Notes under the pieces: generated by a model
What the model saw: the letters and a program-made list of their open reading frames with translations, nothing else
Databases searched by the model: none
What the model was told of the DNA's origin: nothing
Position numbers and translations under genes: made by a program
Origin: Escherichia phage vB_EcoS_MM-1
Strand: one strand, 5' to 3'
Sequence record: PV577657
DNA length: 64,000 nucleotides
Shown here: piece by piece, positions 1-64,000 of the stretch
Position numbering within the stretch: the first letter of the stretch is position 1
Layout: each line of letters begins with the position of its first letter

Positions 1-126
1 TACCAACGTAGCCCCCATGGGTACGAAGATATTACTTGGAGTATTAAACAATATCTTAAAGATGTATACTCTAGTTTTTCTGATGAAGACCTAGAAACAG
101 TTGCAGTGGAGTTTAATAATGACTAA
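1..126 (+). CDS. 3' end of an upstream gene (partial), hypothetical protein
   Basis: Open frame runs from the window edge to TAA at 124-126; no start visible in window. Confidence 0.4.
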   Translation, partial: YQRSPHGYEDITWSIKQYLKDVYSSFSDEDLETVAVEFNND

Positions 127-325
127 GAATGTGAAACACCTTAAATATCGCTTAATTTACAACGGACGTATGGAAACGGAAGACCTGGCCAAATTAGCTA
201 TTAACTCTAATGAGGTTACAGTGCGTGCGCTGGCAATTGAAAAGTTGCGTGCCTCTTATGAAAATCGTGTTATGGAACTAGAGGAGAAACTTTATGGCAT
301 TCTCGAAGCCGATGCTACCAGATAA
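119..325 (+). CDS. hypothetical small protein
   Basis: ATG at 119 preceded by GGAG at 107-110; ORF track frame (track start is TTG at 101). Confidence 0.5.
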   Translation: MTKNVKHLKYRLIYNGRMETEDLAKLAINSNEVTVRALAIEKLRASYENRVMELEEKLYGILEADATR

Positions 326-515
326 GGGTTTAAACGCCGCTTTGGAAAACGCATTAATGCAGCACTGGGAAACTGGCTATAAGGATGGTGTTGAATCCTG
401 CGCTACTATGCTAGAAGTTATTGCTAATACCTTAATGGAGAAAGGCAATAAAGAATTAGCTGAGCTATTAGACAGTATTGGGCAAAACTTCAGAGAACAG
501 GTGAAAAATGCGTAG
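294..515 (+). CDS. hypothetical small protein
   Basis: ATG at 294 with GAGGAG at 281-286; overlaps neighbours in the tight packing typical of phage operons. Confidence 0.55.
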   Translation: MAFSKPMLPDKGLNAALENALMQHWETGYKDGVESCATMLEVIANTLMEKGNKELAELLDSIGQNFREQVKNA

Positions 516-1344
516 ATTAATTATTATTAGCGGTGCAGGTTTGAGTGTTGAAAGTGGTGTACGAGCTTTTCGTACTGATACTGCTAGTGGTAAAGCATTG
601 TGGGATGACTATGATCTAGAAGAAGTATGTAATATTCATGCCTTTCGTGGTAATTTTTATCATAAAACCCACATGTTTTACAACAAGCGTCGTGAAGAGC
701 TAAAAACTGTTGAACCCAATCTTGCGCATTTGCGTATTGGTGAATGGTATAAACAATATCCAGGTCAAGTAGTAAACTTGACTACCAACGTTGATGACCT
801 TATTGAGCGTGCTGGCGTCCCACATAGTGACATTCTGCACATTCACGGATATTTAAAAGAGGTTGTTGTAGCTGATAGCTACAATAGTAGCAATAAACGG
901 ATTATTGATGTAGGATACAATTCTATTGATCCAGATGATTATAAATGGGTTAAACCTAATGTAATCTTCTTTGGAGAGCATGCTCCTGCATACGCAGAAA
1001 TGTATAATGTTTTTGATGGTATTACCAGTCAAGATATGATCATTGTGGTTGGTTGCTCTAACCAAGTAATTAACTTCTACTGGGAATTATTTCCTGTTCT
1101 TAATTTGACTGCTGCGAAACTTATGGTTGTTAACTACTATGATAGTGCCCTCGCAGCGGAACCGGTCTATCAAGGTATGACTCGTAGTGAGATGTACCAG
1201 CTGGAGGAACGCGGTATCCCTTACTGGAGTAAAGGTGCGGTAGATGCTTTCAGTGACCCTGATTTTATTGCTCGTGTAGAAGCTCATTTAGAGGGTAGAC
1301 CTTATGTGTCGAGAAGCAAGAGAAACAGGTATGTCCATAGTTAA
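508..1344 (+). CDS. Sir2-family (sirtuin-like) NAD-dependent protein, no zinc ribbon
   Basis: Sirtuin motifs in order: GAGLSVESGVRAFR (GAGIS-ESGIP-FR), LTTNVDDL..AG (TQNID-L), HIHG catalytic-His motif, PNVIFFGE; no CxxC pairs. Confidence 0.8.
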   Translation: MRRLIIISGAGLSVESGVRAFRTDTASGKALWDDYDLEEVCNIHAFRGNFYHKTHMFYNKRREELKTVEPNLAHLRIGEWYKQYPGQVVNLTTNVDDLIERAGVPHSDILHIHGYLKEVVVADSYNSSNKRIIDVGYNSIDPDDYKWVKPNVIFFGEHAPAYAEMYNVFDGITSQDMIIVVGCSNQVINFYWELFPVLNLTAAKLMVVNYYDSALAAEPVYQGMTRSEMYQLEERGIPYWSKGAVDAFSDPDFIARVEAHLEGRPYVSRSKRNRYVHS

Positions 1345-1513
1345 ATCTGTATATACACATCCCGACGATATATTTGTATGGGCAGATGGTAGTTGGTGCT
1401 ATCGCTGTGAGCTGTGGGAGATGGACTATAAATCCGATGACTATGGTGTTATATATGTTGATACGGTTGAGTATGATACGTTCTTAGAAAGGAACAAAAA
1501 TGGAAATAAGTAA
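1331..1513 (+). CDS. hypothetical small Cys-containing protein (start uncertain, alternative 1304)
   Basis: ORF track 1304..1513; internal ATG at 1331 sits after the Sir2 coding overlap. Confidence 0.4.
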   Translation: MSIVKSVYTHPDDIFVWADGSWCYRCELWEMDYKSDDYGVIYVDTVEYDTFLERNKNGNK

Positions 1514-2006
1514 TACTCCAATTATTTTTCTAGATATTGATGGGGTGCTCAATTCGAGCATCTCCCACCATCATGCACCTGATGACGAAAAGATTTTCTT
1601 TGGAAGTGACTGGGTTTTCAAGCCGCTTCTCAAGGCTTTTCAGGACTTTATTCGTCCTTCTCCAATAATGATTGTTGGAGTATCATCTTGGTTCTCTGTC
1701 AGAAATGAGATGGAGAACGTTCAGATTATGACCGGATTAGGTCTTATCGATCGTTTTCTTGGTACAACGGATTTTACTGGGGGTGGGTTATCTAGGGGTA
1801 ATTCTGTCCTTCGCTTCGTTGAAAAGCATAAGCTCAAACATTGGTGTGTTCTGGATGACGCTGGTGCTATGATGTATCAGTATCCAACGGTTATAGTCAA
1901 CGGTAGAACTGGAATAAATCTTCAAGATTTAATGGCTGTTAGCTATATGTTAGAGTTTAGTCCAGATCTTGAAATGTGTAAATCCTTACAACAATTTAAG
2001 GTGTAA
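1500..2006 (+). CDS. HAD-superfamily-like hydrolase/phosphatase
   Basis: N-terminal IIFLDIDGVLN matches HAD motif I (DxDGV). Confidence 0.6.
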   Translation: MEISNTPIIFLDIDGVLNSSISHHHAPDDEKIFFGSDWVFKPLLKAFQDFIRPSPIMIVGVSSWFSVRNEMENVQIMTGLGLIDRFLGTTDFTGGGLSRGNSVLRFVEKHKLKHWCVLDDAGAMMYQYPTVIVNGRTGINLQDLMAVSYMLEFSPDLEMCKSLQQFKV

Positions 2007-2008
2007 AT

Positions 2009-2437
2009 ATGTTCAATAATGTATTCTCTAAAGAAGCTAACCCAATTTTGGTTAACTTTTGGCGTACTCTCCCAGCTAGCCTGTATAATGAGGCTATTAA
2101 CTCCTTGAAAATATGGTGTGAGAATAACGAAATCTCCTTTGCTTTTAAAGATGATATTGATGAGGCCCCCTGTATTGGTTTAATTGTGCAGGTAGAGGAT
2201 GGTCTTGAAGAGATTGTCGGCTGGAAAGAGTTAGATGAAATGGGCTTAATTTTTGCGTTAAACTATAAGCTGTTTATGCCTGCTAAGCATCGCCTAGTTG
2301 TTAACTATAAAACTAGTGAATCTCCTGGTTTTCAGGTTAATGAACGTTATGGTTGGTCTTACTCACCGGAAGAAGTAAATGAGGGGATTCAGAAACTTCG
2401 ACGTTTCGGGTATATGATCCCAGGTTTAACTGCTTAA
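2009..2437 (+). CDS. hypothetical protein, paralog A of a tandem duplicated pair
   Basis: RBS AAGGTG before ATG; shares the block CIG..(W)(K/N)ELDEMGLI(F/V)ALN..LF.P with the downstream ORF. Confidence 0.65.
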   Translation: MFNNVFSKEANPILVNFWRTLPASLYNEAINSLKIWCENNEISFAFKDDIDEAPCIGLIVQVEDGLEEIVGWKELDEMGLIFALNYKLFMPAKHRLVVNYKTSESPGFQVNERYGWSYSPEEVNEGIQKLRRFGYMIPGLTA

Positions 2438-2446
2438 GGAGGCAGA

Positions 2447-2838
2447 ATGGAACAAGTATATTGGCGTCAGATTGACCCTAGTTTGGTGAAACGTGCGGAG
2501 AAGCTGCTACAACGTTGGTTGTGGGTAAGACAAGCCTCCTTCACTTTTCCGAGCAGCAAACAGATGATCCCTGTATTGGTGTTTTCCTATCCGGCTACGC
2601 CGGGGAATGGGAATTGGATTGGAATGAATTGTCTGCTATGGGTTTAATTGTTGCCCTAAATTTCTCTTTGTTCCATCCACGTGGGTTGGCCATACGTCGT
2701 GTGCCGGGTGATGGTTGTTCGCCCCATTTTTTACAGGTGGAAGATGATATTTGGGAGTACACTCCAGATATTCTCGCAGAAGCTAAAGAACAATTAAATC
2801 GTGTTGGGATTTATGTTCCAGGCCTAAATGATGAATGA
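2447..2838 (+). pseudogene. paralog B of the duplicated pair, interrupted by an apparent 1-nt frameshift (frame of 2447 switches to frame of 2515 near 2545-2551)
   Basis: Strong RBS AAGGAGG at 2434-2440 and ATG at 2447; the conserved domain continues in the 2515..2838 frame; adding one T to the T4 run at 2545-2548 restores ...SFTF-SEQQTDDPCIG, aligning with paralog A ISFAFKDDIDEAPCIG. Confidence 0.5.
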
Positions 2839-2906
2839 TTTTTATTAGCTGAAATTTGTAATCCGGGCTATTAGTGCTCGGATTATTACATAATCTTTTC
2901 AGTCGA

Positions 2907-2960
2907 TTGACAGTCAAAATAAATTGTCGTTGACAATTTGGATGGATTATGTAATAATAT
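2907..2960 (+). promoter_or_regulatory. promoter with two operator-like inverted repeats upstream of the HNH gene
   Basis: TTGACaGTCAA (2907-2917) and ATTGTC-gtt-GACAAT (2923-2937); -35 TTGACA 2931-2936, -10 TAATAT 2955-2960. Confidence 0.45.
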
Positions 2961-2977
2961 ATGTATTGGAGGTGAGG

Positions 2978-3430
2978 ATGTCATTCACACAGCAAGAACT
3001 TTTAGATAACTTCCGATATGAAGATGGTAAGTTATTTAGAACTACAGGAAGAAATGCAGGGAAAGAATGTTGTGTTTCTACAGGTAACGGATATTATCGT
3101 ATATCTCTAGGGAATAGGACTATGCTTCGGCATAGAGCAATATTTTTAATGCATCATGGATACTTACCTGATTTAGTAGATCATGTGAATACTATAAAAG
3201 GTGATGATCGTATTGAAAATCTTAGAGAGCAGACAGTATCCGGTAATCTAAGAAATATCAAATATAAGAAAGGAATGCATGTTTACCCTTCTGGTAGTAA
3301 GAACTGGCAAGTGGTATTTACTATTAACCGTAAACGTATAGTTAAAGGAACATATGACAACTATGAGGTTGCATGTTCTATGGCCAAGATGTTTAGAGGT
3401 CAATTATACGGTAGGGAATCAATCCAGTAA
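2978..3430 (+). CDS. HNH homing endonuclease
   Basis: RBS GGAGGTGAGG then ATG at 2978; motif HRAIFLMHHGYLPDLVDHVN...DDRIENL typical of phage HNH endonucleases. Confidence 0.8.
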   Translation: MSFTQQELLDNFRYEDGKLFRTTGRNAGKECCVSTGNGYYRISLGNRTMLRHRAIFLMHHGYLPDLVDHVNTIKGDDRIENLREQTVSGNLRNIKYKKGMHVYPSGSKNWQVVFTINRKRIVKGTYDNYEVACSMAKMFRGQLYGRESIQ

Positions 3431-3438
3431 AATTTCAT

Positions 3439-3468
3439 TTGCAAGGGAGTATTATTTTATAGTATAAT
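3439..3468 (+). promoter_or_regulatory. sigma70-type early promoter (T5-like)
   Basis: TTGCAA, 18-nt spacer, TATAAT (3463-3468), then ATTCCCATAAATGAGAGA, resembling the PN25 downstream box. Confidence 0.5.
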
Positions 3469-3498
3469 ATTCCCATAAATGAGAGACATTAGTAAAAA

Positions 3499-3528
3499 TT
3501 GATTTTGCTAATTTTTCTTGTTTACAAT
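3499..3528 (+). promoter_or_regulatory. possible second promoter
   Basis: TTGATT, 18-nt spacer, TACAAT. Confidence 0.35.
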
Positions 3529-3534
3529 CCGCGA

Positions 3535-3953
3535 TACGGAACAGTTAGGCTGCCCCATTAAGGGTTGTTTTAACTGTTACGTGTTAGTTTTTAAACAAAT
3601 AGTTAATAGAATACTTAGCGATCTACATCCCGTAGGAACCCTGGTAAGGCCTCGAAGCAACCTAGTGTGAGGTGGTTGTGAAGTGAGACGGGAAGAGTGA
3701 AAAACTCTGAGAAGTGATGACGTAAGGTATACTGCATCTAGTATGAGCTAGTACATGAAGCATTAGGTGAGCAAATCTGGCTTAGCGGCCATCCTCAAGG
3801 ATTTGTGCGGTATAGTGAAGCGGCAGTGTAGCGTGAAAGGGGAAGTTGCCACCCCCCTTCAGTATTTGCGATTAATTTGTTGAGAAATTGACAGTAACAG
3901 TTGTTCTATTCTTTCTGAATAGTCCTAAAGAAAACTTATTTCATTTCCAACAC
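3535..3953 (+). ncRNA. candidate structured untranslated leader or ncRNA (no ORF of 60 aa or more on either strand)
   Basis: About 420 nt between promoters and the RBS at 3954; purine/G-rich composition unlike the AT-rich flanks; hairpins GAGTgaaaaACTC, ATCCTcaAGGAT and GGGG-N11-CCCC. Confidence 0.3.
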
Positions 3954-3965
3954 AGGAGTATTGTT

Positions 3966-6752
3966 GTGTTCTCAATCCTACAAGGTCATGCAGGATTTCA
4001 TCGCGATTTAGCCACAGGCATTTGGCGAGAAGTTAAAGCAGAAGACTATCTTTTTGCTAAAAGATTTTCCTCAAAGCATCCTGAAGGTAAACCAGCTTCA
4101 ATGCCCTTCAAGTTTGATGTAATTGATGAAGTTGATCCTCAAACCCTAGTAGAAATGCTCCCTCTTATGAGACGTTTAACGTCTGACCCTCATATCGTTG
4201 CGGTACGAGGTCGATGTCTTGCACCCAAAAATAATGTGCGGCGTAAGAAGGGCAACTTTAATGTATCTAACCCAAGTCATATAATTGCAATGGACGTGGA
4301 TGGTATTGTAGATACAGGTGGTTGTAACAAGTTTGATCTTGTTGGCATGGCTCGACATATTATTAGAATGTTAAATAGTATTAGTGAGGATATGTTTCCT
4401 CTTGATGCAGGGTTTATTGCTCATGCATCGTCTTCGGCTGGGCTAAAACCAGGTATCCGAATGCACTTAATACTAGAATCTAATGTTAAAGTAACTCAGG
4501 GTCAAATCAAATTCTTATTTACATCTATCAATGAAAGTAGTAGACAAAAGTATGGCTTTGATATTGCCGACTTAGCTTATTACTCTTCCGTACAGCTCCA
4601 TTATTTTGCAGATCCGTTATTTACCGATGGTATAGTAGATCCGTTTAAGGCGGAGGGTGCTTCACGTCTGGTATTTGTTAAGGGTTCTAAAGTAAACTTA
4701 CCTAATAATCTGGTTGACTATGAAACAACTAGAGGTGAGTTTAAGGAGGAGTTTTACTCTTTACTCGATCAAATTAAAGGTAAAAAAGCTGCCTCCGATA
4801 AAGTAGAGGAAACTATCAGCGAACTAGAAGAAGCTGAGGATGGAGTGTATCTACGTATCATACCTAAACTCTATCACAGAGCTTTAGAGGATGGTGTTGA
4901 TTTTGCATGGCTAGAAAAAGAAATCCGTCCAGCCTTATCAGAATATATTGCAACCAAAGATAATAGTCGTAATATTCAAGATTACTTTAATAACGGTCGT
5001 AAACAGGCTCTGAAAGCATTTGTTAATAATTCTAAACGCGATATACCTGATGTTTTAAAAGGTATTCCACTTAAAAAGCTAGAAACTAACTCTCTAGAAA
5101 CTGATAACTTCTTGAAATTAAATACTGTACCACCAGAAGGTTATATGACTTTTGTAAAAGCAAGTCTAGGTACAGGTAAAACTACGGCGGTTGTGCGTTG
5201 GTTAGATTCAGGAGTTATTAAAGGTAATTTCTTAGCAATTACCAATACTCGAGCACTGGTATCTTCAAATGCTAAGAAATTTAGTGCAGGACAATATGAT
5301 AAGTCTGTAGATATGCTTAATTTTAAGCGTGGTGCTATTGACCGTATGTCCACAACTATTCACTCTTTGCATAAGTTCAAGAGTTTTATTGGTCAAATCG
5401 ATGCAATCTTTATAGATGAATGTGATGCTGTAATGAATGACCTATTATTCGCCCCGGTTGTTAAACAACGTCGTGAATGTATTCAGGTTCTTCGGGATAT
5501 TCTTGCAACTGCAAAAATCATTATATTATCTGATGGGGATATTAGTGCAGAAACAATTGAAGCATATGGTTCTTTAATTGAGTTTGATAAACCGGTTGCA
5601 TTTTATAATCATCACCGAAAAATGCTATCAAAAGCTCATGCCTACGAGTTCCCTGATGAATCCAGTATTTGGGTTGCACTTCAGACTTCTCTAGAGATGG
5701 GTGAGAAATCTATCCTAGTATCTGACTGTGGGCCGGATGAACTGAATGAGAAGGGCATGGCGTTGCGTCGTAATACGGGTGCGTTAGTTAAGGAAATCCA
5801 CTCAAACTCTACGTCTGATGTAGATATTCGACGTATTCTGGATTACACAACTAATGAGTTAATTGACCAACAAATTGATTGCTTATTATGTAGTCCATCC
5901 GTAACGAGTGGTGTTGACTTCAACTATTTTGATAACGTATTCGTTATTACTAGAACCAGTAACCAAGCGCCAAACATGCGTTTTCAAGCAATCAGGCGCG
6001 ACCGTGGTGCTCAGAACATTTATTATTTTATTGATAAATCTACGAGTGGATTCTCCGCAGGCTCTGAACAATATAATATTGATGAAGGTTGGCTGGAGTT
6101 AGCACAGCAATTATACGCACGTCGTAGGGAGCTGGAGTCTAGGAACTATACTAGTACTTTACGTTATTACTTGCTTGATCAGGGTGCAACTATTGATATT
6201 TTCAGTGAAAGCTGGGGAACTATCGAAGGTGCAGGTAAAGAGTATACAGAAGAGCGAATCAAAGCCATTTTGTATTCAACTCCTGATTATTGTGCTCCAC
6301 GCCATGCAGATGCATATGAAGCTAAACTACTTCTTGTTCGCTATTATCATCTTGAGTCTATTAAAGATGTAACAGTTGAGCATGTTGAGCAATACATTAA
6401 GGATAAACCGAATGATCGAGCGGCATTCTTCCATAAAATGCACGAGATGTTCTGGGAAGATATTAAGAAGTGTTCAAATGTCACTATCAAACCATTCATA
6501 GAAGCTCTGAAAGGCAAGAAGAAAGATTTCTTCCTTAAAACAGGTCAGAGTGCTAACCCAAAATATGCCAGAATGTATCTTGGTATGATGGGTATTGGCA
6601 AGGATATGAACACGGAGAATATTGTAGACTGGTACAGAACTTATTGTAAAATCGAGTGTATGCCAATTCCTTTCAAATTCATGACAGAGGAAGAGAAGGC
6701 TATGGCAGAAGAAGTACTGTCCGAACTTGGAGCAACTAATGAAGACGCATAA
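3966..6752 (+). CDS. large replication protein: AEP-primase-like N-domain fused to a P-loop helicase domain (possibly the replication-origin-binding type protein of T5-like phages)
   Basis: In-frame GTG at 3966 with AGGAG at 3954-3958 (track start TTG 3888 is less likely); DxD motif IIAMDVDG, GIRMHLIL, Walker A ASLGTGKTT, Walker B IFIDECD. Confidence 0.6.
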   Translation: MFSILQGHAGFHRDLATGIWREVKAEDYLFAKRFSSKHPEGKPASMPFKFDVIDEVDPQTLVEMLPLMRRLTSDPHIVAVRGRCLAPKNNVRRKKGNFNVSNPSHIIAMDVDGIVDTGGCNKFDLVGMARHIIRMLNSISEDMFPLDAGFIAHASSSAGLKPGIRMHLILESNVKVTQGQIKFLFTSINESSRQKYGFDIADLAYYSSVQLHYFADPLFTDGIVDPFKAEGASRLVFVKGSKVNLPNNLVDYETTRGEFKEEFYSLLDQIKGKKAASDKVEETISELEEAEDGVYLRIIPKLYHRALEDGVDFAWLEKEIRPALSEYIATKDNSRNIQDYFNNGRKQALKAFVNNSKRDIPDVLKGIPLKKLETNSLETDNFLKLNTVPPEGYMTFVKASLGTGKTTAVVRWLDSGVIKGNFLAITNTRALVSSNAKKFSAGQYDKSVDMLNFKRGAIDRMSTTIHSLHKFKSFIGQIDAIFIDECDAVMNDLLFAPVVKQRRECIQVLRDILATAKIIILSDGDISAETIEAYGSLIEFDKPVAFYNHHRKMLSKAHAYEFPDESSIWVALQTSLEMGEKSILVSDCGPDELNEKGMALRRNTGALVKEIHSNSTSDVDIRRILDYTTNELIDQQIDCLLCSPSVTSGVDFNYFDNVFVITRTSNQAPNMRFQAIRRDRGAQNIYYFIDKSTSGFSAGSEQYNIDEGWLELAQQLYARRRELESRNYTSTLRYYLLDQGATIDIFSESWGTIEGAGKEYTEERIKAILYSTPDYCAPRHADAYEAKLLLVRYYHLESIKDVTVEHVEQYIKDKPNDRAAFFHKMHEMFWEDIKKCSNVTIKPFIEALKGKKKDFFLKTGQSANPKYARMYLGMMGIGKDMNTENIVDWYRTYCKIECMPIPFKFMTEEEKAMAEEVLSELGATNEDA

Positions 6753-7257
6753 ACCAATGCCTCCTATGGCATTTATCCTAGAAAAGCTTAGGTATGACGA
6801 AAGTACTGGGGACTTAATTTGGTTATCTGGCCCAAGGAAGGGAAAGGTAGCGGGCTCCAAAATGAAAACTGGGAGACAGCTAGAGTTTATGATAAATGGG
6901 GGGCGGACAGCTTACTTAGCCCATAGAATAATCTGGTTTATAAAGACAGGTGAAGATCCTGGAGATAAAACTATTGACCATAAAGACGGTGATAGTTTAA
7001 ACAACTTGTGGGATAATTTACGTAAGGCTACCTATTCCGAAAATGGAAAGAATAAGAAGTGTTCTACTAATTCTACCGGATTCACTGGAGTTGTAAAACG
7101 AGGTAATAGGTATATGGCCTACGCTTACTGCGATGGAAAGCAACATATTTTTGGTAGACGAGATACCCCGGAAGAAGCCCATCAGCTATACCTTAGGGGA
7201 GTTAAAGAGCTGTTTGGTGAATTTAATCCCTCGGAGAGATATGACAGTGAAGAATAA
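6727..7257 (+). CDS. HNH homing endonuclease
   Basis: AYLAHRIIWFIKTGEDPGDKTIDHKDGDSLNNLWDNL; start overlaps the 3' end of the preceding gene. Confidence 0.8.
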   Translation: MEQLMKTHKPMPPMAFILEKLRYDESTGDLIWLSGPRKGKVAGSKMKTGRQLEFMINGGRTAYLAHRIIWFIKTGEDPGDKTIDHKDGDSLNNLWDNLRKATYSENGKNKKCSTNSTGFTGVVKRGNRYMAYAYCDGKQHIFGRRDTPEEAHQLYLRGVKELFGEFNPSERYDSEE

Positions 7258-7474
7258 AAAATGGGAAACAAGGAAGTTTCCAGTAAAAGAACGTAAAGTT
7301 CCTGTTTATGATACTTCGGAGAAGCTATGTAGGGTGGTACCGCACAGATTAGCTGGCATCCCTAACATATCCGAGTGGTTACTTAAACAACGGAGGACTA
7401 GCGTATCCCTTCGCATAGGGTTTGAGTTAGATAAAGTATATGCTGAACTTTCTTCTTTGCTCAAGGAATCGTAA
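7241..7474 (+). CDS. hypothetical basic protein
   Basis: ATG at 7241 with GGAGAG RBS; in frame with track ORF 7133..7474. Confidence 0.4.
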   Translation: MTVKNKKWETRKFPVKERKVPVYDTSEKLCRVVPHRLAGIPNISEWLLKQRRTSVSLRIGFELDKVYAELSSLLKES

Positions 7475-7482
7475 AAATTTAT

Positions 7483-7511
7483 TTGCATAGTGCAAAAAAT
7501 TTCTGTATAAT
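7483..7511 (+). promoter_or_regulatory. PN25-like strong early promoter
   Basis: TTGCAT, 17 nt, TATAAT, then AGATTCATAAATTTGAGAGAGGAG, near-identical to the T5 PN25 core and downstream box; palindrome TTTGCA-tag-TGCAAA overlaps the -35. Confidence 0.75.
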
Positions 7512-7542
7512 AGATTCATAAATTTGAGAGAGGAGTTTAAAT

Positions 7543-8247
7543 ATGGCTGGTTCTCGTAGAAAGAAACATATCCATGAAATCCCGGATGAAGTCTTTAAAA
7601 AGGTTATAGAGCATCTGGAGAACGGTGGTACTAAGAAAGCAGCATGTGAAATGCTCGGCGTATCATCCAATCCAACTATGGAAAGGATGATTGAAGAATG
7701 GCAAGACCGCCAGATTCAAGTTGCCGAAATGAAGAAAAAGAAACGTGGCACACTCATTGAAGGCATTGAGTTAGCTAACGTTATTGAGCAGTATTTATCT
7801 GGTGATTCTTTTGAAGAAATTGCCGATCGTAATTACCGCTCTGTAGCAATGGTTAAATCTGTTCTGGAACGATATGGTGCTCTACTTCGTTTGAACGATA
7901 TTGTAGATCCATTGAATCCTCCAATTATTCCTGATGATGCTGTAGCAGAAGAATTTGCAGTTGGTGAGCTTGTTTGGGTTCCTGGATACCAGTGTATCGG
8001 TGAAATCAAAAAAGCAATGGATAATCCTGTTGGTTGCTACCGTGTATGGCTTCTATCCGAAGGCAAACAACAGAACGTTCATTATATGAATTACGAGCTG
8101 GCTTCTGTTAAACATCTGGAAAAGTTAGGGGTAGACGTAAAATCTCTAGGGTATAAGTGGACTCGTGAAGAAATTATTACGTTGATTAACGAAGCTGTTA
8201 AGGCTGCTCTGAAACTTGATAAAGAAAAAGGAAAACGCCGTGAGTAA
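7543..8247 (+). CDS. helix-turn-helix DNA-binding protein
   Basis: RBS GAGAGGAG; N-terminal GGTKKAACEMLGVS HTH-like segment. Confidence 0.55.
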   Translation: MAGSRRKKHIHEIPDEVFKKVIEHLENGGTKKAACEMLGVSSNPTMERMIEEWQDRQIQVAEMKKKKRGTLIEGIELANVIEQYLSGDSFEEIADRNYRSVAMVKSVLERYGALLRLNDIVDPLNPPIIPDDAVAEEFAVGELVWVPGYQCIGEIKKAMDNPVGCYRVWLLSEGKQQNVHYMNYELASVKHLEKLGVDVKSLGYKWTREEIITLINEAVKAALKLDKEKGKRRE

Positions 8248-8491
8248 GCTAACAGATTTGCTTAAGGATGGTGAAACAAAAACCGTGTATCGTAGAAGCT
8301 GGGATAATGACAATAATGGCTTAGTGTTACTAACTTTAGACGCTGACTCAGATGTAGCTACCCAACATACCTGGGTAGCTGGTAATTATCCCTATAGTGA
8401 GGTTGTTACGTTAACAGTATGCGAAGCTATTGCCGACGATTGGGAGATTGCCAGCATTGATGATATGCTTGCTGTTGGCCTGGTGGAGTAA
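8216..8491 (+). CDS. hypothetical protein (start may be GTG at 8240)
   Basis: ORF track; overlaps upstream gene. Confidence 0.5.
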   Translation: MIKKKENAVSKLTDLLKDGETKTVYRRSWDNDNNGLVLLTLDADSDVATQHTWVAGNYPYSEVVTLTVCEAIADDWEIASIDDMLAVGLVE

Positions 8492-8508
8492 CTACTGAAA
8501 AATTTCAG

Positions 8509-8537
8509 TTGCTTAATCCTATAATTCTTGATATAAT
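8509..8537 (+). promoter_or_regulatory. sigma70-type early promoter
   Basis: TTGCTT, 17 nt, TATAAT. Confidence 0.6.
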
Positions 8538-8594
8538 ATTCTCATAGTTTGAAAGAACTATTCTGTTTAATTCTTAATTAAGGAAATATAAAAT

Positions 8595-9005
8595 ATGACT
8601 ACTCCAACTCAGTGGACTGATGAACTGTTCGAAAAAATGTCTTCCGAATACGTTGCTCGTATGGAGCAATTCCCAGAGGATGAACGTCCGGGTGTTAGCA
8701 TGGAAATTGTTAGCGAAATTGCCCAGGAAAATGGTGTAACTCCGAACGGTTTTCGTATGAAGCTGACTAAAGCAGGTTTGTATATCAAGAAAGCTGCTGG
8801 CTCTGCTTCTAAATCTAGCGCATCTACTGGAGAAAAGGCTTCTGGTGGTTCTCGTACCTCCAAAGCTCAAGCTCATGCCGATCTTCGTTCAGCATTCTCT
8901 GATGCTGGCTTAGCACCGGATTTTCTGGATGATGCAATTATCGATAAACTGACCGGTAAAGCGGCTGCTCATCTGGCAGAAGCAATCCGAGCTATCACTA
9001 AGTAA
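8595..9005 (+). CDS. hypothetical protein with HeH/SAP-like motif; codon usage suggests high expression
   Basis: Motif EIAQENGVTPNGFRMKLTKAG resembles the repeats in 12003..12770; GCT/CTG-rich codon usage. Confidence 0.55.
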   Translation: MTTPTQWTDELFEKMSSEYVARMEQFPEDERPGVSMEIVSEIAQENGVTPNGFRMKLTKAGLYIKKAAGSASKSSASTGEKASGGSRTSKAQAHADLRSAFSDAGLAPDFLDDAIIDKLTGKAAAHLAEAIRAITK

Positions 9006-9041
9006 TTTTTAGATAAATCCACCAACAAAAGGAACACAGTT

Positions 9042-9338
9042 ATGACCAAAGCTGAAATTATCGCACAATGTGAAAAATTTGGTGAGTTTTATCTTCATTA
9101 CGAGAAACTTCGTCAGAAAGGAACCACGTATCTTCAGGGTACGATGGAATTTGATCCAGCCCAAGATAAATATCTAGCTGAGCGTATTAAACGTGAACGT
9201 ATTCGTAAAGCGAAAGATGATGAGATCCTTGTCTTCTCTCGTACTAATGATAGCTTCCGTTTTATTCCTGTCGAAAAAGTCCGTCGTGTGACTAGCCTCC
9301 AATCAGAGTTAGATCGTGCTTCTCCAGTAGGCCGATAA
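9042..9338 (+). CDS. hypothetical protein
   Basis: ORF track; terminator immediately downstream. Confidence 0.55.
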   Translation: MTKAEIIAQCEKFGEFYLHYEKLRQKGTTYLQGTMEFDPAQDKYLAERIKRERIRKAKDDEILVFSRTNDSFRFIPVEKVRRVTSLQSELDRASPVGR

Positions 9339-9348
9339 GAAACCAATT

Positions 9349-9371
9349 AGCCCCTATATGGGGCTTTTTGT
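9349..9371 (+). terminator. rho-independent terminator
   Basis: AGCCCC-tata-GGGGCT followed by TTTTT. Confidence 0.7.
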
Positions 9372-9388
9372 GTATTTGGGATATGTAA

Positions 9389-9697
9389 ATGAGCGAACAG
9401 GTAAATCAAAACTATGAAGGACACGTTGATGACCAGTCCATCATACTTTGGGAGAAGGAGGGAGAACAAGTAAGATTAACAGTATCTGAATTTCGTGGGA
9501 ATCTATACATGGGTATTCGTTACTGGCTTCTTGATATTAATGATGAGTGGTTTCCAACGAAATCTGGCTTCTCTTTTCCTTACACCCTAGAAACAACATC
9601 ACAGCTTTTCTATGCGTTTACACAGATTCTTAGCGAATCTGAGGTTTTACATGAAGTACAGAAACGAGCTGAAGAACTCAAAGCCAAGAATGCCTAG
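9389..9697 (+). CDS. hypothetical protein
   Basis: ORF track. Confidence 0.55.
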   Translation: MSEQVNQNYEGHVDDQSIILWEKEGEQVRLTVSEFRGNLYMGIRYWLLDINDEWFPTKSGFSFPYTLETTSQLFYAFTQILSESEVLHEVQKRAEELKAKNA

Positions 9698-9713
9698 TTC
9701 TTGGCTTTTTCTT
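9683..9713 (+). terminator. rho-independent terminator overlapping the stop codon
   Basis: GCCAAGAA-tgcctag-TTCTTGGC then TTTTT. Confidence 0.65.
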
Positions 9714-9724
9714 TATAAATGTAC

Positions 9725-9753
9725 TTGCTTTCAACTCAGTTTTGTTATATAAT
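9725..9753 (+). promoter_or_regulatory. sigma70-type early promoter
   Basis: TTGCTT, 17 nt, TATAAT, then ATTTATATAAATTAATGAGAGGG. Confidence 0.6.
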
Positions 9754-9783
9754 ATTTATATAAATTAATGAGAGGGTTGCAAA

Positions 9784-10056
9784 GTGAAAAAGATAAGTAT
9801 AAGTACACTTAAACCTTTCCCGTACATCGGACAGCCTCTTATACTTATGTGGGAGGAGAAGATTAATGGGGAAAAGTATACTAAAACTAGAAGTGGGTAT
9901 AAGCTGACTTCACTTCATTACGAAAAAGAAGTATTAGTAGCTGAAATATACTCTCCGTTGTCAGATAGGCTAGTAAAAACTACATATTTGCATCGTTGCA
10001 AAAATTATACATGGCACGGATCCACTAGACAACCCTCATACTGTGAGGCAGAATAA
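9784..10056 (+). CDS. hypothetical protein (GTG start)
   Basis: ORF track. Confidence 0.45.
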   Translation: MKKISISTLKPFPYIGQPLILMWEEKINGEKYTKTRSGYKLTSLHYEKEVLVAEIYSPLSDRLVKTTYLHRCKNYTWHGSTRQPSYCEAE

Positions 10057-11028
10057 ATGACCAATGTAAAAGACTTTATTAAACGCTGTCAAGAAGCATA
10101 TTATCAAGGTATGTCTTTAATCTCTGACGAAGAATATGATCGTCTGATTAAAAGATTTCCGTTAGAAGAAGAGATCGGGCCTAAGGGCGATATTCCACAT
10201 CTGTATCGTATGTATTCTTTACAGAAAGTTTATTATAATCGTGGAGATAAACCCCCGTTTAACCCATTAGGTCAGGTAGAAACTGATAAGTTAGATGGTT
10301 GTGCAATTTCTCTGTTATATATTAATGGCGAATTTGTTCAAGCACTAACTCGTGGTAACGGTATTCTAGGGAATGATGTCACAAGCAACGTAAGATTGCT
10401 GAACATCCCTAAAAAGATTTCCCAAAAAGTACCTACTCAAATCACTGGTGAAGTTCTAATTACAAAAGAAGTAGAAAATAAACGTAACTTTGCCTCTGGT
10501 GCTATTAACCTCAAAGATAGTGATGATTTTGTACAACGTATCGGAGAAGGTGGTTTAATCTTCGTTGCATATGGTATCCAGTGTTCTGCTGAATCTGTAG
10601 GTATTACAGAAGCATATTTAAAAGATATGCTTTGGCTGGAGAATGAGAACTTCTTAACAGTTGTTAATGTGCGTTCTTTCTTTAAATGGATTCCGACGGA
10701 CGGTAAAGTTGTTCGTATTAATGATAACAACAAATTCTTCCGTGAAGGCTGGACTAATAAATTCCCTCGTGGAGCATTCGCTATTAAAGAGGATGAAGAA
10801 GGCGAGATTACAACTCTTACTAAAGTTGAATGGCAGGTAGGAGCTTCTGGTAAAGTAACTCCAGTTGGTTATTTCGAACCGGTAATTATTGATGATGCTA
10901 CAATTGTTAAAGCGACTCTTAATAACGTTGATTATATTAACTCTCTTGATCTAGAGATCGGTTGCCAGATTCGAGTGATTCGTGCTGGTGGTGTAATCCC
11001 GTGCATAGTAGAGCGAGTATATGATTAA
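10057..11028 (+). CDS. NAD-dependent DNA ligase, adenylation and OB-fold part (subunit A of a split ligase)
   Basis: KxDG adenylation motif (KLDGCA), TRGNGILGNDVT, OB-fold end IRAGGVIPCIVERV. Confidence 0.85.
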   Translation: MTNVKDFIKRCQEAYYQGMSLISDEEYDRLIKRFPLEEEIGPKGDIPHLYRMYSLQKVYYNRGDKPPFNPLGQVETDKLDGCAISLLYINGEFVQALTRGNGILGNDVTSNVRLLNIPKKISQKVPTQITGEVLITKEVENKRNFASGAINLKDSDDFVQRIGEGGLIFVAYGIQCSAESVGITEAYLKDMLWLENENFLTVVNVRSFFKWIPTDGKVVRINDNNKFFREGWTNKFPRGAFAIKEDEEGEITTLTKVEWQVGASGKVTPVGYFEPVIIDDATIVKATLNNVDYINSLDLEIGCQIRVIRAGGVIPCIVERVYD

Positions 11029-11068
11029 TACATAGCCCTTTGCTACCCATCTACCATATCGGAATTAT

Positions 11069-11097
11069 AAAGTGGTTATTGACATTTTCGCCGCTTA
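11069..11097 (+). promoter_or_regulatory. sigma70 promoter inside the ligase spacer
   Basis: TTGACA, 17 nt, TATACT. Confidence 0.55.
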
Positions 11098-11171
11098 GGT
11101 ATATACTATTATCATTCAGTTGAGGGATAGAAAGTTATGGCGAGGGTAAGCAAAGTTAGTTAAAATTGTAG

Positions 11172-11200
11172 TTGCTAAATGCTTAAATACTTGTTATAAT
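11172..11200 (+). promoter_or_regulatory. sigma70-type early promoter
   Basis: TTGCTA, 17 nt, TATAAT, then ATTTATATAAATTGA. Confidence 0.6.
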
Positions 11201-11230
11201 ATTTATATAAATTGATAAGGAAGAAATTTG

Positions 11231-12010
11231 ATGAAAATCGAAATTCCAACACAATGTCCCTCTTGTGGTTCTAAGCTAGATCTTGTCAACGGACAATTAT
11301 TTTGTCGGAATAAGTCCAACTGTCCAGCGCAATCAAGTAAGTTAATTGAGAACTTCTGTACAAAAATGAAGTTAAAGGGCTTTGGTCCAAAAACTATTGA
11401 AAAGCTGGAGCTGACGAAGATCTCAGAACTATTTTACCTAACCGAAGAAGATTTGGTTAGAGCCGTGGGTAGCAAGGTTGCCGCTAAGTTAATTAGCGAA
11501 TTAAATACTAAAGTTCGCGGAGACATTGACTTTGGTTCAGTTCTCGGTTCTTTAGGAATCCCTCTAATTGGAGAGGTTGCAGCAAAGAAATTATCCCAAA
11601 ATTGCACTAGCTTCCACGATGTGAAGGCTGACGGCAAGGCTGGAGAAAACTACAAAGCCTGGCTAAATTCCCCGCAAGGCAAGGATGTTATCGAACTACC
11701 GTGGAAATTCTCAACTGGTATTAAGGGCACTAAAGCTGACGTCATCATTACAGATGAATTAGTTGCCCAGCCAAATGGAATCGCGGTATGTATTACCGGA
11801 TCTTTGCAAGATTTTGCAAATCGAACGGATGCAACAAACTATTTAGAAAGTCTAGGGTATACGGTTAAGAAATCCGTTACCAAAGACGTAAAATACCTGA
11901 TCTGTGAGGATGAATCAAAACGTTCTTCCTCATCTTATAAGAAAGCCGAAACGAATGGGATAGAAATCCTGTCGATTAAAGAACTATTGGAGAAAAATAA
12001 TAATGTCTAA
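11231..12010 (+). CDS. NAD-dependent DNA ligase, Zn-finger/HhH/BRCT part (subunit B)
   Basis: CPSCGSKLDLVNGQLFCRNKSNCPAQ matches the LigA zinc finger; BRCT-like C-terminus; RBS AAGGAAG. Confidence 0.85.
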   Translation: MKIEIPTQCPSCGSKLDLVNGQLFCRNKSNCPAQSSKLIENFCTKMKLKGFGPKTIEKLELTKISELFYLTEEDLVRAVGSKVAAKLISELNTKVRGDIDFGSVLGSLGIPLIGEVAAKKLSQNCTSFHDVKADGKAGENYKAWLNSPQGKDVIELPWKFSTGIKGTKADVIITDELVAQPNGIAVCITGSLQDFANRTDATNYLESLGYTVKKSVTKDVKYLICEDESKRSSSSYKKAETNGIEILSIKELLEKNNNV

Positions 12011-12770
12011 ACTGAACTGGAACGTAGAAGGTGTAACCGAGTCTCTGAAAGCAAAAGCCACTGCTCTGGGTGTTTCTGTAATCTCTCAAGAACAAGTAGC
12101 TGCTATCGCTGCTGAACTGGCTGCTGAAACTGGCAAAGATGTTACTGCTCGCTCTGTTGGCTCTAAACTGCGTAAAGAAGGTTTTGAAGTACAGAAAGCT
12201 AACGAAGTACAGAAATCCCCGTGGACTCCTGAGCAGGAAGCTGAACTGGTTGATTTCCTGAACGCTCATGCTGGTCAGTATACCTATGCTGAAATCGCTG
12301 CTGCTGTAGCTGGTGGTCAGTTCGGTGCTAAACAGGTACAGGGTAAGATCCTGAGTCTGGAAATGACCGCTTCTGTTAAACCAACTGAAAAAGCTGCTGC
12401 TGTTCGTTCCTTTACTCCGGATGAAGAAACTGATTTTGTTAATCAGGTTGTTGCTGGTGCTACTATTGAAGCTATCGCTGCTCACTTCGGTCGTAATATC
12501 AAGCAGATCCGTGGTAAAGCTCTGAGCCTGCTTCGTGAAGGTCGTATCGCTGCTATGCCGGTACAGGAAACTTCCAGTGCTAAAACTCGTGAAGATCTGT
12601 TAGAAGGTCTGGATCTGGTTAACATGACTGTTGCTGAGATCGCTGAGAAAACTGGTAAGTCTGAGCGCGGTGTTAAATCTATGCTGTCTCGTCGTGGTCT
12701 GGTTGCTAAGGACTATGATGGTGCCGCTAAGCGTGCTAAACTGGATGCAAAAGCTGCGGCTGCTGAATAA
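12003..12770 (+). CDS. abundant DNA-binding-like protein with three HeH/SAP-like repeats (possibly the D5-type protein)
   Basis: Internal repeats (VTARSVGSKLRKEG / AKQVQGKILSLE / IKQIRGKALSLLREG / ERGVKSMLSRRG); strongly biased GCT/CTG codon usage; size about 28 kDa. Confidence 0.5.
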   Translation: MSKLNWNVEGVTESLKAKATALGVSVISQEQVAAIAAELAAETGKDVTARSVGSKLRKEGFEVQKANEVQKSPWTPEQEAELVDFLNAHAGQYTYAEIAAAVAGGQFGAKQVQGKILSLEMTASVKPTEKAAAVRSFTPDEETDFVNQVVAGATIEAIAAHFGRNIKQIRGKALSLLREGRIAAMPVQETSSAKTREDLLEGLDLVNMTVAEIAEKTGKSERGVKSMLSRRGLVAKDYDGAAKRAKLDAKAAAAE

Positions 12771-12786
12771 TCTGGTAAATTAAACC

Positions 12787-12820
12787 TAAGGGGAGGGGGC
12801 TATGCTCCTTCCCCTTTTTG
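12787..12820 (+). terminator. rho-independent terminator
   Basis: AAGGGGA ... TCCCCTT stem followed by TTTTT. Confidence 0.6.
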
Positions 12821-12852
12821 CATTTAGAAGGCACGAAAGCGTGCAAAGGAGA

Positions 12853-14325
12853 ATGACCTTGTTTAACGTGCAAGCTGTAGTGTTGAAGATGCTTCTAGCT
12901 TCTGAACAGAAGCAAATAGCATTGGAAACATTCTCAAAACTGCATAAAGATCATTTTAATGACGCTTTCTCCTCAATTTACCAAGCCGTCCAGAATTATT
13001 ATAAAAAATATAACACAATGCCGTCCATTGACGCACTGATGCTTGAGGCTAATAGGAACGCCCGCCTTTCTCAAGCTCTAGTCGTTTTAGCTAACACTCA
13101 AATTCCAGAAGTGAGCATGGAACAGGCACTTGAAGTCCTAGAGGCCGAATATACACAGGATTTATTCCTAAAGCTTCTAGAAACAGACGTGCTTCAAGAT
13201 TTAACAATGCTGGATCAGGGAGAAATTCTCAACCGAGTTGCCTCCCTTCACTTAAAATTAGAAGAGAAAGTAACGAATACTGGAAAAGTATTCAACGCAG
13301 ATAACATGCGTATTTTCCAGAGAGAAGAAGATACCAAACTGAACCTAATCGCTCTTGGTATTTGTAATGAGTTCGACGCTCAAATTGGTTTAGCTCGCAC
13401 AGAAACGTTACTGCTTGGTGGTTGGCGTGGTACTGGTAAATCCATTATCTGTTCAAACATACAGGTTCAGCAATATTTGAATGGAGATATTGCTCCATAC
13501 TTCTCAATTGAGATGAAAGAACATGAAGTATTTAGACGTAATCTAGCCATGCTAGCTGGTGTATCAGCACTAGCAATGCGTAATAATACTCTAGAAGGTG
13601 CAGCTCTGTTGAGACTAGCCAGAACTAGAGCTAGGATGTTCAACGGTGGTGAAGAGCTTTTCGATAACTTCGTTAAACAGTATACAATGGCTAAGATGAG
13701 TGATTTCTACGATATGGAGAGTAAGCTAATAGAAGGGTATGAGCTACATACTCCTATGATTATTGTTTATGACCCTGAGTTGTCTATTACAACAGTTGAC
13801 GTAGAATTAAATAAATTAGTTGCTAGATATGGTGATAAAGTTACAGTAGCTCTACTTGACTATATTAACCAAACCCGACTTCCAGACTCTAAAACCATTG
13901 ATATGTATGACTGGAAAGAACAGATGGTTGTTAGCTCGTCTTTCAAATCTATCTGCCAGAAACATAACGTGGCTGGCGTAGCTCCTTACCAGATCGATCA
14001 AGACGGTAGAACACGTATGTCAAAGGGGATTCTTGATTCCGCAGACATGGCTGCTAATCTTAATGCTGCAAAAGCTGATAATGGTCAAGGTGCTATTATG
14101 TTTGACTTCGTTAAGACTCGTTCTTCTGATAGCGTGAAGTTTATGCCTAAAATGAACTGGGAAACTCTGCGAATGGATAACACTACCAACCTAGCAATGG
14201 AAGATATATCTCAAATGGAAGCTGAGTTCGTTATCCCTATTGAGAAGGATAAGCCGGCTCAACCTAAACGTGCTAAGAAAGACAAAGCTGAAAATTCAAC
14301 AGGTGAACAGGCCAGCGATATATGA
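12853..14325 (+). CDS. DnaB/gp4-like replicative helicase (RecA-fold)
   Basis: Walker A GGWRGTGKS; ATG 12853 with AAAGGAGA RBS (track start 12802 lies inside the terminator hairpin). Confidence 0.7.
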   Translation: MTLFNVQAVVLKMLLASEQKQIALETFSKLHKDHFNDAFSSIYQAVQNYYKKYNTMPSIDALMLEANRNARLSQALVVLANTQIPEVSMEQALEVLEAEYTQDLFLKLLETDVLQDLTMLDQGEILNRVASLHLKLEEKVTNTGKVFNADNMRIFQREEDTKLNLIALGICNEFDAQIGLARTETLLLGGWRGTGKSIICSNIQVQQYLNGDIAPYFSIEMKEHEVFRRNLAMLAGVSALAMRNNTLEGAALLRLARTRARMFNGGEELFDNFVKQYTMAKMSDFYDMESKLIEGYELHTPMIIVYDPELSITTVDVELNKLVARYGDKVTVALLDYINQTRLPDSKTIDMYDWKEQMVVSSSFKSICQKHNVAGVAPYQIDQDGRTRMSKGILDSADMAANLNAAKADNGQGAIMFDFVKTRSSDSVKFMPKMNWETLRMDNTTNLAMEDISQMEAEFVIPIEKDKPAQPKRAKKDKAENSTGEQASDI

Positions 14326-14855
14326 TAACACAGGAAAGGCTAAAAGAGTTATTTGATTACTCCCCAGGAACTGGGGAGTTTACTAGAAAAGTATCTAGAG
14401 GTAATCAGAAAGCTGGTAGTATAGCTGGTTCTTTAAGAAAAGATGATTATATATGTATATGGGTAGATGGAAAGCCTTACTATGCGCATCAACTAGCTTT
14501 TCTCTATATGGAAGGTTATTTACCTGAAGAAGTAGACCATATAAACCGTATACGAAGTGATAATCGTTGGGTTAACCTTAAAGATTCTTCTCACCAAGAG
14601 AATAGCAGGAATAAAGCAGCTAAAAGTAAATCAGGGTATATAGGAGTTAGTTGGAATAAACAAAGGCAAAAATGGCAAGTTCAACTAAGAGATACCAATA
14701 AAAAGAAAATATTCGGTGGATATTTTGAGTACCAGAATTTAGAATCAGCAGTAGATAAGATTAATAATCTACGATTACAATTTCATGGGGAAAATGCTAT
14801 TCAAGAAATATTCGACCCGTCTAATTATCCTGCATTAGAGGAGATAAATTCATGA
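14322..14855 (+). CDS. HNH homing endonuclease
   Basis: YAHQLAFLYMEGYLPEEVDHINRIRSDNRWVNL; overlaps both helicase end and primase start. Confidence 0.8.
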   Translation: MITQERLKELFDYSPGTGEFTRKVSRGNQKAGSIAGSLRKDDYICIWVDGKPYYAHQLAFLYMEGYLPEEVDHINRIRSDNRWVNLKDSSHQENSRNKAAKSKSGYIGVSWNKQRQKWQVQLRDTNKKKIFGGYFEYQNLESAVDKINNLRLQFHGENAIQEIFDPSNYPALEEINS

Positions 14856-15742
14856 GTAGAATAACAGAATTACTTGATCTTAAGGGAATTGAGTATAAAG
14901 ATACTGGTGGAGATATTTTAATCTGTTGCTTAAATCCATATCATGATGATAAACACCCAAGTTTGCGTATTGATCCTGAAACCGGGATTATGCACTGCTT
15001 GAGTTGCGGTTTTGGCAAAGGTATACCTAGTATTTATCATTATTTTAATGAGACTCAATATAGACAATCTCCAAGACTATCCCAAGTACGTAAAAAGATT
15101 TCAGAGATTAGAAATGGATCTACGAATCTTGCAATCCCAGAATCTGCCTGCCTTTTCGAAGGTGATTTCCGAGGTATAAGTTCTAAGACCTTGAAGAAAT
15201 ATTTTGCTTTCCAACACCAAGAGAACTGGGAAGGCAGAATTGTATTCCCAATCACAGATGCTGTTGGACGCAATATCCTATTTTTGGGTCGTTCTATAAA
15301 CAGTTCTGCCCCTCCTAAATACTTAGTAAAACCAAAACAGGTTTCACCACCAATTTTCCCTGTACGATATAATACTCCAGTTCTTATTCTAGTTGAAGGT
15401 ATCTTTGATATGCTGAACCTAGAGGATAGTGGTATAGACTATGCTTCTTGCTGCTTTGGTACACATCAGTTTACTTCAGACAACATTGCAGATAAGTTCA
15501 GTCCGTACATTATTGCTGGTGTTAAAGTTGTTGTTATCTTACTAGATAATGATGCTTCTGGTAATAAAGCTGCACAAGCACTGGCCAAGCTAATTCGTAC
15601 AAAAACGCGTTTAACACCTGTAGTTGCTAACTTTCTTCTGCCTGAAGGTAAAGACCCAGGTGACTTAAATAAAGAAGAAATTGATATGTTAGCAAAACGT
15701 ATTGAAATTTTAGTTGCTGAATCGCTTAAAGATTTGGTATAA
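14852..15742 (+). CDS. DnaG-like DNA primase (zinc-binding domain plus Toprim)
   Basis: CCLNPYHDDKHPSLRIDPETGIMHCLSCGFGK zinc-binding motif; Toprim-like LVEGIFD and LLDNDASG. Confidence 0.85.
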   Translation: MSRITELLDLKGIEYKDTGGDILICCLNPYHDDKHPSLRIDPETGIMHCLSCGFGKGIPSIYHYFNETQYRQSPRLSQVRKKISEIRNGSTNLAIPESACLFEGDFRGISSKTLKKYFAFQHQENWEGRIVFPITDAVGRNILFLGRSINSSAPPKYLVKPKQVSPPIFPVRYNTPVLILVEGIFDMLNLEDSGIDYASCCFGTHQFTSDNIADKFSPYIIAGVKVVVILLDNDASGNKAAQALAKLIRTKTRLTPVVANFLLPEGKDPGDLNKEEIDMLAKRIEILVAESLKDLV

Positions 15743-15768
15743 TAGTCCTAAATAACTGAGGAGTTACT

Positions 15769-16098
15769 ATGGAATATGTATATATTTATGCGGATGTTCC
15801 AGTGTATGATAGTATAACACACAAAGAGGTTAAACTAGAGCGGTTTACAACACTGGAGTCCCTTAACAAACGAAAGAATTTCCATTTATTTGGTGATCCT
15901 AAATTACCTGCATCTTATATTTACTTTAAAGTAAAAGATACAGGTCAAGAGGTATACCTAACATATGATTGGGCTGTTGTAGAAAATACTGAGCAATCTA
16001 TGAAAGCGCTAGATGCTTTTCTGCGCATAGATGAAGAATTTCGGGTACTAGAAAAGCAGCGCAATGAAATGCGTAAATTACTTCACACATATAAATAG
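15769..16098 (+). CDS. hypothetical protein
   Basis: ORF track; RBS GAGGAG. Confidence 0.55.
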   Translation: MEYVYIYADVPVYDSITHKEVKLERFTTLESLNKRKNFHLFGDPKLPASYIYFKVKDTGQEVYLTYDWAVVENTEQSMKALDAFLRIDEEFRVLEKQRNEMRKLLHTYK

Positions 16099-16101
16099 TA
16101 T

Positions 16102-16130
16102 TTGCTATTATCCCAATATTTTGATATAAT
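16102..16130 (+). promoter_or_regulatory. sigma70-type early promoter
   Basis: TTGCTA, 17 nt, TATAAT. Confidence 0.6.
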
Positions 16131-16191
16131 ATATTGGTAAGTTAGAGAAGAAACACTGAAGTTATACTTACTTACCAAGAGGAGATTAAAT

Positions 16192-18759
16192 TTGAAAATC
16201 GCAGTAGTTGATAAAGCTCTAAATAACACTCGTTACGATAAACATTTCCAGCTATATGGCGAGGAAGTTGATGTATTTCATATGTGTAACGAGAAGTTAT
16301 CTGGTCGTTTGCTTAAAAAGCACATTACTATTGGAACACCAGAAAACCCATTTGATCCGAATGATTACGATTTTGTTATACTAGTAGGTGCTGAACCTTT
16401 CCTGTATTTCGCAGGTAAGAAAGGCATTGGTGACTATACTGGTAAACGTGTAGAGTATAATGGATATGCTAACTGGATTGCGAGTATCAGCCCAGCCCAG
16501 TTACACTTTAAACCTGAAATGAAACCAGTTTTCGATGCAACAGTAGAAAATATCCACGATATTATCAATGGTCGTGAGAAGGTTGCAAAAGCTGGTGATT
16601 ACCGTCCTATTACTGACCCTGACGAGGCGGAAGAATATATCAAGATGGTGTATAATATGGTTATCGGACCTGTCGCATTCGACTCCGAAACCTCAGCACT
16701 ATACTGTCGAGATGGTTATCTGCTTGGTGTTTCTATGTCTCACCAAGAGTATCAGGGTGTATATATCGATTCTGATTGTCTCACCGAGGTTGCAGTATAT
16801 TATCTCCAGAAAATTCTGGATAGTGAAAACCACACTATTGTTTTTCACAACCTGAAGTTTGATATGCACTTTTATAAGTACCATCTGGGACTTACTTTTG
16901 ATAAAGCGCATAAAGAACGCAGGCTCCATGATACTATGTTGCAGCATTATGTTCTAGATGAACGTCGTGGTACTCATGGCTTGAAATCTCTAGCAATGAA
17001 GTATACCGATATGGGTGACTATGACTTCGAACTAGATAAGTTCAAAGAGGATTACTGCAAAGCACATAAAATCAAGAAAGAAGATTTCACCTATGATTTA
17101 ATTCCGTTTGATATTATGTGGCCTTACGCTGCGAAAGATACCGATGCTACCATACGTTTGCACAACTTCTTCTTACCAAAAATTGAGAAGAATGAAAAAC
17201 TTTGTAGTCTGTATTATGATGTCCTAATGCCTGGTTGTGTATTTCTCCAGCGTGTTGAGGATCGTGGTGTACCTATTTCTATTGATCGTTTAAAAGAAGC
17301 TCAGTACCAGTTAACCCATAATCTGAATAAAGCTCGTGAAAAACTGTATACTTATCCAGAAGTCGTTCAGCTAGAGAAAGATCAGAACGAAGCGTTTAAC
17401 CCAAACTCTGTTAAACAACTCCGTGTTCTTCTGTTTGATTATGTTGGCTTAACTCCAACAGGTAAATTGACGGATACTGGAGCAGATTCTACAGATGCAG
17501 AAGCTCTGAACGAATTGTCTACGCAGCATCCAATTGCTAAGACTCTACTAGAGATTCGTAAGCTAACTAAGCTGATCTCTACTTATGTTGAGAAGATTCT
17601 TCTGAGTATTGATGCAGATGGTTGCATTCGTACTGGTTTCCACGAACATATGACTACTTCTGGTCGTCTGAGTTCTTCCGGTAAACTGAACTTGCAACAG
17701 TTACCTCGTGATGAATCTATTATCAAGGGTTGTGTAGTAGCTCCTCCTGGGTATCGTGTAATCGCATGGGACTTAACAACTGCGGAAGTTTATTATGCTG
17801 CTGTTCTATCTGGTGATAGAAATATGCAACAAGTATTTATCAACATGAGAAATGAACCAGATAAATACCCCGACTTCCACTCTAACATCGCACACATGGT
17901 ATTTAAGCTCCAATGCGAGCCTCGTGATGTTAAAAAGTTATTCCCAGCTCTGCGTCAAGCAGCTAAAGCAATCACCTTTGGTATTCTGTATGGTTCTGGC
18001 CCAGCTAAAGTAGCTCATTCTGTTAACGAAGCTCTTCTGGAACAGGCTGCTAAGACAGGCGAACCGTTTGTAGAGTGTACGGTTGCAGATGCTAAAGAGT
18101 ATATAGAAACTTACTTCGGTCAGTTCCCGCAGCTTAAGCGTTGGATTGATAAGTGCCATGATCAGATCAAGAATCATGGATTTATCTATAGTCACTTTGG
18201 TCGTAAACGTCGTCTGCATAATATCCACTCCGAAGACCGTGGTGTTCAAGGTGAAGAAATCCGTTCTGGATTTAACGCAATCATTCAGTCTGCTTCTTCT
18301 GATAGTCTCCTTTTAGGTGCTGTAGATGCAGATAATGAGATCATTTCTCTTGGCCTAGAACAAGAGATGAAGATTGTTATGCTGGTTCACGACTCCGTAG
18401 TTGCTATTGTTCGTGAGGATTTGATCGACCAATACAATGAAATCCTAATTCGTAATATTCAGAAAGACCGCGGTATTAGTATTCCTGGCTGTCCGATTGG
18501 TATTGATTCAGATTCTGAAGCTGGAGGTTCTCGCGACTACTCTTGTGGTAAGATGAAGAAACAGCACCCATCAATCGCTTGTATTGATGATGATGAATAT
18601 ACTCGTTATGTCAAGGGTGTATTACTTGATGCAGAATTCGAGTATAAGAAACTAGCTGCAATGGATAAAGAGCATCCAGATCATAGCAAATACAAGGATG
18701 ATAAGTTTATTGCTGTATGTAAAGATTTGGATAACGTGAGAAGGATTCTCGGTGCTTGA
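16192..18759 (+). CDS. family-A DNA polymerase with 3'-5' exonuclease domain (T5 D7-D9 type)
   Basis: 855 aa (T5 polymerase size); TTG start after AAGAGGAG; polymerase motifs RRLHD, QLPR, KAITFGILYG, LVHDSV. Confidence 0.9.
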   Translation: MKIAVVDKALNNTRYDKHFQLYGEEVDVFHMCNEKLSGRLLKKHITIGTPENPFDPNDYDFVILVGAEPFLYFAGKKGIGDYTGKRVEYNGYANWIASISPAQLHFKPEMKPVFDATVENIHDIINGREKVAKAGDYRPITDPDEAEEYIKMVYNMVIGPVAFDSETSALYCRDGYLLGVSMSHQEYQGVYIDSDCLTEVAVYYLQKILDSENHTIVFHNLKFDMHFYKYHLGLTFDKAHKERRLHDTMLQHYVLDERRGTHGLKSLAMKYTDMGDYDFELDKFKEDYCKAHKIKKEDFTYDLIPFDIMWPYAAKDTDATIRLHNFFLPKIEKNEKLCSLYYDVLMPGCVFLQRVEDRGVPISIDRLKEAQYQLTHNLNKAREKLYTYPEVVQLEKDQNEAFNPNSVKQLRVLLFDYVGLTPTGKLTDTGADSTDAEALNELSTQHPIAKTLLEIRKLTKLISTYVEKILLSIDADGCIRTGFHEHMTTSGRLSSSGKLNLQQLPRDESIIKGCVVAPPGYRVIAWDLTTAEVYYAAVLSGDRNMQQVFINMRNEPDKYPDFHSNIAHMVFKLQCEPRDVKKLFPALRQAAKAITFGILYGSGPAKVAHSVNEALLEQAAKTGEPFVECTVADAKEYIETYFGQFPQLKRWIDKCHDQIKNHGFIYSHFGRKRRLHNIHSEDRGVQGEEIRSGFNAIIQSASSDSLLLGAVDADNEIISLGLEQEMKIVMLVHDSVVAIVREDLIDQYNEILIRNIQKDRGISIPGCPIGIDSDSEAGGSRDYSCGKMKKQHPSIACIDDDEYTRYVKGVLLDAEFEYKKLAAMDKEHPDHSKYKDDKFIAVCKDLDNVRRILGA

Positions 18760-19249
18760 TTTCAAATTGCCCGTATATGCTTTACGGGCTTTTGTATCAA
18801 TTGAGCAAGAAGGTGATTATTCCGTAATTACAACAAGATATAATAAATATGTACTAGATAACAGGAAGTTGCCTGGCACTTTTTCTCAACGTAGGCTTAT
18901 TCTATTTGAGAAACGGAAAGAATTACCATATAAGCTCTATCCTATTAGGGGCAGAATATCCATGTTGTCTCAATTAGTTGGGTCAAAGCGTAGCCAATTT
19001 ATAGATTCTGATGGAAATCTTATTAACTGGAAGAAAACTACGTTTTATGATGTTGTCACCTCTAAAGTTTTGCATTCAGCTAGAATTTACAACGGAAAAT
19101 ACCAATGCTATGTAGCTAAAGTTCCATATCCATTTGTATTATCCTATGTTCCAGCTTATATAAGCTATATTCTGGTAAATAATAGCCCTGTTATTTACCA
19201 AGTCCATCAAGAGGAGCCTGAAATTCCTAGACTTAGAATAAAATTATGA
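18752..19249 (+). CDS. hypothetical protein
   Basis: ORF track; coupled to flanking genes. Confidence 0.5.
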   Translation: MLDFKLPVYALRAFVSIEQEGDYSVITTRYNKYVLDNRKLPGTFSQRRLILFEKRKELPYKLYPIRGRISMLSQLVGSKRSQFIDSDGNLINWKKTTFYDVVTSKVLHSARIYNGKYQCYVAKVPYPFVLSYVPAYISYILVNNSPVIYQVHQEEPEIPRLRIKL

Positions 19250-20598
19250 AGGTTGTTATATCTAATAAAGCCTATTTCAAGCCCGATGATGAACTTTGGG
19301 ATTATTGTAGTAAACAAACCACTTATCACATTGAGACAATGACTAGTAAATACCCTATTATGTATAAGAATAGTGGTGTTGTTGCCAAAGAGATTAAGTG
19401 GATTCCTATCACGCGTCTGGATTTACTAGATGCTAAAGGAGTAAAATACGAATTAGTCGATAAACGCACATTAGCTCCAGTAGATATACCAAGACCTAAG
19501 TTCAAGCTGCGTGAAGAAGACCAGCTCCCAATATATGAAGAGTGCGATGATACCTGTATTATTAATGGTAAGCCTGGATTTGGCAAAACTATCCTAGCCC
19601 TGGCACTTGCGTATAAATTTGGCCAGAAAACTTTGGTAATTTGTACCAACACATCTATTCGTGAAATGTGGGCGGCAGAAGTTCGTAAATGGTTTGGGTT
19701 TGAACCAGGTATCATAGGTTCTGGAAAATACAATATTGATCCACCAATTGTGGTCAGTAATATTCAAACAGTGAATAAACATGCGAATAATCTTTCTAAA
19801 GTATTCGGTACTGTTATAGTTGATGAAGTTCACCATTGTGTGGCTACAACTTTCACTAACTTCCTAGAAATATCATGTGCTCGCTATAAGATTGGGCTAT
19901 CTGGAACATTAAAACGTAAAGATGGTCTACAAGTTATGTTCAAAGATTTCTTTGGATATAAGATCTTTAGCCCACCGGTTAATAATACTGTTGCACCTAC
20001 AATCCATAGGTATTCCGTACCTGTTGAGTTATCAGGAAATCAGAATGTGCCATGGGCATTACGTGCTAACGATGTATACAACCATCCTGAGTATCGAGAG
20101 ACTATTATAAATCTAGCACATTTATACGTGAATATGGGACATAAAGTACTCATTGTAAGTGATAGAACAGAGCTAATCCAAACAGTACTAGAAGCTCTTA
20201 CACAACGTGGTGTTACAACGTATGAAATTATAGGGGCAACCCACTTGGATGACCGATTAAAAATTCAGGAAGATATAGCAAAAGGTGGACCTTGTGTACT
20301 TGCAGCCGCTCAAAGTATCTTCTCTGAAGGTATTTCTCTTAATGAGTTGTCTTGTTTAATAATGGGAAGTCTTATTAATAATGAGTCTCTCATTGAACAG
20401 CTTGCAGGTCGTGTTCAACGTATTGTTGATGGTAAACTCGACCCGATTGTTGTAGATCTAATTATGAAAGGTGGCACTGGGCTAAGGCAGGCTTCTGGAC
20501 GTATGGCAGTATATCGTAACAACGGGTGGAAAACTATTACTATGACTCCAGAGAAAGCAGTTCAATTAGCTAAAATTGCATTTGGCAACAGCTCATAA
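19246..20598 (+). CDS. SF2 DEAD/DEAH-box helicase (T5 D10-like)
   Basis: Walker A GKPGFGKT, DEVH box VIVDEVHH; 450 aa. Confidence 0.8.
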   Translation: MKVVISNKAYFKPDDELWDYCSKQTTYHIETMTSKYPIMYKNSGVVAKEIKWIPITRLDLLDAKGVKYELVDKRTLAPVDIPRPKFKLREEDQLPIYEECDDTCIINGKPGFGKTILALALAYKFGQKTLVICTNTSIREMWAAEVRKWFGFEPGIIGSGKYNIDPPIVVSNIQTVNKHANNLSKVFGTVIVDEVHHCVATTFTNFLEISCARYKIGLSGTLKRKDGLQVMFKDFFGYKIFSPPVNNTVAPTIHRYSVPVELSGNQNVPWALRANDVYNHPEYRETIINLAHLYVNMGHKVLIVSDRTELIQTVLEALTQRGVTTYEIIGATHLDDRLKIQEDIAKGGPCVLAAAQSIFSEGISLNELSCLIMGSLINNESLIEQLAGRVQRIVDGKLDPIVVDLIMKGGTGLRQASGRMAVYRNNGWKTITMTPEKAVQLAKIAFGNSS

Positions 20599-20610
20599 AT
20601 GATGTATAAT
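20582..20610 (+). promoter_or_regulatory. sigma70-type promoter
   Basis: TTGGCA, 17 nt, TATAAT, then ATATACATAAATTTGAGAGAG. Confidence 0.5.
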
Positions 20611-20681
20611 ATATACATAAATTTGAGAGAGAAAGTTTCGGATTGATAAGAAAGTCCGAAGCAGAAAAATAAAAATTTTAG

Positions 20682-20711
20682 TTGCTAAATTCTCTCGAAA
20701 TCTAGTATAAT
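20682..20711 (+). promoter_or_regulatory. sigma70-type promoter
   Basis: TTGCTA, 18 nt, TATAAT, then ATATACATAAATTCGAGGAG. Confidence 0.55.
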
Positions 20712-20818
20712 ATATACATAAATTCGAGGAGAAAACAAAAATTAAATTCTTCGATTATGAAAAGCTATACTTACTAGCTAGAGGAAATTCCGACCTAATT
20801 ATTAAGTTATTCAAAAGA

Positions 20819-21103
20819 ATGCTTACAGAGCCTGATGCTCACCAATTGTTGGTCGGTTCCTCATTCATTTTGAATGAATCAACTATTGTTGATAATCCAA
20901 ATAAATTGTCTAATAGACAACTGGCAGAATATCTAGGAATTTTAAGTCTACGAAATTATGCCGAATACAAGTTTACAAACGATCCTAGTTTGGACATGCA
21001 ATATGTTCCAGTATGGATACCACGTTTAGTAATCGACACTAACCCATTAATCGCAATTAACAAATCAAAATTAATCTTTAAAGAGGAAATAAAATATGGC
21101 TAA
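20819..21103 (+). CDS. hypothetical protein (weak)
   Basis: ORF track only; poor RBS. Confidence 0.35.
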   Translation: MLTEPDAHQLLVGSSFILNESTIVDNPNKLSNRQLAEYLGILSLRNYAEYKFTNDPSLDMQYVPVWIPRLVIDTNPLIAINKSKLIFKEEIKYG

Positions 21104-21869
21104 GTCTTGGGGCGAAACTACTGGCGGTTCTAACGATAAAATCGAATTCCTGAAGTTCAACAACGGTATCACTCGTGTTCGTATCGTTTCTGGTGTTCTT
21201 CCACGTTATGTCTATTGGCTGACTAATAAAGAGGGTAACGTAGCTCCTTTCGAATGTCTCCGTTTTAATCGTGACAAAGAGAGCTTCGTTCGCGGTAAAG
21301 CTGATCCGGTTCATGAGATGGGCTTCTTCGAGAAAGAGCTGGATAAAGATGGTAATCGTGTTCCGCTGAAACCGAAGAAAAACTATATCGCTTTTGTTAT
21401 CGATCGCTCTGATAACAAACTGAAAGTAATGGAAGTCAAGGCTACTATTCTGAAAGGCATCCAGTCTATCATGAAGCAGTTGAGTCTGGCAACTCCGTTT
21501 GATATTGATATTTCTATCGAGAAAAAAGGTAAAGGTTTCGATACTGAGTATGATGTACAGCAGATTGCTGCTATGCAGTTCCAGATTAAGCTGCAAGATC
21601 CTAACAGTGCAGAATCTAAGCAATATGCTGCAGATGTAGATCTGATCGGTGAAGCTATGTGTGATGAAGATGGCGACATCATTAAGTTCGAAAAAGTTCC
21701 TTCTCTGGAACAAACCTATCCGGTTCCTACCTATGAAGAGCAGAAAGAAGCAATTCTAGCCTTCATGGAGGGTCGTGAGAATAAAGATGATGATGCCAAA
21801 TCTGGTAATAGCAATGCAGGCTCCCAGAAAGGTATTGACACAGAAGCTGCAAGCGATCTGGACGACTAA
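21096..21869 (+). CDS. putative single-stranded DNA-binding protein (gp2.5-like)
   Basis: Strong RBS AAAGAGGAAAT; acidic C-terminal tail EAASDLDD; position within replication genes. Confidence 0.5.
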   Translation: MAKSWGETTGGSNDKIEFLKFNNGITRVRIVSGVLPRYVYWLTNKEGNVAPFECLRFNRDKESFVRGKADPVHEMGFFEKELDKDGNRVPLKPKKNYIAFVIDRSDNKLKVMEVKATILKGIQSIMKQLSLATPFDIDISIEKKGKGFDTEYDVQQIAAMQFQIKLQDPNSAESKQYAADVDLIGEAMCDEDGDIIKFEKVPSLEQTYPVPTYEEQKEAILAFMEGRENKDDDAKSGNSNAGSQKGIDTEAASDLDD

Positions 21870-21875
21870 TAAATA

Positions 21876-21901
21876 GAGGGGCTTCGGCCCCTTTCTTTTT
21901 A
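21876..21901 (+). terminator. rho-independent terminator
   Basis: AGGGGC-ttcg-GCCCCT followed by a T-run. Confidence 0.7.
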
Positions 21902-21905
21902 ACCA

Positions 21906-22883
21906 ATGAGAATATTATTTAGTGCTGATCATCATATCAAACTAGGACAAGATAAAGTTCCAAAGGAATGGCAGAAGCGTCGCTTCCTGATGCTAGGAGA
22001 ACGGTTAAATGATATATTCCATAATCATAACTGTGATCTTCATATTGCTGGTGGTGATATACTTGATGTTGCCGACCCGTCATCAGAAGAAGTAGAACTG
22101 CTTGAACAGTTCATGTCAAGACTTGACCATCCAGGCAAAATCTTTACTGGAAATCATGAAATGTTAACGAAAACCATTTCATGCCTATATCATTATGCAG
22201 GAGTTATTAATAAAGTAACGAGTGGTAAGTGGGAAGTAATTACCAAACCATATCGTTCCCCTGAATTTGATATTGTTCCGTATGACGAAATCCATAAATC
22301 TAAGTGGAAACCATCTGAATCAAAACTATGTTTCACGCATGTTCGCGGTGAAATCCCTCCGCATGTAAAACCAGAAATTAATCTAACTAAGTACAACTGT
22401 TATGATACTGTAATTGCTGGTGATTTACATTCTTATACTAATAGCCAGACTATCGGGTCTACTAGACTCCTCTACCCAGGGTCTCCATTAACTACATCGT
22501 TCCATAGAGAACGCACAAAAGGTACAAATGGTTGCTTTATAGTTGATACCGACACATTAAAAGTAGAATGGATTGAACTCGGTGATTTACCACAACTGAT
22601 TCGTAAAACAATCGGAGCTGGTGAAGAGATGGAACCTAGTGATTATGATCGTGTAGTCTATGAAGTTACTGGTGACGTTGTTCAATTAAAGTCTATCAAA
22701 GACTCTGATTTATTAGATAAGAAGATTAACCATCGAGTTACTAAAGACGCTAAGTTAAATCTTGTTGATCTTGATATGTTAGGCGAACTTGAACTTTACT
22801 TCCGTGAAGTTGAGAAGCTATCTCAAGGTGACATTGATAGAATCTTGGCTAGAGCTGCGAAATATGTCAAAGATTACAATTAA
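21906..22883 (+). CDS. SbcD/Mre11-like metallophosphoesterase nuclease
   Basis: Calcineurin-like motifs FSADHH, GGDILD, GNHE. Confidence 0.8.
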   Translation: MRILFSADHHIKLGQDKVPKEWQKRRFLMLGERLNDIFHNHNCDLHIAGGDILDVADPSSEEVELLEQFMSRLDHPGKIFTGNHEMLTKTISCLYHYAGVINKVTSGKWEVITKPYRSPEFDIVPYDEIHKSKWKPSESKLCFTHVRGEIPPHVKPEINLTKYNCYDTVIAGDLHSYTNSQTIGSTRLLYPGSPLTTSFHRERTKGTNGCFIVDTDTLKVEWIELGDLPQLIRKTIGAGEEMEPSDYDRVVYEVTGDVVQLKSIKDSDLLDKKINHRVTKDAKLNLVDLDMLGELELYFREVEKLSQGDIDRILARAAKYVKDYN

Positions 22884-24702
22884 GACACTAAAATTTAGTA
22901 ACGTTATGTCTTACGGTAAGGACATCGTAATTCATTTCGACAAGAATCCAGTTACTCAACTAATTGGTGGCAATGGGCTAGGGAAATCCACCATCGCTAC
23001 GGTTATCGAGGAATTGTTTTATAACAAGAACTCACGGGGTATTAAGAAGGATGCTCTGTTCTCTTGGTCTTCTCCGAAAAAAGAGTATGATATGCACGCT
23101 TACTTCTCAAAAGATGAAGATGAGTATGAATTGCATAAAGTAGTTAAATCAACTGCTAAAGTAACCCTTATTAAGAATGGAGAAGATATTAGTGGACACA
23201 CGGCGACCCAAACATACAAGATGATTGAAGAAATTATGGGTGGTGACTTCCAAACATTCACCAAACTTATTTATCAATCAGTGGGTTCTAATCTAGACTT
23301 TCTAAAAGCAACAGATGCAACACGTAAGGCTTTTCTTGTCAACTTGTTCAATCAAGAACAGTACAAAGAAATGTCAGAAACTATTAAGGCTGACCGTAAA
23401 GAAATAGCAAATACCTTAAATAATTTGCAGGGCCAAATGGCTGTAATTACGAAAATTCTTAATGGAAAGAATAACTTGGGAACTTTGCAGGAACCTGTAG
23501 AAGTACCGGAGTTTGATGAAGAGCCGTTAGCACAAGAACTTACTGAATCGAAAATTAAGGCGGCATTAGCCAAGTCTCAAGAGGCTAATATTACTAAATT
23601 GCGTAATTTGGACAAAGCTGTACAAGTTGCCGAACAATCTTTCGAGCCTTTCAAAAATTTACCCGCGCCCACTGACCAAAATGAAGAGATCTCGAGTGTT
23701 ACGCGTGACCTAACGATTGTGACCTCACGTGCGAGCGAAGTTAAGAAACGTTATCAGAAGTTCAAGCAAGAGGCTTCAAATACTGAATGTCCTACCTGTG
23801 GTACTCATCTGGATACAACTGCTGCGCAAAAAGCAATGGATATGGCTAGAACAGAATATGATCCTCTGTTCAAAGAGAAGCAATCTCTTGAAGCTAAGCT
23901 AGAACAGTTGAAGAAGGAACAACTTGAGTACGTTGCGTATACTAGAGCAAAGGATGCTTTGGATAAGGCAGTGGTAGCTAGAGACGAGTTCAAAAATTCA
24001 ATGAGTGATGCTTCTTTTGAAGAACTCAATGTGCAAATCCTACAGGTGCAAATCCGACAATTAGAACAGGAAATAGCTGATGGACGTTCTAAGGTTGCAA
24101 TTGCTAAAGAACATAATGCAAATATTGAGTTAGCCAATGCAAAATATAAGGCGAAACTAGAACAGATTGAGAAAGCTGAGGCAGAAATGTCTGAGATTAC
24201 ATCCAAACTGGATGGAGTATCAGAAGCTGTTGCTGATCTCGATATTCTGATTGCTGCATTAAAGAATCTAGTAGGATATAAGCTAGAGCATAGTGTGAAA
24301 GTATTTGAAGAACTTATCAATAAATACCTTTCTATTATGACTGGCGGTAAGTTCGCACTTGGATTTGAACTTGATGAAACGAAATTGCAAGTAGTAATCT
24401 TCAATGATGGAAACCGTACCAGTATGGAGAATTGCTCTACTGGTCAGCAAAGTCGAATCAACCTAGCAACTCTGTTAGCTATTCGAATGCTACTAACATC
24501 TATTAGTAAAGTTAATATTAATCTTCTATTCCTTGATGAAGTAATTAGCTTTATTGATACTAAAGGACTTGACACCCTTGTTGAATTATTAAATGAGGAA
24601 GAAAGTCTAAATTCTATCATTGTTTCTCATGGGCATACGCATCCATTAGCCCATAAGATTACTGTCAAAAAAGATGCAGAAGGATTTTCCTACTTAGAAT
24701 AA
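22864..24702 (+). CDS. SbcC/Rad50-like ATPase
   Basis: Walker A GGNGLGKST, zinc-hook CPTCGT, Walker B LLFLDEV, long coiled-coil middle; ATG 22864 gives the typical MSKITIKTLKF N-terminus. Confidence 0.8.
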   Translation: MSKITIKTLKFSNVMSYGKDIVIHFDKNPVTQLIGGNGLGKSTIATVIEELFYNKNSRGIKKDALFSWSSPKKEYDMHAYFSKDEDEYELHKVVKSTAKVTLIKNGEDISGHTATQTYKMIEEIMGGDFQTFTKLIYQSVGSNLDFLKATDATRKAFLVNLFNQEQYKEMSETIKADRKEIANTLNNLQGQMAVITKILNGKNNLGTLQEPVEVPEFDEEPLAQELTESKIKAALAKSQEANITKLRNLDKAVQVAEQSFEPFKNLPAPTDQNEEISSVTRDLTIVTSRASEVKKRYQKFKQEASNTECPTCGTHLDTTAAQKAMDMARTEYDPLFKEKQSLEAKLEQLKKEQLEYVAYTRAKDALDKAVVARDEFKNSMSDASFEELNVQILQVQIRQLEQEIADGRSKVAIAKEHNANIELANAKYKAKLEQIEKAEAEMSEITSKLDGVSEAVADLDILIAALKNLVGYKLEHSVKVFEELINKYLSIMTGGKFALGFELDETKLQVVIFNDGNRTSMENCSTGQQSRINLATLLAIRMLLTSISKVNINLLFLDEVISFIDTKGLDTLVELLNEEESLNSIIVSHGHTHPLAHKITVKKDAEGFSYLE

Positions 24703-24705
24703 AAC

Positions 24706-25188
24706 ATGGCTGTAGATAGTAGAGAGAAAGGTAAACGTGGTGAATATCAGGTAAGAGATATTCTACGTGAGCGTACAGGTCTTGAGTGGGAACGTGTTCC
24801 TGGCTCTGGTGCTTTTGGCCAGAGCCACGGACTGAAGGGTGACATCTACCTTCCACCACAAAGTGGACACATTAGTAAATACTGCTTCGAAGTTAAGTGG
24901 TATAAAGATGATAATATCTCAAGTAATTTATTTAATGTTGGTGAATCCACTCTAGAGAAGTGGTGGCAGCAGTGCTCACGTGAAGGTGAGCAGATGAACT
25001 CCAAACCTGCATTAATATTCAAAAAAGACAGAGGACAGTGGTTAATAGCTTTGGATAGCTCAGACCCGATGGTTGACAACTTAATGAGTCGTACCCATAT
25101 GGTGTTAAATAAAAAAGACATGGAAATCGTAATTGGTTTATTTGAGCCGTGGCTACATCATGCATCTGTTGAGGACTTAATTAAATAA
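24706..25188 (+). CDS. PD-(D/E)xK nuclease, Hjc-like Holliday junction resolvase candidate
   Basis: KGKRGEYQVRDIL...GSG...GDI...FEVK matches the Hjc-type pattern. Confidence 0.5.
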   Translation: MAVDSREKGKRGEYQVRDILRERTGLEWERVPGSGAFGQSHGLKGDIYLPPQSGHISKYCFEVKWYKDDNISSNLFNVGESTLEKWWQQCSREGEQMNSKPALIFKKDRGQWLIALDSSDPMVDNLMSRTHMVLNKKDMEIVIGLFEPWLHHASVEDLIK

Positions 25189-26063
25189 TGAGTAAATCCT
25201 GGGGAAAATTTATTGAAGAAGAGGAAGCTGAAATGGCTTCCCGTCGTAACCTAATGATTGTCGATGGAACTAACTTAGGCTTTCGCTTCAAACATAACAA
25301 TAGTAAAAAACCATTTGCCTCAAGTTATGTTTCCACTATTCAGTCTCTAGCAAAATCTTATTCTGCTAGAACTACAATAGTTTTAGGAGATAAGGGGAAG
25401 TCTGCATTCCGCTTAGAGCATTTACCTGAGTATAAGGGTAATCGAGATGAGAAATACTCTCAGCGTACGGAAGAGGAGAAAGCGTTAGATGAGCAGTTCT
25501 TCGAGTATTTGAAAGATGCTTTCGAGTTATGTGAAACTACATTCCCAACTTTCACTATTCGGGGTGTAGAAGCAGATGATATGGCAGCTTATATTGTTAA
25601 ACTGATCGGGCATCTATATGATCACGTTTGGCTGATTTCTACTGACGGTGACTGGGATACTTTATTAACTGATAAAGTATCTCGCTTCTCTTTCACAACA
25701 CGTCGTGAATACCATCTTCGTGATATGTATGAGCATCATAATGTTGACGATGTAGAGCAGTTTATCTCCCTGAAAGCAATTATGGGTGATTTAGGGGATA
25801 ATATCCGAGGTGTTGAAGGTATTGGGGCAAAGCGCGGGTATAATATTATTCGTGAATTTGGTAACGTTCTGGATATTATTGATCAGCTTCCACTGCCTGG
25901 AAAACAGAAATATATACAGAATTTAAATGCTTCGGAAGAATTGCTTTATCGAAACCTAATTCTGGTTGATTTACCTACCTACTGTGTGGATGCTATTGCT
26001 GCTGTAGGTCAAGATGTATTAGATAAATTTACAAAAGATATTTTGGAGATTGCAGAACAATGA
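25188..26063 (+). CDS. 5'-3' flap endonuclease/exonuclease (T5 D15-like)
   Basis: 291 aa (T5 FEN size); LMIVDGTNL, VEADD, H3TH-like GDLGDNIRGVEGIG. Confidence 0.85.
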   Translation: MSKSWGKFIEEEEAEMASRRNLMIVDGTNLGFRFKHNNSKKPFASSYVSTIQSLAKSYSARTTIVLGDKGKSAFRLEHLPEYKGNRDEKYSQRTEEEKALDEQFFEYLKDAFELCETTFPTFTIRGVEADDMAAYIVKLIGHLYDHVWLISTDGDWDTLLTDKVSRFSFTTRREYHLRDMYEHHNVDDVEQFISLKAIMGDLGDNIRGVEGIGAKRGYNIIREFGNVLDIIDQLPLPGKQKYIQNLNASEELLYRNLILVDLPTYCVDAIAAVGQDVLDKFTKDILEIAEQ

Positions 26064-26506
26064 TTAAAATTAAATTAACTCATCCAGATTGTATGCCTAA
26101 GATTGGTTCCGAAGATGCCGCAGGTATGGATCTGCGAGCATTCTTTGGTACTAATCCTGCCGCAGACTTACGCGCTATTGCACCAGGCAAATCTCTTATG
26201 ATTGACACCGGTGTCGCGGTAGAAATTCCGCGAGGTTGGTTCGGTTTGGTAGTTCCGCGTAGTTCTTTAGGTAAACGCCATTTGATGATTGCAAATACCG
26301 CAGGAGTGATTGACTCAGACTATCGTGGAACTATTAAGATGAATCTGTTTAACTACGGTTCTGAAATTCAAACTCTGGAGAATTTTGAAAGACTTTGTCA
26401 GCTAGTAGTAGTACCACACTACTCAACTCATAATTTTGAAATCGTTGACGAACTAGGGGAGACTGATCGTGGGGAAGACGGATTTGGAAGTTCAGGAAGC
26501 AAATAA
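26060..26506 (+). CDS. dut: dUTP pyrophosphatase
   Basis: dUTPase motifs AGMDLRA, GVIDSDYRG, C-terminal RGEDGFGSSG. Confidence 0.85.
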   Translation: MIKIKLTHPDCMPKIGSEDAAGMDLRAFFGTNPAADLRAIAPGKSLMIDTGVAVEIPRGWFGLVVPRSSLGKRHLMIANTAGVIDSDYRGTIKMNLFNYGSEIQTLENFERLCQLVVVPHYSTHNFEIVDELGETDRGEDGFGSSGSK

Positions 26507-26732
26507 TTTTACTGATCCTAATATGATAGGTATTGATACTAATATGTCAACTTATCAGATTAAAACTGCTGAACCAGAAACGTTTGTGCTAAAAACAGAT
26601 AAAGAAGGTAATGTTACTTTCTGGGACCCTGAAGGTTTTGTAGAGCTTTGTACTAATACGGATAATGAGCATTTAAAACTACTATTAGCTATTTATAATC
26701 TTGGTATTATAGAAGGTTGTAGAAGCAAGTAA
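26469..26732 (+). CDS. hypothetical protein
   Basis: ORF track; start uncertain. Confidence 0.4.
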   Translation: MGKTDLEVQEANNFTDPNMIGIDTNMSTYQIKTAEPETFVLKTDKEGNVTFWDPEGFVELCTNTDNEHLKLLLAIYNLGIIEGCRSK

Positions 26733-26735
26733 TAG

Positions 26736-26772
26736 AAAAACCCCGGTGGATTTTGTCCACCGGGGTTTCTTT
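26736..26772. terminator. bidirectional rho-independent terminator between convergent early and late blocks
   Basis: CCCCGGTGGA-tttt-GTCCACCGGGG flanked by A-run upstream and T-run downstream. Confidence 0.8.
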
Positions 26773-26788
26773 GTACTATGTATATGTA

Positions 26789-29557
26789 CTATGAGTTATC
26801 TGGCTTAATAAGCTCGCTAACAAGTTTCTTCAGTTCGGTTAATTCTTGCTCAAGTTTGTTAACTTTATCAGCTTGATAACGAAATGCGCAAGCTAGGTCT
26901 GCCATAATGACGTTGTTATCAAGCGCTAATGTGTCATCTGCTTTGTCAACAACAATTTGACGATCTACATATTCTTCACCTTCATCGTTAACACCTACAA
27001 CATCTGCAAAAATATCACCTCCCGGGATTAATTTTACGTATTCGGGATCTATTTTTAGCAGGTCTTGGGCTATTAAGCCGAATCGTTGGATATCGCTACC
27101 GTTGTATTTAAACATCGTTGGCAACCACTGCATAACTCGGTCATAGCTTTCTTTTCCATCTGTATAAATTATATCGTGCTTTAAATCTCTGTCAGAGTTA
27201 GCGGCCTTTTGAAAAATGAAATTTCCACTTGATGACCATGTGGTTATATCGTTTGAGGCTGGCTGAAACTGGAAGTTACAGAAAAAATTACCATCACCAC
27301 GAAGTCTTAGCGAGCAAAAAGGCCAAGCATTATTTCCCTGTGGGATAAGTCCCCAAGTTGCGCGAATTGGATAACCACCAGTGGATTGTGTACCCCATGA
27401 AAGGCCAGGTGCCCATCCACCATCATTGTTAGCAATAGTCTCACCCCAAACAAGAGCATTACCCCAATAGTTAGGAGCATCCCATCCCATTTGTTGGGTT
27501 TTGCCAGTGTATTGAGCAGAATGCGTTCTGCCGTCAGGGTAAAACTTGTGCATATAGGACCGTATCCCTGCTTGATACAACTCTATTCCAAAAGATTCAA
27601 CGTGTGTGTCGCCTCTTCTGATTAAACCAGCGATAGCGTAATCGTCATACCAGTTGTAACGACTTACACCAGTCCATGTGTTTATTGGTGGATTCATGAT
27701 TGAAAATAGTTGTGACGCATTGCGTTCATTCCCATCTGCATAAATACCAGCCCCAGGAGCTAAGGAAATACTTTTCGCTCCTGAAAAAGTACCATTTTCA
27801 TTAAACTGATAATACTGTGATGCCCCATTATGAAATACGCCTATTGTATGCTTTCCTACGCCTACTTGAGTCTCAAAATAAGACTGAGAAGAACCAATAT
27901 CTTCGCCTTGTGTATTCTTTAATTTTGAATGATATATACCTGCATTTGCAGTAGTTGCATTTTCCGTTTCGTTTTCAACATTAAGACTTAGGAACTTTGG
28001 TGCATGTTTCTCACCAAGCCCTATATTATTTCTGATACCATTCGCATCCTTAGCACCTGTACCACCAAATTGAATACCTAGTGGTAGCCATTGATTGGTT
28101 GTAGCATCATAAACGCCCCAATGATCCCCACCATCTGGAATGGTTAGATACTTGTTTTTATTTGGAGAATATAAAATTGTTTCACCAGAATTCTGAAACA
28201 GCCTATCAACTCCTAAATTATATCTAGCACCTTCAGGAGTATCTGCTCCTGTACCACCAGCCGCAGTTGATAATGGAAGAGTTTCCCATGATATTCCATC
28301 ACCTTTTGTATCTCTCTGAAGTACAATAAGACCATCATCTCTAATAACAAATCTATATAATCTATTATGTGAATATAGAAAAGTATGAACCCCATCTTGT
28401 ACAAGTGAGTCTATAAGGAGTGTCTGACGAGAAGCATTGATATTTGACAGATCTGAGAGATTATTTTCTTTTAGTAACGATTTACTAATGATACCTTCAG
28501 CTTTTCCAGCAGCTACTTCCGCACGCCCAGCGTCTGTAGATGCACTTTGTGCGCTACCAGCAGCATTGCTAGCTTGTTGTCCTGCTTCGGTAGCGCTATT
28601 ACTTGCTTGTGCAGCCGAGGCTGCAGCAGCATCTTTTAGCACTGTAGTTTCCGTTACCGCACTATCCTTAATACCTTGTGTGTCTGTTTTTAATTGCTCA
28701 ACATCAGATTTTAAAGCCGTTGTTTCACCTATAGTGCTGTCTTTAATTAGTTGAGTATCTGTTTTTAATTGCTCAACATCTGATTTTAAGCCTTGAATAG
28801 TAGTTACTGATTGGTTAGCTGAGGCTGCGGAATGGGCTGCATTAGTCTCACTAGTTTTTGCATTGGTTTCACTAGTTTTTGCATTGGCTTCACTAGCTTT
28901 TGCATTAGTTTCCGAGGTTTTTGCAGCGGATGCTGATGCGGCGGCTTGTGCAGAGAATATTTCTGCCCCATCTCTATAGCCTTTAGAATCCGAAGCAGAA
29001 GCAGCAGCATTAGTTTCACTAGCCTTTGCCTTATCTTCACTAGTCTTTGCTGCAATAGCAGAAGCAGCAGCATTAGTTTCACTAGCCTTTGCCTTATCTT
29101 CGCTAGCCTTTGCATTAGTCTCACTAGTTTTTGCGTTAGTCTCACTAGTTTTTGCATTAGTTTCACTAGCCTTTGCCTTATCTTCGCTAGTTTTAGCATT
29201 AGTCTCAGATATTTTAGCTGCAGCTGCTGATTCCTCCGATTTAGTAGCTGATGCAGCAGATTGAGTAGCAGATGTAGCGGACTGAGTGGCAGAGGCTTCA
29301 GAAGCTCCAGCAGAAATAGCAGCTTCCTGTTCAGAGTTCTTAGCATTAAGCTCCGAAGTTTTAGCCGCTATCTCAGAATCTTTTGCAGCTGCAGCAGACT
29401 TAGCTGCAGCCTCAATAGAAGATACTAACTCACTTGCAGTAATAGAGCTAATAGAATTACCTAGAGTTACTGTATATCTAGGAAACTTACTAGCAGTAGC
29501 TTTAGTATCATCAATATTTAATATTTGTTGTACAATAATTTTAGTAGTTACTGCCAT
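26789..29557 (-). CDS. L-shaped tail fibre (pb1-like) with C-terminal intramolecular-chaperone domain
   Basis: N-terminal Ala/Ser-rich heptad repeats (TSETNAK); C-terminal SDRDLKHDIIYTDG...FGLIAQDLLKIDPEYV resembles the S74 auto-processing chaperone domain. Confidence 0.75.
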   Translation of the reverse strand: MAVTTKIIVQQILNIDDTKATASKFPRYTVTLGNSISSITASELVSSIEAAAKSAAAAKDSEIAAKTSELNAKNSEQEAAISAGASEASATQSATSATQSAASATKSEESAAAAKISETNAKTSEDKAKASETNAKTSETNAKTSETNAKASEDKAKASETNAAASAIAAKTSEDKAKASETNAAASASDSKGYRDGAEIFSAQAAASASAAKTSETNAKASEANAKTSETNAKTSETNAAHSAASANQSVTTIQGLKSDVEQLKTDTQLIKDSTIGETTALKSDVEQLKTDTQGIKDSAVTETTVLKDAAAASAAQASNSATEAGQQASNAAGSAQSASTDAGRAEVAAGKAEGIISKSLLKENNLSDLSNINASRQTLLIDSLVQDGVHTFLYSHNRLYRFVIRDDGLIVLQRDTKGDGISWETLPLSTAAGGTGADTPEGARYNLGVDRLFQNSGETILYSPNKNKYLTIPDGGDHWGVYDATTNQWLPLGIQFGGTGAKDANGIRNNIGLGEKHAPKFLSLNVENETENATTANAGIYHSKLKNTQGEDIGSSQSYFETQVGVGKHTIGVFHNGASQYYQFNENGTFSGAKSISLAPGAGIYADGNERNASQLFSIMNPPINTWTGVSRYNWYDDYAIAGLIRRGDTHVESFGIELYQAGIRSYMHKFYPDGRTHSAQYTGKTQQMGWDAPNYWGNALVWGETIANNDGGWAPGLSWGTQSTGGYPIRATWGLIPQGNNAWPFCSLRLRGDGNFFCNFQFQPASNDITTWSSSGNFIFQKAANSDRDLKHDIIYTDGKESYDRVMQWLPTMFKYNGSDIQRFGLIAQDLLKIDPEYVKLIPGGDIFADVVGVNDEGEEYVDRQIVVDKADDTLALDNNVIMADLACAFRYQADKVNKLEQELTELKKLVSELIKPDNS
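28810..29260 (-). repeat. in-frame 21-nt tandem repeats encoding the TSETNAK heptads of the tail fibre
   Basis: Repeated GCATTAGTTTCACTAGCCTTT-type units on the plus strand. Confidence 0.7.
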
Positions 29558-29979
29558 TATTTAGTTACCCCATCACTGATAAATACTTTACCCTCCATTA
29601 TACGAAAGGAGCTAATTGCAGATCCTATAACATCTCTAGTCATAATTATATCATAGTATCCTGCGAATCGCTGACGAGGGTTATATTTATCTCTATCTTT
29701 AGATGCTCTAGCCCCTATATTTTCCACAGATTCTACTGGCAAACTTATAGCTACAGCCCCTTGAGCAGCATCAATAATATTAGTAGTAAAGGATGCTAAT
29801 ATCTCCGCATTCTCATCTAGGCTATTTTTTATAGTACCCCTTAGAGAATACCCGGTTAAGTTAACGGGGGTATTTGTAGGTGGATAAGTACTATCATCAA
29901 CATCTAAGAACCGCATCATTAAACCATATGGTACTTTCTCATCTATTACTAAATCTATAACTCTATTTTCAGTACTCAT
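29557..29979 (-). CDS. tail/collar protein (T5 p140-like by size and position)
   Basis: 140 aa, between pb4-like and fibre genes. Confidence 0.5.
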
Positions 29980-29982
29980 TAT

Positions 29983-32055
29983 TTACCTTATATGGATGTA
30001 CCCGTTTTGCAGGTCTATCTTCATTCTGTAATAGGCTTCCGGATTATCAGATAATGCAGCGTTTCTATCATAAATAACGTTAACACCGATCTGAGATAAG
30101 AAGGCATTATTTGCTACAATCTTACTGGCGGTTACCGTACCATTAACTATCATATCGCCATGCAGTACCATTGCTGGGTTAACCCAACCGGAACCATTCC
30201 ATTGACGAGTAAATGCAGATTGCGGAGCATTACTATTAAACTCTGTCAATACATCATATCTAACTGGAGGACTACCAAAGTTATTCTGGAAGAAGGCATT
30301 AGCCTGCCCATCATCCCAACCACCAAGACCAGGAATACCTAAGGAATACATTCCAGGACCACGTTGTCCATCATGTCCTATAGTACCTTCAGTACCACTC
30401 CACTGAACTACATCAGACCAGCTAGTACCTGCAAGTAGCTTATTAGTAACTGGGTCAAGTGTACCCGTAGTCGCATAGATATTTTGTGTCATATCTGTAC
30501 GATTAGGTGGAGTTTTTGACCAACCAGGAGGCGGATAATCTTGTTCTAGTGGCTTTGCTGGAAGTGCAGTTGATATCTTATAAACAAATACTGTTTGCTT
30601 GCCCTGTATACCTGTTTGGATATCTACATCGCCATTTGGTGTTCCAATTACTACTCCACTAGAAATACGTAGTACATCACCATCATAACGAATCCACTGT
30701 GTGGCATTACCAATGTCTAACTTAGCTTTGGCAGAGGTATTATCCATGCCCATCCAAATACCGGAGTTATTATCCCCCCAAGATTTACCTTGAGTGTAAA
30801 TTGCTGGATTATCCTTACCGGATAAGTTAGTCATGATAAAATTCGCAGCATTAATATCTCTAGTAATTACTTTACCATCAACGTTAACAACACGGTTTAT
30901 AGGATCAAAAGAAATAGGTGCTTTTCCCTCTTCATCTAGCAGACCAATGTTAATAGCACCAGTAGCTGCATCGATTAAGAATGTCTGTCTCCAGATTTCT
31001 CCATCTTTCATGCTGCCCTTAATAAAGGCATAGTTAACATCAATACCAGTCTCATTGACAAAGCTGTTATCTAGAGGAGTATCTTCATTCAATATAAATG
31101 TTACAGGAGCTGATTCTGTTATATCTTGTTTATTTGGTCCCCAGGCAATTGATGATACCTTAAAGGTATGTTCAACTTTCCATGGGAATGATATAATTGT
31201 TGCAGCTCTGGCAGCACCAACGTTTATCTTTTGAGCTTTAGCCCAGCCAGTCTTAGCGTATTCTTCAGAATTTATATATGTAACCAAGAACTCACGAACA
31301 TTAGCACCACCACCGCGTTCCCAATCCCACTCAATTCTAACATCATATCGTTCTTTACCATCAGCAATTCGTGCAGCTTTAAAAACAATATTGATAGGTG
31401 CAGTAGGAGGAACAAAATTATAAGCTACTGTTAAAATATTAGGGAATTCATAGTACCCAGAAGAATCAACTGTAACACCATCAGGCATAGTTACTTGACC
31501 AGATATTCTGATCTTATAATCTCCGATAGGAACTCCACCAAATTTAATAGTAGAACCTAAAGCCCCAATGTAATACTTAGTCCAAGGACTGTCTTCAGTA
31601 GCTGTACTTTTTAACTCAATAGTACAGTAGCTTGCTTCACCAGTTGTTTCTACGACAACTATCGGTGCACCTACCCCAACATCCACAGGTTCTGATTCAG
31701 ATCTTGCTGCAACAATTATTGGCTTCTCTTTTGTCCTAAAGTTAGTCTCATTAGAGAGATTGATACCAATCTTAGCCTCTAGCAGTTCAGAATCAATAAT
31801 AGAGTCGTAGAAAGCCCCTTGAATCTCGTAAGAGGTTGAAGGGGTCAGGTTATTAATCATTATGAAGAAAGTATCTATACCAGTATAATCACGTCTATCT
31901 ATACTTTCTCCTGTCTTTAACCAAAAAGATCTACCAATAACGTCATAGTCAGTATATATAGAGTGCTGGACATATGCCATTGTATATCCAGTCATTATAC
32001 TATTTAAAACCATTTTGGCTGGTGCATTATTCGAAATCATTAAATGGATGCCCAC
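29983..32055 (-). CDS. baseplate/tail-tip protein (pb4-like)
   Basis: 690 aa, follows the baseplate hub as in T5. Confidence 0.6.
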   Translation of the reverse strand: MGIHLMISNNAPAKMVLNSIMTGYTMAYVQHSIYTDYDVIGRSFWLKTGESIDRRDYTGIDTFFIMINNLTPSTSYEIQGAFYDSIIDSELLEAKIGINLSNETNFRTKEKPIIVAARSESEPVDVGVGAPIVVVETTGEASYCTIELKSTATEDSPWTKYYIGALGSTIKFGGVPIGDYKIRISGQVTMPDGVTVDSSGYYEFPNILTVAYNFVPPTAPINIVFKAARIADGKERYDVRIEWDWERGGGANVREFLVTYINSEEYAKTGWAKAQKINVGAARAATIISFPWKVEHTFKVSSIAWGPNKQDITESAPVTFILNEDTPLDNSFVNETGIDVNYAFIKGSMKDGEIWRQTFLIDAATGAINIGLLDEEGKAPISFDPINRVVNVDGKVITRDINAANFIMTNLSGKDNPAIYTQGKSWGDNNSGIWMGMDNTSAKAKLDIGNATQWIRYDGDVLRISSGVVIGTPNGDVDIQTGIQGKQTVFVYKISTALPAKPLEQDYPPPGWSKTPPNRTDMTQNIYATTGTLDPVTNKLLAGTSWSDVVQWSGTEGTIGHDGQRGPGMYSLGIPGLGGWDDGQANAFFQNNFGSPPVRYDVLTEFNSNAPQSAFTRQWNGSGWVNPAMVLHGDMIVNGTVTASKIVANNAFLSQIGVNVIYDRNAALSDNPEAYYRMKIDLQNGYIHIR

Positions 32056-34889
32056 TCCACAGACTGTTCTCCATCATCTCCTTCTGCTCTAATACGAAAA
32101 TATAGTTTTCTATTTATTCCTAGAGCATCACTGTTATGAAGAGCAAAATCTGCCTTATTATACATTAATAAATAGTCATAAGTATACTGATTTTCAATAC
32201 GTACACTTCTTAGCATTCTATTCTGGGAGTCATAGATTTCCAGAGTATAGAATATACTTTCTATTATATCTTCTTCTGGTATCCTATCCCAAGCTAGTTT
32301 TACATCTGGGCCTACAAATTCAGTTACATCCCCAGAAGCCGTATTAGTTACCCTAAAATTAGATACTATACTTAGGTTTTTAGCAGAGTTAAGTTCTATA
32401 GATAAGGTTACTGGAGAACTTCTTCTACCATTTATATCCACAGCCCTTATTTCAAATATCGCTAAGCCTGCAGGCTCTCCAATTATCTCTTGGATCATGC
32501 GTTCATTGGGATTTGTTTCTAGTTGCTGCACAATATAAGGCTCAGCATGCCCGGAATGCACGATAGAGTAATAAACTACGTTATTAGTTAAGCTTGGAAG
32601 CCAAGATAACTCACCATTTTTTCCTATAGAACCAACTAAACCACCGGGTGTAGGAGTATATTTAAAATCTCTAGGAGGAAGAACGTTGTTACTAATATCT
32701 GGTATATCATTACCACTATTATCTACTTGATCAGAGTTGATAAATACATCTTCCCCATACTCCTGTAGAGTAACATTTATCTTTCCTTCTCTAGAGTTTT
32801 CGACTTCATCTACTAAAAAGTACTTCTTATCCCATCCGTAACGGTCGTATGTAAATGCAATAGCATCGTTAGGCTCAATACCAATGAATTGATATGGTAA
32901 AGAAAATGAGAGGGTTCTAGAATACCTAGATTTCTTAAGTTCTCTGTCTGCAAAACTTCTAGCAGTATAGTAGTTAGTTATATTTGCAAAAGATAATTGT
33001 AATTTTTTATCTAAATTTTTATCCTGCTCTTTATATTTAGAGTTATAAAAGGTAATAGAGTTAGTTTTCCAGCTAAGAGCTGGGTCTACTATGGATGCTT
33101 GAACTGAGTTGAATTTATTTCTACCAGTAGTATCTGATAGCTCTAAATCACCATAAGTATCCAGAAAATTAATCTCTAATGGAGTATTAGAATATTTTTC
33201 TACAGTAATCCTATATTGACCAGATAAGTTGTTAATAGCCCCACCGTAGGATTCTAGTAAACCTTGCACATTTTTAAATACTGATTCAGATGTATCTAGA
33301 ATAGTATTCATTTGTACTATTTGTCTATTTTCTGCTAATGGATCAGTCCACCCAACATATCTCCAGTATGGCTGCCAGGATACTTGGTAAGATTCATCTA
33401 TAATATCTAAGATAGCAGCTTCTTGTACCAATTGTTGTAGGGGGAACTGATCAATAGCAATGTTTGCACCATACCTATCTGAAGTTAAGTAGTCAAGTGT
33501 TTGCCAAATACCATTTAAACTAGTACTATTAGCAGTTACTCTACCATCAGGATGATAGATTTTTATCTTCTTACCCTGAATCTCAGCACTAACTTCTGGA
33601 ATCTCAGTTCTATTTTCATTAATAGTAAAGCGTACTACCGCGTATGCAGTATCTAATAGTTTATATCTAGCATCCCAGTACTCAGGCCCATTACCGTTCA
33701 TATTTTGGAGATAGAACCCACGTTCCTTCGCTATATTTACTAATACTTCAGAAGCCGTTTGATCAGCTTTTCCATGATAAGTCCAAATCCTTATATCACC
33801 ATTACCATCATTATATTTATATTCCTGACCGTGCACAGAAGGACTACTAGAAGATATTCCTGATGCTATTCTTTGCATGGTGTCTCCTGCTACTTTTTTA
33901 ACACCGAAACAGGTTCTAGCAGAGCTATCATTAGAGTCCATACAAATCATAGGGTTATCCCCAAAGGAAAAGTCAAGAAAACCGTCTATCTCTCCTTCAG
34001 CAAAAGCGTATACTACGTAAACTATATTAGGATTGTGTAATTCCGTATCCGCAAAAATAGGTATTCCCGGTATTTTCTGTACACCATAAACTACTGGTAT
34101 ATACTTAGCAGCAAGGTTAAAATCTATATCTACTTCTTTAGTAACAGTCTCATAATACTTTTTAAGACTATAACTTCTAGATAGTCCAAATAGCTTTTTC
34201 TTAGACTTTAGCTTGTATCTTTCTTCCTGTACCTGATACTTTGCTAGAATAGAGATACTTTTATTGGCATGAAAGAACCCATAATCTTCCTGGTACTCAA
34301 GTCTTTTAGCCCCGTTAGATGGAACTAATTGTCCTGCTACAACCTCAAGCCCTCTATGAGAAGCATCATCAGTAAACCTACCGTTAACCCTATCAAAATC
34401 ATAGAATTGGTTAGAACAATTCCAAGTAATTGTAGAGGTTCCAACCCCAGAAGTACTAATGTTGTCCTTAATACCTCCACCAGTAATTCTCCCTCTAAAG
34501 TATAATAAAGGGCCATTTGTGTCTGGGTCTACAGGTAAAATAGAACCATCCTCTGTAATAATTGCTTGATGAATTGATACTAGTCTATCTAAAAAGGACA
34601 CACCATTCTGCACTAATTTCAGTACTTCATCCTGCGCTGTACCTGTAATAGTAAAGGATAGGCTGCCAATAGATAAATCTCTATTTTGTTTATGTGTGCT
34701 AATAGACTTAACTTTACCGGCCTGGTACAAAATACCATTATATAGTACATCTCTAAAATAGTCAGTTAAGTAAATAAAAGCAGTACTAGTACCAGTAGAG
34801 CCGGGTAATTCTAGAGAAATTAGACTAGCAGTTTTTATTCTGCTATTATTTTTTAAGTAGTTTCTAGCACTATCTAATATTTTTTTCAT
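32040..34889 (-). CDS. baseplate hub / tail-tip protein (pb3-like)
   Basis: 949 aa, same as T5 pb3; downstream of distal tail protein. Confidence 0.7.
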   Translation of the reverse strand: MKKILDSARNYLKNNSRIKTASLISLELPGSTGTSTAFIYLTDYFRDVLYNGILYQAGKVKSISTHKQNRDLSIGSLSFTITGTAQDEVLKLVQNGVSFLDRLVSIHQAIITEDGSILPVDPDTNGPLLYFRGRITGGGIKDNISTSGVGTSTITWNCSNQFYDFDRVNGRFTDDASHRGLEVVAGQLVPSNGAKRLEYQEDYGFFHANKSISILAKYQVQEERYKLKSKKKLFGLSRSYSLKKYYETVTKEVDIDFNLAAKYIPVVYGVQKIPGIPIFADTELHNPNIVYVVYAFAEGEIDGFLDFSFGDNPMICMDSNDSSARTCFGVKKVAGDTMQRIASGISSSSPSVHGQEYKYNDGNGDIRIWTYHGKADQTASEVLVNIAKERGFYLQNMNGNGPEYWDARYKLLDTAYAVVRFTINENRTEIPEVSAEIQGKKIKIYHPDGRVTANSTSLNGIWQTLDYLTSDRYGANIAIDQFPLQQLVQEAAILDIIDESYQVSWQPYWRYVGWTDPLAENRQIVQMNTILDTSESVFKNVQGLLESYGGAINNLSGQYRITVEKYSNTPLEINFLDTYGDLELSDTTGRNKFNSVQASIVDPALSWKTNSITFYNSKYKEQDKNLDKKLQLSFANITNYYTARSFADRELKKSRYSRTLSFSLPYQFIGIEPNDAIAFTYDRYGWDKKYFLVDEVENSREGKINVTLQEYGEDVFINSDQVDNSGNDIPDISNNVLPPRDFKYTPTPGGLVGSIGKNGELSWLPSLTNNVVYYSIVHSGHAEPYIVQQLETNPNERMIQEIIGEPAGLAIFEIRAVDINGRRSSPVTLSIELNSAKNLSIVSNFRVTNTASGDVTEFVGPDVKLAWDRIPEEDIIESIFYTLEIYDSQNRMLRSVRIENQYTYDYLLMYNKADFALHNSDALGINRKLYFRIRAEGDDGEQSVEWASI

Positions 34890-35500
34890 AGACTTTCCCG
34901 TAAATTTAATGAGATGTTGGAGTATGTTCCGTTATTATTTAGTGTAGATCCAAAAGCATCACCATTCATGAGTTTTGTTCTAAATAGTATTCCATTAAAT
35001 ACTGGCTTCTCCGCTCCAGTAGTAGTTATAAATAAATCAGGGTATAAGTTTATGGACCATGTATTACCTGATTTGTTAAATGATGTTATTTTATATACTT
35101 TTGGGTGGTTAGACAGCTTAAACAGATCTCCCGGTTTTGGAGTACCTGTAAGAAGTCCTTTTGTATCCATAGTTATATTAGAACCTTTCTGTCCAGCAGG
35201 TATATTTACTAGACTAGTATTACCTCTAACTCTAAAAGCTTCGTATTGGGGTAATATAACATCTATATAACCACCAGTCCTTTTGTATTCTAGAATAAAA
35301 GCATCTAGAACACTATATTCATCTGGAAATAATTCTGGATAAGAAATATTTATACCCCAGTATTGAGCAGATACCTTAACTTCGTTAACTTTACCATTTG
35401 GTAACTCATCACGAATTACTGGGTCATTATCAATCAGGTTAACACTTTCGAATCCTAAGCCTGAAAGTTCTGGATTCGTGTATGGGTCTGGTAATCTCAT
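34886..35500 (-). CDS. distal tail protein (pb9-like)
   Basis: 204 aa, immediately after the tape measure gene. Confidence 0.6.
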   Translation of the reverse strand: MRLPDPYTNPELSGLGFESVNLIDNDPVIRDELPNGKVNEVKVSAQYWGINISYPELFPDEYSVLDAFILEYKRTGGYIDVILPQYEAFRVRGNTSLVNIPAGQKGSNITMDTKGLLTGTPKPGDLFKLSNHPKVYKITSFNKSGNTWSINLYPDLFITTTGAEKPVFNGILFRTKLMNGDAFGSTLNNNGTYSNISLNLRESL

Positions 35501-35569
35501 AGTTAATTTCTCCTCTTTAATAACAATATTATAATAGTATTAGAAAATTTTATCAAGAAATTTTTATTT

Positions 35570-35603
35570 TTCCATAAAGAAAAGGAGGACTCAAAGTCCT
35601 CCT
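35570..35603 (-). terminator. hairpin terminator/attenuator after the tape measure gene
   Basis: AGGAGGACT-caaa-GTCCTCCT with T-run on the minus strand. Confidence 0.5.
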
Positions 35604-35609
35604 CCAGTT

Positions 35610-38600
35610 TTAAGAGTTTCCTAATGTTTTCAGACTAGCACCGTTCTCATTCAGAGCTAATTCTACTGCGTCTCTTAGAGCACTACTATTACTAGAAGCA
35701 AACTCTCTGAAACTTGCGGCATCCATAGCACTAATATTCAAGATGATAGGTCTTCCTGAAGTTGAGTTAGATGAGGCTTTTAGCTCATCATTAGGTGTAG
35801 CTTTCATAGGAACCATAGGGGTAACTACTTCTGTACCATGTTCACCCATTTGGTAACTAACCCCTGGGTACATATTACCACCTTCAGCACGAGGAACGAA
35901 AGAGTTGGCACTACCTATACCTTGATCGCCACGAATATAAGATAGTTCACCTGCATTAGCAGACATGGACACATCTATATTCTTTTGACGCTCTCCTAAG
36001 GTTAAGTAACTAGTTGTATCAGCTCCCGAATCAGCAATACTCGACATACTCGATGCAGAGGATGCTTGGGCGAGGGCCAGAGCACCTGCCAAACCTGCCG
36101 CTACCATCAGAGGGATAGAGAACGGGTATGGAACAGCTGTTGCCGCCTGCATTACAGCTACTGCAGTTTGGATGATAATCTGCTTCTTAGCTGCGTCTTG
36201 TTGAATCTTCAGCTTTTCAGCTTCTAACTTTTTCAGTTTAGCTTTAGATGCCTCAGATTTACCATCTCGTTTCTGCTCTGCTGCAATAGCCTGATCAATT
36301 GCACTAACCTGTTGACTAGTACTATATTGAATCATAGAGGCCACAGTCTGCATACCTGAAGCAATCATAGATGTAGTATCTAAAGATCCCTGGGAGAATT
36401 GAATCATAGCATTGGTTAGGTTACCCATGCTTTGAGCTACAGCGGTTGCTTCAGAGTTTAGCTCAGATAGTTTAGAGATTGCCTGATCATAAGAAGCCAT
36501 TCTATTTTGCATATCAGCAAAATCTTTATCTTCTCCAGATAATCCAGTTGTAGGGGTATACACAGCACCTACAGAAGACCCTACCTGTTGCTGCATCTGG
36601 CTATCTCTCTGTTTTCTAAGCTGTTCTAAGGCTGCTGAAGTTTTATAAATCTCATTACGATATTTAATTTCTTCTTCAGTATTACCTTTAGACAGCTCCA
36701 GCTGCTGCTGCAGAATAGATAACCTTTCAGTGAGAATCTGGGACTGACCAGTGACATTTCTCTGCGTTTGGCTAACCTCTAAGGCATCCATAAGGGCGGA
36801 TACATGAGTAGCAGTAGCTTGTTTCTCTGCTTCCCATAACTCTCTACTTATCTGTGCTTGAGCACGTCTAGACTGTTCTGCCTCTTTTTGTTTATCCGCT
36901 TGTTTTAAGTACCACTCATATTTTTCTTCCTCTATAGTTAGTTCTAGCTTTAACTGTGCTAATCTATACTGAGTGCTAGTCATAGTACGGTCATTCAGAA
37001 GAGCTATCTCACGATCTACACCCAGAATTTTATCTGTGTAATCCTTGACCTTTTTCTGGGCTTCCATACCCTGATTAGTAAGCTTAAGTTTCTCCAGCTG
37101 AATTTTTTCAATTTCTTTCTCAACAGCTTTATTTCCCTGGTTTGTTTGAAGAACACGGCGTAAAGCAGCTTCTTGCTCTTCTAACTGTTGGAGTTCTAAA
37201 TGCCTACCAGCTTCCTGTGCTTTTTCTTTATCCTTAGTTTGGTTATATACATCAGCTATCTTCTGTTGAACTGCTAACTGATTTTTAGTTTCATTACCAG
37301 TTAGTTTAACATACTCAGATAGAGCCTGAGATGCAGTTTTCATTTCAGATAGGGTGTTAAACCCTAAGTTGAGACTTTTAACGTACTCATCAGCACTCTT
37401 ACCAGTTCCTGCGGATAGAGACGATACGTTTTTAATTACTTCTTCAAAAGTTGCACTGGTTTTAGCGGCAGTATCTGTGCTAGTAGCTATATTTTGAAAG
37501 TCATTAGCTAAATCACTAGACGTTTTCTTAGTTTGGTTATATGCTTTTTGTTGCTCTGTCAGACCCTTTAGAGCAGCAGAATTAAAGTCATATACAGCAT
37601 CTGGGTCATATACATCTTTCTGTAGATTAATCTGTTTCTGGAACTCCGGATTAGCCTTTGCAGCAGCAGCTCCTGCAGTTTGGAAGGCCGATTTCCAAGC
37701 AGTAAGGTTTTCAGTAGAATCTTCTACTTCTTTATCTAACCTACTTACTTGTAGACCCATAGCGGCGGTTTCTGCTACAAATTGCTTATTGGCCTCCGAA
37801 GCACCTGCTGCTGCAAGACCAACAGGAATACCTTCACCAACTTGACGTATAGCTAGTTTTGTATAGAAATCTGCTTGTTCCATTCGTTTATCGAACTCAG
37901 ATTTTAGCTTATTACGCTTATCAAGAGATTCCTTATACATATCTAGAGCTTTATTATAGCCTTCTTCAGAAGCAGCTAAACTTAAAGCAACAGCACCAAC
38001 GTTGGTAGGGTCTATCTGTCTATTAGTTTTTTCTTGGGCCCTAGCTGCCTCAGCAGATATAGAAGCCTGAGATGTATAAAATACTGTGTTGATAGCATCA
38101 ATTACTGGCCCTAAATACTTAGCAGCAGCTTGTTGTATTTTTCTTAGTGCAGCATCTGCATTAGCAGCAAATTGCTCCCATGGGGTTGCACGTAGTACTT
38201 CATCTAGGTAGCCAAACCGCTTAGTAGATTCAGCAATTACCGCGTTAGCATATGCTTGTTGTTTCTGGAAAGTGGTAAGACTATTAACATTATATGTTAT
38301 ACCTGTGTTTGCAGCATTTAACTGTTTAACATAATCAGCGTATGCGTCATTAAGACGGATGGTGACACCAAGTTCATCCAGAAGTTCAATTTCTTGTTTA
38401 GATACGCCCTTAATTACACGGTTAAGTGCATCAGTCATATCAACGCCAAGAACAGCAGCAGCACGACGAGCTACTAAACCAAATTTATTAAGTTGTTCAG
38501 CATCAAATCCATAAGCAGATGCTGAAGATGCCTGTCTCATTGCTTCCTCAAAAGAAATAGCATATCCAGCAGCTTCTTGTAGTGATCTAGCAAGGGTCTG

Positions 38601-39290
38601 AACAGGAGTACCTGTCTGAGTACCTACTATAACACCAAATTTTTCTAGACGATTTAGCTGATCACCTAGTTTAAGTTGTTCAAATGCTGATTGCAAAACG
38701 AAGATGTTGGAAGCAAGAGCTGCGTACATAATAGGTAAACTACCACCTATCTTAGCCATTGCCGCAAAATCACGAGTTGCACCACGTGCTGAACCAGAAG
38801 TATTACCAATAGCTCTAGAAGCTCTACCAGCGGCACCAGCAGTGTCGTTAAAACCTCTAGCTGTACCACCTAATGCTCTATTAGTATCGTATAATCTATC
38901 CTGGACTTTTTCTGTTGCAGCTGCAACATCATTACCCATTGTTTTAACAGATCTAGAAACTCCATCAAATCCGACTTCTAATTTATCTGCTACTTCAATC
39001 ATTGTAATAGCGAGGTCGTCTAACTTAGCCCCTATATCATTAATAGATTTAGTAACACTAAGCATACCCCTACTAGCTTGCATTTTAGTAAGACTTTTCG
39101 CTGCTCTGTCTGCTGCCCTCTCAATGGAATAAAGAGTTCTGGGCATTTTACCTAACTGCTCATTTGTCAGTTCGGAAGCAGCAGCAGCATTTTCCAACGC
39201 ATCAGATACGTTTTCAATAGACTTTGCAGTACGAGTTGCCCCCTTCTGTTTAACGTCTATTAGTAATTCTCGTATTAGCTTATCAGTCAT
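35610..39290 (-). CDS. tail tape measure protein (pb2-like)
   Basis: 1226 aa; long coiled-coil middle, hydrophobic Ala-rich segments. Confidence 0.85.
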   Translation of the reverse strand: MTDKLIRELLIDVKQKGATRTAKSIENVSDALENAAAASELTNEQLGKMPRTLYSIERAADRAAKSLTKMQASRGMLSVTKSINDIGAKLDDLAITMIEVADKLEVGFDGVSRSVKTMGNDVAAATEKVQDRLYDTNRALGGTARGFNDTAGAAGRASRAIGNTSGSARGATRDFAAMAKIGGSLPIMYAALASNIFVLQSAFEQLKLGDQLNRLEKFGVIVGTQTGTPVQTLARSLQEAAGYAISFEEAMRQASSASAYGFDAEQLNKFGLVARRAAAVLGVDMTDALNRVIKGVSKQEIELLDELGVTIRLNDAYADYVKQLNAANTGITYNVNSLTTFQKQQAYANAVIAESTKRFGYLDEVLRATPWEQFAANADAALRKIQQAAAKYLGPVIDAINTVFYTSQASISAEAARAQEKTNRQIDPTNVGAVALSLAASEEGYNKALDMYKESLDKRNKLKSEFDKRMEQADFYTKLAIRQVGEGIPVGLAAAGASEANKQFVAETAAMGLQVSRLDKEVEDSTENLTAWKSAFQTAGAAAAKANPEFQKQINLQKDVYDPDAVYDFNSAALKGLTEQQKAYNQTKKTSSDLANDFQNIATSTDTAAKTSATFEEVIKNVSSLSAGTGKSADEYVKSLNLGFNTLSEMKTASQALSEYVKLTGNETKNQLAVQQKIADVYNQTKDKEKAQEAGRHLELQQLEEQEAALRRVLQTNQGNKAVEKEIEKIQLEKLKLTNQGMEAQKKVKDYTDKILGVDREIALLNDRTMTSTQYRLAQLKLELTIEEEKYEWYLKQADKQKEAEQSRRAQAQISRELWEAEKQATATHVSALMDALEVSQTQRNVTGQSQILTERLSILQQQLELSKGNTEEEIKYRNEIYKTSAALEQLRKQRDSQMQQQVGSSVGAVYTPTTGLSGEDKDFADMQNRMASYDQAISKLSELNSEATAVAQSMGNLTNAMIQFSQGSLDTTSMIASGMQTVASMIQYSTSQQVSAIDQAIAAEQKRDGKSEASKAKLKKLEAEKLKIQQDAAKKQIIIQTAVAVMQAATAVPYPFSIPLMVAAGLAGALALAQASSASSMSSIADSGADTTSYLTLGERQKNIDVSMSANAGELSYIRGDQGIGSANSFVPRAEGGNMYPGVSYQMGEHGTEVVTPMVPMKATPNDELKASSNSTSGRPIILNISAMDAASFREFASSNSSALRDAVELALNENGASLKTLGNS

Positions 39291-39302
39291 GTTTTATTTT
39301 TC

Positions 39303-39337
39303 CCAATAAAAAAGGCTCTGGGCAAATCACCCAGAGC
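39303..39337 (-). terminator. hairpin terminator/attenuator upstream of the tape measure gene
   Basis: GGCTCTGGG-caaatca-CCCAGAGCC with T-run on the minus strand; flank TTTTCCCAATAAAAAAGG shared with the 44306..44337 element. Confidence 0.55.
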
Positions 39338-39373
39338 CAAGCCTCATCGTGGAACGCCCATTGGAGGAAACTT

Positions 39374-39742
39374 TTACCGTGCACGAGATCTAGCATGTGG
39401 CTTAACGTTAGGAATCCTTCCGTTTTGCGGTTTATGCTTCTCAGCACGTTTACGTGCAGCATCTACAGCTTTAGCATCAAATATATTGATAATGTGTAGA
39501 ACAAATTCTTTTTCTATAGGATCAGTAATCCCATAAATATCAAATAAAACACCTAGTGCAGCCTTATCCTTACCTATAAAAATAGGAAAGTCACCCGGTA
39601 TGAAACAGTCAATCAGACTGTTATAAATATTCATACTAATAGATACAATAGGTGGAAAATCTTCGAGTTCAACGGGCATAGCCTTAGGATCAGGCTCTAT
39701 ACCCATTGACTCGCAAAGTATTAAATATTGTTGTTTAGTCAT
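39374..39742 (-). CDS. tail assembly chaperone-like protein (by position), possible frameshift extension product
   Basis: Lies just upstream of the tape measure gene; its frame is open upstream to 39829, overlapping the end of 39804..40208. Confidence 0.45.
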   Translation of the reverse strand: MTKQQYLILCESMGIEPDPKAMPVELEDFPPIVSISMNIYNSLIDCFIPGDFPIFIGKDKAALGVLFDIYGITDPIEKEFVLHIINIFDAKAVDAARKRAEKHKPQNGRIPNVKPHARSRAR

Positions 39743-39803
39743 TTTAGATGCTGAGCTTTTAATACATTTGTCTGCAAAATCAGCAACAGCATCTAGAAGT
39801 TCT

Positions 39804-40208
39804 TTACGCTTTTGAGCTACGAAAAGTGTCTAAGTGGAACACTGTCTGGTTGATCCAAGAATCAAACGCAGCAGAGTTCTGCATGAGCATTACAGCATTA
39901 TCGCGGCTAAAAGGAACTTCAGTAGCAGGATCAGCATCTGTTTCAATCAGCATCAGTTTTTCAACGTCACCTACAGTCAAACCAGTCCAACCTTTAATAG
40001 CTGCGTCAACAAAGGCTTCAATGAACTTATCATCATCCTGTACCTGAACCAAAGTACCATTAACCCATTCATCGCGTTTAGCAGAAGAAATAACACGTTT
40101 AGAGGTAGCACGAGACATATAGTTAAGTTCTAGTTTAAAGTTCGGCATACCTGGGTAGGAAAGAGTAATAGTACGAGTATCAAGAGTAATATCTTTTAAA
40201 TTAATCAT
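39804..40208 (-). CDS. tail assembly chaperone-like protein (by position)
   Basis: 134 aa between tube and tape measure genes. Confidence 0.45.
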   Translation of the reverse strand: MINLKDITLDTRTITLSYPGMPNFKLELNYMSRATSKRVISSAKRDEWVNGTLVQVQDDDKFIEAFVDAAIKGWTGLTVGDVEKLMLIETDADPATEVPFSRDNAVMLMQNSAAFDSWINQTVFHLDTFRSSKA

Positions 40209-41104
40209 TTTTTAATTTCTCCAAAGAAATCTATTCTCACTGGGTCTGAAGAAGCAGTAGGTATAATGTCCCACTCAACTCTATACACATCTGAGAACTC
40301 TAGGCGTTTTGTAATACGTGCTGAAGGAAAATCTATAGAAATATTATTATTTCTTATCGTTAAAGGTAGATCTGTCTCCGGTTCGATAGTGTAAACCATA
40401 TCTCCTGCAAAACGTTTTAAGTAATATAGAGAAATGGTTGCCGAAGCATTCATTTCATTTACATAAGCTCTTTTATTATTATAAATTTTATTTATATCAA
40501 AAACACTCTTATCTTCTCTCCAAGAGCACTGCTGTTGGAAAGATAAAGAGGCAGAAATAAGACCGGGTAAGATGCTGCCATTAGTAGAAGCTATTACTGG
40601 GCTGTAAGACATTACTTCACCCTGTATAATAGAAGCTGCTTCTCTATACGTAGATACTTCGGAAAATTTTCCCGATTCAATACCAACATTAAGAATTGGT
40701 ATGTTCTTATCTAAAGAAAAATCTACCGTAGATACATAACAGTTTTCAAAATATACACAGTTATTATCTTTATTTACTATATAGATATTGAACATAATAG
40801 GTTCAATATTACTACTATATAGTGGGAGTAAGAAAGTATTACCTTTTCTATCAAAACCTAACCATTCAAAGAAGTTAGCCTCAGTAAGAGTATTACTGAA
40901 ATTTACTGCTAGAGAGATAGAAGAGGGGGTTTGAGCATTTATAATAGAGTCTGCATAGTTAGTTCTACGATGAACAGTCCTACGAAGAGTCTTGAATTCC
41001 TCGTAGGAAGTCTGTATATCATAGTTTGATAGGGCATCAAAATGAAATGCCCTACCATCATACTCAACTATAACTTTTGACTCTCTCATTAGAGAGTAGT
41101 ACAT
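40205..41104 (-). CDS. tail protein, function unknown
   Basis: 299 aa, immediately after the tube gene. Confidence 0.5.
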   Translation of the reverse strand: MYYSLMRESKVIVEYDGRAFHFDALSNYDIQTSYEEFKTLRRTVHRRTNYADSIINAQTPSSISLAVNFSNTLTEANFFEWLGFDRKGNTFLLPLYSSNIEPIMFNIYIVNKDNNCVYFENCYVSTVDFSLDKNIPILNVGIESGKFSEVSTYREAASIIQGEVMSYSPVIASTNGSILPGLISASLSFQQQCSWREDKSVFDINKIYNNKRAYVNEMNASATISLYYLKRFAGDMVYTIEPETDLPLTIRNNNISIDFPSARITKRLEFSDVYRVEWDIIPTASSDPVRIDFFGEIKK

Positions 41105-41108
41105 TTAA

Positions 41109-42503
41109 TTAGCCACCTGCTGTTACAGTAATCTGTTTAGTACCTTTAACTCCAGAACCATCTTTAGCAGTAGCTTCTACAGTAACTGCACCAGTTTTAC
41201 TAGCATCTGCTGTTAACAGTCCGGTCGCACTGATAGTAGCTGCATCGCCGGCAGTGATAGCCCAAGTAACTTCCTTATTCTTTGCGGAAGAAGGAGTAAC
41301 TTCAACACTCATTTGAAGAGTAGCCGAGTTGTTTACTGTAGTAGCATCACCAGCAGATTTAACAGTAATTGCGGTTACAGCATTAGTAGCACCATCACCA
41401 TTAACAATCAAGTTATTAATAGTTGTTTTGGTATATTTACTAGAGAAGCCTAAGTAACCTTCATCACCAGCATCCAGATCAGATGGAATAGCTTTAAACT
41501 CTACTGAAGTACCAAGTACATCATCAGTTTCAATAGTAGGAATATTAACGTGTGCTTGTTTAGCTACCAAAATAGCCGCAGGACGTTCTTCATCGTATTC
41601 GCCACCAAGTACTAGAGCAATTTCGAAGCGGTTAACTACCTTCAGAGTTTTGATAAGATCTTTATACAGCTCCATAGAACCAAGAGATTTATCATTCAGA
41701 TAAGCAGTTAATGAACCAGTTAGTTCAAATGCGCCAGTAAATGAACCGATCGGAATATTTACACGGGACATAATATTTGGGGTTAGATACGTGATATTAT
41801 TATTAATGGTGAAAGTACCACCAGTAATAGGTATGTCATAAGACTTATTGGTATCCATATCCTTAATTTTCAAGATAGTCAGTTTGTTCTTAATATAAGA
41901 ACCCTGGATAGTCATATAAGTTTCATCATCAATACCTACCTCATCTGGATCAAATGGTTGCTCATCCAGAGGAATAAGCTGATTACCATTACCAGACCAA
42001 GTTACACGGCCAATATCTTCAATATCAACATTAACTTCTGCCTGATTAATCTGACAGGAATCAATATAACTCCATGCTTTATCAGTCAGAATATAAATAT
42101 GTAACATTGCTAACTCGTGATAAGAGTTATCTTTGAAGTTAACCATAAAGTTAGCTTCGTTATTGTGTGCCCCTGTATTACCCCCTAAGTTAATAGCTTT
42201 ACCACTAGAAAGTGCATGCCATAACATATAGTCAGGAACGATTTGCTTCTGATCCTCTTTATTGATATAGGGCAGGATGTAAGTGGAGAAACTCCACTCA
42301 GCTGCGTTTAAAGAGTCATTAAAACGTTTAGAACCACGAGTTGGACGCGGACCAGCTTCATTAACAGTAATATCTGTTGAGTTACTGTCCTGACCCCAAG
42401 AAATATCATCCTGAACTAGAATCTCTTGCGTGTTGGTCTTATTATGACCAGTCTTAACCGTAGACACGAAGATTCGAGTATTACGTAATAGTTGTAAAGA
42501 CAT
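41109..42503 (-). CDS. major tail tube protein (pb6-like) with C-terminal Ig-like (Big_2) domain
   Basis: 464 aa, same as T5 pb6; C-terminal Ig-like segment. Confidence 0.8.
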   Translation of the reverse strand: MSLQLLRNTRIFVSTVKTGHNKTNTQEILVQDDISWGQDSNSTDITVNEAGPRPTRGSKRFNDSLNAAEWSFSTYILPYINKEDQKQIVPDYMLWHALSSGKAINLGGNTGAHNNEANFMVNFKDNSYHELAMLHIYILTDKAWSYIDSCQINQAEVNVDIEDIGRVTWSGNGNQLIPLDEQPFDPDEVGIDDETYMTIQGSYIKNKLTILKIKDMDTNKSYDIPITGGTFTINNNITYLTPNIMSRVNIPIGSFTGAFELTGSLTAYLNDKSLGSMELYKDLIKTLKVVNRFEIALVLGGEYDEERPAAILVAKQAHVNIPTIETDDVLGTSVEFKAIPSDLDAGDEGYLGFSSKYTKTTINNLIVNGDGATNAVTAITVKSAGDATTVNNSATLQMSVEVTPSSAKNKEVTWAITAGDAATISATGLLTADASKTGAVTVEATAKDGSGVKGTKQITVTAGG

Positions 42504-42529
42504 TTAATTATTTTCTCCTAATCTGTAAC

Positions 42530-43015
42530 TTATCTGCGAAGTGACCTACGTGGAGGCTGATACCTCACTGTTACATTTATTTCTGCTAAACCATATGGGG
42601 CCAGTAGACCCTCATCTGTACTAACTGATGTAATGATCATATCAGTTGCCTCACATGGGAAGGTCGATCCATTAGGTTTACTAACAGTATATTCTAAATT
42701 TCCACCTGTGTCAATAACGGTTTTTATATCCGCTACGAGTTTTTCAAGTTGCTCTTGAATGTCTGTTTTCTCTTTATCGTACACCAGGATTGGAAGTTCT
42801 AAAAACATCCACTGTTGGCCCGAAGGAAGATACTGCCCAGTTTCAGTTCCGATATGGACTGCCACATAAGGAAACTCTCGTATTTCCTCAAATTTATAAG
42901 TTTGACGAGAAACGTTTCCATATAGGTTATTAAAATATTCATCAGGTTGAGAGCCATCCAACTGTTTAGATATACGGTCAACCAGAGCTTGTGCAATACT
43001 TGTTCTATGATCCAT
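42530..43015 (-). CDS. tail completion/terminator protein
   Basis: 161 aa, upstream of the tube gene. Confidence 0.5.
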   Translation of the reverse strand: MDHRTSIAQALVDRISKQLDGSQPDEYFNNLYGNVSRQTYKFEEIREFPYVAVHIGTETGQYLPSGQQWMFLELPILVYDKEKTDIQEQLEKLVADIKTVIDTGGNLEYTVSKPNGSTFPCEATDMIITSVSTDEGLLAPYGLAEINVTVRYQPPRRSLRR

Positions 43016-43018
43016 TTA

Positions 43019-43786
43019 TTAGGTTCCTTGATTAACCTTGATTTTATATCTAGAGTGAATCAGGTCTCTTGCAGCTTTTGCTATAGCCTCACCAATAAGT
43101 TTTTGGGGGTTTCTAGCGCCTGGGTAAGGTCGTAGAGATAATCTTCGATATGTAGATACTGCTGGATTAAATACAGAATATGGACGTACCATATAATTAT
43201 ACGTCACGTTTAGTTCGGGGGCACCTTTACTAGTCTCTGCATCCCTAAGCATAACATCTTTAATTTTTAGAGAATTTGCAAATCTACCAGTTCTAAACTT
43301 TAATGGCGCTCCTGCCTTTTTCATATCTTTTATCAAATATTCCTTAGCAACTATTTCAAGAATAGTACGCATATTACTATTTGATACAAAACGACCGGAA
43401 GCACCTGTTACTGCACCAGAATAACCATCTTCCACATCTCTAGGATCACCGAAGTTTACCTGTACTCTACCTGTAGAACGTTTTTTACCTACAGCAGATT
43501 TTTTACCCGCGGTTGCTTGTATTAAGTTCTCTAGAGCACCTAAATCTCCCGAAAGATCTAAACTAGAGGATACCGCTTTTAGTATAGAGGCTGTTCTAAC
43601 ATCAAGAAGATCTTGTGATACGGGTTTTGAAAACTTAAAAGATACTTGAGCAACAGTACCATCTCTGGTAGGATCTTTTAACCCTGTCTCAACAGAGTAC
43701 ACAACAGTATTCTTATTATTTTCAGATCGTCCTGCAGTATCTAGCTGCTCTTTAATAATTTGTTTAGCTAGATCGGAAAGAGACAT
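43019..43786 (-). CDS. head-tail joining protein
   Basis: 255 aa, between capsid and tail genes. Confidence 0.45.
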   Translation of the reverse strand: MSLSDLAKQIIKEQLDTAGRSENNKNTVVYSVETGLKDPTRDGTVAQVSFKFSKPVSQDLLDVRTASILKAVSSSLDLSGDLGALENLIQATAGKKSAVGKKRSTGRVQVNFGDPRDVEDGYSGAVTGASGRFVSNSNMRTILEIVAKEYLIKDMKKAGAPLKFRTGRFANSLKIKDVMLRDAETSKGAPELNVTYNYMVRPYSVFNPAVSTYRRLSLRPYPGARNPQKLIGEAIAKAARDLIHSRYKIKVNQGT

Positions 43787-44298
43787 TATACTCTCCTGTA
43801 TACTTCAATAATAGTACGAATATGCTCTGGAATACCAGACTTAGTGCTATTGAAGGTTACTGTTTCACCACCAATTGTTTTAGCTTGGCGATAATCTTGT
43901 TTATGCCAATGATCTACTAGCATACACGCTGCTAACTTAAGATCTTCAGGCACTGGGTTAAATCCACCTTGTGTATACGCTACGTCCATATAACCTTCTG
44001 GAGGATTAAATTTGAGAAGGATAATACCGTCAGAGTATAGTTTATACTGCTCTGGGTCAATCTCATTATCATTAATCGTCACTTTAGTTACGGAGGTAGC
44101 AGATGGTGAACTCAGAAAATATTTCCTACGTGTAGGTTTTGTATTGATTAACTGGTCTACCGCATCAGCATCATCCATGCCTAGAAGGCTCGTAATCAGC
44201 GCATTGGCAGCAGTAATCATCATTTCTACACCGGATTCTAGTTCAGGTCGCTTTAAGCTACCATATAATCTATAGTCTTCGGCTGTAATGATTTGCAT
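43786..44298 (-). CDS. head completion/adaptor protein
   Basis: 170 aa, follows the major capsid gene. Confidence 0.45.
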   Translation of the reverse strand: MQIITAEDYRLYGSLKRPELESGVEMMITAANALITSLLGMDDADAVDQLINTKPTRRKYFLSSPSATSVTKVTINDNEIDPEQYKLYSDGIILLKFNPPEGYMDVAYTQGGFNPVPEDLKLAACMLVDHWHKQDYRQAKTIGGETVTFNSTKSGIPEHIRTIIEVYRRV

Positions 44299-44305
44299 TT
44301 ATTTT

Positions 44306-44337
44306 TCCCAATAAAAAAGGAGAGCCGAAGCTCTCCT
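44306..44337 (-). terminator. hairpin terminator/attenuator after the major capsid gene
   Basis: AGGAGAGC-cgaa-GCTCTCCT with T-run on the minus strand. Confidence 0.55.
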
Positions 44338-44357
44338 TATCGGCTGAAAAGCCTGTA

Positions 44358-45734
44358 TTAAGATGCAGCGTAAGCACCAGATACAACGCCGTTATTAAAG
44401 TAACGTTGCAGGTTAACACGCTGAGTAACGTAGTACGCATCACGCTGTTTACCAGCTTGGCGCTCACGTTCAACAGTAACAGCACGCTGACGCGGCATTA
44501 CGAAGTTATCTTTATAAACAATAACTGCGAACTCTGCAGAGTTAGCTTTAGCCGGGAAGAACTCAGAAACTACAACCGGCAGACCGTAAATACGACCAAC
44601 CTGACCTTGCAGTTTAACAGCATCATTACCAACTTGGGCAACATCCTGCCATTCTTCATCTTCCAGCAGATCGTAATAAGCATCCATAGATACAATCAGT
44701 ACCAGTTTGCTCAGTTTCAGACCATGACGGCCCAGTTTACGGCGCAGTTTAGAGATAGTTTTAGCAGTTACCAGAACAGAACCATCAGCTTTAGCTTCAG
44801 TAATAACTTTAGCACTATCGCCTTCAGCCAGTTTCAGCAGACCCTTAGGCTTACCAGTACCGTCACCAGTCATGAAAGCTTCTTCGATAGAAACAGCGTG
44901 TGCTTCAATCAGACGCTTACGCAGCAGCGGTAGCAGGGAGAAGATTGCATCTTCTTCAGTTTCATCAGTAATGAAGGACTTAGCAGCCAGTTTATAGGTT
45001 TTGAACTGAATTTCAGTCAGAGCACCTTTAACTTCGTCACCAGTAGTAGCATCAGTACCATATGCGCTAGCATCTACCCAAGTAGCTTTACCAGCATCTG
45101 GTTCAACCAGCATAGTAAGAATTTTGCTGGACATTGGCAGTTCTTCAAACAGAGCACCAACTACTAGTTCTTTCTGCAGGTCACGAATAATACGCTGGGA
45201 GAAAATAGTTTCGTAGCTTTCACTAGAAACTTCTACTGAAGAGGACTGGTTTACAGTTTTCAGGTGTCTCTGGCCATGTTCGGTATCAAATACACCTTTT
45301 TCCATCACGTAAGACAGAAGAACCAGTTTTTCAACTTCATCTTCAAAGTTTTCCTGAGTACCGTACAGTGCTTTAGTTACGCTATCACCAACGAAGGAAC
45401 GACCTTCACGAGCTGCTAGCAGAGATTTGATTTCGTCCTGAAGACCAACAATAGTTTCCTGCTGTTTTTCTACAGTCTGTGCAAACAGTTCTGCGCTCTT
45501 CTTAGATTTCTCATCCAGGGATTTAACCAGTTCCAGAGCTTCTTCTAGCTTCTGACGATCTTCGCCAACTGCTTTAGAAACCAGGTCATTCATACGAGCC
45601 AGTTCTTTTTCTTCCTGCTCTTTACGCATACGTTCAGCTTCAGCAGCTTTCTGAGCAGCGGTCAGACCTTCCAGAGATTTAGCCAGATCACCCAGACCAA
45701 GTTCTTCTTTCAGCTTATTAATATCAATAGTCAT
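44358..45734 (-). CDS. major capsid protein precursor (HK97 fold, pb8-like) with N-terminal scaffolding delta domain
   Basis: 458 aa, same as T5 pb8; coiled-coil N-terminus (EELGLGDLAKSLEGLTAAQKAAEAERMRKEQEEKEL). Confidence 0.85.
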   Translation of the reverse strand: MTIDINKLKEELGLGDLAKSLEGLTAAQKAAEAERMRKEQEEKELARMNDLVSKAVGEDRQKLEEALELVKSLDEKSKKSAELFAQTVEKQQETIVGLQDEIKSLLAAREGRSFVGDSVTKALYGTQENFEDEVEKLVLLSYVMEKGVFDTEHGQRHLKTVNQSSSVEVSSESYETIFSQRIIRDLQKELVVGALFEELPMSSKILTMLVEPDAGKATWVDASAYGTDATTGDEVKGALTEIQFKTYKLAAKSFITDETEEDAIFSLLPLLRKRLIEAHAVSIEEAFMTGDGTGKPKGLLKLAEGDSAKVITEAKADGSVLVTAKTISKLRRKLGRHGLKLSKLVLIVSMDAYYDLLEDEEWQDVAQVGNDAVKLQGQVGRIYGLPVVVSEFFPAKANSAEFAVIVYKDNFVMPRQRAVTVERERQAGKQRDAYYVTQRVNLQRYFNNGVVSGAYAAS

Positions 45735-45751
45735 TTTTAAATAATTCTCCG

Positions 45752-46384
45752 TTATTCTTTAACGTAGCCTAAAGCTATCGCAAGTTTTTCTAGTTCAGAA
45801 AGATTACGTTCTTGAGCTGGGACAGCTTTAGAACTTATTGCAGTAAAAGATTTACGCCATTCAGTATAATCATGACCATTCATACTCTTAGCGAGATTGA
45901 ATGTTGAGTCCTGATTACAAGGTACAGAAACTACCGAAACTTCGTATAGTTCTAAATCTTTAATAATAAATATATCAGTAGCTTCATCCCACTCTGCATC
46001 TAGGCAGCGGAATCCGATACTAAAAGTTTTCAGTACACCGTTTTTAATTAGCGAAAAGATAGCCGGGTCAGAACTTTCATAGATCTCACATTCGATTTCG
46101 AGACCCATTTCAGTAGGATTAAGATCAATACACTTGCCGATTGGACGACGATGGTCGTGTCCGAAAAGAATAATCGGGTTTTTCATGTAGTTAGCAAGTG
46201 CATTAGATGTTTTCCATGCAGAGGCAGGAATTACATCACCAGCGCGATCTTTACTAATTGTATTAGCGAATCCACGGATTTTTACAACACCCTCTTTGGA
46301 TTCGCTATCAATAGATTTAATATAAGCATCTAAATGAACCGGTGCTGATTTTAACTTGTTATAGTCAATAGCAGCTTGTGTCAT
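45752..46384 (-). CDS. prohead protease (pb11-like)
   Basis: 210 aa, same as T5 pb11; between decoration/portal and capsid genes. Confidence 0.7.
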   Translation of the reverse strand: MTQAAIDYNKLKSAPVHLDAYIKSIDSESKEGVVKIRGFANTISKDRAGDVIPASAWKTSNALANYMKNPIILFGHDHRRPIGKCIDLNPTEMGLEIECEIYESSDPAIFSLIKNGVLKTFSIGFRCLDAEWDEATDIFIIKDLELYEVSVVSVPCNQDSTFNLAKSMNGHDYTEWRKSFTAISSKAVPAQERNLSELEKLAIALGYVKE

Positions 46385-46387
46385 TTA

Positions 46388-46870
46388 TTAGCCTCCAACA
46401 CCGGGATTAACCGTTACTGTGCATGCAGTAGAAGGTTTACTAACTTTCTTGCTATCTGTAACCGTTACTTTATAGACTCCCGAATCATCAGTAGCTGCTG
46501 CAGGCTTAGTATAGGTAGCTCCTGAAGCATCTGGAATAGGAGAACCATCTTTAGTCCATGCATAAGTATATGGACCAGTACCGCCGGTTGCAGTAACTGA
46601 AAGGGTTAATGCTGCTCCCTCTTCAACGGACATGCTAGCAGTTAAATCTTTAGAAAGAGTTAATGGTGGAGCAGGAGGAACTGCTTTACCATATGCCTCT
46701 ACAAATTTCTTCCATACTTTACGGTTAGTATGCGCAGATGAAAGTCCTAGTTCTCTACGCAGAAAAGCGTAACTAGGAACATATTTATGCGCAGCAACCG
46801 TAGCAAAGAAGATATGAGATTCTGGCAGTTTTTCACCAAAAATGGTCTTTAGACCATTATAATCAATCAT
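46388..46870 (-). CDS. capsid decoration protein with Ig-like domain (pb10-like)
   Basis: C-terminal Ig-like segment TYAWTKDGSPIPDASGATYT. Confidence 0.6.
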   Translation of the reverse strand: MIDYNGLKTIFGEKLPESHIFFATVAAHKYVPSYAFLRRELGLSSAHTNRKVWKKFVEAYGKAVPPAPPLTLSKDLTASMSVEEGAALTLSVTATGGTGPYTYAWTKDGSPIPDASGATYTKPAAATDDSGVYKVTVTDSKKVSKPSTACTVTVNPGVGG

Positions 46871-48084
46871 TCTTTATCTCCCTCGGTGGAACCTTGAGGT
46901 CTACCACCTTCTTGACCAGACACACCTGTTGCAGAACCAGCAACGTTAGCAGGAATACGAATCTTATCCATCTGCTCATCATCTAAAGGTTCAAGGTTCA
47001 GCTCTAAACGAGCTTCGTTACCAGTCATAATACCATTATTAACCAATGAGGTTAAATGTTTAGCCTCAGCTTCTTTATCTGGTGTTAATGCAGCTACTTC
47101 CTTAGTATTAGGAGTAATCTTATAACCAAAAAAGAAAGTAAGAGAACTAGTCAGTTTGTTCAGCATAGGAATGATAGTCATGTAATAGAACAGTTCGATA
47201 TTTGGTCGAATGTTCGCGTTATTACCACCATCAAGTAACACTTGCGGAACACCAAAGGCTAGACAGATAGATTTATTAAATCCTTCAATGTCTTCCTTAA
47301 AGTCTAGATCTTTAAAAGAGGATATTTGGGAGTACGGTTTAGCTTTCATACCACCATCTAGAATCAGGACAGAGGACTGACCAGTACTAGGATTATAATC
47401 TAGTTGTAATTCTTCTTGTTTACGCTCACGCAATTTCTTGTTCAGGATTTCATCCGTCTCAAGAATAAGTCCAATCACGGTTCCGTTATCGAGGAATTTC
47501 TCTTTAAAGTTAAGCATCTTAGAACGCTTCTCAAGAGAATCAATAACAGTAGCAACACGAGATTGTCCAGAAATTTGAGAATTTGTGCCACACACGTAAC
47601 TGTTATCCTTTATAAAGATAATCTCATCTACGCGATAGTCTATCTGGTTATTAAATATAAATTTTTTGATAAACTTATTGGCATCTGCCTCTACTTGCAT
47701 TAATGCAGCAGGGACATGGTAAAGTGCTGTGCCATCCCAATAGATGTATGCACAACCTTCAAAAAGTAGGTCAGTGACTACAAGTCTACGGAATGTGCTT
47801 ATATCCATGAATGGATTAGGTCGTACATTTAAGAGAGTGTCTAGAGTCTTTGCCTTGATGCCATTGGCATACGTGACAATATTATATTTATCTCCGACAG
47901 TATAAGAACACTCCGCCGCACTATCTATAACCATATTAGCAGTTCTATTGAGAATCTCAATTTTACTGTAGGCTTGTCCAGTGGTAAAAGGCTTACGGTT
48001 AGTGCGATGACTAACTGGTTCCATGTCTCTTATAATACGTTGACCCGGATTTAGCTTTTCAGTAATCCAGCTTTTAAAACCCAT
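46867..48084 (-). CDS. portal protein (pb7-like)
   Basis: 405 aa, directly downstream of terminase/HNH. Confidence 0.8.
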   Translation of the reverse strand: MGFKSWITEKLNPGQRIIRDMEPVSHRTNRKPFTTGQAYSKIEILNRTANMVIDSAAECSYTVGDKYNIVTYANGIKAKTLDTLLNVRPNPFMDISTFRRLVVTDLLFEGCAYIYWDGTALYHVPAALMQVEADANKFIKKFIFNNQIDYRVDEIIFIKDNSYVCGTNSQISGQSRVATVIDSLEKRSKMLNFKEKFLDNGTVIGLILETDEILNKKLRERKQEELQLDYNPSTGQSSVLILDGGMKAKPYSQISSFKDLDFKEDIEGFNKSICLAFGVPQVLLDGGNNANIRPNIELFYYMTIIPMLNKLTSSLTFFFGYKITPNTKEVAALTPDKEAEAKHLTSLVNNGIMTGNEARLELNLEPLDDEQMDKIRIPANVAGSATGVSGQEGGRPQGSTEGDKE

Positions 48085-48521
48085 TATAAGAACCTTGCGA
48101 ATCCTGATTTTGTTTCAGTCTTGACTTGTGTCTTTTCTTGAGGATTCTGTAATTTGTCTTTCTGCTTTTGAACCCACACTTTTTGCTTATTAGCAGAAAA
48201 TAAAGGAGGTTCTTTTGTGTAAACCTTATGTAATAATTGGTGATGGTGTACACAAAGGGTAACAGTGTCTTCTACTAGCTCATGCCTATATCGATCATAG
48301 AATGCCGTCCTATTTGAAAGGACTATTTCTTCGTCAGTGAAATCCAATTGGAGTTCTTTAGCAAATTTTTTAACTAGTAGAGACACCGTATGGTAATGAT
48401 GAAGCTCTAATTCTTCAGCACAACCGCAGATAGCACATTGAGAGTCTTTTTTATATTGACTTTTTATTCCGTCTCTCATAAGGGATATAGCATCGCGTTT
48501 ATATTTTATATTGCTTGCCAT
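48084..48521 (-). CDS. HNH endonuclease inserted between terminase and portal genes
   Basis: CAICGCAEELELHHYH...CVHHHQLLHK; start taken at MASNIK with GGAGAA RBS (track start 48608). Confidence 0.7.
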   Translation of the reverse strand: MASNIKYKRDAISLMRDGIKSQYKKDSQCAICGCAEELELHHYHTVSLLVKKFAKELQLDFTDEEIVLSNRTAFYDRYRHELVEDTVTLCVHHHQLLHKVYTKEPPLFSANKQKVWVQKQKDKLQNPQEKTQVKTETKSGFARFL

Positions 48522-48635
48522 AGTGTTCTCCTCAACTGTATGAATATAGTATACATAATCGTATCGAATTTGTAAAGGGGATTTTAAAATGCAGGAATGG
48601 GATACCAACTGAGTAGTATCCCTTCCTATACTTAT

Positions 48636-49952
48636 TTATTTACCACGGGAAATAGAGTAAATTCCATAGCGCAGAGCATCACAGAGGTGAGAGTTAGCAT
48701 CATGACGTGGTTTTTCACGTGATAATTTTTCTTCACCTTCTTGGAAATCCCACTTGTAATTCTGCAATGCGTGAATTAATGAGGAACATGAAGCATCCAC
48801 AATAATCTTGCCTTGTTGGAATAGTGCTTGTAAACATGCTAATCCATCTAGGACAGATTTTTTAGCTGGAGCCGATGCAATTTCATGTTCATAAGCTAAG
48901 TCCTGACGGAACTGAGCTGCGGCAGAGTCAACAAAAACACGATCAACTTTATAACGATCTATACAGTGCTGAATGTAAGCCGCATGCTGAGCTGTGGTTT
49001 TCTCCGCCTGCTGGTACTCTTCTAATACATAGTAGGTATCTGTATCATAGTGGTACTTAATAGTAAGAACTGCTGTAGGATCACGATAACCAACGTCAAT
49101 ACCAAGCAACGTTTCGAATGCTTCATCATCTTTAAAGAAGTGACGCATACCTTTAAGGTCTTTAACATGGTCTATAGCATTAAAGGTATCAAAGATCTGA
49201 CCTTCGAATACAGAGAAGTCAGCCTCATATTCCTGACGAAAGTAGTTTTTACTAACTGTACGACGTGCTTCTTCGATATCATTCAGATCAGCACGTGGGT
49301 TATCACGATACGTACCATGAATAGATACCCAGTTAGGTAATGTATCATCAAATCCATAGGCATAAAACTCTTTAAACCAGTTACCACCACGAGGAGTAGA
49401 GATAAATAGAGCCTTAGAGTTTGGTTTATCTAGGGTAGGACGCAACTGAACTCTAAAGGCATCACCACCCACATCGGAAATTGCCGCCTCATCAAAGATG
49501 ATAAAGTCATATGAACGCCCAACTGCGGAGTCAGCCTGCGCCGCAGAAGCTAGTTTAAACAGAGAACCATTAGCTAACTCAATCTCTTTATCTTTAGCAT
49601 TCTCACGTTCGGTTTGTAGGCCATATTTTTTAATAAGACCACGAATCTGAGACCATCCGATGTTGGCCAGTGAGTAGTTAGGAGCAACTACTAGCACCTT
49701 TACGTTAGGCTCCAGCAACTTTAGAAACCCAAGTGTGTATGCGATGAAGGATTTACCTACACGGCGTGATACACACGCCGTTACAAAACGATGTCTAGGG
49801 TCTTCTAGCGCATTGATAATCGCTATTTGAGGACCATTAGGTGTAATACCCTCTTGAGCTAGTATTCCTGAAACAGGTAGACGAAAGAAACGTTTGTCTA
49901 TTCCGAAATCAATAACATCAACTGTGTTAACGTAGGGTCTTGATACTTCCAT
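48636..49952 (-). CDS. terminase large subunit
   Basis: 438 aa; Walker A-like CVSRRVGKS; C-terminal nuclease-like region. Confidence 0.85.
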   Translation of the reverse strand: MEVSRPYVNTVDVIDFGIDKRFFRLPVSGILAQEGITPNGPQIAIINALEDPRHRFVTACVSRRVGKSFIAYTLGFLKLLEPNVKVLVVAPNYSLANIGWSQIRGLIKKYGLQTERENAKDKEIELANGSLFKLASAAQADSAVGRSYDFIIFDEAAISDVGGDAFRVQLRPTLDKPNSKALFISTPRGGNWFKEFYAYGFDDTLPNWVSIHGTYRDNPRADLNDIEEARRTVSKNYFRQEYEADFSVFEGQIFDTFNAIDHVKDLKGMRHFFKDDEAFETLLGIDVGYRDPTAVLTIKYHYDTDTYYVLEEYQQAEKTTAQHAAYIQHCIDRYKVDRVFVDSAAAQFRQDLAYEHEIASAPAKKSVLDGLACLQALFQQGKIIVDASCSSLIHALQNYKWDFQEGEEKLSREKPRHDANSHLCDALRYGIYSISRGK

Positions 49953-50434
49953 TACTTCTTACCTCCAGTAGCTAGGGAAGTAATTAAGTCCATGTAGTTT
50001 TGATCCCCAGCTCCAGCAATAATATTATTCTGGATATTGGTCTGATTAGCAGGAGCACGGACGGCAGCTTTAGCTTTTTCTAGCTCCACCATCATTTTCA
50101 TCTCTTCCATCTTCATTTTATGTGCCTTCCAGAGAATATCCATAATATCCTGGTCAGAACCCATGCCAGTTTCTTCCAGTTCCTCCAGCTTACGTTTAAT
50201 AACTTCATCTAGAACACCGAACAAACGATCTCTGTTACGGAATCCACTCTCCATAAAAATATCGTTCAAGTAATTCTTAACTTCACTACGATTCATAATA
50301 TCTCGGAAAGCAATTTCAGACATTCCAAGACTACGTGCGGCAGAAGGCACATCGCTACCGCACTGTAAATAAGCTTCAATCACATCCATCCCTTCAGGGG
50401 ACATAAGATCTGGTACTAATATATCATTTGCCAT
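49952..50434 (-). CDS. terminase small subunit candidate (HTH)
   Basis: 160 aa immediately upstream of the large subunit; HTH-like [17 protein letters not shown]. Confidence 0.5.
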
Positions 50435-50444
50435 ATTTCCTCCT

Positions 50445-52202
50445 TTAGGTAAGGCGTTGAACTGTTACTCTTAATCTAGGTAGAAAAACTGCACTACCTA
50501 AACTTACGTGCATAACTACCCCTAACTCTACATTTCCATTCCCCAGATTTTTAGCAGTATATATAAAACTATTTCTACTTAGGGCATTGTTAGGTGTGTA
50601 TCTAAAAGCAGATGTAGTATGAAAAGGTACTAAATACCCTACTGGTAATGTTAAAATCTGGTGGAATATCGCGTCACCATTACTATAACTATATGCTCTT
50701 CTTCCTTGCACCTGAAACACACCGTTATTCCATGTATTAGCAGGGACACCTGCACAGTTAAGATTACCTGATATAACTTCAGTGGTAAGAATTACTGTAG
50801 CATTGCCACCCGGTATACCTAGCCCAATAGTTGATAAACCAACGTATCTATCTCCTGTTCCTGGGTAGCTGGGGGTAATATCATCTCCCATATAAGAACT
50901 ACCTACATTTCCACCAAAAAGTCGTAATGGAACTGCTGATGGTCCCCAAACAACCCCGTGTTCATTACCGATAGTATTATCATTAGAGTTTACGTACCAT
51001 TGCTTACCAGCTCCGAATTTGTAAATACTAATTTGAGACTTAGCCCCTCCATAGTCCACAGGAGACCATAAACTCCCGTTACTAGAACCTACAAGTTCAC
51101 ACCTTGCGGTGGTATCCCCAAAGGCCCCAGTATATGCTGCATTATTTCCAATATATTCCATATCTGGTCTATAACCTAAGTTACCGAAAGCGTTCTGGTT
51201 AATAAACTTGTATCCAGTATTGGGAAGACTAACCCCTTTAATTATGAAATTAGAAGGAGATATAAGAATATCTGAACCAGTAAAAGGATTACCAGAGATA
51301 CTCATACCACCATTTGAGTATCTTAAATTCAAAACGTACCAAATAACTTTAGTAGGAGTTATGTTATACCAATCTTGTAGTATTGTAGAATCACCAGATT
51401 GATTAGCTAAATTAGTTGTAGAACCCCTACAAACAAACCTATTACCCCCATCATGATACATAGTATTTACATTACCAGGAAGACCTTGTCTTACCCCACC
51501 ATACCCACGTATGTTAGAGTTACAAACATAGAACCAATCGTGCCCTCTGTGTGCTGATCCTAAAGGAGACATCCATCCTGGGTCCCAGTAATTTTGGTTA
51601 TTCCCATCTATAGGTACTGTACTACTATTAGTAGGGAATCCTAACTGTGCAAAAGCTTCTGCAACAGTAACCCCTACTGGAGCTCCTGCACCTGGCCTAA
51701 CTATACCATGATACGTACTATGTAGGGTAGTTCCACCAGTACCATTCCTAGAAATAGATTCTTCATGCCCTATAGATGGATTATAGTTATATGTACCAGA
51801 TGCCAGGCTATTACCAAATGCAAATCCACTAGTCTGGGAAACACTAGCAAAAGATCTAAAAGGATCTGCTTGAGTGGCAACTATAGTTTGACCCACCTTA
51901 CTCTGAGTACCATTAAGAAAAGCTCTGTGAGTACCATTAATCTCAATAGCAGTTAATATAACTCTACCAGGATCGTTAGATTTAATATTTATTATGTCAG
52001 AGGGCATCTGACATACAAAAAACCCATTTCCGGCATTTCCTAACCCAGCCTCATAAGTACCATCAACTAGGACAAATGGCATATCACTATGAAAAATACT
52101 ATTGGCATTTGGACTATAGTGACGATTAATGTCACCACCAGATTCAGTATTTAAAGATAGTACGGTCTTACCATCGCTATATTTTCCAGCGAAAAAACCC
52201 AT
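50445..52202 (-). CDS. receptor-binding tail protein (pb5/Oad-like)
   Basis: 585 aa, Gly/Asn-rich, divergently adjacent to the llp-like lipoprotein as in T5. Confidence 0.6.
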
Positions 52203-52227
52203 ATAATCTCCTATTATAAAAATGTAT

Positions 52228-52256
52228 TTGCTTTCATCCCTCTATTTTGCTATAAT
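52228..52256 (+). promoter_or_regulatory. PN25-like early promoter driving llp
   Basis: TTGCTT, 17 nt, TATAAT, then AGATTCATAAATTAGAAATGGAGAG. Confidence 0.65.
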
Positions 52257-52287
52257 AGATTCATAAATTAGAAATGGAGAGATAAAT

Positions 52288-52554
52288 ATGAAAAAGTTTG
52301 TGATTGCACTAGTTGCCGCAGTTATGTTATCTGGTTGTGCACCTGCTCCCAAACCATTTTGTACTGGATTTGTAAAATCTTTTGGTGGTGCGGGAGAAGA
52401 ACATTACGGCCTCAAGGTTCAAAAAGTTCGTATTAAGGGAGATCGCTTCCCAGTAGTACAGCTCCGTACTAAGTTTGGATGGTGGGATCTCAGTCAGTTT
52501 GACCTTAAATATGGTGATTGTAAATTTAAACTAGAGCAATCTAACTACATGTAA
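52288..52554 (+). CDS. llp: lytic-conversion lipoprotein (Llp-like), receptor-blocking superinfection exclusion
   Basis: Signal peptide with lipobox LSGC; small size; divergent from the receptor-binding gene. Confidence 0.7.
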   Translation: MKKFVIALVAAVMLSGCAPAPKPFCTGFVKSFGGAGEEHYGLKVQKVRIKGDRFPVVQLRTKFGWWDLSQFDLKYGDCKFKLEQSNYM

Positions 52555-52731
52555 TTAGTATAAAGCAAAAAGACATCTAAGTAAACTAAATTTTTTATTT
52601 TTTGGATGGTATATTGGCAGAAACCACTATGTAAGAAAATGAGAAGTCCTTCTAGGAAGTCACAAGCATGGTTGGTTATATACAAATTATAAAATATTTT
52701 AAAATACCATACTCATAGGAGCAAGAAAGAT

Positions 52732-52860
52732 ATGTCAAATAAAAGAAAGAACAGACGCGGAGAAGTGTACGAAGCGTGGATTAATATTTACGGATTTGGT
52801 TTTGTATTATTCCTAATCTTCGTAGGTTTTTGGTTAGCAGCTATGGCGGGGTGGATTTAA
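52732..52860 (+). CDS. small basic protein with one C-terminal transmembrane helix (42 aa)
   Basis: RBS AGGAGCAAGAAAG then ATG; MSNKRKNRRGEVYEAWINIYGFGFVLFLIFVGFWLAAMAGWI. Confidence 0.45.
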   Translation: MSNKRKNRRGEVYEAWINIYGFGFVLFLIFVGFWLAAMAGWI

Positions 52861-53015
52861 TGGAATGGGTAATTATTGGCATATTCGTCTTATTGATACT
52901 TCTCTTTGTAGGCTTACGTGTAATAGATACCTCTGTAACCCAAACAGAAATTAAATTAATGCAGTTGAGTAATAGATTATCTAGAATTGAAACTTTATTA
53001 GAGGAGCGTAAATAA
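52860..53015 (+). CDS. small single-pass membrane protein, paralog 1 (51 aa)
   Basis: ATG overlaps previous stop (TAATGG); MEWVIIGIFVLLILLF...RIETLLEERK. Confidence 0.5.
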   Translation: MEWVIIGIFVLLILLFVGLRVIDTSVTQTEIKLMQLSNRLSRIETLLEERK

Positions 53016-53122
53016 TGGAATGGGTAATTATTGCACTACTGGGGATTGTGATTATTGGGCAATGTATTTTAGATAATTATTTAGCTAGAATTGAAACCTT
53101 ACTATCGGAGAAACGTAAATGA
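53015..53122 (+). CDS. small single-pass membrane protein, paralog 2 (35 aa)
   Basis: ATG overlaps previous stop; MEWVIIALLGIVIIGQ...RIETLLSEKRK. Confidence 0.45.
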   Translation: MEWVIIALLGIVIIGQCILDNYLARIETLLSEKRK

Positions 53123-53313
53123 TGGAAGTGGGAATTACACTAATAGTAATATTAGTCTGGGTAATCCTCATTGTCTCTCGTATAGTGTATCTCCGCCTAA
53201 AAACTCTAGAAGCTCAGGTGAAACAACAACAAGTTATTCTAGAAAAGTTAGTACTACTGCAACGTTGTGATAGCACCCGTATTCTGCAAATTGAGAGGGA
53301 ATTAGATGTTTAG
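53119..53313 (+). CDS. small single-pass membrane protein, paralog 3 (64 aa)
   Basis: ATGA overlap with previous gene; MMEVGITLIVILVWVILIV then amphipathic helix. Confidence 0.5.
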   Translation: MMEVGITLIVILVWVILIVSRIVYLRLKTLEAQVKQQQVILEKLVLLQRCDSTRILQIERELDV

Positions 53314-53551
53314 TATTGTAATTGCTTTTATTATCGGGATACTTGCGGGAGTTTTCGGGACAACTGCGGCAATCAACAAGCATCGTAAATATATTGCGGA
53401 AGTATCGCGGGAGATTGCGGAAAGGGAGCGGAAGTTTGACGAGAAACGTGCGGAGTTTGAGCGGGAGTGGTCGGACGGATCTCGGGCGTCGCGGAAGAGA
53501 TTCCGTGAGTTCAGACCAGAACACAGGTTTGATGACCATTCTATGCGCTAA
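53306..53551 (+). CDS. small membrane protein with Arg/Glu-rich C-terminal tail (81 aa)
   Basis: 8-nt overlap with previous gene; N-terminal TM helix MFSIVIAFIIGILAGVFGTTAA. Confidence 0.5.
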   Translation: MFSIVIAFIIGILAGVFGTTAAINKHRKYIAEVSREIAERERKFDEKRAEFEREWSDGSRASRKRFREFRPEHRFDDHSMR

Positions 53552-53716
53552 TTTGACTTTTGCCAAATTTCATAAGATTACACATGGAGGTGTGTCCAGT
53601 GGGTCGGGGGAGAATACTTAGTCTGCTAACCGCCACCCCCCGTTACTATTATCATGGTAATTGTTTCACCCTGCAATTAAAATGGTTGCAGGGTGAAACA
53701 ATTTCAACTTTAATTA

Positions 53717-54493
53717 TTACGCAACTTTTAATTTCTCGATATATTGTTGCGGGCTGCAACTATATTCTGCGCGTTCTTCCTCGGTCATACCTTCCCAACA
53801 TAATTTCAAACGATCAGCTAGGAATTGATAATCATTATCATCATCGAGGGATTCATCAATAAAGGTTTCACCTATCAATGCCACGCCGATTGATAGAATA
53901 TCGTTAACGGCTTGCGCGTCCAGCGTTTTAAATCCGTATGATGCCGCCGCTGATAGTACACCCTTATGATCATCAATCATTGTAAAATCAGCGTTCGGAT
54001 ATAACTGTTTAAATAATTCAAAATAATAAGATTTATAAACTGCGTCTTTGCTGTGGTATATCTCGCTAACTTTATCAGCCTCAAAATATTTATGCAGTGT
54101 ATCGCGAGAAAACACGCGGATATTACTATCACCACGACCGCGCAAGCCTTGTTTGCGCAAATAATAATAGTCCGACTTGCTCATTAGTCGAGCGGTACAA
54201 ATAATGTTTAAAGTATTTGCGTCATTCATGCACTGGCGCATATATGTAACAAGGGGCAATAAAGTATCTTGCATTATTAAATCATGTTTGCAGGCTTCAT
54301 TTTTATACTTATTTAAATCTAAATTGCCCTCGCTATCAAAGCAAGGCGCTACACGATGGAAAGAATTAATGATAGTGCCGTCCAGATCCCAAATCATGAC
54401 GCGGGAAATATGCGGGAAATTACGGGTAATATTCATTTTAACTTGATTCATTTTGTTACGTTCTCCATTAAAGGGATTTAGTTTATCCAGCAT
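53717..54493 (-). CDS. dmp: HAD-family 5'-deoxyribonucleotidase-like protein (Dmp-like)
   Basis: HAD motif I MIWDLDGTIINS; first gene of the pre-early-like block. Confidence 0.65.
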   Translation of the reverse strand: MLDKLNPFNGERNKMNQVKMNITRNFPHISRVMIWDLDGTIINSFHRVAPCFDSEGNLDLNKYKNEACKHDLIMQDTLLPLVTYMRQCMNDANTLNIICTARLMSKSDYYYLRKQGLRGRGDSNIRVFSRDTLHKYFEADKVSEIYHSKDAVYKSYYFELFKQLYPNADFTMIDDHKGVLSAAASYGFKTLDAQAVNDILSIGVALIGETFIDESLDDDNDYQFLADRLKLCWEGMTEEERAEYSCSPQQYIEKLKVA

Positions 54494-54531
54494 TACCCGC
54501 TATTTATAAGCGGGTAATAATAAATCAACTA

Positions 54532-54924
54532 TTAAAGACCATAAGCCAACGCATCAGCGATAAAACTAACATCCTCACCGGATACGCTAGAACGAATCCC
54601 CGCGCAGGTGTATACCTTTGCGCTCGCTAGCTGATCATCAAGGCAAGCGGGGCAAGGCGCGACAACTGCAAAGGCTAGACCAGATTTTACCGCGTCAATA
54701 ATGATTGTTTCTTGTTTCATCGTGTCAACATAAACGCCTTTTGCTTTAATATGGCTGGTTAGTTTGCCTTGCGTATAGGCAAAGGTAGTAACCTGTAAAG
54801 CGTCATTGAAATCTAATAATTCATCAATAACGTGCCCCGCCTCGACGTGGTAACGTTCACCATTAGAATAAACCAGAACAATGGAAGACTGAGCGCGATC
54901 GAATGGAATATTTTGCTTTTTCAT
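54532..54924 (-). CDS. hypothetical pre-early protein
   Basis: ORF track; terminator hairpin downstream. Confidence 0.5.
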   Translation of the reverse strand: MKKQNIPFDRAQSSIVLVYSNGERYHVEAGHVIDELLDFNDALQVTTFAYTQGKLTSHIKAKGVYVDTMKQETIIIDAVKSGLAFAVVAPCPACLDDQLASAKVYTCAGIRSSVSGEDVSFIADALAYGL

Positions 54925-54963
54925 ACTTATAAAACTCCAATTAGTTTAATATAGGGATTTAAT

Positions 54964-55254
54964 TTATTTGATAATAATCTGCATCTGGTACGGCGTTAAT
55001 TCACCGTTTACGGGTAAATTATTATCGCTTAGCCACTCATAAAAAGCGCCATCATCATCAAAAGGAACAACATCATTATCACGATAATCGATGGAAATAA
55101 TGCCATCCGTATTAGTTTTGGCGGCTAGGATAGGCCCAAAGCTGTAAACTTTATCGGATTCCATTTCATCCGGTGAGATGAATGCTTTTTCGTCCAATGT
55201 TTTGGGTAATGTAACTTTCATTTTTTGACTCCTGTAATAGCGGCTATATTTCAA
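54964..55254 (-). CDS. hypothetical pre-early protein
   Basis: ORF track. Confidence 0.5.
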   Translation of the reverse strand: MKYSRYYRSQKMKVTLPKTLDEKAFISPDEMESDKVYSFGPILAAKTNTDGIISIDYRDNDVVPFDDDGAFYEWLSDNNLPVNGELTPYQMQIIIK

Positions 55255-55274
55255 GCCGCTAGGGGATAATTTAA

Positions 55275-56939
55275 TTACGCGAAAAATTTACCGTTTTTAA
55301 AGTCAATCAAAGTGCGCTGACCGTTTGCATAGGTAATTAAATGCGTTTGCGTCCAGCTTGACGCGCCAACGTTGTAACCCATATCCAGACTACCAGCTAC
55401 GCCAGCGGTATAAACGCCACCGTAAATGCTAGCGGTATGGGTGTGTCCCGTGTTTAGCTTGCCCAATTTCTTAAACTGTTTAGGATTGCCACGACTGCCG
55501 TTAATGCCGTTGTGACCGTGTACGCCGCACTCAATGCCTGCAATCTTGAAAGATTGATCAGTGGTTAGGAAAATGGCGTTAAACTCACAACCTGCAACCT
55601 TGCGCAGCGCATAATCTAGCACGTTAAAAGTATCATCATGATCACTGATCGCCGCGTAAATTGCAGCATTCAGGCGGTGATATAGTTCGGCGTTGGCTGG
55701 ATCGTCTTTGATGTTAGCATTACGATCATCTAACCAGCGGGATAGCGCCAAATCGTGATTAGATTCAACAATGATTGTTTGAGAGAAATCACGTTCCATT
55801 GATTCCAGCACGCGCCCCGTATCGATAAGATCATCCAGAACTTTATCACGTCCAGCGGCATACTGTTTTGCTAGGAATACACCGGATGCACGGTTATGAT
55901 GATTGCGCGATGTAAAATCATGCACGTCATGGATAAACTGATATTTTGGTTTAAGAATATCAAGCAAGCTATTTTCGCCAGCCCATGACGCAACGGCACA
56001 ATCATCATCTAATTTTTCCGCATGAATATCGCCATACTGCAAGCCTAAAACATGCCCCGATGTTTCATAGCATCCGGCAGGAGTAGCGCAAACATTCAGA
56101 TCATAAAACACCCCGCTTTCGTCCATTGTTTCAAGCTGGCGAACAAAAAATTCCCCGTCCTCGTCGAACTCAACAATCAGCGCGCCGAAGTTATGCAGAG
56201 CTTCCGCTTTTTGTCCTGCTTTCTGCTGAATATAGTTTTTAAGCGTTGCCGTTCCGGTTGAATACATACGGCGCACTACTTCACCTTTTAAAGCTGGCAC
56301 GCTTTCAGCGGTGATTTTAGCGTGACCAATTGCCAGCCCCTCAATATTGAGCGCCGTTGCAGTTTCTGCAAATCCTGAAAGCGGGTAATCTGCGGTTGGC
56401 AAAACATTAATTTCAGCCATGAAAGCAAAACGGCGGTTATTTAAAAACACGTTTTTGCTGCAAATATATTTATCAAATGCGGGATCGTATTTGATACCGT
56501 CTGCACCTTCTTCATTCTGGAAGCCATTTTTATTATAAATATACTTAGAAACAAGCAAATCAGCACCGATATATTCAGCGAATTTTTCCAGACTTGCTAA
56601 AAAGTTTTTATGCGGGAAAGTATTATTTTGAATCGACGTAATAATAAAGCGTTTACCCTGTTTTACTTCCCATTGCTCAACCGTACTAGAAACAATTCCC
56701 GCCGCTTCTGGGCGCTCATCGTTTTTAATGGCTTTTGCTACTTTTGCCGCTTTCGGTTTAGCTGGTTTATTTGCTTCCAGCCAGTCGCAGATAGCGGTTG
56801 AATGCTTCGTTGTATCGTAGACCGCTTTTGATATATCGTCGCAGACTTCCAGTTTAGTAGCGCGCAGACGTTTACCATAGAAATTAAAGTCAGCGGCCAT
56901 TTTCAGGATAACGGTTTGTTTTTCTGCGGAAATAATCAT
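55275..56939 (-). CDS. A1: A1-like pre-early protein, metallophosphatase fold
   Basis: 554 aa (T5 A1 is 556); phosphoesterase motifs GDIHAE and GHTHTASI. Confidence 0.7.
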   Translation of the reverse strand: MIISAEKQTVILKMAADFNFYGKRLRATKLEVCDDISKAVYDTTKHSTAICDWLEANKPAKPKAAKVAKAIKNDERPEAAGIVSSTVEQWEVKQGKRFIITSIQNNTFPHKNFLASLEKFAEYIGADLLVSKYIYNKNGFQNEEGADGIKYDPAFDKYICSKNVFLNNRRFAFMAEINVLPTADYPLSGFAETATALNIEGLAIGHAKITAESVPALKGEVVRRMYSTGTATLKNYIQQKAGQKAEALHNFGALIVEFDEDGEFFVRQLETMDESGVFYDLNVCATPAGCYETSGHVLGLQYGDIHAEKLDDDCAVASWAGENSLLDILKPKYQFIHDVHDFTSRNHHNRASGVFLAKQYAAGRDKVLDDLIDTGRVLESMERDFSQTIIVESNHDLALSRWLDDRNANIKDDPANAELYHRLNAAIYAAISDHDDTFNVLDYALRKVAGCEFNAIFLTTDQSFKIAGIECGVHGHNGINGSRGNPKQFKKLGKLNTGHTHTASIYGGVYTAGVAGSLDMGYNVGASSWTQTHLITYANGQRTLIDFKNGKFFA

Positions 56940-57029
56940 AGTAATAAAACTCCATTAAAGGGATTAGATTAATAACGGCAATATTGCCAAATATAACGCC
57001 TCAAATAATAGGCGTTATAATTTGCAACA

Positions 57030-57227
57030 TTAATTTAAAGGCACTAGGCTAGAACTAACACCACAAGCAACGGCAGCGATAAAACAAAGCAAGCCCAAAC
57101 GTTTTGCTAATTTAGATTTACGTTTAAAATAATATGAATCTAAATCATTTTGAAAATAAGCGAACAATAACGAGGGCGCCATAATAAACAAGCCTAGAAT
57201 TAATGATTCAGTAGGATAAAAGATCAT
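57030..57227 (-). CDS. small hydrophobic protein
   Basis: ORF track; two hydrophobic segments. Confidence 0.4.
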   Translation of the reverse strand: MIFYPTESLILGLFIMAPSLLFAYFQNDLDSYYFKRKSKLAKRLGLLCFIAAVACGVSSSLVPLN

Positions 57228-57284
57228 TTTAAAAACTCCTGATTTAAGGGAAGAAAATAACTATCGCTAAACAGTTATATTATT

Positions 57285-57315
57285 GCCCCCTCACTAAAAA
57301 AAGGGGGGCAAGGTA
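57285..57315 (-). terminator. hairpin terminator after the A2-like gene
   Basis: GCCCCCT-cactaaaaaa-AGGGGGGC. Confidence 0.55.
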
Positions 57316-57321
57316 TAACTA

Positions 57322-57729
57322 TTATTCGCCTGCGGCTTGTTTTACTTCCTCGGCAACGCCTAACAATTGCGCTACTGCGTCCAGCGTTTCAAGTTTTGCA
57401 CTTTCAAGGCTTGCCAGATCATCGGCATCTTTGATAATGCCGGAATCGATAGCGTGTTTTGCAATAACGCGTACATAATGAGCTTTGCGGATTGAACTAC
57501 CGCCGCCAACTTTGCGGGGCTTACCGCTTTTTTGATATGCTTTTGCGCTGGTCAATTTTGACCGAACGGATACGGGAGAAGCCGCGCCTACTGCTTTTGC
57601 AATCTCTTTCAGGCCGTCGCTATTTGCGAAATCTAAACCGTTTTCATTAATTAACTGTTGATACATGGAAACAGCTTTCTGAGTGTTTTCTTCATTCCAT
57701 GCGAATTTTGCGGTTTTAGCGTTAGTCAT
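57322..57729 (-). CDS. A2: A2-like pre-early DNA-binding protein
   Basis: 135 aa, basic centre (KSGKPRKVGGGSSIRKAH), adjacent to A1-like gene. Confidence 0.55.
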   Translation of the reverse strand: MTNAKTAKFAWNEENTQKAVSMYQQLINENGLDFANSDGLKEIAKAVGAASPVSVRSKLTSAKAYQKSGKPRKVGGGSSIRKAHYVRVIAKHAIDSGIIKDADDLASLESAKLETLDAVAQLLGVAEEVKQAAGE

Positions 57730-57825
57730 GATGTAACTCCTATTAGTTTAATTTAAGGGATTAGATTAACTTAATGTTAATCGTTATATCCCCCTGAAAT
57801 AAGGGGATATAAAGTTAACACTAAT

Positions 57826-58077
57826 TTACAATACAGCTTCCCATTTTTCGTTGCGTTGAACAACCTTTACAACATCGCCGGATTTAACGCGAACGCTAAA
57901 AACGGGCTTGCCGTTGTTACTACGTTCATTTTCAGCGTATACCGCGTCGATTGTATCGAACGGCATAAGCGCCGCACCTTTAATACGTTCGGCCTTTCCG
58001 GTTAATTCATCCGTTTTAGTAACGAAAGGAATGAAGACGAATTGACCAACTTTCGGCGCGGTAATAACGTTTTGCAT
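57826..58077 (-). CDS. hypothetical pre-early protein
   Basis: ORF track; hairpin TATATCCCC-N9-GGGGATATA downstream. Confidence 0.5.
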   Translation of the reverse strand: MQNVITAPKVGQFVFIPFVTKTDELTGKAERIKGAALMPFDTIDAVYAENERSNNGKPVFSVRVKSGDVVKVVQRNEKWEAVL

Positions 58078-58307
58078 AATATAAACTCCTAGTTATTTGG
58101 GGATTGTTCCGCATTACCTGCTAGAAAGTAACAGCAGGTAATAAGTAACAATCCGCTCGCCAATATAATCAATTTTAAAGAACTCCACGTAGGCCGCTAT
58201 ATCCCGTTAGGGGGCGGGATGCATTATGGTAAGCACCGACCGTCAAATTTTATCAAGTTATCGCTCTTATCGAACTGGGTACATCTTAAAACCTATCGGC
58301 TAGGTTG

Positions 58308-58511
58308 TCAAACAATTTTTTGCAATTTTTTATGATTTTCTTTTAGGTCAATCATAATATTTCGCCAGATCATTTCCAGACCTTGCTGGCGACCTTTCTT
58401 GTACTGCGTGAATCTATATCTTACTGATCTTTGAGCTACTGTCAACAAATTTTTTGTTTTGCTATCTAGTGCCTTAATAGGCTTGCCAGTGATCAAAAGC
58501 GTTTGTTTCAT
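58308..58511 (-). CDS. small basic protein
   Basis: RBS AAGGAA on the minus strand before ATG. Confidence 0.45.
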   Translation of the reverse strand: MKQTLLITGKPIKALDSKTKNLLTVAQRSVRYRFTQYKKGRQQGLEMIWRNIMIDLKENHKKLQKIV

Positions 58512-58956
58512 ATCGTCGATTCCTTATAATGAATAAGTTTACCGCCGATAGGCTTTAAGATGTACCCAATTTTTAAAGAGCGTGGCGGTAAACTTCCCGC
58601 CGTGTAGTTCGTCATTGCCGCCCTACGAGATAAATAATAGGGGATTCCCGAAAATGGCGCAACCTTATTTTTGTAAAGAAATGTAAAGGTAAAACTCACC
58701 GGACACCGTGCGGCGACGGCCTAAAATTAAAAGAAACGGGCGCGCGAATACCACAAAATAAAGCAAATAGGCAAGTAATTTTTTCATTTATATTTGCTTT
58801 GCCCTACTTGACAAAATCTAAAAAGCTCGTGGTAACGATAAACGGCTTATCCCCTTATGATGGGATGGCTAAAAACTTTATTGCGTTCTGGAGCGTTTTA
58901 GGCGCATTCTAGCCTTGTTGATAACTTATCCCCAAAAGCAAAAATGAAATTTTCCT

Positions 58957-58993
58957 AGTTATCCACTTGACTTTTATTTTCCAGTGGATAACT
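58957..58993. promoter_or_regulatory. inverted pair of DnaA-box-like sites
   Basis: AGTTATCCACT ... AGTGGATAACT flanking TGACTTTTATTTTCC. Confidence 0.5.
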
Positions 58994-59255
58994 ACTTATT
59001 TTATGAAATAAATTAATTGACTTTTATTTGTTAGTATGCATCGGAAAGATAGCAGACTAATAATTGCTAGAATGATAATCATGCTGGTGGATTGTAACGA
59101 CCTGAATTATTAGCAGACTATTAATCACGGAAAAATCTCATTAGCCAACTAACTATTTCATGATATATAATATACATATAAATTAATGAGAAATAATAAC
59201 TATAAGAAATCATCTAGCTAAGTGAGAACCACTATCATTTAAGTTATACACAAAG

Positions 59256-59264
59256 TTATCCACA
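59256..59264 (+). promoter_or_regulatory. consensus DnaA box
   Basis: TTATCCACA exact 9-mer. Confidence 0.5.
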
Positions 59265-59333
59265 GCACTTTTTGACTTGACACGATAGGCGGCGATATAA
59301 GGACTTTTACACAGACTTATCTACAGGTTATTC

Positions 59334-59353
59334 CACTGTATAAATATACAGGG
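59334..59353. promoter_or_regulatory. LexA (SOS) box-like palindrome
   Basis: cACTGTATAAATATACAGgg = CTGT-N8-ACAG with AT-rich core. Confidence 0.55.
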
Positions 59354-59618
59354 TAAAAAGGTAGTGTTAACAACTGCAATCAATTTTAAGCGGCTTAAAT
59401 CGCATTCTAACGAGCTAAACGCTGCGGGGTAATATTAAAGTAAAGCCTTAATGCGTCGCCCTGGTGGCTTCGCCGTGGTTTGCTCTTTATTGCACCGCTG
59501 CGCGGTTAGCATAAAAATAGGCGCTAGGCAAGGAAAATAAAAAGGTAAAATAATATTTGCCTATGCTAGAAATTTACCTTTATCATTCACTCACCGATTA
59601 ACGAGGGAGGCCGAACAA

Positions 59619-60398
59619 ATGAGGCTTTATAAACCTGATAATGCCACCGTTTTAAAAGGTGCATTGCGCAACCTGCTGGATGGTAGCAAGTCAACCAGCA
59701 TTAAACATTTTATTAACAAGATTGAAACTATTCATCAAAACTTTTTTGATGATTATGACGCTTATGATATGGATAGTTTTCTACCCTTATATAGACAAGG
59801 GGCAACGCTAGTTTTATATAATCGGGATTGCCATATCTTTACAGGCAGGGGAGCGGGGCCGGATACCGATTTTATTGTTGCGCAGGGTAATAATATTGTT
59901 GCGTATCATAGCAATTCAGGCCGTCAATCATTTAATATAAATAGTTTTGAGCTTATTGGACTTGATCTGATAAATGGACTTTCTAGCATTGAGGGATTTT
60001 TAGATGTTATCTGGAAGTATTTACCCGCTGGATGGCATAAGCCGGATAACGACGGATCTCAATATACCGGTATAATGGCTTTTGATGGCGACGGTAATTT
60101 TTTGTTACCACGGGAGCTATACCCATATATTTATGATGGGGATATAGAAAGCGCTGGTTTTTCTTTCTGGAAAGATGAAGATCAGATTATTGACAGCGTA
60201 GAAAACCATGCTGTAAATTCTAACACTCAAAGCGTTAACACTCAAACTACTGAAAACAAAGGAAAAAACACTATGACCAAGATTGCTAACATCGTTGCCG
60301 CTAATAAATCCGCCGTTGTAAATGCTGCAAAACTGGAAGCGGGTAAAATTGCACTGACTCAAATCACGAAAGTAGCGGCTAAAAAGCACCGTTCATGA
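59619..60398 (+). CDS. hypothetical protein
   Basis: Strong RBS GAGGGAGG; 259 aa. Confidence 0.6.
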   Translation: MRLYKPDNATVLKGALRNLLDGSKSTSIKHFINKIETIHQNFFDDYDAYDMDSFLPLYRQGATLVLYNRDCHIFTGRGAGPDTDFIVAQGNNIVAYHSNSGRQSFNINSFELIGLDLINGLSSIEGFLDVIWKYLPAGWHKPDNDGSQYTGIMAFDGDGNFLLPRELYPYIYDGDIESAGFSFWKDEDQIIDSVENHAVNSNTQSVNTQTTENKGKNTMTKIANIVAANKSAVVNAAKLEAGKIALTQITKVAAKKHRS

Positions 60399-60628
60399 TT
60401 AAAGGCTATATTGATACGCCGATTGGTCGAGTAGTGATTGCTAACCTGCTAAGTGTAGCGGTTGACCAGTACGCACCGACTAACCAGAAAGCGAAAGCGG
60501 TAGCAGGGGCGGCTATGGAAGCGGCAATGCTGGAAATGGTGCAAAGTTTTAACATCGCTGAAATGATTGATGAAATGGTGAAAGGTATTGATATTTCTAC
60601 TTTTACCACTAGCACCGAAATCGAGTAA
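60395..60628 (+). CDS. hypothetical protein
   Basis: ATGA overlap with previous gene; terminator hairpin AGTGGGGA-ttatt-TCCCCACT after stop. Confidence 0.5.
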   Translation: MIKGYIDTPIGRVVIANLLSVAVDQYAPTNQKAKAVAGAAMEAAMLEMVQSFNIAEMIDEMVKGIDISTFTTSTEIE

Positions 60629-60693
60629 TAATATTTAGTGGGGATTATTTCCCCACTTTACTACTCCCTTGTTAATTAATAGGAGGCTAACTA

Positions 60694-61188
60694 ATGGCTG
60701 AGGAAAAATACGGCTTCTCGCTAGGAGAAGTGAGCACGGCTAAACATGATATGATCATTTTAGTCGATTGTCATACTGGCTATTGCGGAGAAGGGAACAC
60801 CGAAGAATACTTTGTTCCTGCTGGTACGGATCTGGACGCTTTCGCTCATGAAATGGCTATTGATAATGCTTCTCGTTTTGGTAGCGATGGCTATGAAGAC
60901 GAAGAAACTGGCGAATGGTATGAAAATGAAAACGTATATGCAAGCCTTTATCATTATCAGCTAAGTAAATCCGGCACATATGTAAACGGCGGCGATCCTA
61001 TTAATTCCGTCATGAAATTAATTATTAAATATGGTGGCGTCGAGATAATTGATAACAAAGCGGTAATATACGCAAACCGATTAAAACAGCTTGTTTATAT
61101 TCCTGATAGTACCCGATGGGATGAATACGCTGTTTTGCATGACGAATTGAAACGATGTTTCAATATTGAATCCCTGCAAGTAGTCTAA
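60694..61188 (+). CDS. hypothetical acidic protein
   Basis: Strong RBS AGGAGG; 164 aa. Confidence 0.6.
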   Translation: MAEEKYGFSLGEVSTAKHDMIILVDCHTGYCGEGNTEEYFVPAGTDLDAFAHEMAIDNASRFGSDGYEDEETGEWYENENVYASLYHYQLSKSGTYVNGGDPINSVMKLIIKYGGVEIIDNKAVIYANRLKQLVYIPDSTRWDEYAVLHDELKRCFNIESLQVV

Positions 61189-61293
61189 TGTAAAGTTTTG
61201 TAAAGGTCGCCTTTTATGGTGGCCTTTTTTGTTATAATGCTTTTACACCAAAACGGTGGATTGAAAATTTTCCCAAAAATTTGGAGGCTTAAA

Positions 61294-61524
61294 ATGGTTG
61301 CTTATTCTTCTGCTAGTCATCTGTTTACCGCGCAAGGCTGGGTATCTAATCGTGCTGTCATCTATGAAATGGTGCAGGAGTTCGGCATTGCTAAAACTTA
61401 TAATACCATTCAGGAACTATATAACGCCGATAAAATCGATCAGCAAACGGCTGGCTTTTTACTGGATACCCTGAAAGCTGAACATTGCACTAAAAAACAA
61501 GCCGCTAAAATTGTTTTAATGTAA
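61294..61524 (+). CDS. hypothetical protein
   Basis: ATG 61294 with GGAGG RBS (track start 61216); terminator CGGGGCG-ttacttt-CGCCCCG downstream. Confidence 0.5.
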   Translation: MVAYSSASHLFTAQGWVSNRAVIYEMVQEFGIAKTYNTIQELYNADKIDQQTAGFLLDTLKAEHCTKKQAAKIVLM

Positions 61525-61573
61525 TTAATAACGGGGCGTTACTTTCGCCCCGATAACTAGGAGGCTATCACAA

Positions 61574-61723
61574 ATGGTTATTTTTCGATCTATTTTAGCG
61601 GGTATCTTGGGCGCTATTTTATCGTTATTTGCGATAGCTTTCGGCGTTCACGCTGTTATTATTGGCGCTGGCATTGCTGCGTTTTCTTATCTGCTGGGCT
61701 GCATGACTAGTAAAGGAGAATAA
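61574..61723 (+). CDS. small two-helix hydrophobic protein (49 aa)
   Basis: RBS AGGAGG; Gly/Ala-rich TM segments; below ORF-track length cutoff. Confidence 0.45.
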   Translation: MVIFRSILAGILGAILSLFAIAFGVHAVIIGAGIAAFSYLLGCMTSKGE

Positions 61724-61725
61724 AA

Positions 61726-61938
61726 ATGATCCGCAACGTTTCCCTTGCACGTTCGAAAGGCTTTAAGCTGGTGGATGTTAACACGTTCGAGTGGGAAGAT
61801 TGTAAAATCGAATATGTAGCACGTAACAAAAATGCCTTTCGTGTTACCGAGAAAAAATTTGATAAGCGCGGCAACGTGATAGCTGAAACAGTTAAACATT
61901 TTGCCACCTTTTACGCTGCTTTCCGTGGGGTATTATGA
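61726..61938 (+). CDS. hypothetical protein
   Basis: RBS AAAGGAGAA. Confidence 0.5.
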   Translation: MIRNVSLARSKGFKLVDVNTFEWEDCKIEYVARNKNAFRVTEKKFDKRGNVIAETVKHFATFYAAFRGVL

Positions 61939-62057
61939 TTCAGCAAATTAAAACGGCTTTTCGTTTTTGGGGCGTCCTGCCTTCAATTGGTTTTATTCTG
62001 ATAATTATTAGTCAGCTAATGATCATCGGCGGAACTATTTGGGAGCTATGCAAATGA
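61935..62057 (+). CDS. small hydrophobic protein (40 aa)
   Basis: ATGA overlaps at both ends. Confidence 0.35.
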   Translation: MIQQIKTAFRFWGVLPSIGFILIIISQLMIIGGTIWELCK

Positions 62058-62398
62058 TAATTTATGAAGGCAATCGCTTTGTTGCTAATTGCCGTCCGGC
62101 ATTATTAGCAAACTATTTAAACCAGCTTTCCCCAGCTTATAAGGGCGTTATTAATATTTATGAGGGAAAGGCGCATTATAAAATTAATGCGGTCGTTGCC
62201 CGTGAACTAGCATTTCAATTTTTGACCTTTGCATCTTGTGACGTTCAGGTTATGGGTGAGGCATTAATCGCGGAAAATGAAGAGGATTTTATTAATATTT
62301 TCCGTAAGGTATGCACTGAGCGCTTGATAATGAAAGGCGCGTATATTCAATCAACTGCGGAAAGTATTGAAACAGCATTTCGAAAGGTGGCGCAATGA
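62054..62398 (+). CDS. hypothetical protein
   Basis: ATG 62054 (track start TTG 62039); 114 aa. Confidence 0.5.
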   Translation: MIIYEGNRFVANCRPALLANYLNQLSPAYKGVINIYEGKAHYKINAVVARELAFQFLTFASCDVQVMGEALIAENEEDFINIFRKVCTERLIMKGAYIQSTAESIETAFRKVAQ

Positions 62399-62498
62399 GA
62401 TTATATATTTTCGTTGGTAATGTTAAGGCAGCTAATGATTCCGCTGGTGGCGACAACGTTCGCCACCATTGGCAAAAATATATTTACTAGGAGTTATT

Positions 62499-62606
62499 AT
62501 GTCTGGTTTAATGTTTACCTTATTAGTAGTTTATAGCATAATTACGGCAGGAATAGTAACTTATGTTACTAGTAAAATTTGGCCGGGAATATATGGTAAT
62601 TTTTAA
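62499..62606 (+). CDS. small hydrophobic protein (35 aa)
   Basis: RBS AGGAG; single TM helix. Confidence 0.35.
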   Translation: MSGLMFTLLVVYSIITAGIVTYVTSKIWPGIYGNF

Positions 62607-62621
62607 TAACGGAGCGTTATT

Positions 62622-62825
62622 ATGAGCAATAAAATTATTGTAACCAAAATCAGTACAATGGTTGATGTTTTTTACGTGCCAGATACGCCGGAGAATCGGC
62701 AAGCGGTCGAGCGGGGCGAATATGATAAAGTGATTTATGATCACGATGGTTATTATCAGTATTTGGTGGATTCCTACGGGGAGGAGGAGAAGATCACGCA
62801 TCGACTACCGGAGGAGGGTTTATGA
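62622..62825 (+). CDS. hypothetical acidic protein
   Basis: RBS ACGGAG; 67 aa. Confidence 0.5.
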   Translation: MSNKIIVTKISTMVDVFYVPDTPENRQAVERGEYDKVIYDHDGYYQYLVDSYGEEEKITHRLPEEGL

Positions 62826-62980
62826 AACGATGGTTTAATCACTGGTACAAGCGGTTTTTAGTACGCCGTCGCAAGTCTAGGCATCAAGATGAGTGGCGGG
62901 AGTGGGCAAAGCGTAACGGTTGCCCGCTACTATAATAATCACGGGGCGCAACTATCGGGAAGTGCCCCCAATTCTCAAAT

Positions 62981-63001
62981 GAGAATCATTCTCATTTGAC
63001 C
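62981..63001. repeat. perfect 21-bp palindrome
   Basis: AAATGAGAAT-C-ATTCTCATTT; partial copies recur at the ends of the 67-bp repeats. Confidence 0.8.
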
Positions 63002-63192
63002 GCGCCCGCGATGGTTAGCCTGCTAATGATTAGGGTGTTACGTGTCGCCTTGTGTGATCGTTAGCGAGCTAACTAATTTTCAAGCCTCCTCCAATTTTGC
63101 CCTTGTTTTAGTATCTCCACCAAAATTAAACGCGTTAGAATGCGATCTAGGACGTTTTAACGCTATATTAGAATTATTCACTGCGTAGGAAT

Positions 63193-63212
63193 ACTGTATA
63201 TTTATACAGTAG
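63193..63212. promoter_or_regulatory. LexA (SOS) box-like palindrome
   Basis: TACTGTATATTTATACAGTA. Confidence 0.6.
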
Positions 63213-63219
63213 GATAAGC

Positions 63220-63302
63220 TGTGGATAAGTCTGTTAATAACACCCCAAAATGGCTAGGATTCTGTCAAGTCAAATCGTGCTGTTAATAAGTCTGTGGATA
63301 AC
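63220..63302. promoter_or_regulatory. two consensus DnaA boxes within an inverted motif pair
   Basis: TGTGGATAA at 63220-63228 and 63294-63302, each linked to GTCTGTTAATAA. Confidence 0.5.
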
Positions 63303-63317
63303 TTAAATAATAGTGTT

Positions 63318-63488
63318 TCTCACTTCCGTTCTTAAATACGAATCACTATCATTTGCGTTCCACTTTCTAAATGAGAATCATTCTGCTTTTTAAAGGAGAA
63401 TCGTTTCACTTCCTGAATAATTCTCACTTCCATTCTTAAATGCGAATTATTATCATTCTCATTCCGCTTTTTAAATGAGAATCATTCT
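63318..63488. repeat. two about 67-bp direct repeats, each ending in the AAATGAGAATCATTCT half-palindrome
   Basis: Units at 63318-63384 and 63422-63488 are near-identical. Confidence 0.75.
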
Positions 63489-63511
63489 CATTATCATTCG
63501 CATTCAGGCGA

Positions 63512-63529
63512 GCAGGGCAATTGCCCTGC
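63512..63529. repeat. perfect 18-bp palindrome
   Basis: GCAGGGCAA-TTGCCCTGC. Confidence 0.7.
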
Positions 63530-63535
63530 GCTTTT

Positions 63536-63758
63536 GTGCAAATCCGACATTGCTCCACGGGTGTTACGTGCGGGCGTGTATGTGCGAATCCGACAATTTT
63601 TGGTAGTGTGCAAATCCGACCCGAAAAATTTTTATAGTGTGCAAATCCGACAATGAATTTTCCTAAAAACTCCAGCAATCACGAACTGCGTTCGAATCCT
63701 GTGGGGTATGTGCAAATCCGACACGGTTTTTCTAGGATTAAGATGTGCGAATCCGACA
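63536..63758 (+). repeat. array of six direct copies of GTGC(A/G)AATCCGAC(A), irregularly spaced, each followed by a T-rich tract
   Basis: Copies at 63536, 63582, 63608, 63638, 63710 and 63745. Confidence 0.8.
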
Positions 63759-64000
63759 AGATTTTTGTGACTTCGATTGGAGGGTGTGTGATTGTGTGAG
63801 TTTGGGGAGAAGTTGAGAGAGCGAGAAAAATTTGAGGGAACTGCGGGAGGGGCGCATGTTTGGTGCGGAGCACCTGATTTGCGGGGATTTTGGGGAAGAG
63901 TTGAGAAGATTTGGGTTAATTTGAGATTAGTGCAGAAAAAGTAAAATTTTATTAGCTAAATGGAGCAAAATAGCTTGACAAGTGAAAATTCTTGTGGCTC

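What the first reader, a model, noticed from the sequence alone, without database searches (positions are those of the whole stretch)
52732..53551. Translationally coupled cluster of five small single-pass membrane proteins (three clear paralogs) between llp and the pre-early block
Five tiny ORFs (35-81 aa) are packed with overlapping stop/start codons (TAATG, ATGA). Three share the N-terminus MEWVII / MMEVGI and a C-terminal amphipathic helix (RIETLLEERK, RIETLLSEKRK). They sit directly beside the Llp superinfection-exclusion lipoprotein and the receptor-binding gene. None falls in the ORF track as called (too short or mis-started). A duplicated, co-translated set of membrane micro-proteins at this locus could be a holin/antiholin-like or membrane-targeting exclusion or anti-defence module.
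Basis: seen in the sequence. Interest (0 to 1): 0.62.

Follow-up and report, generated by a model that had tools for sequence, protein, structure and literature searches.

The report
Known T5 membrane micro-protein operon
The five tiny overlapping genes are real, conserved genes for small inner-membrane proteins of T5-like phages. They were first listed in 1994 as orf1-4 downstream of llp (here with one extra tandem copy), and their function is still unknown.

Summary
Five ORFs of 42, 51, 35, 64 and 81 aa lie at 52732-53551 (+), each with a Shine-Dalgarno-like motif, joined by TAATG, TAATG, ATGA and an 8-nt overlap. Each has one strongly hydrophobic segment.

They are not new. The window is 100% identical over 52200-53750 to Escherichia phage vB_EcoS_MM-2, where all five are annotated CDSs. 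T5 carries four of them (T5.159-T5.162, orf1-4 of GenBank X75922). All fall in existing PHROG families of unknown function.

In 16-26 related genomes the annotated frame is always open and has the lowest pN/pS (0.13-0.46).

Only the 51-aa and 35-aa ORFs are demonstrable paralogs, by a tandem duplication found in about 34 phage records. The 64-aa ORF shares architecture only.

The 81-aa family is an orphan: a full HMMER profile search of 1.84 billion proteins found T5-like phages only.

A holin or antiholin role is unlikely, because endolysin, holin and spanins sit about 85 kb away. T5 knock-downs of all four genes scored "Not Fit".

Best reading: an accessory early operon, probably co-transcribed with llp, of inner-membrane micro-proteins facing the cytoplasm that modify a host membrane function. 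Exclusion or anti-defence roles are untested.

Low novelty, modest interest.

The parts
52228..52256 (+). llp promoter: TTGCTT, 17-nt spacer, TATAAT, followed by AGATTCATAAAT. It is the probable promoter of the whole llp-O5 transcription unit.
   Evidence: Read directly from the sequence. The homologous position is annotated as the llp promoter in T5 records X75922 and NC_005859. llp is described as expressed early (Decker 1994 title, cited in PMC9586334).
52288..52554 (+). llp homolog: an 88-aa Cor/Llp-type superinfection-exclusion lipoprotein and the first gene of the unit. It is context for the finding, not one of the five ORFs.
   Evidence: phrog_1119 at E 1.8e-26, Pfam LPAM_1 lipobox. Annotated as such in PV577658 and MZ501058.
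52732..52860 (+). O1 (42 aa), ortholog of T5.159/orf1. It has a basic N-terminus (MSNKRKNRRGE) and a C-terminal TM helix (residues 22-38), so it is predicted to be tail-anchored, N-in. The near-invariant motif is FVGFWLAAMAGW.
   Evidence: phrog_8596 at E 6e-31. Present in all 26 loci examined, pN/pS 0.16. Hydropathy and flanking charge.
52860..53015 (+). O2 (51 aa), an extra tandem paralog of O3/T5.160 with about 17 extra residues in the middle. It is absent from T5 itself.
   Evidence: phrog_6369 at E 1.5e-16. hhalign against the O3 family gives 95.6%. DNA direct repeats at 52858-52878/53013-53033 (100%) and 52970-53006/53074-53110 (78%). tblastn finds it in 34 phage records at >=80% query coverage (35 matched in all), against 443 for O5.
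53015..53122 (+). O3 (35 aa), ortholog of T5.160/orf2. It has an N-terminal TM helix and a short helix. Invariant motif: GQCxLDNxLxRxE.
   Evidence: phrog_6369 at E 8e-25. Found in 25 of the 26 sequences by the extraction script and visible in the ORF list of the 26th (L005). pN/pS 0.13. Invariant columns.
53119..53313 (+). O4 (64 aa), ortholog of T5.161/orf3. It has an N-terminal TM helix and a heptad-patterned helix, and is a variable member of the cluster. Its last codons overlap the SD and start codon of O5.
   Evidence: phrog_5851 at E 7.5e-31. Missing in 7 of 24 IMG/VR loci, and found in >=193 of 443 phage records. pN/pS 0.46. 9 of 12 heptad a/d positions are hydrophobic.
53306..53551 (+). 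O5 (81 aa), ortholog of T5.162/orf4. The N-terminal TM helix has an invariant small-residue face (G11, G15, G18, A22). It is followed by KHRK and a highly charged helix built of heptads (IAEVSRE/IAERERK/FDEKRAE/FEREWSD). The last ~14 residues are variable and disordered.
   Evidence: phrog_6447 'membrane protein' at E 6e-48. AlphaFold2 gives one helix over residues 2-69, mean pLDDT 72.7. Invariant columns. Core pN/pS 0.26. Orphan family.
53659..53703 (.). 21-bp hairpin between the convergent O5 and dmp genes, just inside the terminal repeat. It is the probable bidirectional terminator that ends the unit.
   Evidence: Folding energy -33.6 kcal/mol, z = -7.4 against shuffles. Inverted repeat I1. 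Annotated as a repeat_region in X75922. The llp-O1 spacer has no comparable structure (z = -0.48).

Best explanation
The five ORFs are genuine protein-coding genes. They correspond to the orf1-4 / T5.159-T5.162 cluster found in Tequintavirus and Epseptimavirus phages, and this lineage has one extra tandem copy of T5.160.

Inferred expression: they are transcribed together with llp from the strong sigma-70 llp promoter, as an early unit that ends at the hairpin just inside the terminal repeat. Overlapping stop/start codons translate them as a coupled chain.

Inferred products: bitopic inner-membrane micro-proteins.
- O1 is tail-anchored, with a basic cytoplasmic N-terminus.
- O2-O5 have a TM helix at the extreme N-terminus. 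By the positive-inside rule they sit N-out/C-in, so their short amphipathic or highly charged helices lie on the cytoplasmic face.

Inferred mechanism: conserved small-residue faces in the TM helices and the coupled synthesis suggest homo- or hetero-oligomers, or docking onto a larger host inner-membrane protein. Bacterial small membrane proteins act in this way.

Inferred role: an accessory module that conditions the membrane of the infected cell. My preferred version is a second, receptor-independent layer of protection alongside Llp, such as blocking DNA entry by superinfecting phage or stabilising the envelope. It is not part of the lysis machinery and is not needed for growth on laboratory hosts.

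Confidence by step:
- Real genes encoding membrane micro-proteins: about 0.9.
- Early co-transcription with llp: about 0.6.
- The specific exclusion or envelope role: about 0.25.
For: Shown:
- Coordinates, overlaps and SD-like motifs.
- The junction overlaps persist in every gene-content variant. Where O4 is missing, O3 joins O5 through TAATG.
- The annotated frame is open in all genomes and has the lowest pN/pS.
- One strongly hydrophobic segment per protein, with positive charge after the TM helix in O2-O5 and before it in O1.
- O5 models as one continuous helix.
- G11, G15, G18 and A22 of O5 are invariant, and FVGFWLAAMAGW of O1 is nearly so.
- The llp promoter is TTGCTT-17-TATAAT. The llp-O1 spacer shows no terminator-like structure. 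A strong hairpin follows O5.
- The cluster is kept beside three different Llp/RBP cassettes, with the similarity break about 45 nt upstream of O1. It is therefore independent of receptor specificity.
- Lysis genes are located elsewhere.
- T5.159-162 and llp all score 'Not Fit' in the CRISPRi-ART screen (PMC11879866 supplement).
- O2 and O4 are naturally absent from many phages.

From established knowledge:
- The positive-inside rule.
- Translational coupling through overlapping stop/start codons.
- Small bacterial membrane proteins such as MgrB and AcrZ act by binding larger membrane proteins.
Against: - There is no direct evidence of transcription, translation, localisation or phenotype for any of the five. 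The paper library has no hit for T5.159-T5.162 in main text.
- Topology rests on very short flanks and is weakly determined for O3.
- An internal promoter before O1 cannot be excluded. About 45 nt upstream of O1 are conserved and include a -10-like TAGAAT/TAAAAT.
- If the soluble parts are cytoplasmic, they cannot touch Llp or the outer-membrane receptor. The link to exclusion is then synteny only.
- The CRISPRi-ART 'Not Fit' calls are weak evidence. In the same T5 data set the endolysin and several virion genes are also 'Not Fit'.
- Part of the conservation at the C-termini of O3 and O4 may reflect the overlapping SD and start codon of the next gene.
Confidence: 0.4

Rival explanations
1. Host-takeover or anti-defence micro-proteins. 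The peptides bind and inhibit a host inner-membrane component, such as a membrane-anchored defence effector, FtsH/LapB-type proteolysis, the division machinery or an energy-transducing complex such as TonB-ExbBD. They would not exclude other phages.
For: - The architecture, probable early expression and dispensability on a defence-poor K-12 host are the same as for the best explanation.
- Presence of O2 and O4 varies between lineages, as is typical of accessory counter-defence genes.
- The predicted cytoplasmic orientation suits cytoplasmic-face targets better than periplasmic ones.
- O5 gives weak sub-threshold matches to LapA_dom in 12 of 15 family members, and to ZapG-like and FtsL models. 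All of these are an N-terminal TM helix plus a cytoplasmic or charged helix.
Against: - No match to any PADLOC, NCBIfam or Pfam model at threshold.
- The exhaustive profile search found no relatives outside T5-like phages, so no functional transfer is possible.
- No target is known.
- The LapA_dom score is below the cut-off (22.2 against 28 bits) and covers mainly the TM segment.
Confidence: 0.25
2. Membrane-permeabilising peptides. The set forms small pores or depolarises the membrane, in the manner of type I toxins or viroporins, to shut down host physiology or tune the timing of lysis (a pinholin/antiholin-like role).
For: - The peptides are tiny and very hydrophobic, with glycine-zipper-like faces in O1 and O5.
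- A duplicated pair (O2/O3) is reminiscent of holin/antiholin pairs.
Against: - A complete lysis cassette (endolysin, holin, two spanins) lies elsewhere in T5 and in the phage identical to this window.
- No significant holin HMM match (phrog_689, E 0.5).
- The upstream promoter belongs to an early gene, whereas holins are late.
- O2 and O4 are missing from many fully viable phages.
- The knock-downs have no fitness effect in T5 (weak evidence).
Confidence: 0.08
3. Some or all of the ORFs are non-functional filler: chance open frames in AT-rich DNA, or decaying remnants kept only by linkage.
For: - They are very short.
- O4 has a relatively high pN/pS (0.46) and is often absent. One genome (L014) has a truncated O4 and one (L027) an internally deleted O5.
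- AT-rich sequence readily encodes hydrophobic peptides: 7.8% of small ORFs in the window pass the hydropathy cut-off.
Against: - The frames are open in all 16-26 genomes.
- Variation is biased toward the third codon position and pN/pS is 0.13-0.26 for O1, O3 and O5, while alternative frames carry stops.
- SD motifs and junction overlaps are conserved in every configuration.
- O5 is found in 443 phage records.
Confidence: 0.03

Closest known systems
T5 orf1-orf4 downstream of llp (GenBank X75922, Decker et al. 1994), which are T5.159-T5.162 of NC_005859
   Same: - Orthologous genes in the same order and position, between llp and the right terminal repeat.
- Same lengths (42, 35, 64, 81 aa) and same overlapping junctions.
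- Already noted in the record as 'contains single transmembrane domain'.
- Same PHROG families: 8596, 6369, 5851, 6447.
   Different: - This phage lineage has one additional gene (O2, 51 aa), a tandem duplicate of T5.160 with an internal expansion. It occurs in about 34 of about 443 records.
- The adjacent Llp/RBP cassette is of a different type from that of T5 (88-aa against 77-aa Llp; 585-aa against 640-aa RBP).
Small inner-membrane superinfection-exclusion proteins of other phages, such as T4 Imm and Sp and the HK97 gp15 moron (recalled from the literature, not tested here)
   Same: - Short phage-encoded inner-membrane proteins.
- Dispensable in the laboratory.
- Encoded near other host-conversion genes.
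   Different: - No sequence relationship was detected with any family outside T5-like phages.
- No exclusion phenotype has been reported or tested.
- This locus holds a coupled set of four or five peptides, not a single protein.
Bacterial small regulatory membrane proteins such as MgrB, AcrZ, MgtS, KdpF and CydX (established knowledge)
   Same: - Size range of 30-80 aa and a single TM helix.
- Conserved helix-packing faces.
- The likely mode of action is binding to a larger membrane protein.
   Different: - These are phage-encoded and clustered.
- There is no homology and no known partner.
Pfam LapA_dom (PF06305) and ZapG/YhcB-like proteins
   Same: O5 shares the layout of an N-terminal TM helix, a basic juxtamembrane stretch and a long charged helix. 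12 of 15 family members give E <= 0.01 against LapA_dom.
   Different: - All scores are below the gathering threshold (best 22.2 against 28 bits).
- The O5 profile search of 1.84 billion proteins returned no LapA-like protein.
- The similarity is probably compositional.
Class II/III holins, antiholins and spanins
   Same: Small membrane proteins with charged C-terminal parts. O4 and O2 have heptad-patterned helices, as i-spanins do.
   Different: - They are not in the lysis cassette, which lies about 85 kb away with its own holin and PseT-type spanins.
- No HMM match.
- They are far shorter than i-spanins, and the predicted orientation is the opposite (N-out/C-in).

Membership tests
T5.159-T5.162 cluster (PHROGs 8596 / 6369 / 5851 / 6447) | Full-length HMM match of each ORF to the corresponding PHROG | tested here: met
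   O1 6e-31, O2 1.5e-16 and O3 8e-25 (both phrog_6369), O4 7.5e-31, O5 6.4e-48. All cover the full profile.
T5.159-T5.162 cluster (PHROGs 8596 / 6369 / 5851 / 6447) | Position between llp and the right terminal repeat, same strand as llp, with overlapping junctions | tested here: met
   Same layout in T5, MM-2 and DaisyDussoix and 24 IMG/VR loci.
Holin / antiholin | Encoded in the lysis cassette next to the endolysin | tested here: not met
   The endolysin, holin and spanin genes are at 20.6-23.9 kb of MM-2 and 19.9-23.2 kb of T5, about 85 kb from this cluster.
Holin / antiholin | Sequence match to a known holin family | tested here: not met
   The best match is phrog_689 at E 0.5 for O2. There is nothing in Pfam or NCBIfam.
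Holin / antiholin | Late expression and triggered membrane permeabilisation | not testable with these tools
   The only indication is that the upstream promoter is that of the early gene llp.
Two-component spanin (i-spanin/o-spanin) | N-in/C-out i-spanin with a periplasmic coiled coil of roughly 100 aa or more, paired with an outer-membrane lipoprotein o-spanin in the lysis cassette | tested here: not met
   The ORFs are 35-81 aa, and the charge distribution predicts N-out/C-in. T5 and MM-2 already have Rz-like spanins (T5.044/045, CDS0066/0067).
Llp/Cor receptor-blocking lipoproteins (phrog_1119) | Signal peptide with lipobox cysteine, and a match to phrog_1119 | tested here: not met
   Only the upstream 88-aa gene matches (1.8e-26, LPAM_1). 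None of O1-O5 does. The 'receptor-blocking protein', 'tail assembly' and 'tail fiber' labels given to these ORFs in some GenBank records have no support.
LapA_dom (PF06305) | Score at or above the Pfam gathering threshold (28 bits) | tested here: not met
   The best O5 score is 22.2 bits, E 1.3e-4. 12 of 15 members match, all below threshold.
Known anti-phage defence components (PADLOC-DB) | HMM match | tested here: not met
   No family at E <= 1 for any of the five.
Inner-membrane superinfection-exclusion proteins (T4 Imm/Sp, HK97 gp15 type) | Expression alone blocks DNA entry of homologous phage | not testable with these tools
   This needs plating and DNA-injection assays. No sequence similarity to any annotated family was found.

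The most novel reading that the evidence does not exclude
The coupled peptides assemble into one hetero-oligomeric inner-membrane complex. This complex would be a second, receptor-independent layer of T5 'lytic conversion'. It could block channel formation or DNA entry by superinfecting phages. Alternatively it could disable a shared inner-membrane partner of the TonB-dependent receptors (FhuA, BtuB, FepA) that T5-like phages use. That would explain why the cluster stays constant while the Llp/RBP cassette is swapped.
Probability: 0.15. Interest if true: 0.6.

Novelty: already known. Interest (0 to 1): 0.25.

Why it matters
T5 is a classical model phage, yet the genes next to its well-studied exclusion lipoprotein Llp have had no function assigned in about 30 years. 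They are conserved in more than 400 sequenced T5-like phages, many of them biocontrol or therapy candidates.

If they prove to be a membrane-level exclusion or counter-defence module, that would add a second mechanism to T5 lytic conversion. It would also give a tractable example of how phage micro-proteins act.

As it stands, this finding re-identifies annotated hypothetical genes. Its value is in these corrections:
- Only two of the ORFs are paralogs.
- O2 and O4 are variable members of the cluster.
- The soluble parts probably face the cytoplasm.
- A lysis role is unlikely.
- Several GenBank labels for these ORFs ('tail fiber', 'tail assembly', 'receptor-blocking') are unsupported.

Tried and rejected
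- Spanin idea (Llp as o-spanin with O4/O5 as i-spanin): rejected. T5 and MM-2 have PseT-type spanins beside the lysis cassette, and the predicted topology is opposite.
- O4 as a third paralog: rejected by profile-profile comparison.
- The short O3 variant (...ARIERKLREYK) in O4-less phages as an O3-O4 fusion: rejected. The same variant coexists with a divergent O4 in L026, and the DNA alignment shows a clean absence of O4.
- Remote homologs of O5: the word-based search and the exhaustive HMMER profile search returned T5-like phage proteins only.
- Pfam, NCBIfam and PADLOC: nothing at threshold.
- Rfam on 52150-53800: only sub-threshold miRNA-model hits on the terminator hairpin.
- Antisense and +2 frames open across O5 (110-aa and 99-aa ORFs): explained by the purine- and GC-rich composition of O5. 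The sense frame has the lowest pN/pS.
- Literature: no paper in the library mentions T5.159-T5.162 in its text. The Llp structural papers, the BF23 genome paper, the T5 mutagenesis paper and the gpT5.026 paper say nothing about these ORFs.
- Distant T5-like phages at the same locus: a Klebsiella phage has two non-homologous proteins with an N-terminal TM helix and coiled coil. A Proteus phage has soluble 115-126-aa proteins, and a Vibrio phage has nothing comparable. This gives only weak support for positional analogy.
- Fold search was not run. The O5 model is a single helix, for which structural matches are meaningless.
- The second structure job and the remaining protein-database searches were not used. 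Queries of 35-64 aa dominated by a TM segment were unlikely to add anything beyond the PHROG assignments.
Full report
**What is there.** The region 52732-53551 holds five + strand ORFs:
- O1: 52732-52860, 42 aa.
- O2: 52860-53015, 51 aa. The ATG lies inside the longer TTG-started ORF that the ORF lister reports.
- O3: 53015-53122, 35 aa.
- O4: 53119-53313, 64 aa.
- O5: 53306-53551, 81 aa.

The stop and start codons overlap as TAATG, TAATG, ATGA and an 8-nt ATGTTTAG. Each start is preceded by a purine-rich Shine-Dalgarno-like motif.

Every product has one segment with a 17-residue Kyte-Doolittle mean of 2.5-3.2. Among the 141 ATG-ORFs of 35-100 aa in all six frames of the window, only 11 reach 2.4. 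Five of those 11 are this cluster.

**Identity of the locus.** Positions 52200-53750 are 100% identical to Escherichia phage vB_EcoS_MM-2 (PV577658, Tequintavirus). They are 90-96% identical to many other T5-like phages.
- All five ORFs are annotated CDSs in MM-2 (CDS0198-0202) and in DaisyDussoix (bas31_0187-0191).
- T5 itself has four of them. They are T5.159 (42 aa), T5.160 (35 aa), T5.161 (64 aa) and T5.162 (81 aa), each noted in the record as 'contains single transmembrane domain'.
- The 1994 llp entry X75922 already lists them as orf1-orf4.
- Each ORF matches a PHROG over its full length: O1 phrog_8596, O2 and O3 phrog_6369, O4 phrog_5851, O5 phrog_6447 ('membrane protein'). None has a known function.

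**Are they genes?** I used 24 IMG/VR loci plus T5 and DaisyDussoix.
- The annotated frame is open in every genome.
- That frame has the lowest pN/pS: O1 0.16, O3 0.13, O4 0.46, O5 core (codons 1-66) 0.26, and O2 0.19 with only four sequences.
- The other frames contain stops and/or have higher pN/pS (0.29-3.2). The lower values fall in the antisense frame whose wobble positions coincide with the sense frame, and in two stop-interrupted frames of the 35-codon O3. That antisense frame is also open across O5, which fits the GC- and purine-rich composition there.
- Junction overlaps persist in all gene-content variants. Where O4 is absent, O3 is joined to O5 by TAATG.

It does not prove translation.

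**Paralogy.** O2 and O3 are paralogs.
- They belong to the same PHROG.
- hhalign gives probability 95.6% and E 1.3e-8.
- The DNA carries a 21-nt perfect direct repeat at their 5' ends, including the TAATG junction, and a 37-nt repeat of 78% identity at their 3' ends.

O2 is O3 with about 17 extra residues in the middle. It occurs at >=80% coverage in 34 phage records, against 443 for O5. It is therefore a lineage-specific tandem duplication.

O4 is not detectably related to O2 or O3 (probabilities 11% and 3%). It shares only the layout of an N-terminal TM helix followed by another helix. 'Three clear paralogs' should read 'two'.

**Gene content across relatives.**
- O1, O3 and O5 are present in all loci examined.
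- O4 is missing in 7 of 24 loci and is found in at least 193 of 443 records.
- The cluster is kept next to three different Llp types: a 77-aa T5 type, the 88-aa type found here, and a divergent 88-aa type. In the llp-O1 spacer, similarity between the T5-type loci and the rest resumes only about 45 nt upstream of the O1 start. The cluster is thus independent of the receptor-specific Llp/RBP cassette.
- The last ~14 residues of O5 are replaced wherever an HNH homing endonuclease or another small ORF is inserted between O5 and the terminal repeat.

**Protein features.**
- O1 has a basic N-terminus (MSNKRKNRRGE) and a C-terminal TM helix with the near-invariant motif FVGFWLAAMAGW.
- O2-O5 start directly with the TM helix. 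Their N-flank is 0-3 residues with net charge 0 or -1, and positive charge follows the helix. The positive-inside rule therefore predicts N-out/C-in, with the soluble helices on the cytoplasmic face. This is an inference and is weakest for O3.
- In O3 the invariant motif is GQCxLDNxLxRxE.
- In O5, residues G11, G15, G18 and A22 are invariant and form a small-residue face.
- AlphaFold2 models O5 as one helix over residues 2-69 with a disordered tail (mean pLDDT 72.7).
- The cytoplasmic part of O5 is four heptads (IAEVSRE/IAERERK/FDEKRAE/FEREWSD). It is 57% charged, and the first two heptads are encoded by a 21-nt DNA repeat.
- O2 and O4 have heptad-patterned helices.

**Homology searches.**
- O5 relatives occur only in T5-like phages. 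The word-indexed search gave 82 clusters. The exhaustive HMMER profile search of 1.84 billion representatives gave five hits, all from the same family.
- tblastn finds O5 in 443 phage records, whereas the neighbouring dmp gene is found in 908 records, including Klebsiella, Proteus and Vibrio T5-like phages. The cluster is therefore restricted to the Tequintavirus/Epseptimavirus part of the family.
- Nothing reaches threshold in Pfam, NCBIfam or PADLOC.
- O5 hits LapA_dom below threshold in 12 of 15 members (best 22.2 against 28 bits). I treat this as shared architecture, not membership.

**Expression context.**
- Upstream of llp there is a near-consensus promoter, TTGCTT-17-TATAAT, at 52228-52256. 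It sits at the position annotated as the llp promoter in T5.
- llp is an early gene, according to the title of Decker et al. 1994 as cited in PMC9586334.
- The 177-nt llp-O1 spacer has no terminator-like structure (z = -0.48).
- A 21-bp hairpin (z = -7.4) follows O5 at 53659-53703, between O5 and the convergent dmp gene.

The simplest reading is a single early transcription unit, llp-O1-O5. An additional promoter in the conserved 45 nt before O1 cannot be excluded.

**Function.** No paper in the library mentions these genes in its text.

The CRISPRi-ART T5 data set lists T5.159-T5.162 and llp as 'Not Fit' (PMC11879866 supplement). That is consistent with accessory genes. The evidence is weak, because the endolysin and several virion genes are also 'Not Fit' in the same set.

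The holin/antiholin idea is disfavoured for three reasons:
- T5 and MM-2 encode endolysin, holin and two Rz-like spanins about 85 kb away.
- There is no holin HMM match.
- The promoter context is early.

The same facts rule out a spanin role.

What remains is an accessory, early, coupled set of inner-membrane micro-proteins. By analogy with bacterial small membrane proteins, they probably act by helix-helix binding to each other or to a larger host membrane protein. My preferred role is a receptor-independent complement to Llp, meaning protection of the infected cell at the inner membrane (about 0.25). A host-takeover or anti-defence role is about equally likely (0.25). Pore-forming or lysis-timing roles (0.08) and non-function (0.03) are less likely.

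**Comparison with known systems.** The cluster is a member of the T5 orf1-4/T5.159-162 group, with all tests met. It fails the tested membership features for holins, spanins, Llp/Cor lipoproteins, LapA_dom and PADLOC defence families. Resemblance to T4 Imm/Sp or HK97 gp15 is functional speculation from memory and was not tested.

**Verdict.** This is a real feature, accurately located and already annotated, with unknown function. Novelty is 'already known' and interest is 0.25. The most novel reading not excluded is a hetero-oligomeric inner-membrane exclusion complex that complements Llp (probability about 0.15, interest if true about 0.6).

Noticed in passing
window 53393-53434 (within O5); relatives P0020, P0073, P0074, P0079: The cytoplasmic helix of O5 is built of tandem heptads (IAEVSRE/IAERERK/FDEKRAE/FEREWSD), the first two encoded by a 21-nt DNA repeat. 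It is 57% charged, like an ER/K single alpha-helix. Natural variants lose 7 or 17 residues or gain 4 in this stretch. O5 is also much richer in GC (0.49, GC3 0.51) than its neighbours and the window as a whole (0.39).
   Followed up: partly
L013, L016, L018-L021, L023-L025, L027 around 3700-4220 (equivalent to window ~53500-53600): The slot between O5 and the terminal repeat is an insertion hot spot. HNH homing endonucleases of 157-184 aa, or a 67-71-aa ORF, are inserted there. Each time the last ~14 residues of O5 are replaced by a different tail. L027 also has an internal deletion in the TM region of O5.
   Followed up: partly
L021, L022, L026 between llp and O1; window 52555-52731: L026 carries an extra acidic 104-aa ORF between llp and O1, L022 appears to hold only split remnants of it (35 and 37 aa), and L021 has an HNH endonuclease there. 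The window's llp-O1 spacer seems to keep a decayed remnant of the 3' end of that ORF (MVGY..IKYF). This may explain the conserved ~45 nt before O1.
   Followed up: partly
window 52545-52685 (- strand): The MM-2 GenBank record annotates a 46-aa antisense CDS (CDS0197) in the llp-O1 spacer. It starts with TTG, overlaps the llp stop codon, and is not annotated in T5 or DaisyDussoix. It is probably a spurious call.
   Followed up: no
window 52228-52270: The llp promoter (TTGCTT-17-TATAAT followed by AGATTCATAAAT) closely resembles the T5 PN25 promoter used in expression vectors. That resemblance is from memory and was not checked. The consensus scan missed the promoter because TTGCTT matches only 3 of 6 positions of TTGACA.
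   Followed up: no
window 53641-53721: A 21-bp perfect-stem hairpin (z = -7.4) lies just inside the right terminal repeat, between the convergent O5 and dmp genes. It is probably a bidirectional terminator. Because it is inside the repeat, a copy also sits at the left end of the genome. Rfam gives only sub-threshold miRNA-model hits on it.
   Followed up: partly
L030 (Klebsiella phage vB_Kpn13-P1, PP848836) 4856-5538, - strand: In this more distant T5-like phage, the position next to the receptor-binding gene holds a 74-aa and a 151-aa protein instead of a lipoprotein plus O1-O5. Each has a TM helix at the extreme N-terminus (MEVAIIVL..., MIIVPILA...) followed by a coiled coil. Neither shows detectable homology to O4 or O5.
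   Followed up: partly
GenBank annotations listed (e.g. ESCO30, SP01, LmqsSP1, phiLLS, PS3-1): Several records label these micro-ORFs 'tail assembly protein', 'tail fiber protein', 'receptor-blocking protein' or 'receptor binding protein'. No search here supports any of these names. They look like propagated mis-annotations.
   Followed up: partly
PMC11879866 supplementary file 16 (T5 CRISPRi-ART): In the T5 screen the endolysin (lys, T5.040) and the virion gene N4 (T5.145) are scored 'Not Fit', as is the tail-fibre gene ltf. 'Not Fit' calls in this data set therefore cannot be read as proof of dispensability.
   Followed up: no

What the first reader, a model, noticed from the sequence alone, without database searches (positions are those of the whole stretch)
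53717..64000. Window appears to run from the late module into a terminal-repeat-like pre-early block
The order Dmp-like, A1-like, A2-like, followed by a repeat-rich region with DnaA boxes, matches the T5 terminal repeat that is injected first. Its position directly after the late genes suggests this is the right-hand repeat copy or a collapsed repeat in the assembly. The metallophosphatase motifs in the A1-like protein (GDIHAE, GHTHTASI) fit a nuclease role in host DNA degradation.
Basis: partly seen in the sequence, partly recalled or inferred. Interest (0 to 1): 0.35.

Follow-up and report, generated by a model that had tools for sequence, protein, structure and literature searches.

The report
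Right terminal repeat of T5-like phage

Summary
The feature is already known.

- **What the window is:** the last 64 kb of a Tequintavirus (T5-like) genome. It is 99.986% identical to Escherichia phage vB_EcoS_MM-2 (PV577658.1), whose record annotates an LTR and an RTR.
- **Extent of the repeat:** window 53594-64000 (10,407 bp). This starts 123 bp upstream of the finding's start.
- **Ends:** its first base aligns with base 1 (±1) of the T5 and MM-2 left repeats. Its last base, which is the window's last base, is the last base of the T5 and MM-2 genomes. So this is a true right-hand copy, not a collapsed repeat.
- **Genes:** Dmp, A1 and A2 are 98%, 94% and 99% identical to T5's, in the same order and orientation.
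- **Non-coding parts:** they reproduce Davison's published T5 layout. Two 132-nt inverted arms each hold four DnaA-type boxes in 3-bp-spaced pairs. There are also two DRE repeats, six DRD repeats and the conserved nick site.
- **A1 as a metallophosphatase:** all five signature motifs are invariant across 29 homologues. Structure searches return only metallophosphoesterases at the top (LpxH, Mre11), but weakly (best E 5e-3). Pfam finds nothing.

The parts
53594..64000 (.). Right terminal repeat (RTR), 10,407 bp; a duplicate of the first-step-transfer (pre-early) DNA
   Evidence: Aligns with MM-2 LTR 1-10299 and RTR 107525-117823, and with T5 LTR 1-10219 and RTR. Both boundaries fall on the same bases.
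53717..54451 (-). dmp, deoxynucleoside-5'-monophosphatase (the ORF stays open to an upstream ATG at 54493); carries the HAD-type DLDGT motif
   Evidence: 98% identical to T5 Dmp over 244 aa. Matches phrog_415.
54532..54924 (-). T5.002 homologue, function unknown
   Evidence: 94% identical by tblastn. Matches phrog_4576.
54964..55254 (-). Small gene in the position of T5.003 but not similar to it
   Evidence: Matches phrog_8297. No T5.003 hit. The T5 DNA alignment breaks at 54973-55219.
55275..56939 (-). A1: essential pre-early protein, predicted metallophosphoesterase and host-DNA degradation factor
   Evidence: 94% identical to T5 A1. Matches phrog_1745. Residues G303 D304 H306, H337 D338 D341, N394 H395 D396, H474 and G498 H499 H501 are invariant. 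Fold hits are LpxH and Mre11.
57030..57227 (-). T5.005 homologue, small two-transmembrane protein
   Evidence: 95% identical. Matches phrog_4820.
57322..57729 (-). A2: essential DNA-binding pre-early protein
   Evidence: 99% identical to T5 A2. Matches phrog_1725.
57826..58077 (-). T5.007 homologue (DUF7177)
   Evidence: Pfam PF23801, E 1.8e-40. 87% identical to T5.007.
58308..58511 (-). hdi (T5.008), host division inhibitor homologue
   Evidence: 87% identical over 67 aa. Matches phrog_4718.
58508..58615 (-). T5.009 homologue (35 aa)
   Evidence: 94% identical.
58616..59618 (.). Non-coding divergent control region. It equals T5 Repeat Regions 1+2 fused, because hegG is absent. It contains IRC-spacer-IRD at 59220-59351, with four DnaA-type boxes and a LexA-like palindrome at 59336-59351.
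   Evidence: T5 5419-6018 (hegG) has no counterpart. The layout is as described in Davison, 10.1101/866236.
59619..60628 (+). T5.011 homologue (DUF7566), split into 259 aa + 77 aa by a 1-base deletion in an A-run at about 60376-60380
   Evidence: The gene is intact in T5 and in ECOP18.
60694..61188 (+). Extra 164-aa gene that T5 lacks
   Evidence: Matches phrog_6741. Window 60632-61185 does not align to T5. Present in MM-2 and ECOP18.
61294..61938 (+). T5.012 (61294-61524), T5.013 (61574-61723) and T5.014 (61726-61938) homologues
   Evidence: 83%, 65% and 99% identical by tblastn. PHROG matches.
62054..62398 (+). T5.015 homologue (by AY543070 numbering this is the Ung-dependent nickase)
   Evidence: 93% identical over 114 aa. 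Matches phrog_4379.
62622..62825 (+). T5.017 homologue
   Evidence: 88% identical.
62826..64000 (.). Injection-stop-signal region / Repeat Region 3. Its elements are: IRD'-spacer-IRC' at 63194-63325 (four DnaA-type boxes, LexA-like palindrome at 63194-63209); DRE repeats at 63317-63384 and 63421-63488; a hairpin at 63512-63529; the site homologous to the T5 major nick at 63531/63532; six DRD copies at 63536-63757; and the genome terminus at 64000.
   Evidence: Collinear with T5 9317-10219 at 88% identity.

Best explanation
Window 53594-64000 is the right terminal repeat of a linear Tequintavirus (T5-like) genome. It is an exact direct duplicate of the leftmost 10.4 kb.

From published T5 work (not tested here): the left copy is the first-step-transfer DNA. 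It enters the cell first and pauses at the injection-stop region. From host sigma-70 promoters in a central divergent control region it expresses two operons.
- Leftward operon: hdi, T5.007, A2, T5.005, A1 and dmp.
- Rightward operon: T5.011 to T5.017.

A1, a predicted two-metal phosphoesterase, drives host DNA degradation. Together with the DNA-binding protein A2 it allows the rest of the genome to enter. Dmp dephosphorylates the released dNMPs.

The right copy seen here enters last. Its likely role is terminal redundancy for replication, concatemer formation and packaging, rather than early expression.

Shown here: sequence identity, boundaries, gene order and repeat architecture. Inferred from T5 literature: every functional step.
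For: - The whole window is 99.986% identical to PV577658.1 53932-117823. That record annotates LTR 1-10299 and RTR 107525-117823, and the two copies are identical.
- The repeat's first base aligns with T5/MM-2 base 1. The window's last base is the last base of both genomes.
- Dmp, A1 and A2 are 98%, 94% and 99% identical to T5's. 14 of the 17 T5 pre-early genes map in the same order and orientation, plus a 19-residue remnant of T5.016.
- The T5 record labels this block 'first-step-transfer DNA' and 'right terminal repeat; identical with left TR'.
- The non-coding architecture matches Davison's description: 131/132-nt inverted arms, 8 DnaA-type boxes in pairs spaced by 3 bp, DRE x2 and DRD copies.
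- Tool-given offsets of earlier notes put the DRD array, the palindrome field and the DnaA-box region of the same genome at about 9,941, 9,359 and 5,099 from its left end. These are exactly their offsets within this RTR.
- A1 function: the preprint 10.64898/2026.04.02.716235.
Against: - So neither the second copy nor 2x depth nor physical ends could be seen directly for this genome.
- The evidence for the left copy is a sister record plus coordinate offsets of earlier notes.
- The record's repeat copies could have been placed by the depositor by homology to T5 rather than by terminus mapping.
Confidence: 0.95

Rival explanations
1. Collapsed repeat. The assembly holds a single copy of the repeat in a circularly permuted contig, and the block merely lies between the late and early genes.
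For: Many database records of T5-like phages have this form. One example is ECOP18 (111,345 bp), where the same block sits internally between the receptor-binding gene and the early genes.
Against: - The window ends on the exact terminal base of T5 and MM-2 and does not continue into early genes.
- The sister record has two identical copies.
- Offsets of earlier notes place the same arrays near the left end of the same genome.
- The inferred record length of 118,039 equals MM-2's length plus 2 x 108, the extra bases found in this repeat copy. This step is an inference about how the windows are tiled.
Confidence: 0.02
2. The second copy is an in-silico duplication. The depositor assembled one copy and pasted it at both ends by analogy with T5, so the exact boundaries are borrowed, not measured. 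The biology (a T5-type terminal repeat) would still hold.
For: - LTR and RTR of the sister record are identical to the base.
- The boundaries coincide to within 1 base with those of T5. That is what homology-based trimming would give.
Against: Identical repeats and conserved termini are also what real T5-like genomes show. The T5 record itself states 'identical with left TR'. Nothing here discriminates between the two.
Confidence: 0.12
3. The DnaA-box clusters mark a replication origin rather than part of the injection-stop/terminal-repeat architecture.
For: Eight DnaA-type boxes in oriC-like 3-bp-spaced pairs.
Against: According to Davison's paper, T5 origins map near the genome centre and replication genes are not expressed during first-step transfer. 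The boxes sit in two inverted arms that flank the rightward pre-early operon, as in all T5-like phages.
Confidence: 0.03

Closest known systems
Bacteriophage T5 terminal repeats (AY543070: LTR 1-10219, RTR 111532-121750), i.e. the FST pre-early region with the injection stop signal
   Same: - Same boundaries, to the base at the right end and within 1 base at the left.
- Same gene order and orientation.
- Dmp, A1 and A2 are 94-99% identical.
- Same inverted arms with DnaA boxes, DRE and DRD repeats and nick-site block.
- 82-91% DNA identity in the aligned segments.
   Different: [quoted passage not shown]
- T5.003 is replaced by an unrelated small gene.
- T5.016 is reduced to 19 codons.
- There is an extra 164-aa gene at 60694-61188.
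- T5.011 is frameshifted.
- The repeat is 10,407 bp against 10,219 bp in T5.
Escherichia phage vB_EcoS_MM-2 (PV577658.1), annotated LTR/RTR
   Same: 99.986% identical over the whole window, with the same gene set, including the split T5.011.
   Different: Relative to the window, MM-2 lacks 107 bp (window 63591-63697, two DRD copies) between two CGAATCC heptamers. It also lacks one G in the DnaA box at 63220-63228. The window keeps the T5-like arrangement.
Calcineurin-like metallophosphoesterases (Mre11/SbcD nucleases, LpxH), as the fold class of A1
   Same: - The motifs GDxH, (H)D..D, NHD, H and GHxH occur in canonical order and are invariant in 29 homologues.
- The top 21 Foldseek PDB hits of the C-terminal domain model are all of this superfamily.
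   Different: - No Pfam or PDB sequence-level match.
- Best Foldseek E is 5e-3 and TM is at most 0.47.
- A1 carries about 290 extra N-terminal residues: a helical bundle plus a beta-rich domain.

Membership tests
Tequintavirus long direct terminal repeat (FST / pre-early block) | The same roughly 10-kb sequence is present at both genome ends in direct orientation | tested here: met
   Indirect for this genome. The 99.986%-identical record has LTR identical to RTR. Tool offsets of earlier notes put the same arrays 5.1-9.9 kb from the left end of the same genome. The own genome could not be read.
Tequintavirus long direct terminal repeat (FST / pre-early block) | Repeat boundaries coincide with the physical termini known for T5 | tested here: met
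   Window 53593/53594 aligns with T5/MM-2 base 1. Window 64000 is the last base of T5 and MM-2.
Tequintavirus long direct terminal repeat (FST / pre-early block) | Pre-early gene set dmp - A1 - A2 on one strand and a divergent second operon | tested here: met
   14 of the 17 T5 pre-early genes map in order and orientation, plus a 19-residue remnant of T5.016.
Tequintavirus long direct terminal repeat (FST / pre-early block) | Injection-stop region with IRD'-spacer-IRC', its inverted partner IRC-spacer-IRD, 8 DnaA-type boxes, and DRE and DRD repeats | tested here: met
   compared with the description in 10.1101/866236.
Tequintavirus long direct terminal repeat (FST / pre-early block) | About 2x read depth over the repeat and read ends at its boundaries | not testable with these tools
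Tequintavirus long direct terminal repeat (FST / pre-early block) | Single-strand nick at about 99.5% of the genome, inside the repeat | not testable with these tools
   Only the sequence could be checked. The T5 nick position 9748/9749 maps to 63531/63532, inside a 52-nt block identical to T5.
Calcineurin-like metallophosphoesterase superfamily (A1) | Five metal-binding motifs in canonical order (DxH, GD/D, GNHD/E, H, GHxH) | tested here: met
   G303-D304-x-H306, H337-D338..D341, S393-N394-H395-D396, H474 and G498-H499-x-H501 are all invariant in 29 sequences down to 41% identity.
Calcineurin-like metallophosphoesterase superfamily (A1) | Match to the family's sequence profile (Pfam Metallophos) | tested here: not met
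   No Pfam hit for A1 or for any of 29 homologues at E up to 1. No PDB sequence or profile hit to a metallophosphoesterase.
Calcineurin-like metallophosphoesterase superfamily (A1) | Metallophosphoesterase fold | tested here: inconclusive
   The AF2 model of residues 290-554 has pLDDT 89. The top 21 Foldseek PDB hits are all LpxH, Mre11, MPPED2 or related phosphatases, but the best E is 5e-3, probability 0.97 and TM at most 0.47. The full-length model gives weaker hits of the same class.
Calcineurin-like metallophosphoesterase superfamily (A1) | Metal-dependent phosphoester (nuclease) activity | not testable with these tools
   The literature shows A1 is necessary and sufficient for host DNA degradation in vivo. 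Activity of the purified protein is still untested.

The most novel reading that the evidence does not exclude
Each of the two 132-nt DnaA-box arms ends in a perfect LexA-operator-like palindrome: CTGTATAAATATACAG at 59336-59351 and CTGTATATTTATACAG at 63194-63209. At one mismatch allowed, 0.21 sites are expected by chance in the whole 64-kb window, and these two are the only exact matches. If host LexA and DnaA both bind there, they could bracket the rightward pre-early operon. They might then contribute to the injection pause or to shut-off of pre-early transcription. That would make the T5 injection-stop signal a host-protein-dependent composite site. I verified only the presence and rarity of the sites, not binding or conservation.
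Probability: 0.12. Interest if true: 0.5.

Novelty: already known. Interest (0 to 1): 0.06.

Why it matters
It matters only for correct annotation.
- The block is a duplicate of the left-end pre-early region, so its genes should not be counted as extra functions.
- Depth or variant analyses over it must allow for two copies.

Nothing here changes what is known about T5-type two-step DNA injection. The small differences from T5 and from the sister isolate add to the published evidence on which pre-early elements are dispensable. These differences are the frameshifted gene 011, the absent hegG and a 107-bp change in the DRD array.

Tried and rejected
- **Own genome:** I asked for it, to look for the left copy directly. 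None is held.
- **A1 by sequence:** Pfam on A1 and on 29 homologues gave no metallophosphatase hit, only HTH domains at the N-termini of distant homologues. PDB searches by single sequence and by profile found nothing meaningful; the single 0.0027 hit to a dehydroquinase is a short 'SNH(D/E)' coincidence.
- **A1 by structure:** Foldseek with the full-length A1 model gave only weak hits (best E 0.05). Cropping to the C-terminal domain improved this, but not to significance at 1e-3.
- **Dmp:** the PDB search found nothing.
- **RNA:** Rfam on 52000-64000 gave no family.
- **Origin-of-replication reading of the DnaA boxes:** considered and rejected on published T5 data.
- **Promoter/terminator scan:** counts are close to shuffled expectation and were not used as evidence.
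Full report
**What the window is**

A megablast of 53000-64000 against the phage collection found 496 records. Almost all are T5-like phages of Escherichia and Salmonella.

The best match is Escherichia phage vB_EcoS_MM-2 (PV577658.1, Tequintavirus, 117,823 bp). Its record annotates an LTR at 1-10299 and an RTR at 107525-117823.

Aligning the whole window to MM-2 53932-117823 gives 99.986% identity over 63,620 bases. The unique part (window 1-53593) has the same length in both genomes. All 108 extra bases of the window lie inside the repeat.

By the MM-2 annotation the window runs as follows:
- early replication genes, 1-26.7 kb, + strand;
- the late structural module, 26.8-52.2 kb, - strand, ending with terminase and the receptor-binding protein;
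- llp plus five tiny membrane-protein genes, 52.3-53.55 kb;
- the repeat.

**Boundaries**

MM-2 LTR base 1 aligns with window 53594. T5 (AY543070) base 1 aligns with 53593.

The last 120 bases of the window are identical to the last 120 of MM-2. They are collinear with the last 120 of the T5 LTR and RTR, ending on the same ...GTGGCTC.

The repeat is thus 53594-64000, or 10,407 bp. The finding's start (53717) is only the stop codon of dmp, which lies at position 124 of the repeat exactly as in T5.

**Right copy or collapsed copy?**

The window stops on the terminal base of the repeat. In single-copy, circularly permuted assemblies such as ECOP18, the same block is internal and is followed by the early genes.

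In MM-2 the two copies are letter-for-letter identical.

The window's own genome is not held. The findings index does give tool-computed offsets for earlier notes on the same genome. Those notes cover a DRD array, a palindrome field and a DnaA-box region.
- Another window's coordinates are offset by 22,039 from mine. This suggests that my window starts at base 54,040 of a 118,039-bp record. That is my inference about the tiling.
- On that basis the three notes lie at about 9,941, 9,359 and 5,099 from the left end.
- These are exactly the offsets of the same elements inside this repeat (63534, about 62952 and about 58692).
- 118,039 equals MM-2's length plus 2 x 108.

I treat this as supporting, not independent, evidence.

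**Genes**

| T5 gene | Result in the window |
|---|---|
| Dmp | 98% identical |
| A1 | 94% identical |
| A2 | 99% identical |
| T5.002, .005, .007, hdi (.008), .009, .011-.015, .017 | found in T5 order and orientation |
| hegG (T5.010) | absent |
| T5.003 | no hit; an unrelated phrog_8297 gene is in its place |
| T5.016 | reduced to 19 codons |

Other differences from T5:
- A 164-aa gene (phrog_6741) sits at 60694-61188, where T5 has none.
- The T5.011 homologue is split by a 1-base deletion in an A-run (A5 against A6) at about 60380. MM-2 shares the split. ECOP18 and T5 do not.

**Non-coding architecture**

It reproduces what Davison (bioRxiv 10.1101/866236) describes for T5-like phages.
- A 132-nt inverted repeat has arms at 59220-59351 and 63194-63325, 77% complementary. 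This corresponds to IRC-spacer-IRD and IRD'-spacer-IRC'.
- Each arm holds four DnaA-type boxes in two pairs separated by 3 bp. Arm 1 reads TTATACACA-AAG-TTATCCACA ... TTTTACACA-GAC-TTATCTACA. Arm 2 reads TTATCCACA-GAC-TTATTAACA ... TTATTAACA-GAC-TTATCCACA.
- All three exact TTATCCACA sites of the 64 kb lie in the repeat. Five of the nine TTWTNCACA sites lie in these 264 nt.
- Downstream come two 68-nt DRE repeats (63317-63384 and 63421-63488) and a GC hairpin (63512-63529).
- Next is the site homologous to the T5 major nick (T5 9748/9749 maps to 63531/63532), inside a 52-nt block identical to T5.
- Last are six co-oriented GTGCRAATCCGAC (DRD) copies at 63536-63757.
- The whole 63100-64000 stretch is collinear with T5 9317-10219.

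**A1 as metallophosphatase**

The quoted strings are there.

Sequence evidence:
- In an alignment of 29 homologues down to 41% identity, the invariant residues are G303-D304-H306, H337-D338-D341, N394-H395-D396, H474 and G498-H499-H501. This is the canonical five-motif series of calcineurin-like phosphoesterases.
- Sequence profiles do not see it. Pfam gave nothing for A1 or any homologue. PDB sequence and profile searches gave nothing relevant.

Structure evidence:
- The full-length AlphaFold model has pLDDT 86. Its best PDB hits are mostly metallophosphoesterases, at E 0.05 or worse.
- A model of residues 290-554 has pLDDT 89. It gave 21 top hits that are all of this superfamily: LpxH, Mre11, MPPED2 and protein phosphatases. 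The best E is 5e-3, probability 0.97 and TM at most 0.47.

So the fold assignment is consistent but not statistically strong.

A 2026 preprint (10.64898/2026.04.02.716235) calls A1 a predicted metallo-phosphatase. It shows A1 is essential and sufficient for host DNA degradation in vivo, and says that activity of the purified protein remains to be tested.

**Verdict**

The block is the right-hand copy, not a collapsed repeat. The feature is already known and the interest is low.

The only loosely novel items are side observations, listed separately: the LexA-like palindromes at the outer end of each DnaA-box arm, the DRD-array length difference from the sister isolate, and the frameshifted gene 011.

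Noticed in passing
window 59336-59351 and 63194-63209: Two perfect LexA-operator-like palindromes (CTGTAT-N4-ATACAG) sit at the outer end of each 132-nt DnaA-box arm. They are the only exact matches in 64 kb. With one mismatch allowed the window has 4 matches, against 0.21 expected by chance. Earlier notes of this scan flagged the same sites.
   Followed up: partly
window 59619-60628: The homologue of T5 gene 011 (toxic in E. coli according to the 2026 preprint) is split into 259 + 77 aa by a 1-base deletion in an A-run at about 60376-60380. The sister phage MM-2 shares the split. The gene is intact in T5 and ECOP18. It could be a real inactivation, a homopolymer sequencing error or a slippage site.
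   Followed up: partly
window 63591-63697 and 63223: Relative to this window, the 99.986%-identical phage MM-2 lacks 107 bp (two DRD copies), bounded by two CGAATCC heptamers. It also lacks one G inside the exact DnaA box at 63220-63228. The window keeps the T5-like arrangement. So either the DRD copy number in the injection-stop region varies between near-identical isolates, or MM-2's assembly collapsed a repeat.
   Followed up: partly
window 24031-24058: Two adjacent DRD-like 13-mers (GTGCAAATCCTAC and GTGCAAATCCGAC) lie inside the SbcC-like gene, far from the terminal repeat.
   Followed up: no
A1 homologues P0064, P0071, P0073, P0076, P0086, P0096: Distant A1 homologues (about 45-49% identity over 86-88% of A1) carry N-terminal helix-turn-helix domains (HTH_23, HTH_7, CENP-B_N). 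Several sit on contigs of about 45 kb, far smaller than T5-like genomes. The A1 family may therefore extend beyond Demerecviridae, and A1's own N-terminal three-helix bundle may be a degenerate HTH.
   Followed up: no
window 61726-61938 versus 62054-62398: The PHROG label 'endonuclease nicking abasic sites generated by host Ung' is attached to the 70-aa T5.014 homologue (phrog_4227; it is also used in the MM-2 record). The homologue of T5.015 by AY543070 numbering is the 114-aa gene at 62054-62398 (phrog_4379, 'unknown'). One of the two labels seems off by one gene.
   Followed up: partly
window 50482-52695: The receptor-binding protein (585 aa) and the adjacent lipoprotein gene do not align to T5's oad/llp at the DNA level.
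   Followed up: no
window 53717-54493: The dmp ORF is annotated in the sister record as 'polynucleotide kinase' with a start 14 codons upstream of the T5 start. The protein is 98% identical to T5 Dmp from M15 and shows the HAD motif DLDGT.
   Followed up: partly

What the first reader, a model, noticed from the sequence alone, without database searches (positions are those of the whole stretch)
58957..59315. Clustered DnaA-box-like sites in the divergent regulatory region
An inverted pair AGTTATCCACT/AGTGGATAACT (58957-58993), an exact TTATCCACA (59256-59264) and a near-box TTATCTACA (59307-59315) lie within about 350 bp between the minus-strand pre-early-like genes and the plus-strand genes. 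T5 terminal-repeat regions are known to carry DnaA boxes near the injection-stop region; this could be an origin-like or DnaA-regulated element.
Basis: partly seen in the sequence, partly recalled or inferred. Interest (0 to 1): 0.45.

Follow-up and report, generated by a model that had tools for sequence, protein, structure and literature searches.

The report
T5-type DnaA-box cluster in terminal repeat
The flagged sites are a real, conserved cluster of host DnaA-protein binding motifs, with a LexA site beside them, in the non-coding centre of a T5-like phage's terminal repeat; most of it is an element already described in phage T5, it is not a replication origin, and its function is still untested.

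Summary
The window is a T5-like phage, 100% identical to Escherichia phages ECOP18 and vB_EcoS_MM-2. [quoted passage not shown]

There are 8 DnaA-like boxes in 410 bp; elsewhere the maximum is 3.

They form two modules:
- **59220-59351** is the published T5 'IRC-spacer-IRD' element. It has two tandem box pairs and an inverted partner at 63194-63325, next to the injection-stop region.
It is an alternative allele, present in about half of the relatives and absent from T5. The sources I could search do not mention it.

Variation across 160 homologous boxes follows the DnaA consensus TT(A/T)TNCACA.

Next to the boxes in both copies of the element is a near-consensus LexA (SOS) box, apparently unreported.

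oriC features are absent. A published T5 deletion that removes the element is viable.

Best reading: an accessory module on first-step-transfer DNA that binds host proteins. Function is unproven.

The parts
53594..64000 (.). Long terminal repeat of a T5-like phage. It runs past the window end. This is context for everything below.
   Evidence: The window is identical to positions 1-9630 of the annotated LTR of vB_EcoS_MM-2, starting at window 53594.
58905..58998 (.). Module 1 ('allele A'): a 94-bp cassette with four DnaA-like boxes. T5 carries a box-free 'allele B' at the same place.
   Evidence: It is present with 0-1 mismatches in 10 of 20 distinct relatives. It is found in 121 phage records, all at 95% identity or more. 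T5 and 9 others carry allele B. Klebsiella and Erwinia relatives keep three of the four boxes.
58916..58934 (.). Back-to-back box pair: TTATCAACA (minus strand, 58916-58924), one C, then TTATCCCCA (plus strand, 58926-58934).
   Evidence: The same two variant 9-mers are the 'DnaA*' boxes that Davison lists for T5.
58957..58993 (.). It is two facing boxes TTATCCACT (8 of 9 positions) that flank a TTGACT hexamer.
   Evidence: It folds into a 12-bp hairpin on either strand (-16.2 kcal/mol, z -5.0). T5's allele B has no hairpin there.
58995..59243 (.). AT-rich spacer (73% A+T) between the two modules. T5 and others have an HNH endonuclease gene inserted here.
59142..59171 (+). Conserved promoter-like site TAGCCA-18-TATAAT, pointing towards module 2. 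It is predicted only.
   Evidence: The TATAAT is conserved in the aligned relatives shown that have this segment, T5 included. One to three copies of a repeat of about 32 nt lie between it and module 2.
59220..59351 (+). Module 2: the IRC-spacer-IRD element of T5 'Repeat Region 2'.
   Evidence: It is a 132-nt inverted repeat, 77% complementary, with 63194-63325. It is homologous to T5 6022-6152, annotated as inverted repeats C and D. It aligns without gaps across 20 phages. It is present in 540 phage records.
59244..59264 (+). Tandem box pair 1: TTATACACA-AAG-TTATCCACA. Both are exact consensus boxes.
59305..59325 (+). Tandem box pair 2: TTTTACACA-GAC-TTATCTACA. Sixteen of 20 relatives have TTATCCACA at that position.
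59334..59353 (.). LexA (SOS) box-like palindrome CACTGTATAAATATACAGGG. T5 annotates the partner copy in Repeat Region 3 as 'palindrome D'; this copy lies within T5's inverted repeat D.
   Evidence: It is the second-best 20-mer of the window with a LexA matrix (21.0 bits; known sites score 12.9-24.1). It fits CTGT-N8-ACAG. A promoter-like site on the minus strand, 59370 to 59343, has its -10 hexamer inside this box.
63174..63325 (-). Partner element (IRD'-spacer-IRC') beside the injection-stop region. Boxes lie at 63220, 63232, 63281 and 63293 on the minus strand, an extra box TTATTCACT at 63174 on the plus strand, and the LexA-like box TACTGTATATTTATACAGTA at 63192-63211.
   Evidence: The T5 record AY692264 annotates 'injection stop signal' over the homologous stretch.

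Best explanation
The flagged sites are selectively maintained binding sites for the host initiator protein DnaA. They lie on the first-injected (first-step-transfer) DNA of a T5-like phage and form two modules.

- **Module 2 (59220-59351)** is the internal copy of a rigid 132-bp unit found across the T5 family. The unit is two tandem pairs of DnaA boxes, 12 nt apart within a pair and 61 nt between pairs, then a half-box that overlaps a LexA (SOS) box. Its inverted twin sits beside the injection-stop region.
- **Module 1 (58905-58998)** is an optional cassette that adds four weaker boxes.

Most likely mechanism (inferred): soon after entry, host DnaA, and LexA at the adjacent palindrome, load on these sites and build a nucleoprotein complex of fixed geometry. 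That complex would modulate the pre-early phase by damping or insulating transcription across the divergent control region, and possibly by pairing with the twin element.

This internal copy is accessory rather than essential. It is not a replication origin.

Shown here: identity with the T5 element, clustering, architecture, conservation, a substitution pattern that matches DnaA and LexA specificity, and dispensability of module 2 in T5.

Inferred only: that DnaA and LexA actually bind, and what the binding does.
For: **Identity**
- The region is 100% identical to T5-like phages and lies in their annotated LTR.
- It aligns with T5's inverted repeats C and D.
- Davison describes the same paired boxes with 3-bp spacing in 25 T5-like phages.

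**Clustering**
- 8 boxes lie in 410 bp, against at most 3 elsewhere. None of 100 simulations reached 8.

**Specificity, from 160 homologous box instances**
- Positions 1 and 2 never vary.
- Position 3 is A or T only; position 5 takes any base.
- Positions 4 and 7-9 are 95-99% constant.
- This matches TT(A/T)TNCACA, apart from a recurrent C-to-A change at position 6.

**Selection**
- Among phages, the minor-allele fraction is about 0.016 at the specifying positions (0.015 and 0.017 in the two copies). It is 0.13-0.18 at positions 3 and 5.
- Between the two old copies in one genome, specifying positions are 97% identical. The 40-nt spacer is 57% identical.

**Geometry**
- There is no indel in 40 copies of the 135-nt unit. 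A Klebsiella phage keeps the same offsets.

**Breadth**
- Box pairs and the palindrome persist in Klebsiella, Erwinia and Vibrio relatives whose DNA is otherwise barely alignable.

**LexA**
- The two palindromes are the two best LexA-matrix hits in the 64-kb window, and in every relative except the Vibrio phage, which keeps one strong site.
- The partner copy is 19 of 20 identical to the E. coli tisB LexA operator used in binding studies (PMC3159453).

**Host factor rather than phage factor**
- No ORF in the repeat co-varies with presence of module 1.

**Accessory role**
- The T5 mutant 'DLDR' has a deletion whose primers place its left edge at the equivalent of window 58995 and its right edge at about 62829. 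This removes module 2. The mutant is viable and makes small plaques.
Against: - No binding data exist for DnaA or LexA on any T5-like phage. The BF23 paper says so explicitly.
- The whole 135-nt unit is conserved, not only the boxes. The left flank CACTATCATTTAAG and a TTGACA in the spacer are also conserved. Other ligands may therefore be involved.
That is not what selection for best DnaA affinity would give.
- About a quarter of boxes carry A at position 6, outside the published consensus.
- The distance from the predicted promoter to the boxes varies by 0, about 31 or about 64 nt among relatives. This argues against a precise operator-promoter geometry.
- The small-plaque phenotype of the T5 deletion is confounded by the loss of eight genes.
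- My LexA matrix was built from sites recalled from memory.
Confidence: 0.55

Rival explanations
1. Davison's injection-stop model applies to this copy as well. Membrane-bound DnaA would capture the boxes as the DNA enters, so this element would act with its twin as part of the stop signal, or as a second, earlier pause site.
For: - The element is the inverted twin of the one next to the stop point.
- Davison argues that both copies must be part of the stop process. He cites an unexplained band of about 5.8 kb in old first-step-transfer gels, close to this element's position in T5.
- The fixed geometry suggests a higher-order complex.
Against: - The element lies about 4 kb short of the stop point.
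- T5 lacking it is viable.
- Davison notes that some T5-like phages lack it entirely and calls it of secondary importance.
- The model is untested.
Confidence: 0.2
2. The motifs are bound by a phage pre-early protein, for example the DNA-binding protein A2, and only resemble DnaA boxes.
For: - A2 is encoded about 1.2 kb away and is annotated as a DNA-binding protein needed for second-step transfer.
- The final T in the inverted pair, and the conserved non-box flanks, are not explained by DnaA.
Against: - The substitution pattern follows the DnaA consensus at its two degenerate positions.
- The boxes persist in phages of Vibrio, Klebsiella and Erwinia. DnaA-box specificity is shared among those hosts (my own knowledge).
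- No repeat-encoded ORF co-varies with module 1.
- In Klebsiella and Erwinia phages only one arm of the inverted pair is present, which argues against a dimer that reads the inverted repeat.
Confidence: 0.15
3. It is a DnaA-dependent replication origin, or a relic of one: box clusters flanking an AT-rich stretch that unwinds.
For: Two box clusters flank a 250-bp stretch of 73% A+T, with GC as low as 0.21. A conserved promoter-like site points into module 2.
Against: - There are no GATC sites (2.6 expected) and no match to the 13-mer GATCTNTTNTTTT with up to 2 mismatches.
- The AT-rich spacer is split by a homing-endonuclease gene in T5 and others.
- T5 lacks module 1, and module 2 can be deleted.
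- T5 origins were mapped near the genome centre, and the replication genes are not expressed while only this DNA is in the cell.
Confidence: 0.03
4. The reader's inverted pair is mainly an RNA or DNA hairpin, such as a bidirectional intrinsic terminator, and its likeness to DnaA boxes is incidental.
For: It forms a 12-bp stem of -16.2 and -16.4 kcal/mol on the two strands (z about -5). On the plus strand a U-rich run, ACUUAUUUUAU, follows it.
Against: - The loop is 15 nt and the stem is AU-rich. The terminator scan did not call it.
- T5's allele at the same place has no stable hairpin.
- Klebsiella and Erwinia relatives keep only one arm.
- The neighbouring back-to-back pair uses the same motif without forming a hairpin.
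Confidence: 0.05
5. The two 132-bp copies are relics of an ancient inverted duplication, for example the terminal inverted repeats of a cassette that brought in the rightward pre-early genes, and have no present function.
For: They bracket the rightward gene block as inverted repeats, at a distance that varies among phages. The internal copy is dispensable in T5.
Against: The two copies have diverged to 57% identity in the spacer yet keep 97% at the box-specifying positions and the LexA arms. There are no indels in 40 copies. This is purifying selection, not decay.
Confidence: 0.05

Closest known systems
Phage T5 'Repeat Region 2', the inverted repeats C and D with their spacer (IRC-spacer-IRD). 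Annotated in GenBank AY587007; described by Davison 2020, bioRxiv 10.1101/866236.
   Same: It has the same position in the terminal repeat and the same 131-132-bp inverted partner near the injection stop. It has the same two pairs of DnaA boxes separated by 3 bp, and it aligns without gaps.
   Different: - T5 has lost one box of the first pair; this phage has all four.
- This phage's fourth box, TTATCTACA, is a variant seen only here among the 20 phages compared.
- T5 has an HNH gene inserted to the left of the element.
T5 injection-stop-region element IRD'-spacer-IRC' ('Repeat Region 3').
   Same: It is the same 132-bp unit in inverted orientation, with four boxes and the palindrome.
   Different: It lies about 3.8 kb to the right, next to the stop point and the other repeat families. 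It is the copy the stop-signal hypothesis is mainly about. It was retained in the viable T5 deletion mutant, whereas the flagged copy was removed.
Non-origin DnaA-box clusters of the E. coli chromosome, such as datA and the DARS sites (my own knowledge; not tested here).
   Same: They are clusters of consensus and near-consensus DnaA boxes that assemble DnaA complexes without starting replication.
   Different: There is no sequence homology to any E. coli genome. The box arrangement differs: tandem pairs at 12-nt phasing with a LexA box attached. The function here is unknown.
E. coli SOS operators, for example the tisB operator TACTGTATAAATAAACAGTA (PMC3159453).
   Same: The palindrome next to the boxes is 19 of 20 identical in the partner copy and 15 of 16 identical in the core in the flagged copy.
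   Different: It sits in a virulent phage's non-coding repeat rather than at a host damage-response gene. Whether it overlaps a working promoter is unknown.

Membership tests
T5-family IRC-spacer-IRD element (Repeat Region 2) | It lies in the long terminal repeat, between the leftward (dmp-A1-A2-hdi) and rightward pre-early genes. | tested here: met
T5-family IRC-spacer-IRD element (Repeat Region 2) | It has an inverted-repeat partner of about 131 bp beside the injection-stop region. | tested here: met
   59220-59351 pairs with 63194-63325: 132 nt, 77% complementary.
T5-family IRC-spacer-IRD element (Repeat Region 2) | It has two pairs of DnaA or DnaA* boxes, each pair separated by 3 bp, at fixed positions. 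| tested here: met
   Boxes start at 59244/59256 and 59305/59317. They are in the same register as in 19 relatives, T5 included.
DnaA box (E. coli consensus TT(A/T)TNCACA, as quoted) | The 9-mer matches the consensus. | tested here: met
   Three boxes match fully (59244, 59256, 59305). Five have one mismatch (58916, 58926, 58959, 58983, 59317).
DnaA box (E. coli consensus TT(A/T)TNCACA, as quoted) | DnaA protein binds the site. | not testable with these tools
   No binding data exist for T5-like phages. The only indirect support is the substitution pattern.
oriC-type DnaA-dependent origin | An AT-rich unwinding element with 13-mer repeats lies next to the boxes. | tested here: not met
   An AT-rich stretch is present, but nothing matches GATCTNTTNTTTT with up to 2 mismatches.
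oriC-type DnaA-dependent origin | GATC methylation sites are clustered there. | tested here: not met
   There are 0 GATC sites in 58700-59618, against 2.6 expected.
oriC-type DnaA-dependent origin | The arrangement is conserved and needed for propagation, and replication starts there. | tested here: not met
   The spacing between modules is broken by insertions. T5 lacks module 1. Module 2 is deletable. Replication-start mapping could not be tested here; Davison cites central origins.
LexA (SOS) operator | It has the CTGT-N8-ACAG palindrome with an AT-rich centre, close to TACTG(TA)5CAGTA. | tested here: met
   59334-59353 and 63192-63211 are the top two matrix scores in the window. The second is 19 of 20 identical to the tisB operator.
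LexA (SOS) operator | LexA binds the site and represses an overlapping promoter. | not testable with these tools
   Only a promoter-like match exists, TTAACA-16-TATATT on the minus strand, with its -10 hexamer inside the box. The -35 part is not conserved in T5.
Intrinsic terminator (applies to the inverted pair only) | A stable GC-rich stem with a short loop, followed by a U tract, and conserved in relatives. | tested here: not met
   The stem is stable, but the loop is 15 nt and the stem AU-rich. The scan did not call it. T5's allele has no hairpin.

The most novel reading that the evidence does not exclude
The 132-bp unit would be a composite landing pad for two host proteins: four or five DnaA boxes fused to a near-perfect LexA operator. 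It is placed as mirror images on both sides of the rightward pre-early gene block. The DnaA-LexA complex formed on it would be the long-sought physical basis, or a main control, of T5's pause between first-step and second-step DNA transfer. Module 1 would be an optional third DnaA pad that about a quarter of sequenced T5-like phages add. The Fur-box-like palindromes in the same repeat would extend the idea to a third host regulator.
Probability: 0.2. Interest if true: 0.7.

Novelty: new member of a known kind. Interest (0 to 1): 0.35.

Why it matters
How T5 stops DNA injection after 8% of its genome, and then restarts, has been an open question since the 1960s. The only sequence-based proposal invokes these DnaA boxes, and it has never been tested.

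This analysis does not solve the question, but it sharpens it in four ways:
- The boxes are under selection precisely at the DnaA-specifying positions.
- The unit has a rigid geometry that is kept from Vibrio phages to E. coli phages.
- A consensus-grade LexA operator is part of the unit. This adds lexA mutant hosts to the obvious experiments.
- The internal copy flagged here is dispensable in T5, so experiments should target the copy next to the stop point, or both copies.

For the finding as submitted the result is mostly confirmatory. It is a known feature of the T5 family, not an origin.

Tried and rejected
- **Classical T5 promoters.** I searched the repeat for PN25 and PH207, recalled from memory. 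PN25-like sequences occur only outside the repeat, at 7473 and 52218, so they say nothing about this region.
- **A phage gene co-varying with module 1.** I clustered all ORFs in 20 loci. Nothing correlated, apart from an anti-correlation with the HNH gene.
- **RNA families.** Rfam gave only a chance-level miRNA hit at 53660.
- **Neighbouring ORFs.** Pfam gave only domains of unknown function.
- **Homology to E. coli genomes or plasmids.** None was found, so the element was not recently taken from a host or plasmid control region.
- **Terminator reading of the inverted pair.** Rejected, because the hairpin is not conserved.
- **RNA structure of module 2.** It is not better than shuffled sequence, with z of -0.4 and -0.7.
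- **oriC hallmarks.** Absent.
- **'LexA cleavage timer' for restarting transfer.** I considered it and think it unlikely to be essential. T5-like phages are recorded on E. coli DH5a hosts, and DH5a is recA1 by my own knowledge.
- **Promoter assignment by sequence.** Several weak candidates exist but none could be confirmed. Candidate -35/-10 pairs inside the module 2 spacer have the wrong spacing or are not conserved in the partner copy (my own reading).
- **Papers not reached.** Davison's 2015 review is not held in the library. Heusterspreute 1987 was not retrieved either. I therefore cannot exclude that module 1 or the LexA likeness is mentioned there.

Full report
**What the window is**

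A 1.6-kb stretch around the finding is 100% identical to Escherichia phages ECOP18 and vB_EcoS_MM-2. It is 80-99% identical to several hundred T5-like phages of Escherichia and Salmonella. In MM-2 it lies inside the annotated left terminal repeat. The window matches that repeat base for base from window 53594 to 63223, which is repeat positions 1-9630.

The neighbouring genes are the T5 pre-early set:
- A1 ('DNA transfer protein') and A2 ('DNA binding protein'), on the minus strand to the left.
- The hdi homologue, also on the minus strand to the left.
- The homologue of T5 gene 011, on the plus strand from 59619.

**Checking the observation**

The inverted pair (58957-58967 and 58983-58993) and the exact TTATCCACA (59256-59264) are as stated. 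The near-box TTATCTACA is real but sits at 59317-59325, ten bases right of the stated interval. The stated interval overlaps another box, TTTTACACA at 59305-59313.

Allowing at most one mismatch to TTATNCACA, there are eight boxes, starting at:
- 58916 (minus strand)
- 58926 (plus)
- 58959 (plus)
- 58983 (minus)
- 59244, 59256, 59305 and 59317 (all plus)

The whole window holds 80 such boxes, which is what its composition predicts (83.9). Eight within 410 bp is exceptional:
- The largest count elsewhere outside the repeat is 3.
- The largest count in 100 simulated windows is 6.
- The Poisson probability for one such stretch is 5e-8.

**Two modules**

*Module 2 (59220-59351).* This is one arm of a 132-nt inverted repeat whose other arm is 63194-63325. 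It aligns with T5's annotated inverted repeats C and D. This is the 'IRC-spacer-IRD' element of T5 'Repeat Region 2'. Its partner is 'IRD'-spacer-IRC'' in 'Repeat Region 3', beside the injection stop.

Davison's comparison of 25 T5-like phages describes exactly this arrangement. He reports eight DnaA or near-DnaA boxes per repeat, always in pairs separated by 3 bp, two pairs in each element. The T5 record AY692264 annotates 'injection stop signal' over the partner element. Similar sequence occurs in 540 phage records, usually at two places per genome copy.

It is not in T5. At the same place T5 has a sequence that shares the stretches between the boxes (AAAAGCAAAA.TGAAA, TTGACTTTTA, TTATTTTAT) but differs at the box positions.

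- Among 20 distinct relatives, ten carry this 'allele A' with 0-1 mismatches and ten carry T5's 'allele B'.
- In the phage collection, allele A is in 121 records, all at 95% identity or more. Allele B is in 102 records at 78-100%.
- Both alleles occur in Escherichia and in Salmonella phages.
- Klebsiella and Erwinia relatives keep three of the four boxes at the same spacing but lack the second arm of the inverted pair.
- Davison's 2020 text does not contain TTATCCACT and says little about Repeat Region 1.

**Are these really DnaA-type sites?**

Three lines of comparative evidence say the ligand has DnaA-like specificity.

1. *Variation within boxes.* I compared 160 homologous box instances (4 positions, 2 elements, 20 phages).
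   - Positions 1 and 2 never vary.
   - Position 3 is A (143) or T (17).
   - Position 5 takes all four bases.
   - Positions 4 and 7-9 are 95-99% constant.
   - This is the consensus TT(A/T)TNCACA, apart from a recurrent C-to-A change at position 6 in 42 of 160 instances.
2. *Variability among phages.* It is about ten times lower at the specifying positions (0.015-0.017) than at positions 3 and 5 (0.13-0.18).
3. *The two copies within one genome.* They have diverged to 57% identity in the 40-nt spacer. They remain 97% identical at the specifying positions.

The unit also has a rigid geometry. There is no insertion or deletion in 40 copies of 135 nt, and a Klebsiella phage has the same offsets. 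A Vibrio phage of the same family, alignable over only a third of the element, still has a tandem TTATCCACA pair followed by the palindrome.

No ORF in the repeat co-varies with module 1. This fits a host ligand.

Some points count against a simple DnaA story:
- The two boxes of the inverted pair end in T in all phages.
- Non-box flanks are also conserved.
- Nobody has tested binding.

**An added component: a LexA box**

Directly after the fourth box, overlapping a half-box, lies a palindrome; T5's record annotates the partner copy as 'palindrome D'. In the partner element it reads TACTGTATATTTATACAGTA (63192-63211). In the flagged element it reads CACTGTATAAATATACAGGG (59334-59353).

- Both fit CTGT-N8-ACAG, which occurs 3 times in the window against 0.7 expected.
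- I built a matrix from 19 E. coli SOS boxes recalled from memory. With it these are the two best 20-mers in the 64 kb, at 25.4 and 21.0 bits. The known sites score 12.9-24.1, and the next best hit in the window scores 17.5.
- The homologous sites are the top two in every relative, including the Klebsiella and Erwinia phages. The Vibrio phage keeps one.
- Read on the minus strand, the partner copy is 19 of 20 identical to the E. coli tisB operator used in LexA binding studies.
- The CTGT/ACAG arms are 97% identical between the two copies.

Davison's paper mentions neither LexA nor SOS. No paper in the held library links T5-like phages to a LexA site. I could not read the older T5 papers, so I cannot claim priority for this observation.

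**What it does**

*An origin is unlikely.* The reasons:
- No GATC sites and no 13-mer unwinding motif.
- The AT-rich stretch between the modules is interrupted by an HNH gene in T5 and others, and by a variable number of repeats.
- T5 lacks module 1.
- T5 origins map to the genome centre, according to the sources Davison cites.

*A terminator reading of the inverted pair fails on conservation*.

*Known and predicted promoters.*
- A 2026 preprint reports two experimentally characterised leftward promoters within or overlapping hdi. Their predicted counterparts are at window 58445 to 58418 and 58311 to 58283 on the minus strand.
- The same preprint reports a third characterised promoter, rightward, just upstream of gene 011. 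Its predicted counterpart is at window 59557-59586.
- The flagged sites lie between these promoters.
- Sequence alone also suggests a conserved rightward promoter-like site at 59142-59171.
- It suggests two leftward ones as well, at 59228 to 59199 and at 59370 to 59343. The last has its -10 hexamer inside the LexA box.
- None of these is verified.
- Their distance to the boxes is not fixed.

*The most direct functional evidence is published.* The T5 mutant 'DLDR' deletes 'hegG to 017'. Its junction primers place the deletion from just after the T5 equivalent of window 58995 to about window 62829. This removes the whole of module 2 and keeps the stop-proximal partner. The phage is viable with smaller plaques. 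That phenotype is confounded by the loss of eight genes. Davison also notes that some T5-like phages lack this copy.

My best reading is that the flagged region is an accessory module that binds host proteins, DnaA and probably LexA. It would shape events in the pre-early phase. It is not an origin and is not the essential stop signal.

**Novelty and score**

The core of the finding is a known feature of the T5 family, seen here in another member. Three things go beyond the sources I could search:
- the allele dimorphism of module 1;
- the quantitative evidence for selection at the DnaA-specifying positions;
- the LexA-operator identity of the palindrome.

These make an old open problem somewhat more testable but do not resolve it. 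I score interest at 0.35.

Noticed in passing
window 59334-59353 and 63192-63211: A palindrome beside the DnaA boxes (annotated 'palindrome D' in T5 for the partner copy) is a near-consensus LexA (SOS) operator in both copies of the element. The two sites are the two best LexA-matrix hits in the window, and the partner copy is 19 of 20 identical to the E. coli tisB operator. It is conserved in Klebsiella, Erwinia and Vibrio relatives. The T5 literature I could search does not mention it.
   Followed up: partly
window 53826-53840, 62980-62994, 63441-63455, 63476-63490: There are Fur-box-like palindromes. One is a perfect 7-1-7 motif, TGATAATCATTATCA, at 53826. TGAGAATCATTCTCA occurs twice, plus one further variant. 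Four of the window's five hits with at most 2 mismatches lie in the terminal repeat. T5's receptor FhuA is Fur-regulated (my own knowledge). This is a lead only.
   Followed up: no
window 59023-59110 (insertion point); L002 (T5) about 5420-6000: T5 and about half of the relatives carry an HNH homing-endonuclease gene inserted in the AT-rich spacer between the two box modules. This phage has none there.
   Followed up: partly
window 59183-59219: A unit of about 32 nt (AATAATAACTATAAGAAATCATC...) is present in one to three tandem copies in different relatives, just left of module 2. This changes the distance from the predicted promoter to the boxes.
   Followed up: no
window 58967-58979 and 59018-59030; also 59272-59282 and 63255-63270: TTGACTTTTATTT occurs twice, 51 nt apart, and TTGACTTGACA sits in the spacer of both 132-bp elements. 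No usable -10 hexamer lies at the right distance from any of them, so they may be sites for another protein rather than promoters.
   Followed up: no
window 63534-63764: There are five or more copies of GTGC(A/G)AATCCGAC at irregular spacing, right of the partner element. By position they look like T5's 'direct repeat D' family; I did not align them. Their function is unknown.
   Followed up: no
window 58262-58300 and 58544-58582: A 39-nt inverted repeat, 85% complementary, brackets the hdi homologue and its internal promoter-like sites. It corresponds to T5's inverted repeats A and A'.
   Followed up: no
window 7473-7519 and 52218-52264: Two sequences closely resemble the classical strong T5 promoter PN25, with 7 and 11 mismatches in 47 nt. 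Both lie outside the terminal repeat (the query sequence was recalled from memory).
   Followed up: no
window 63224 onward: The window and the otherwise identical phage MM-2 part company by an insertion or deletion of about 113 nt that starts inside the first DnaA box of the stop-proximal element.
   Followed up: no
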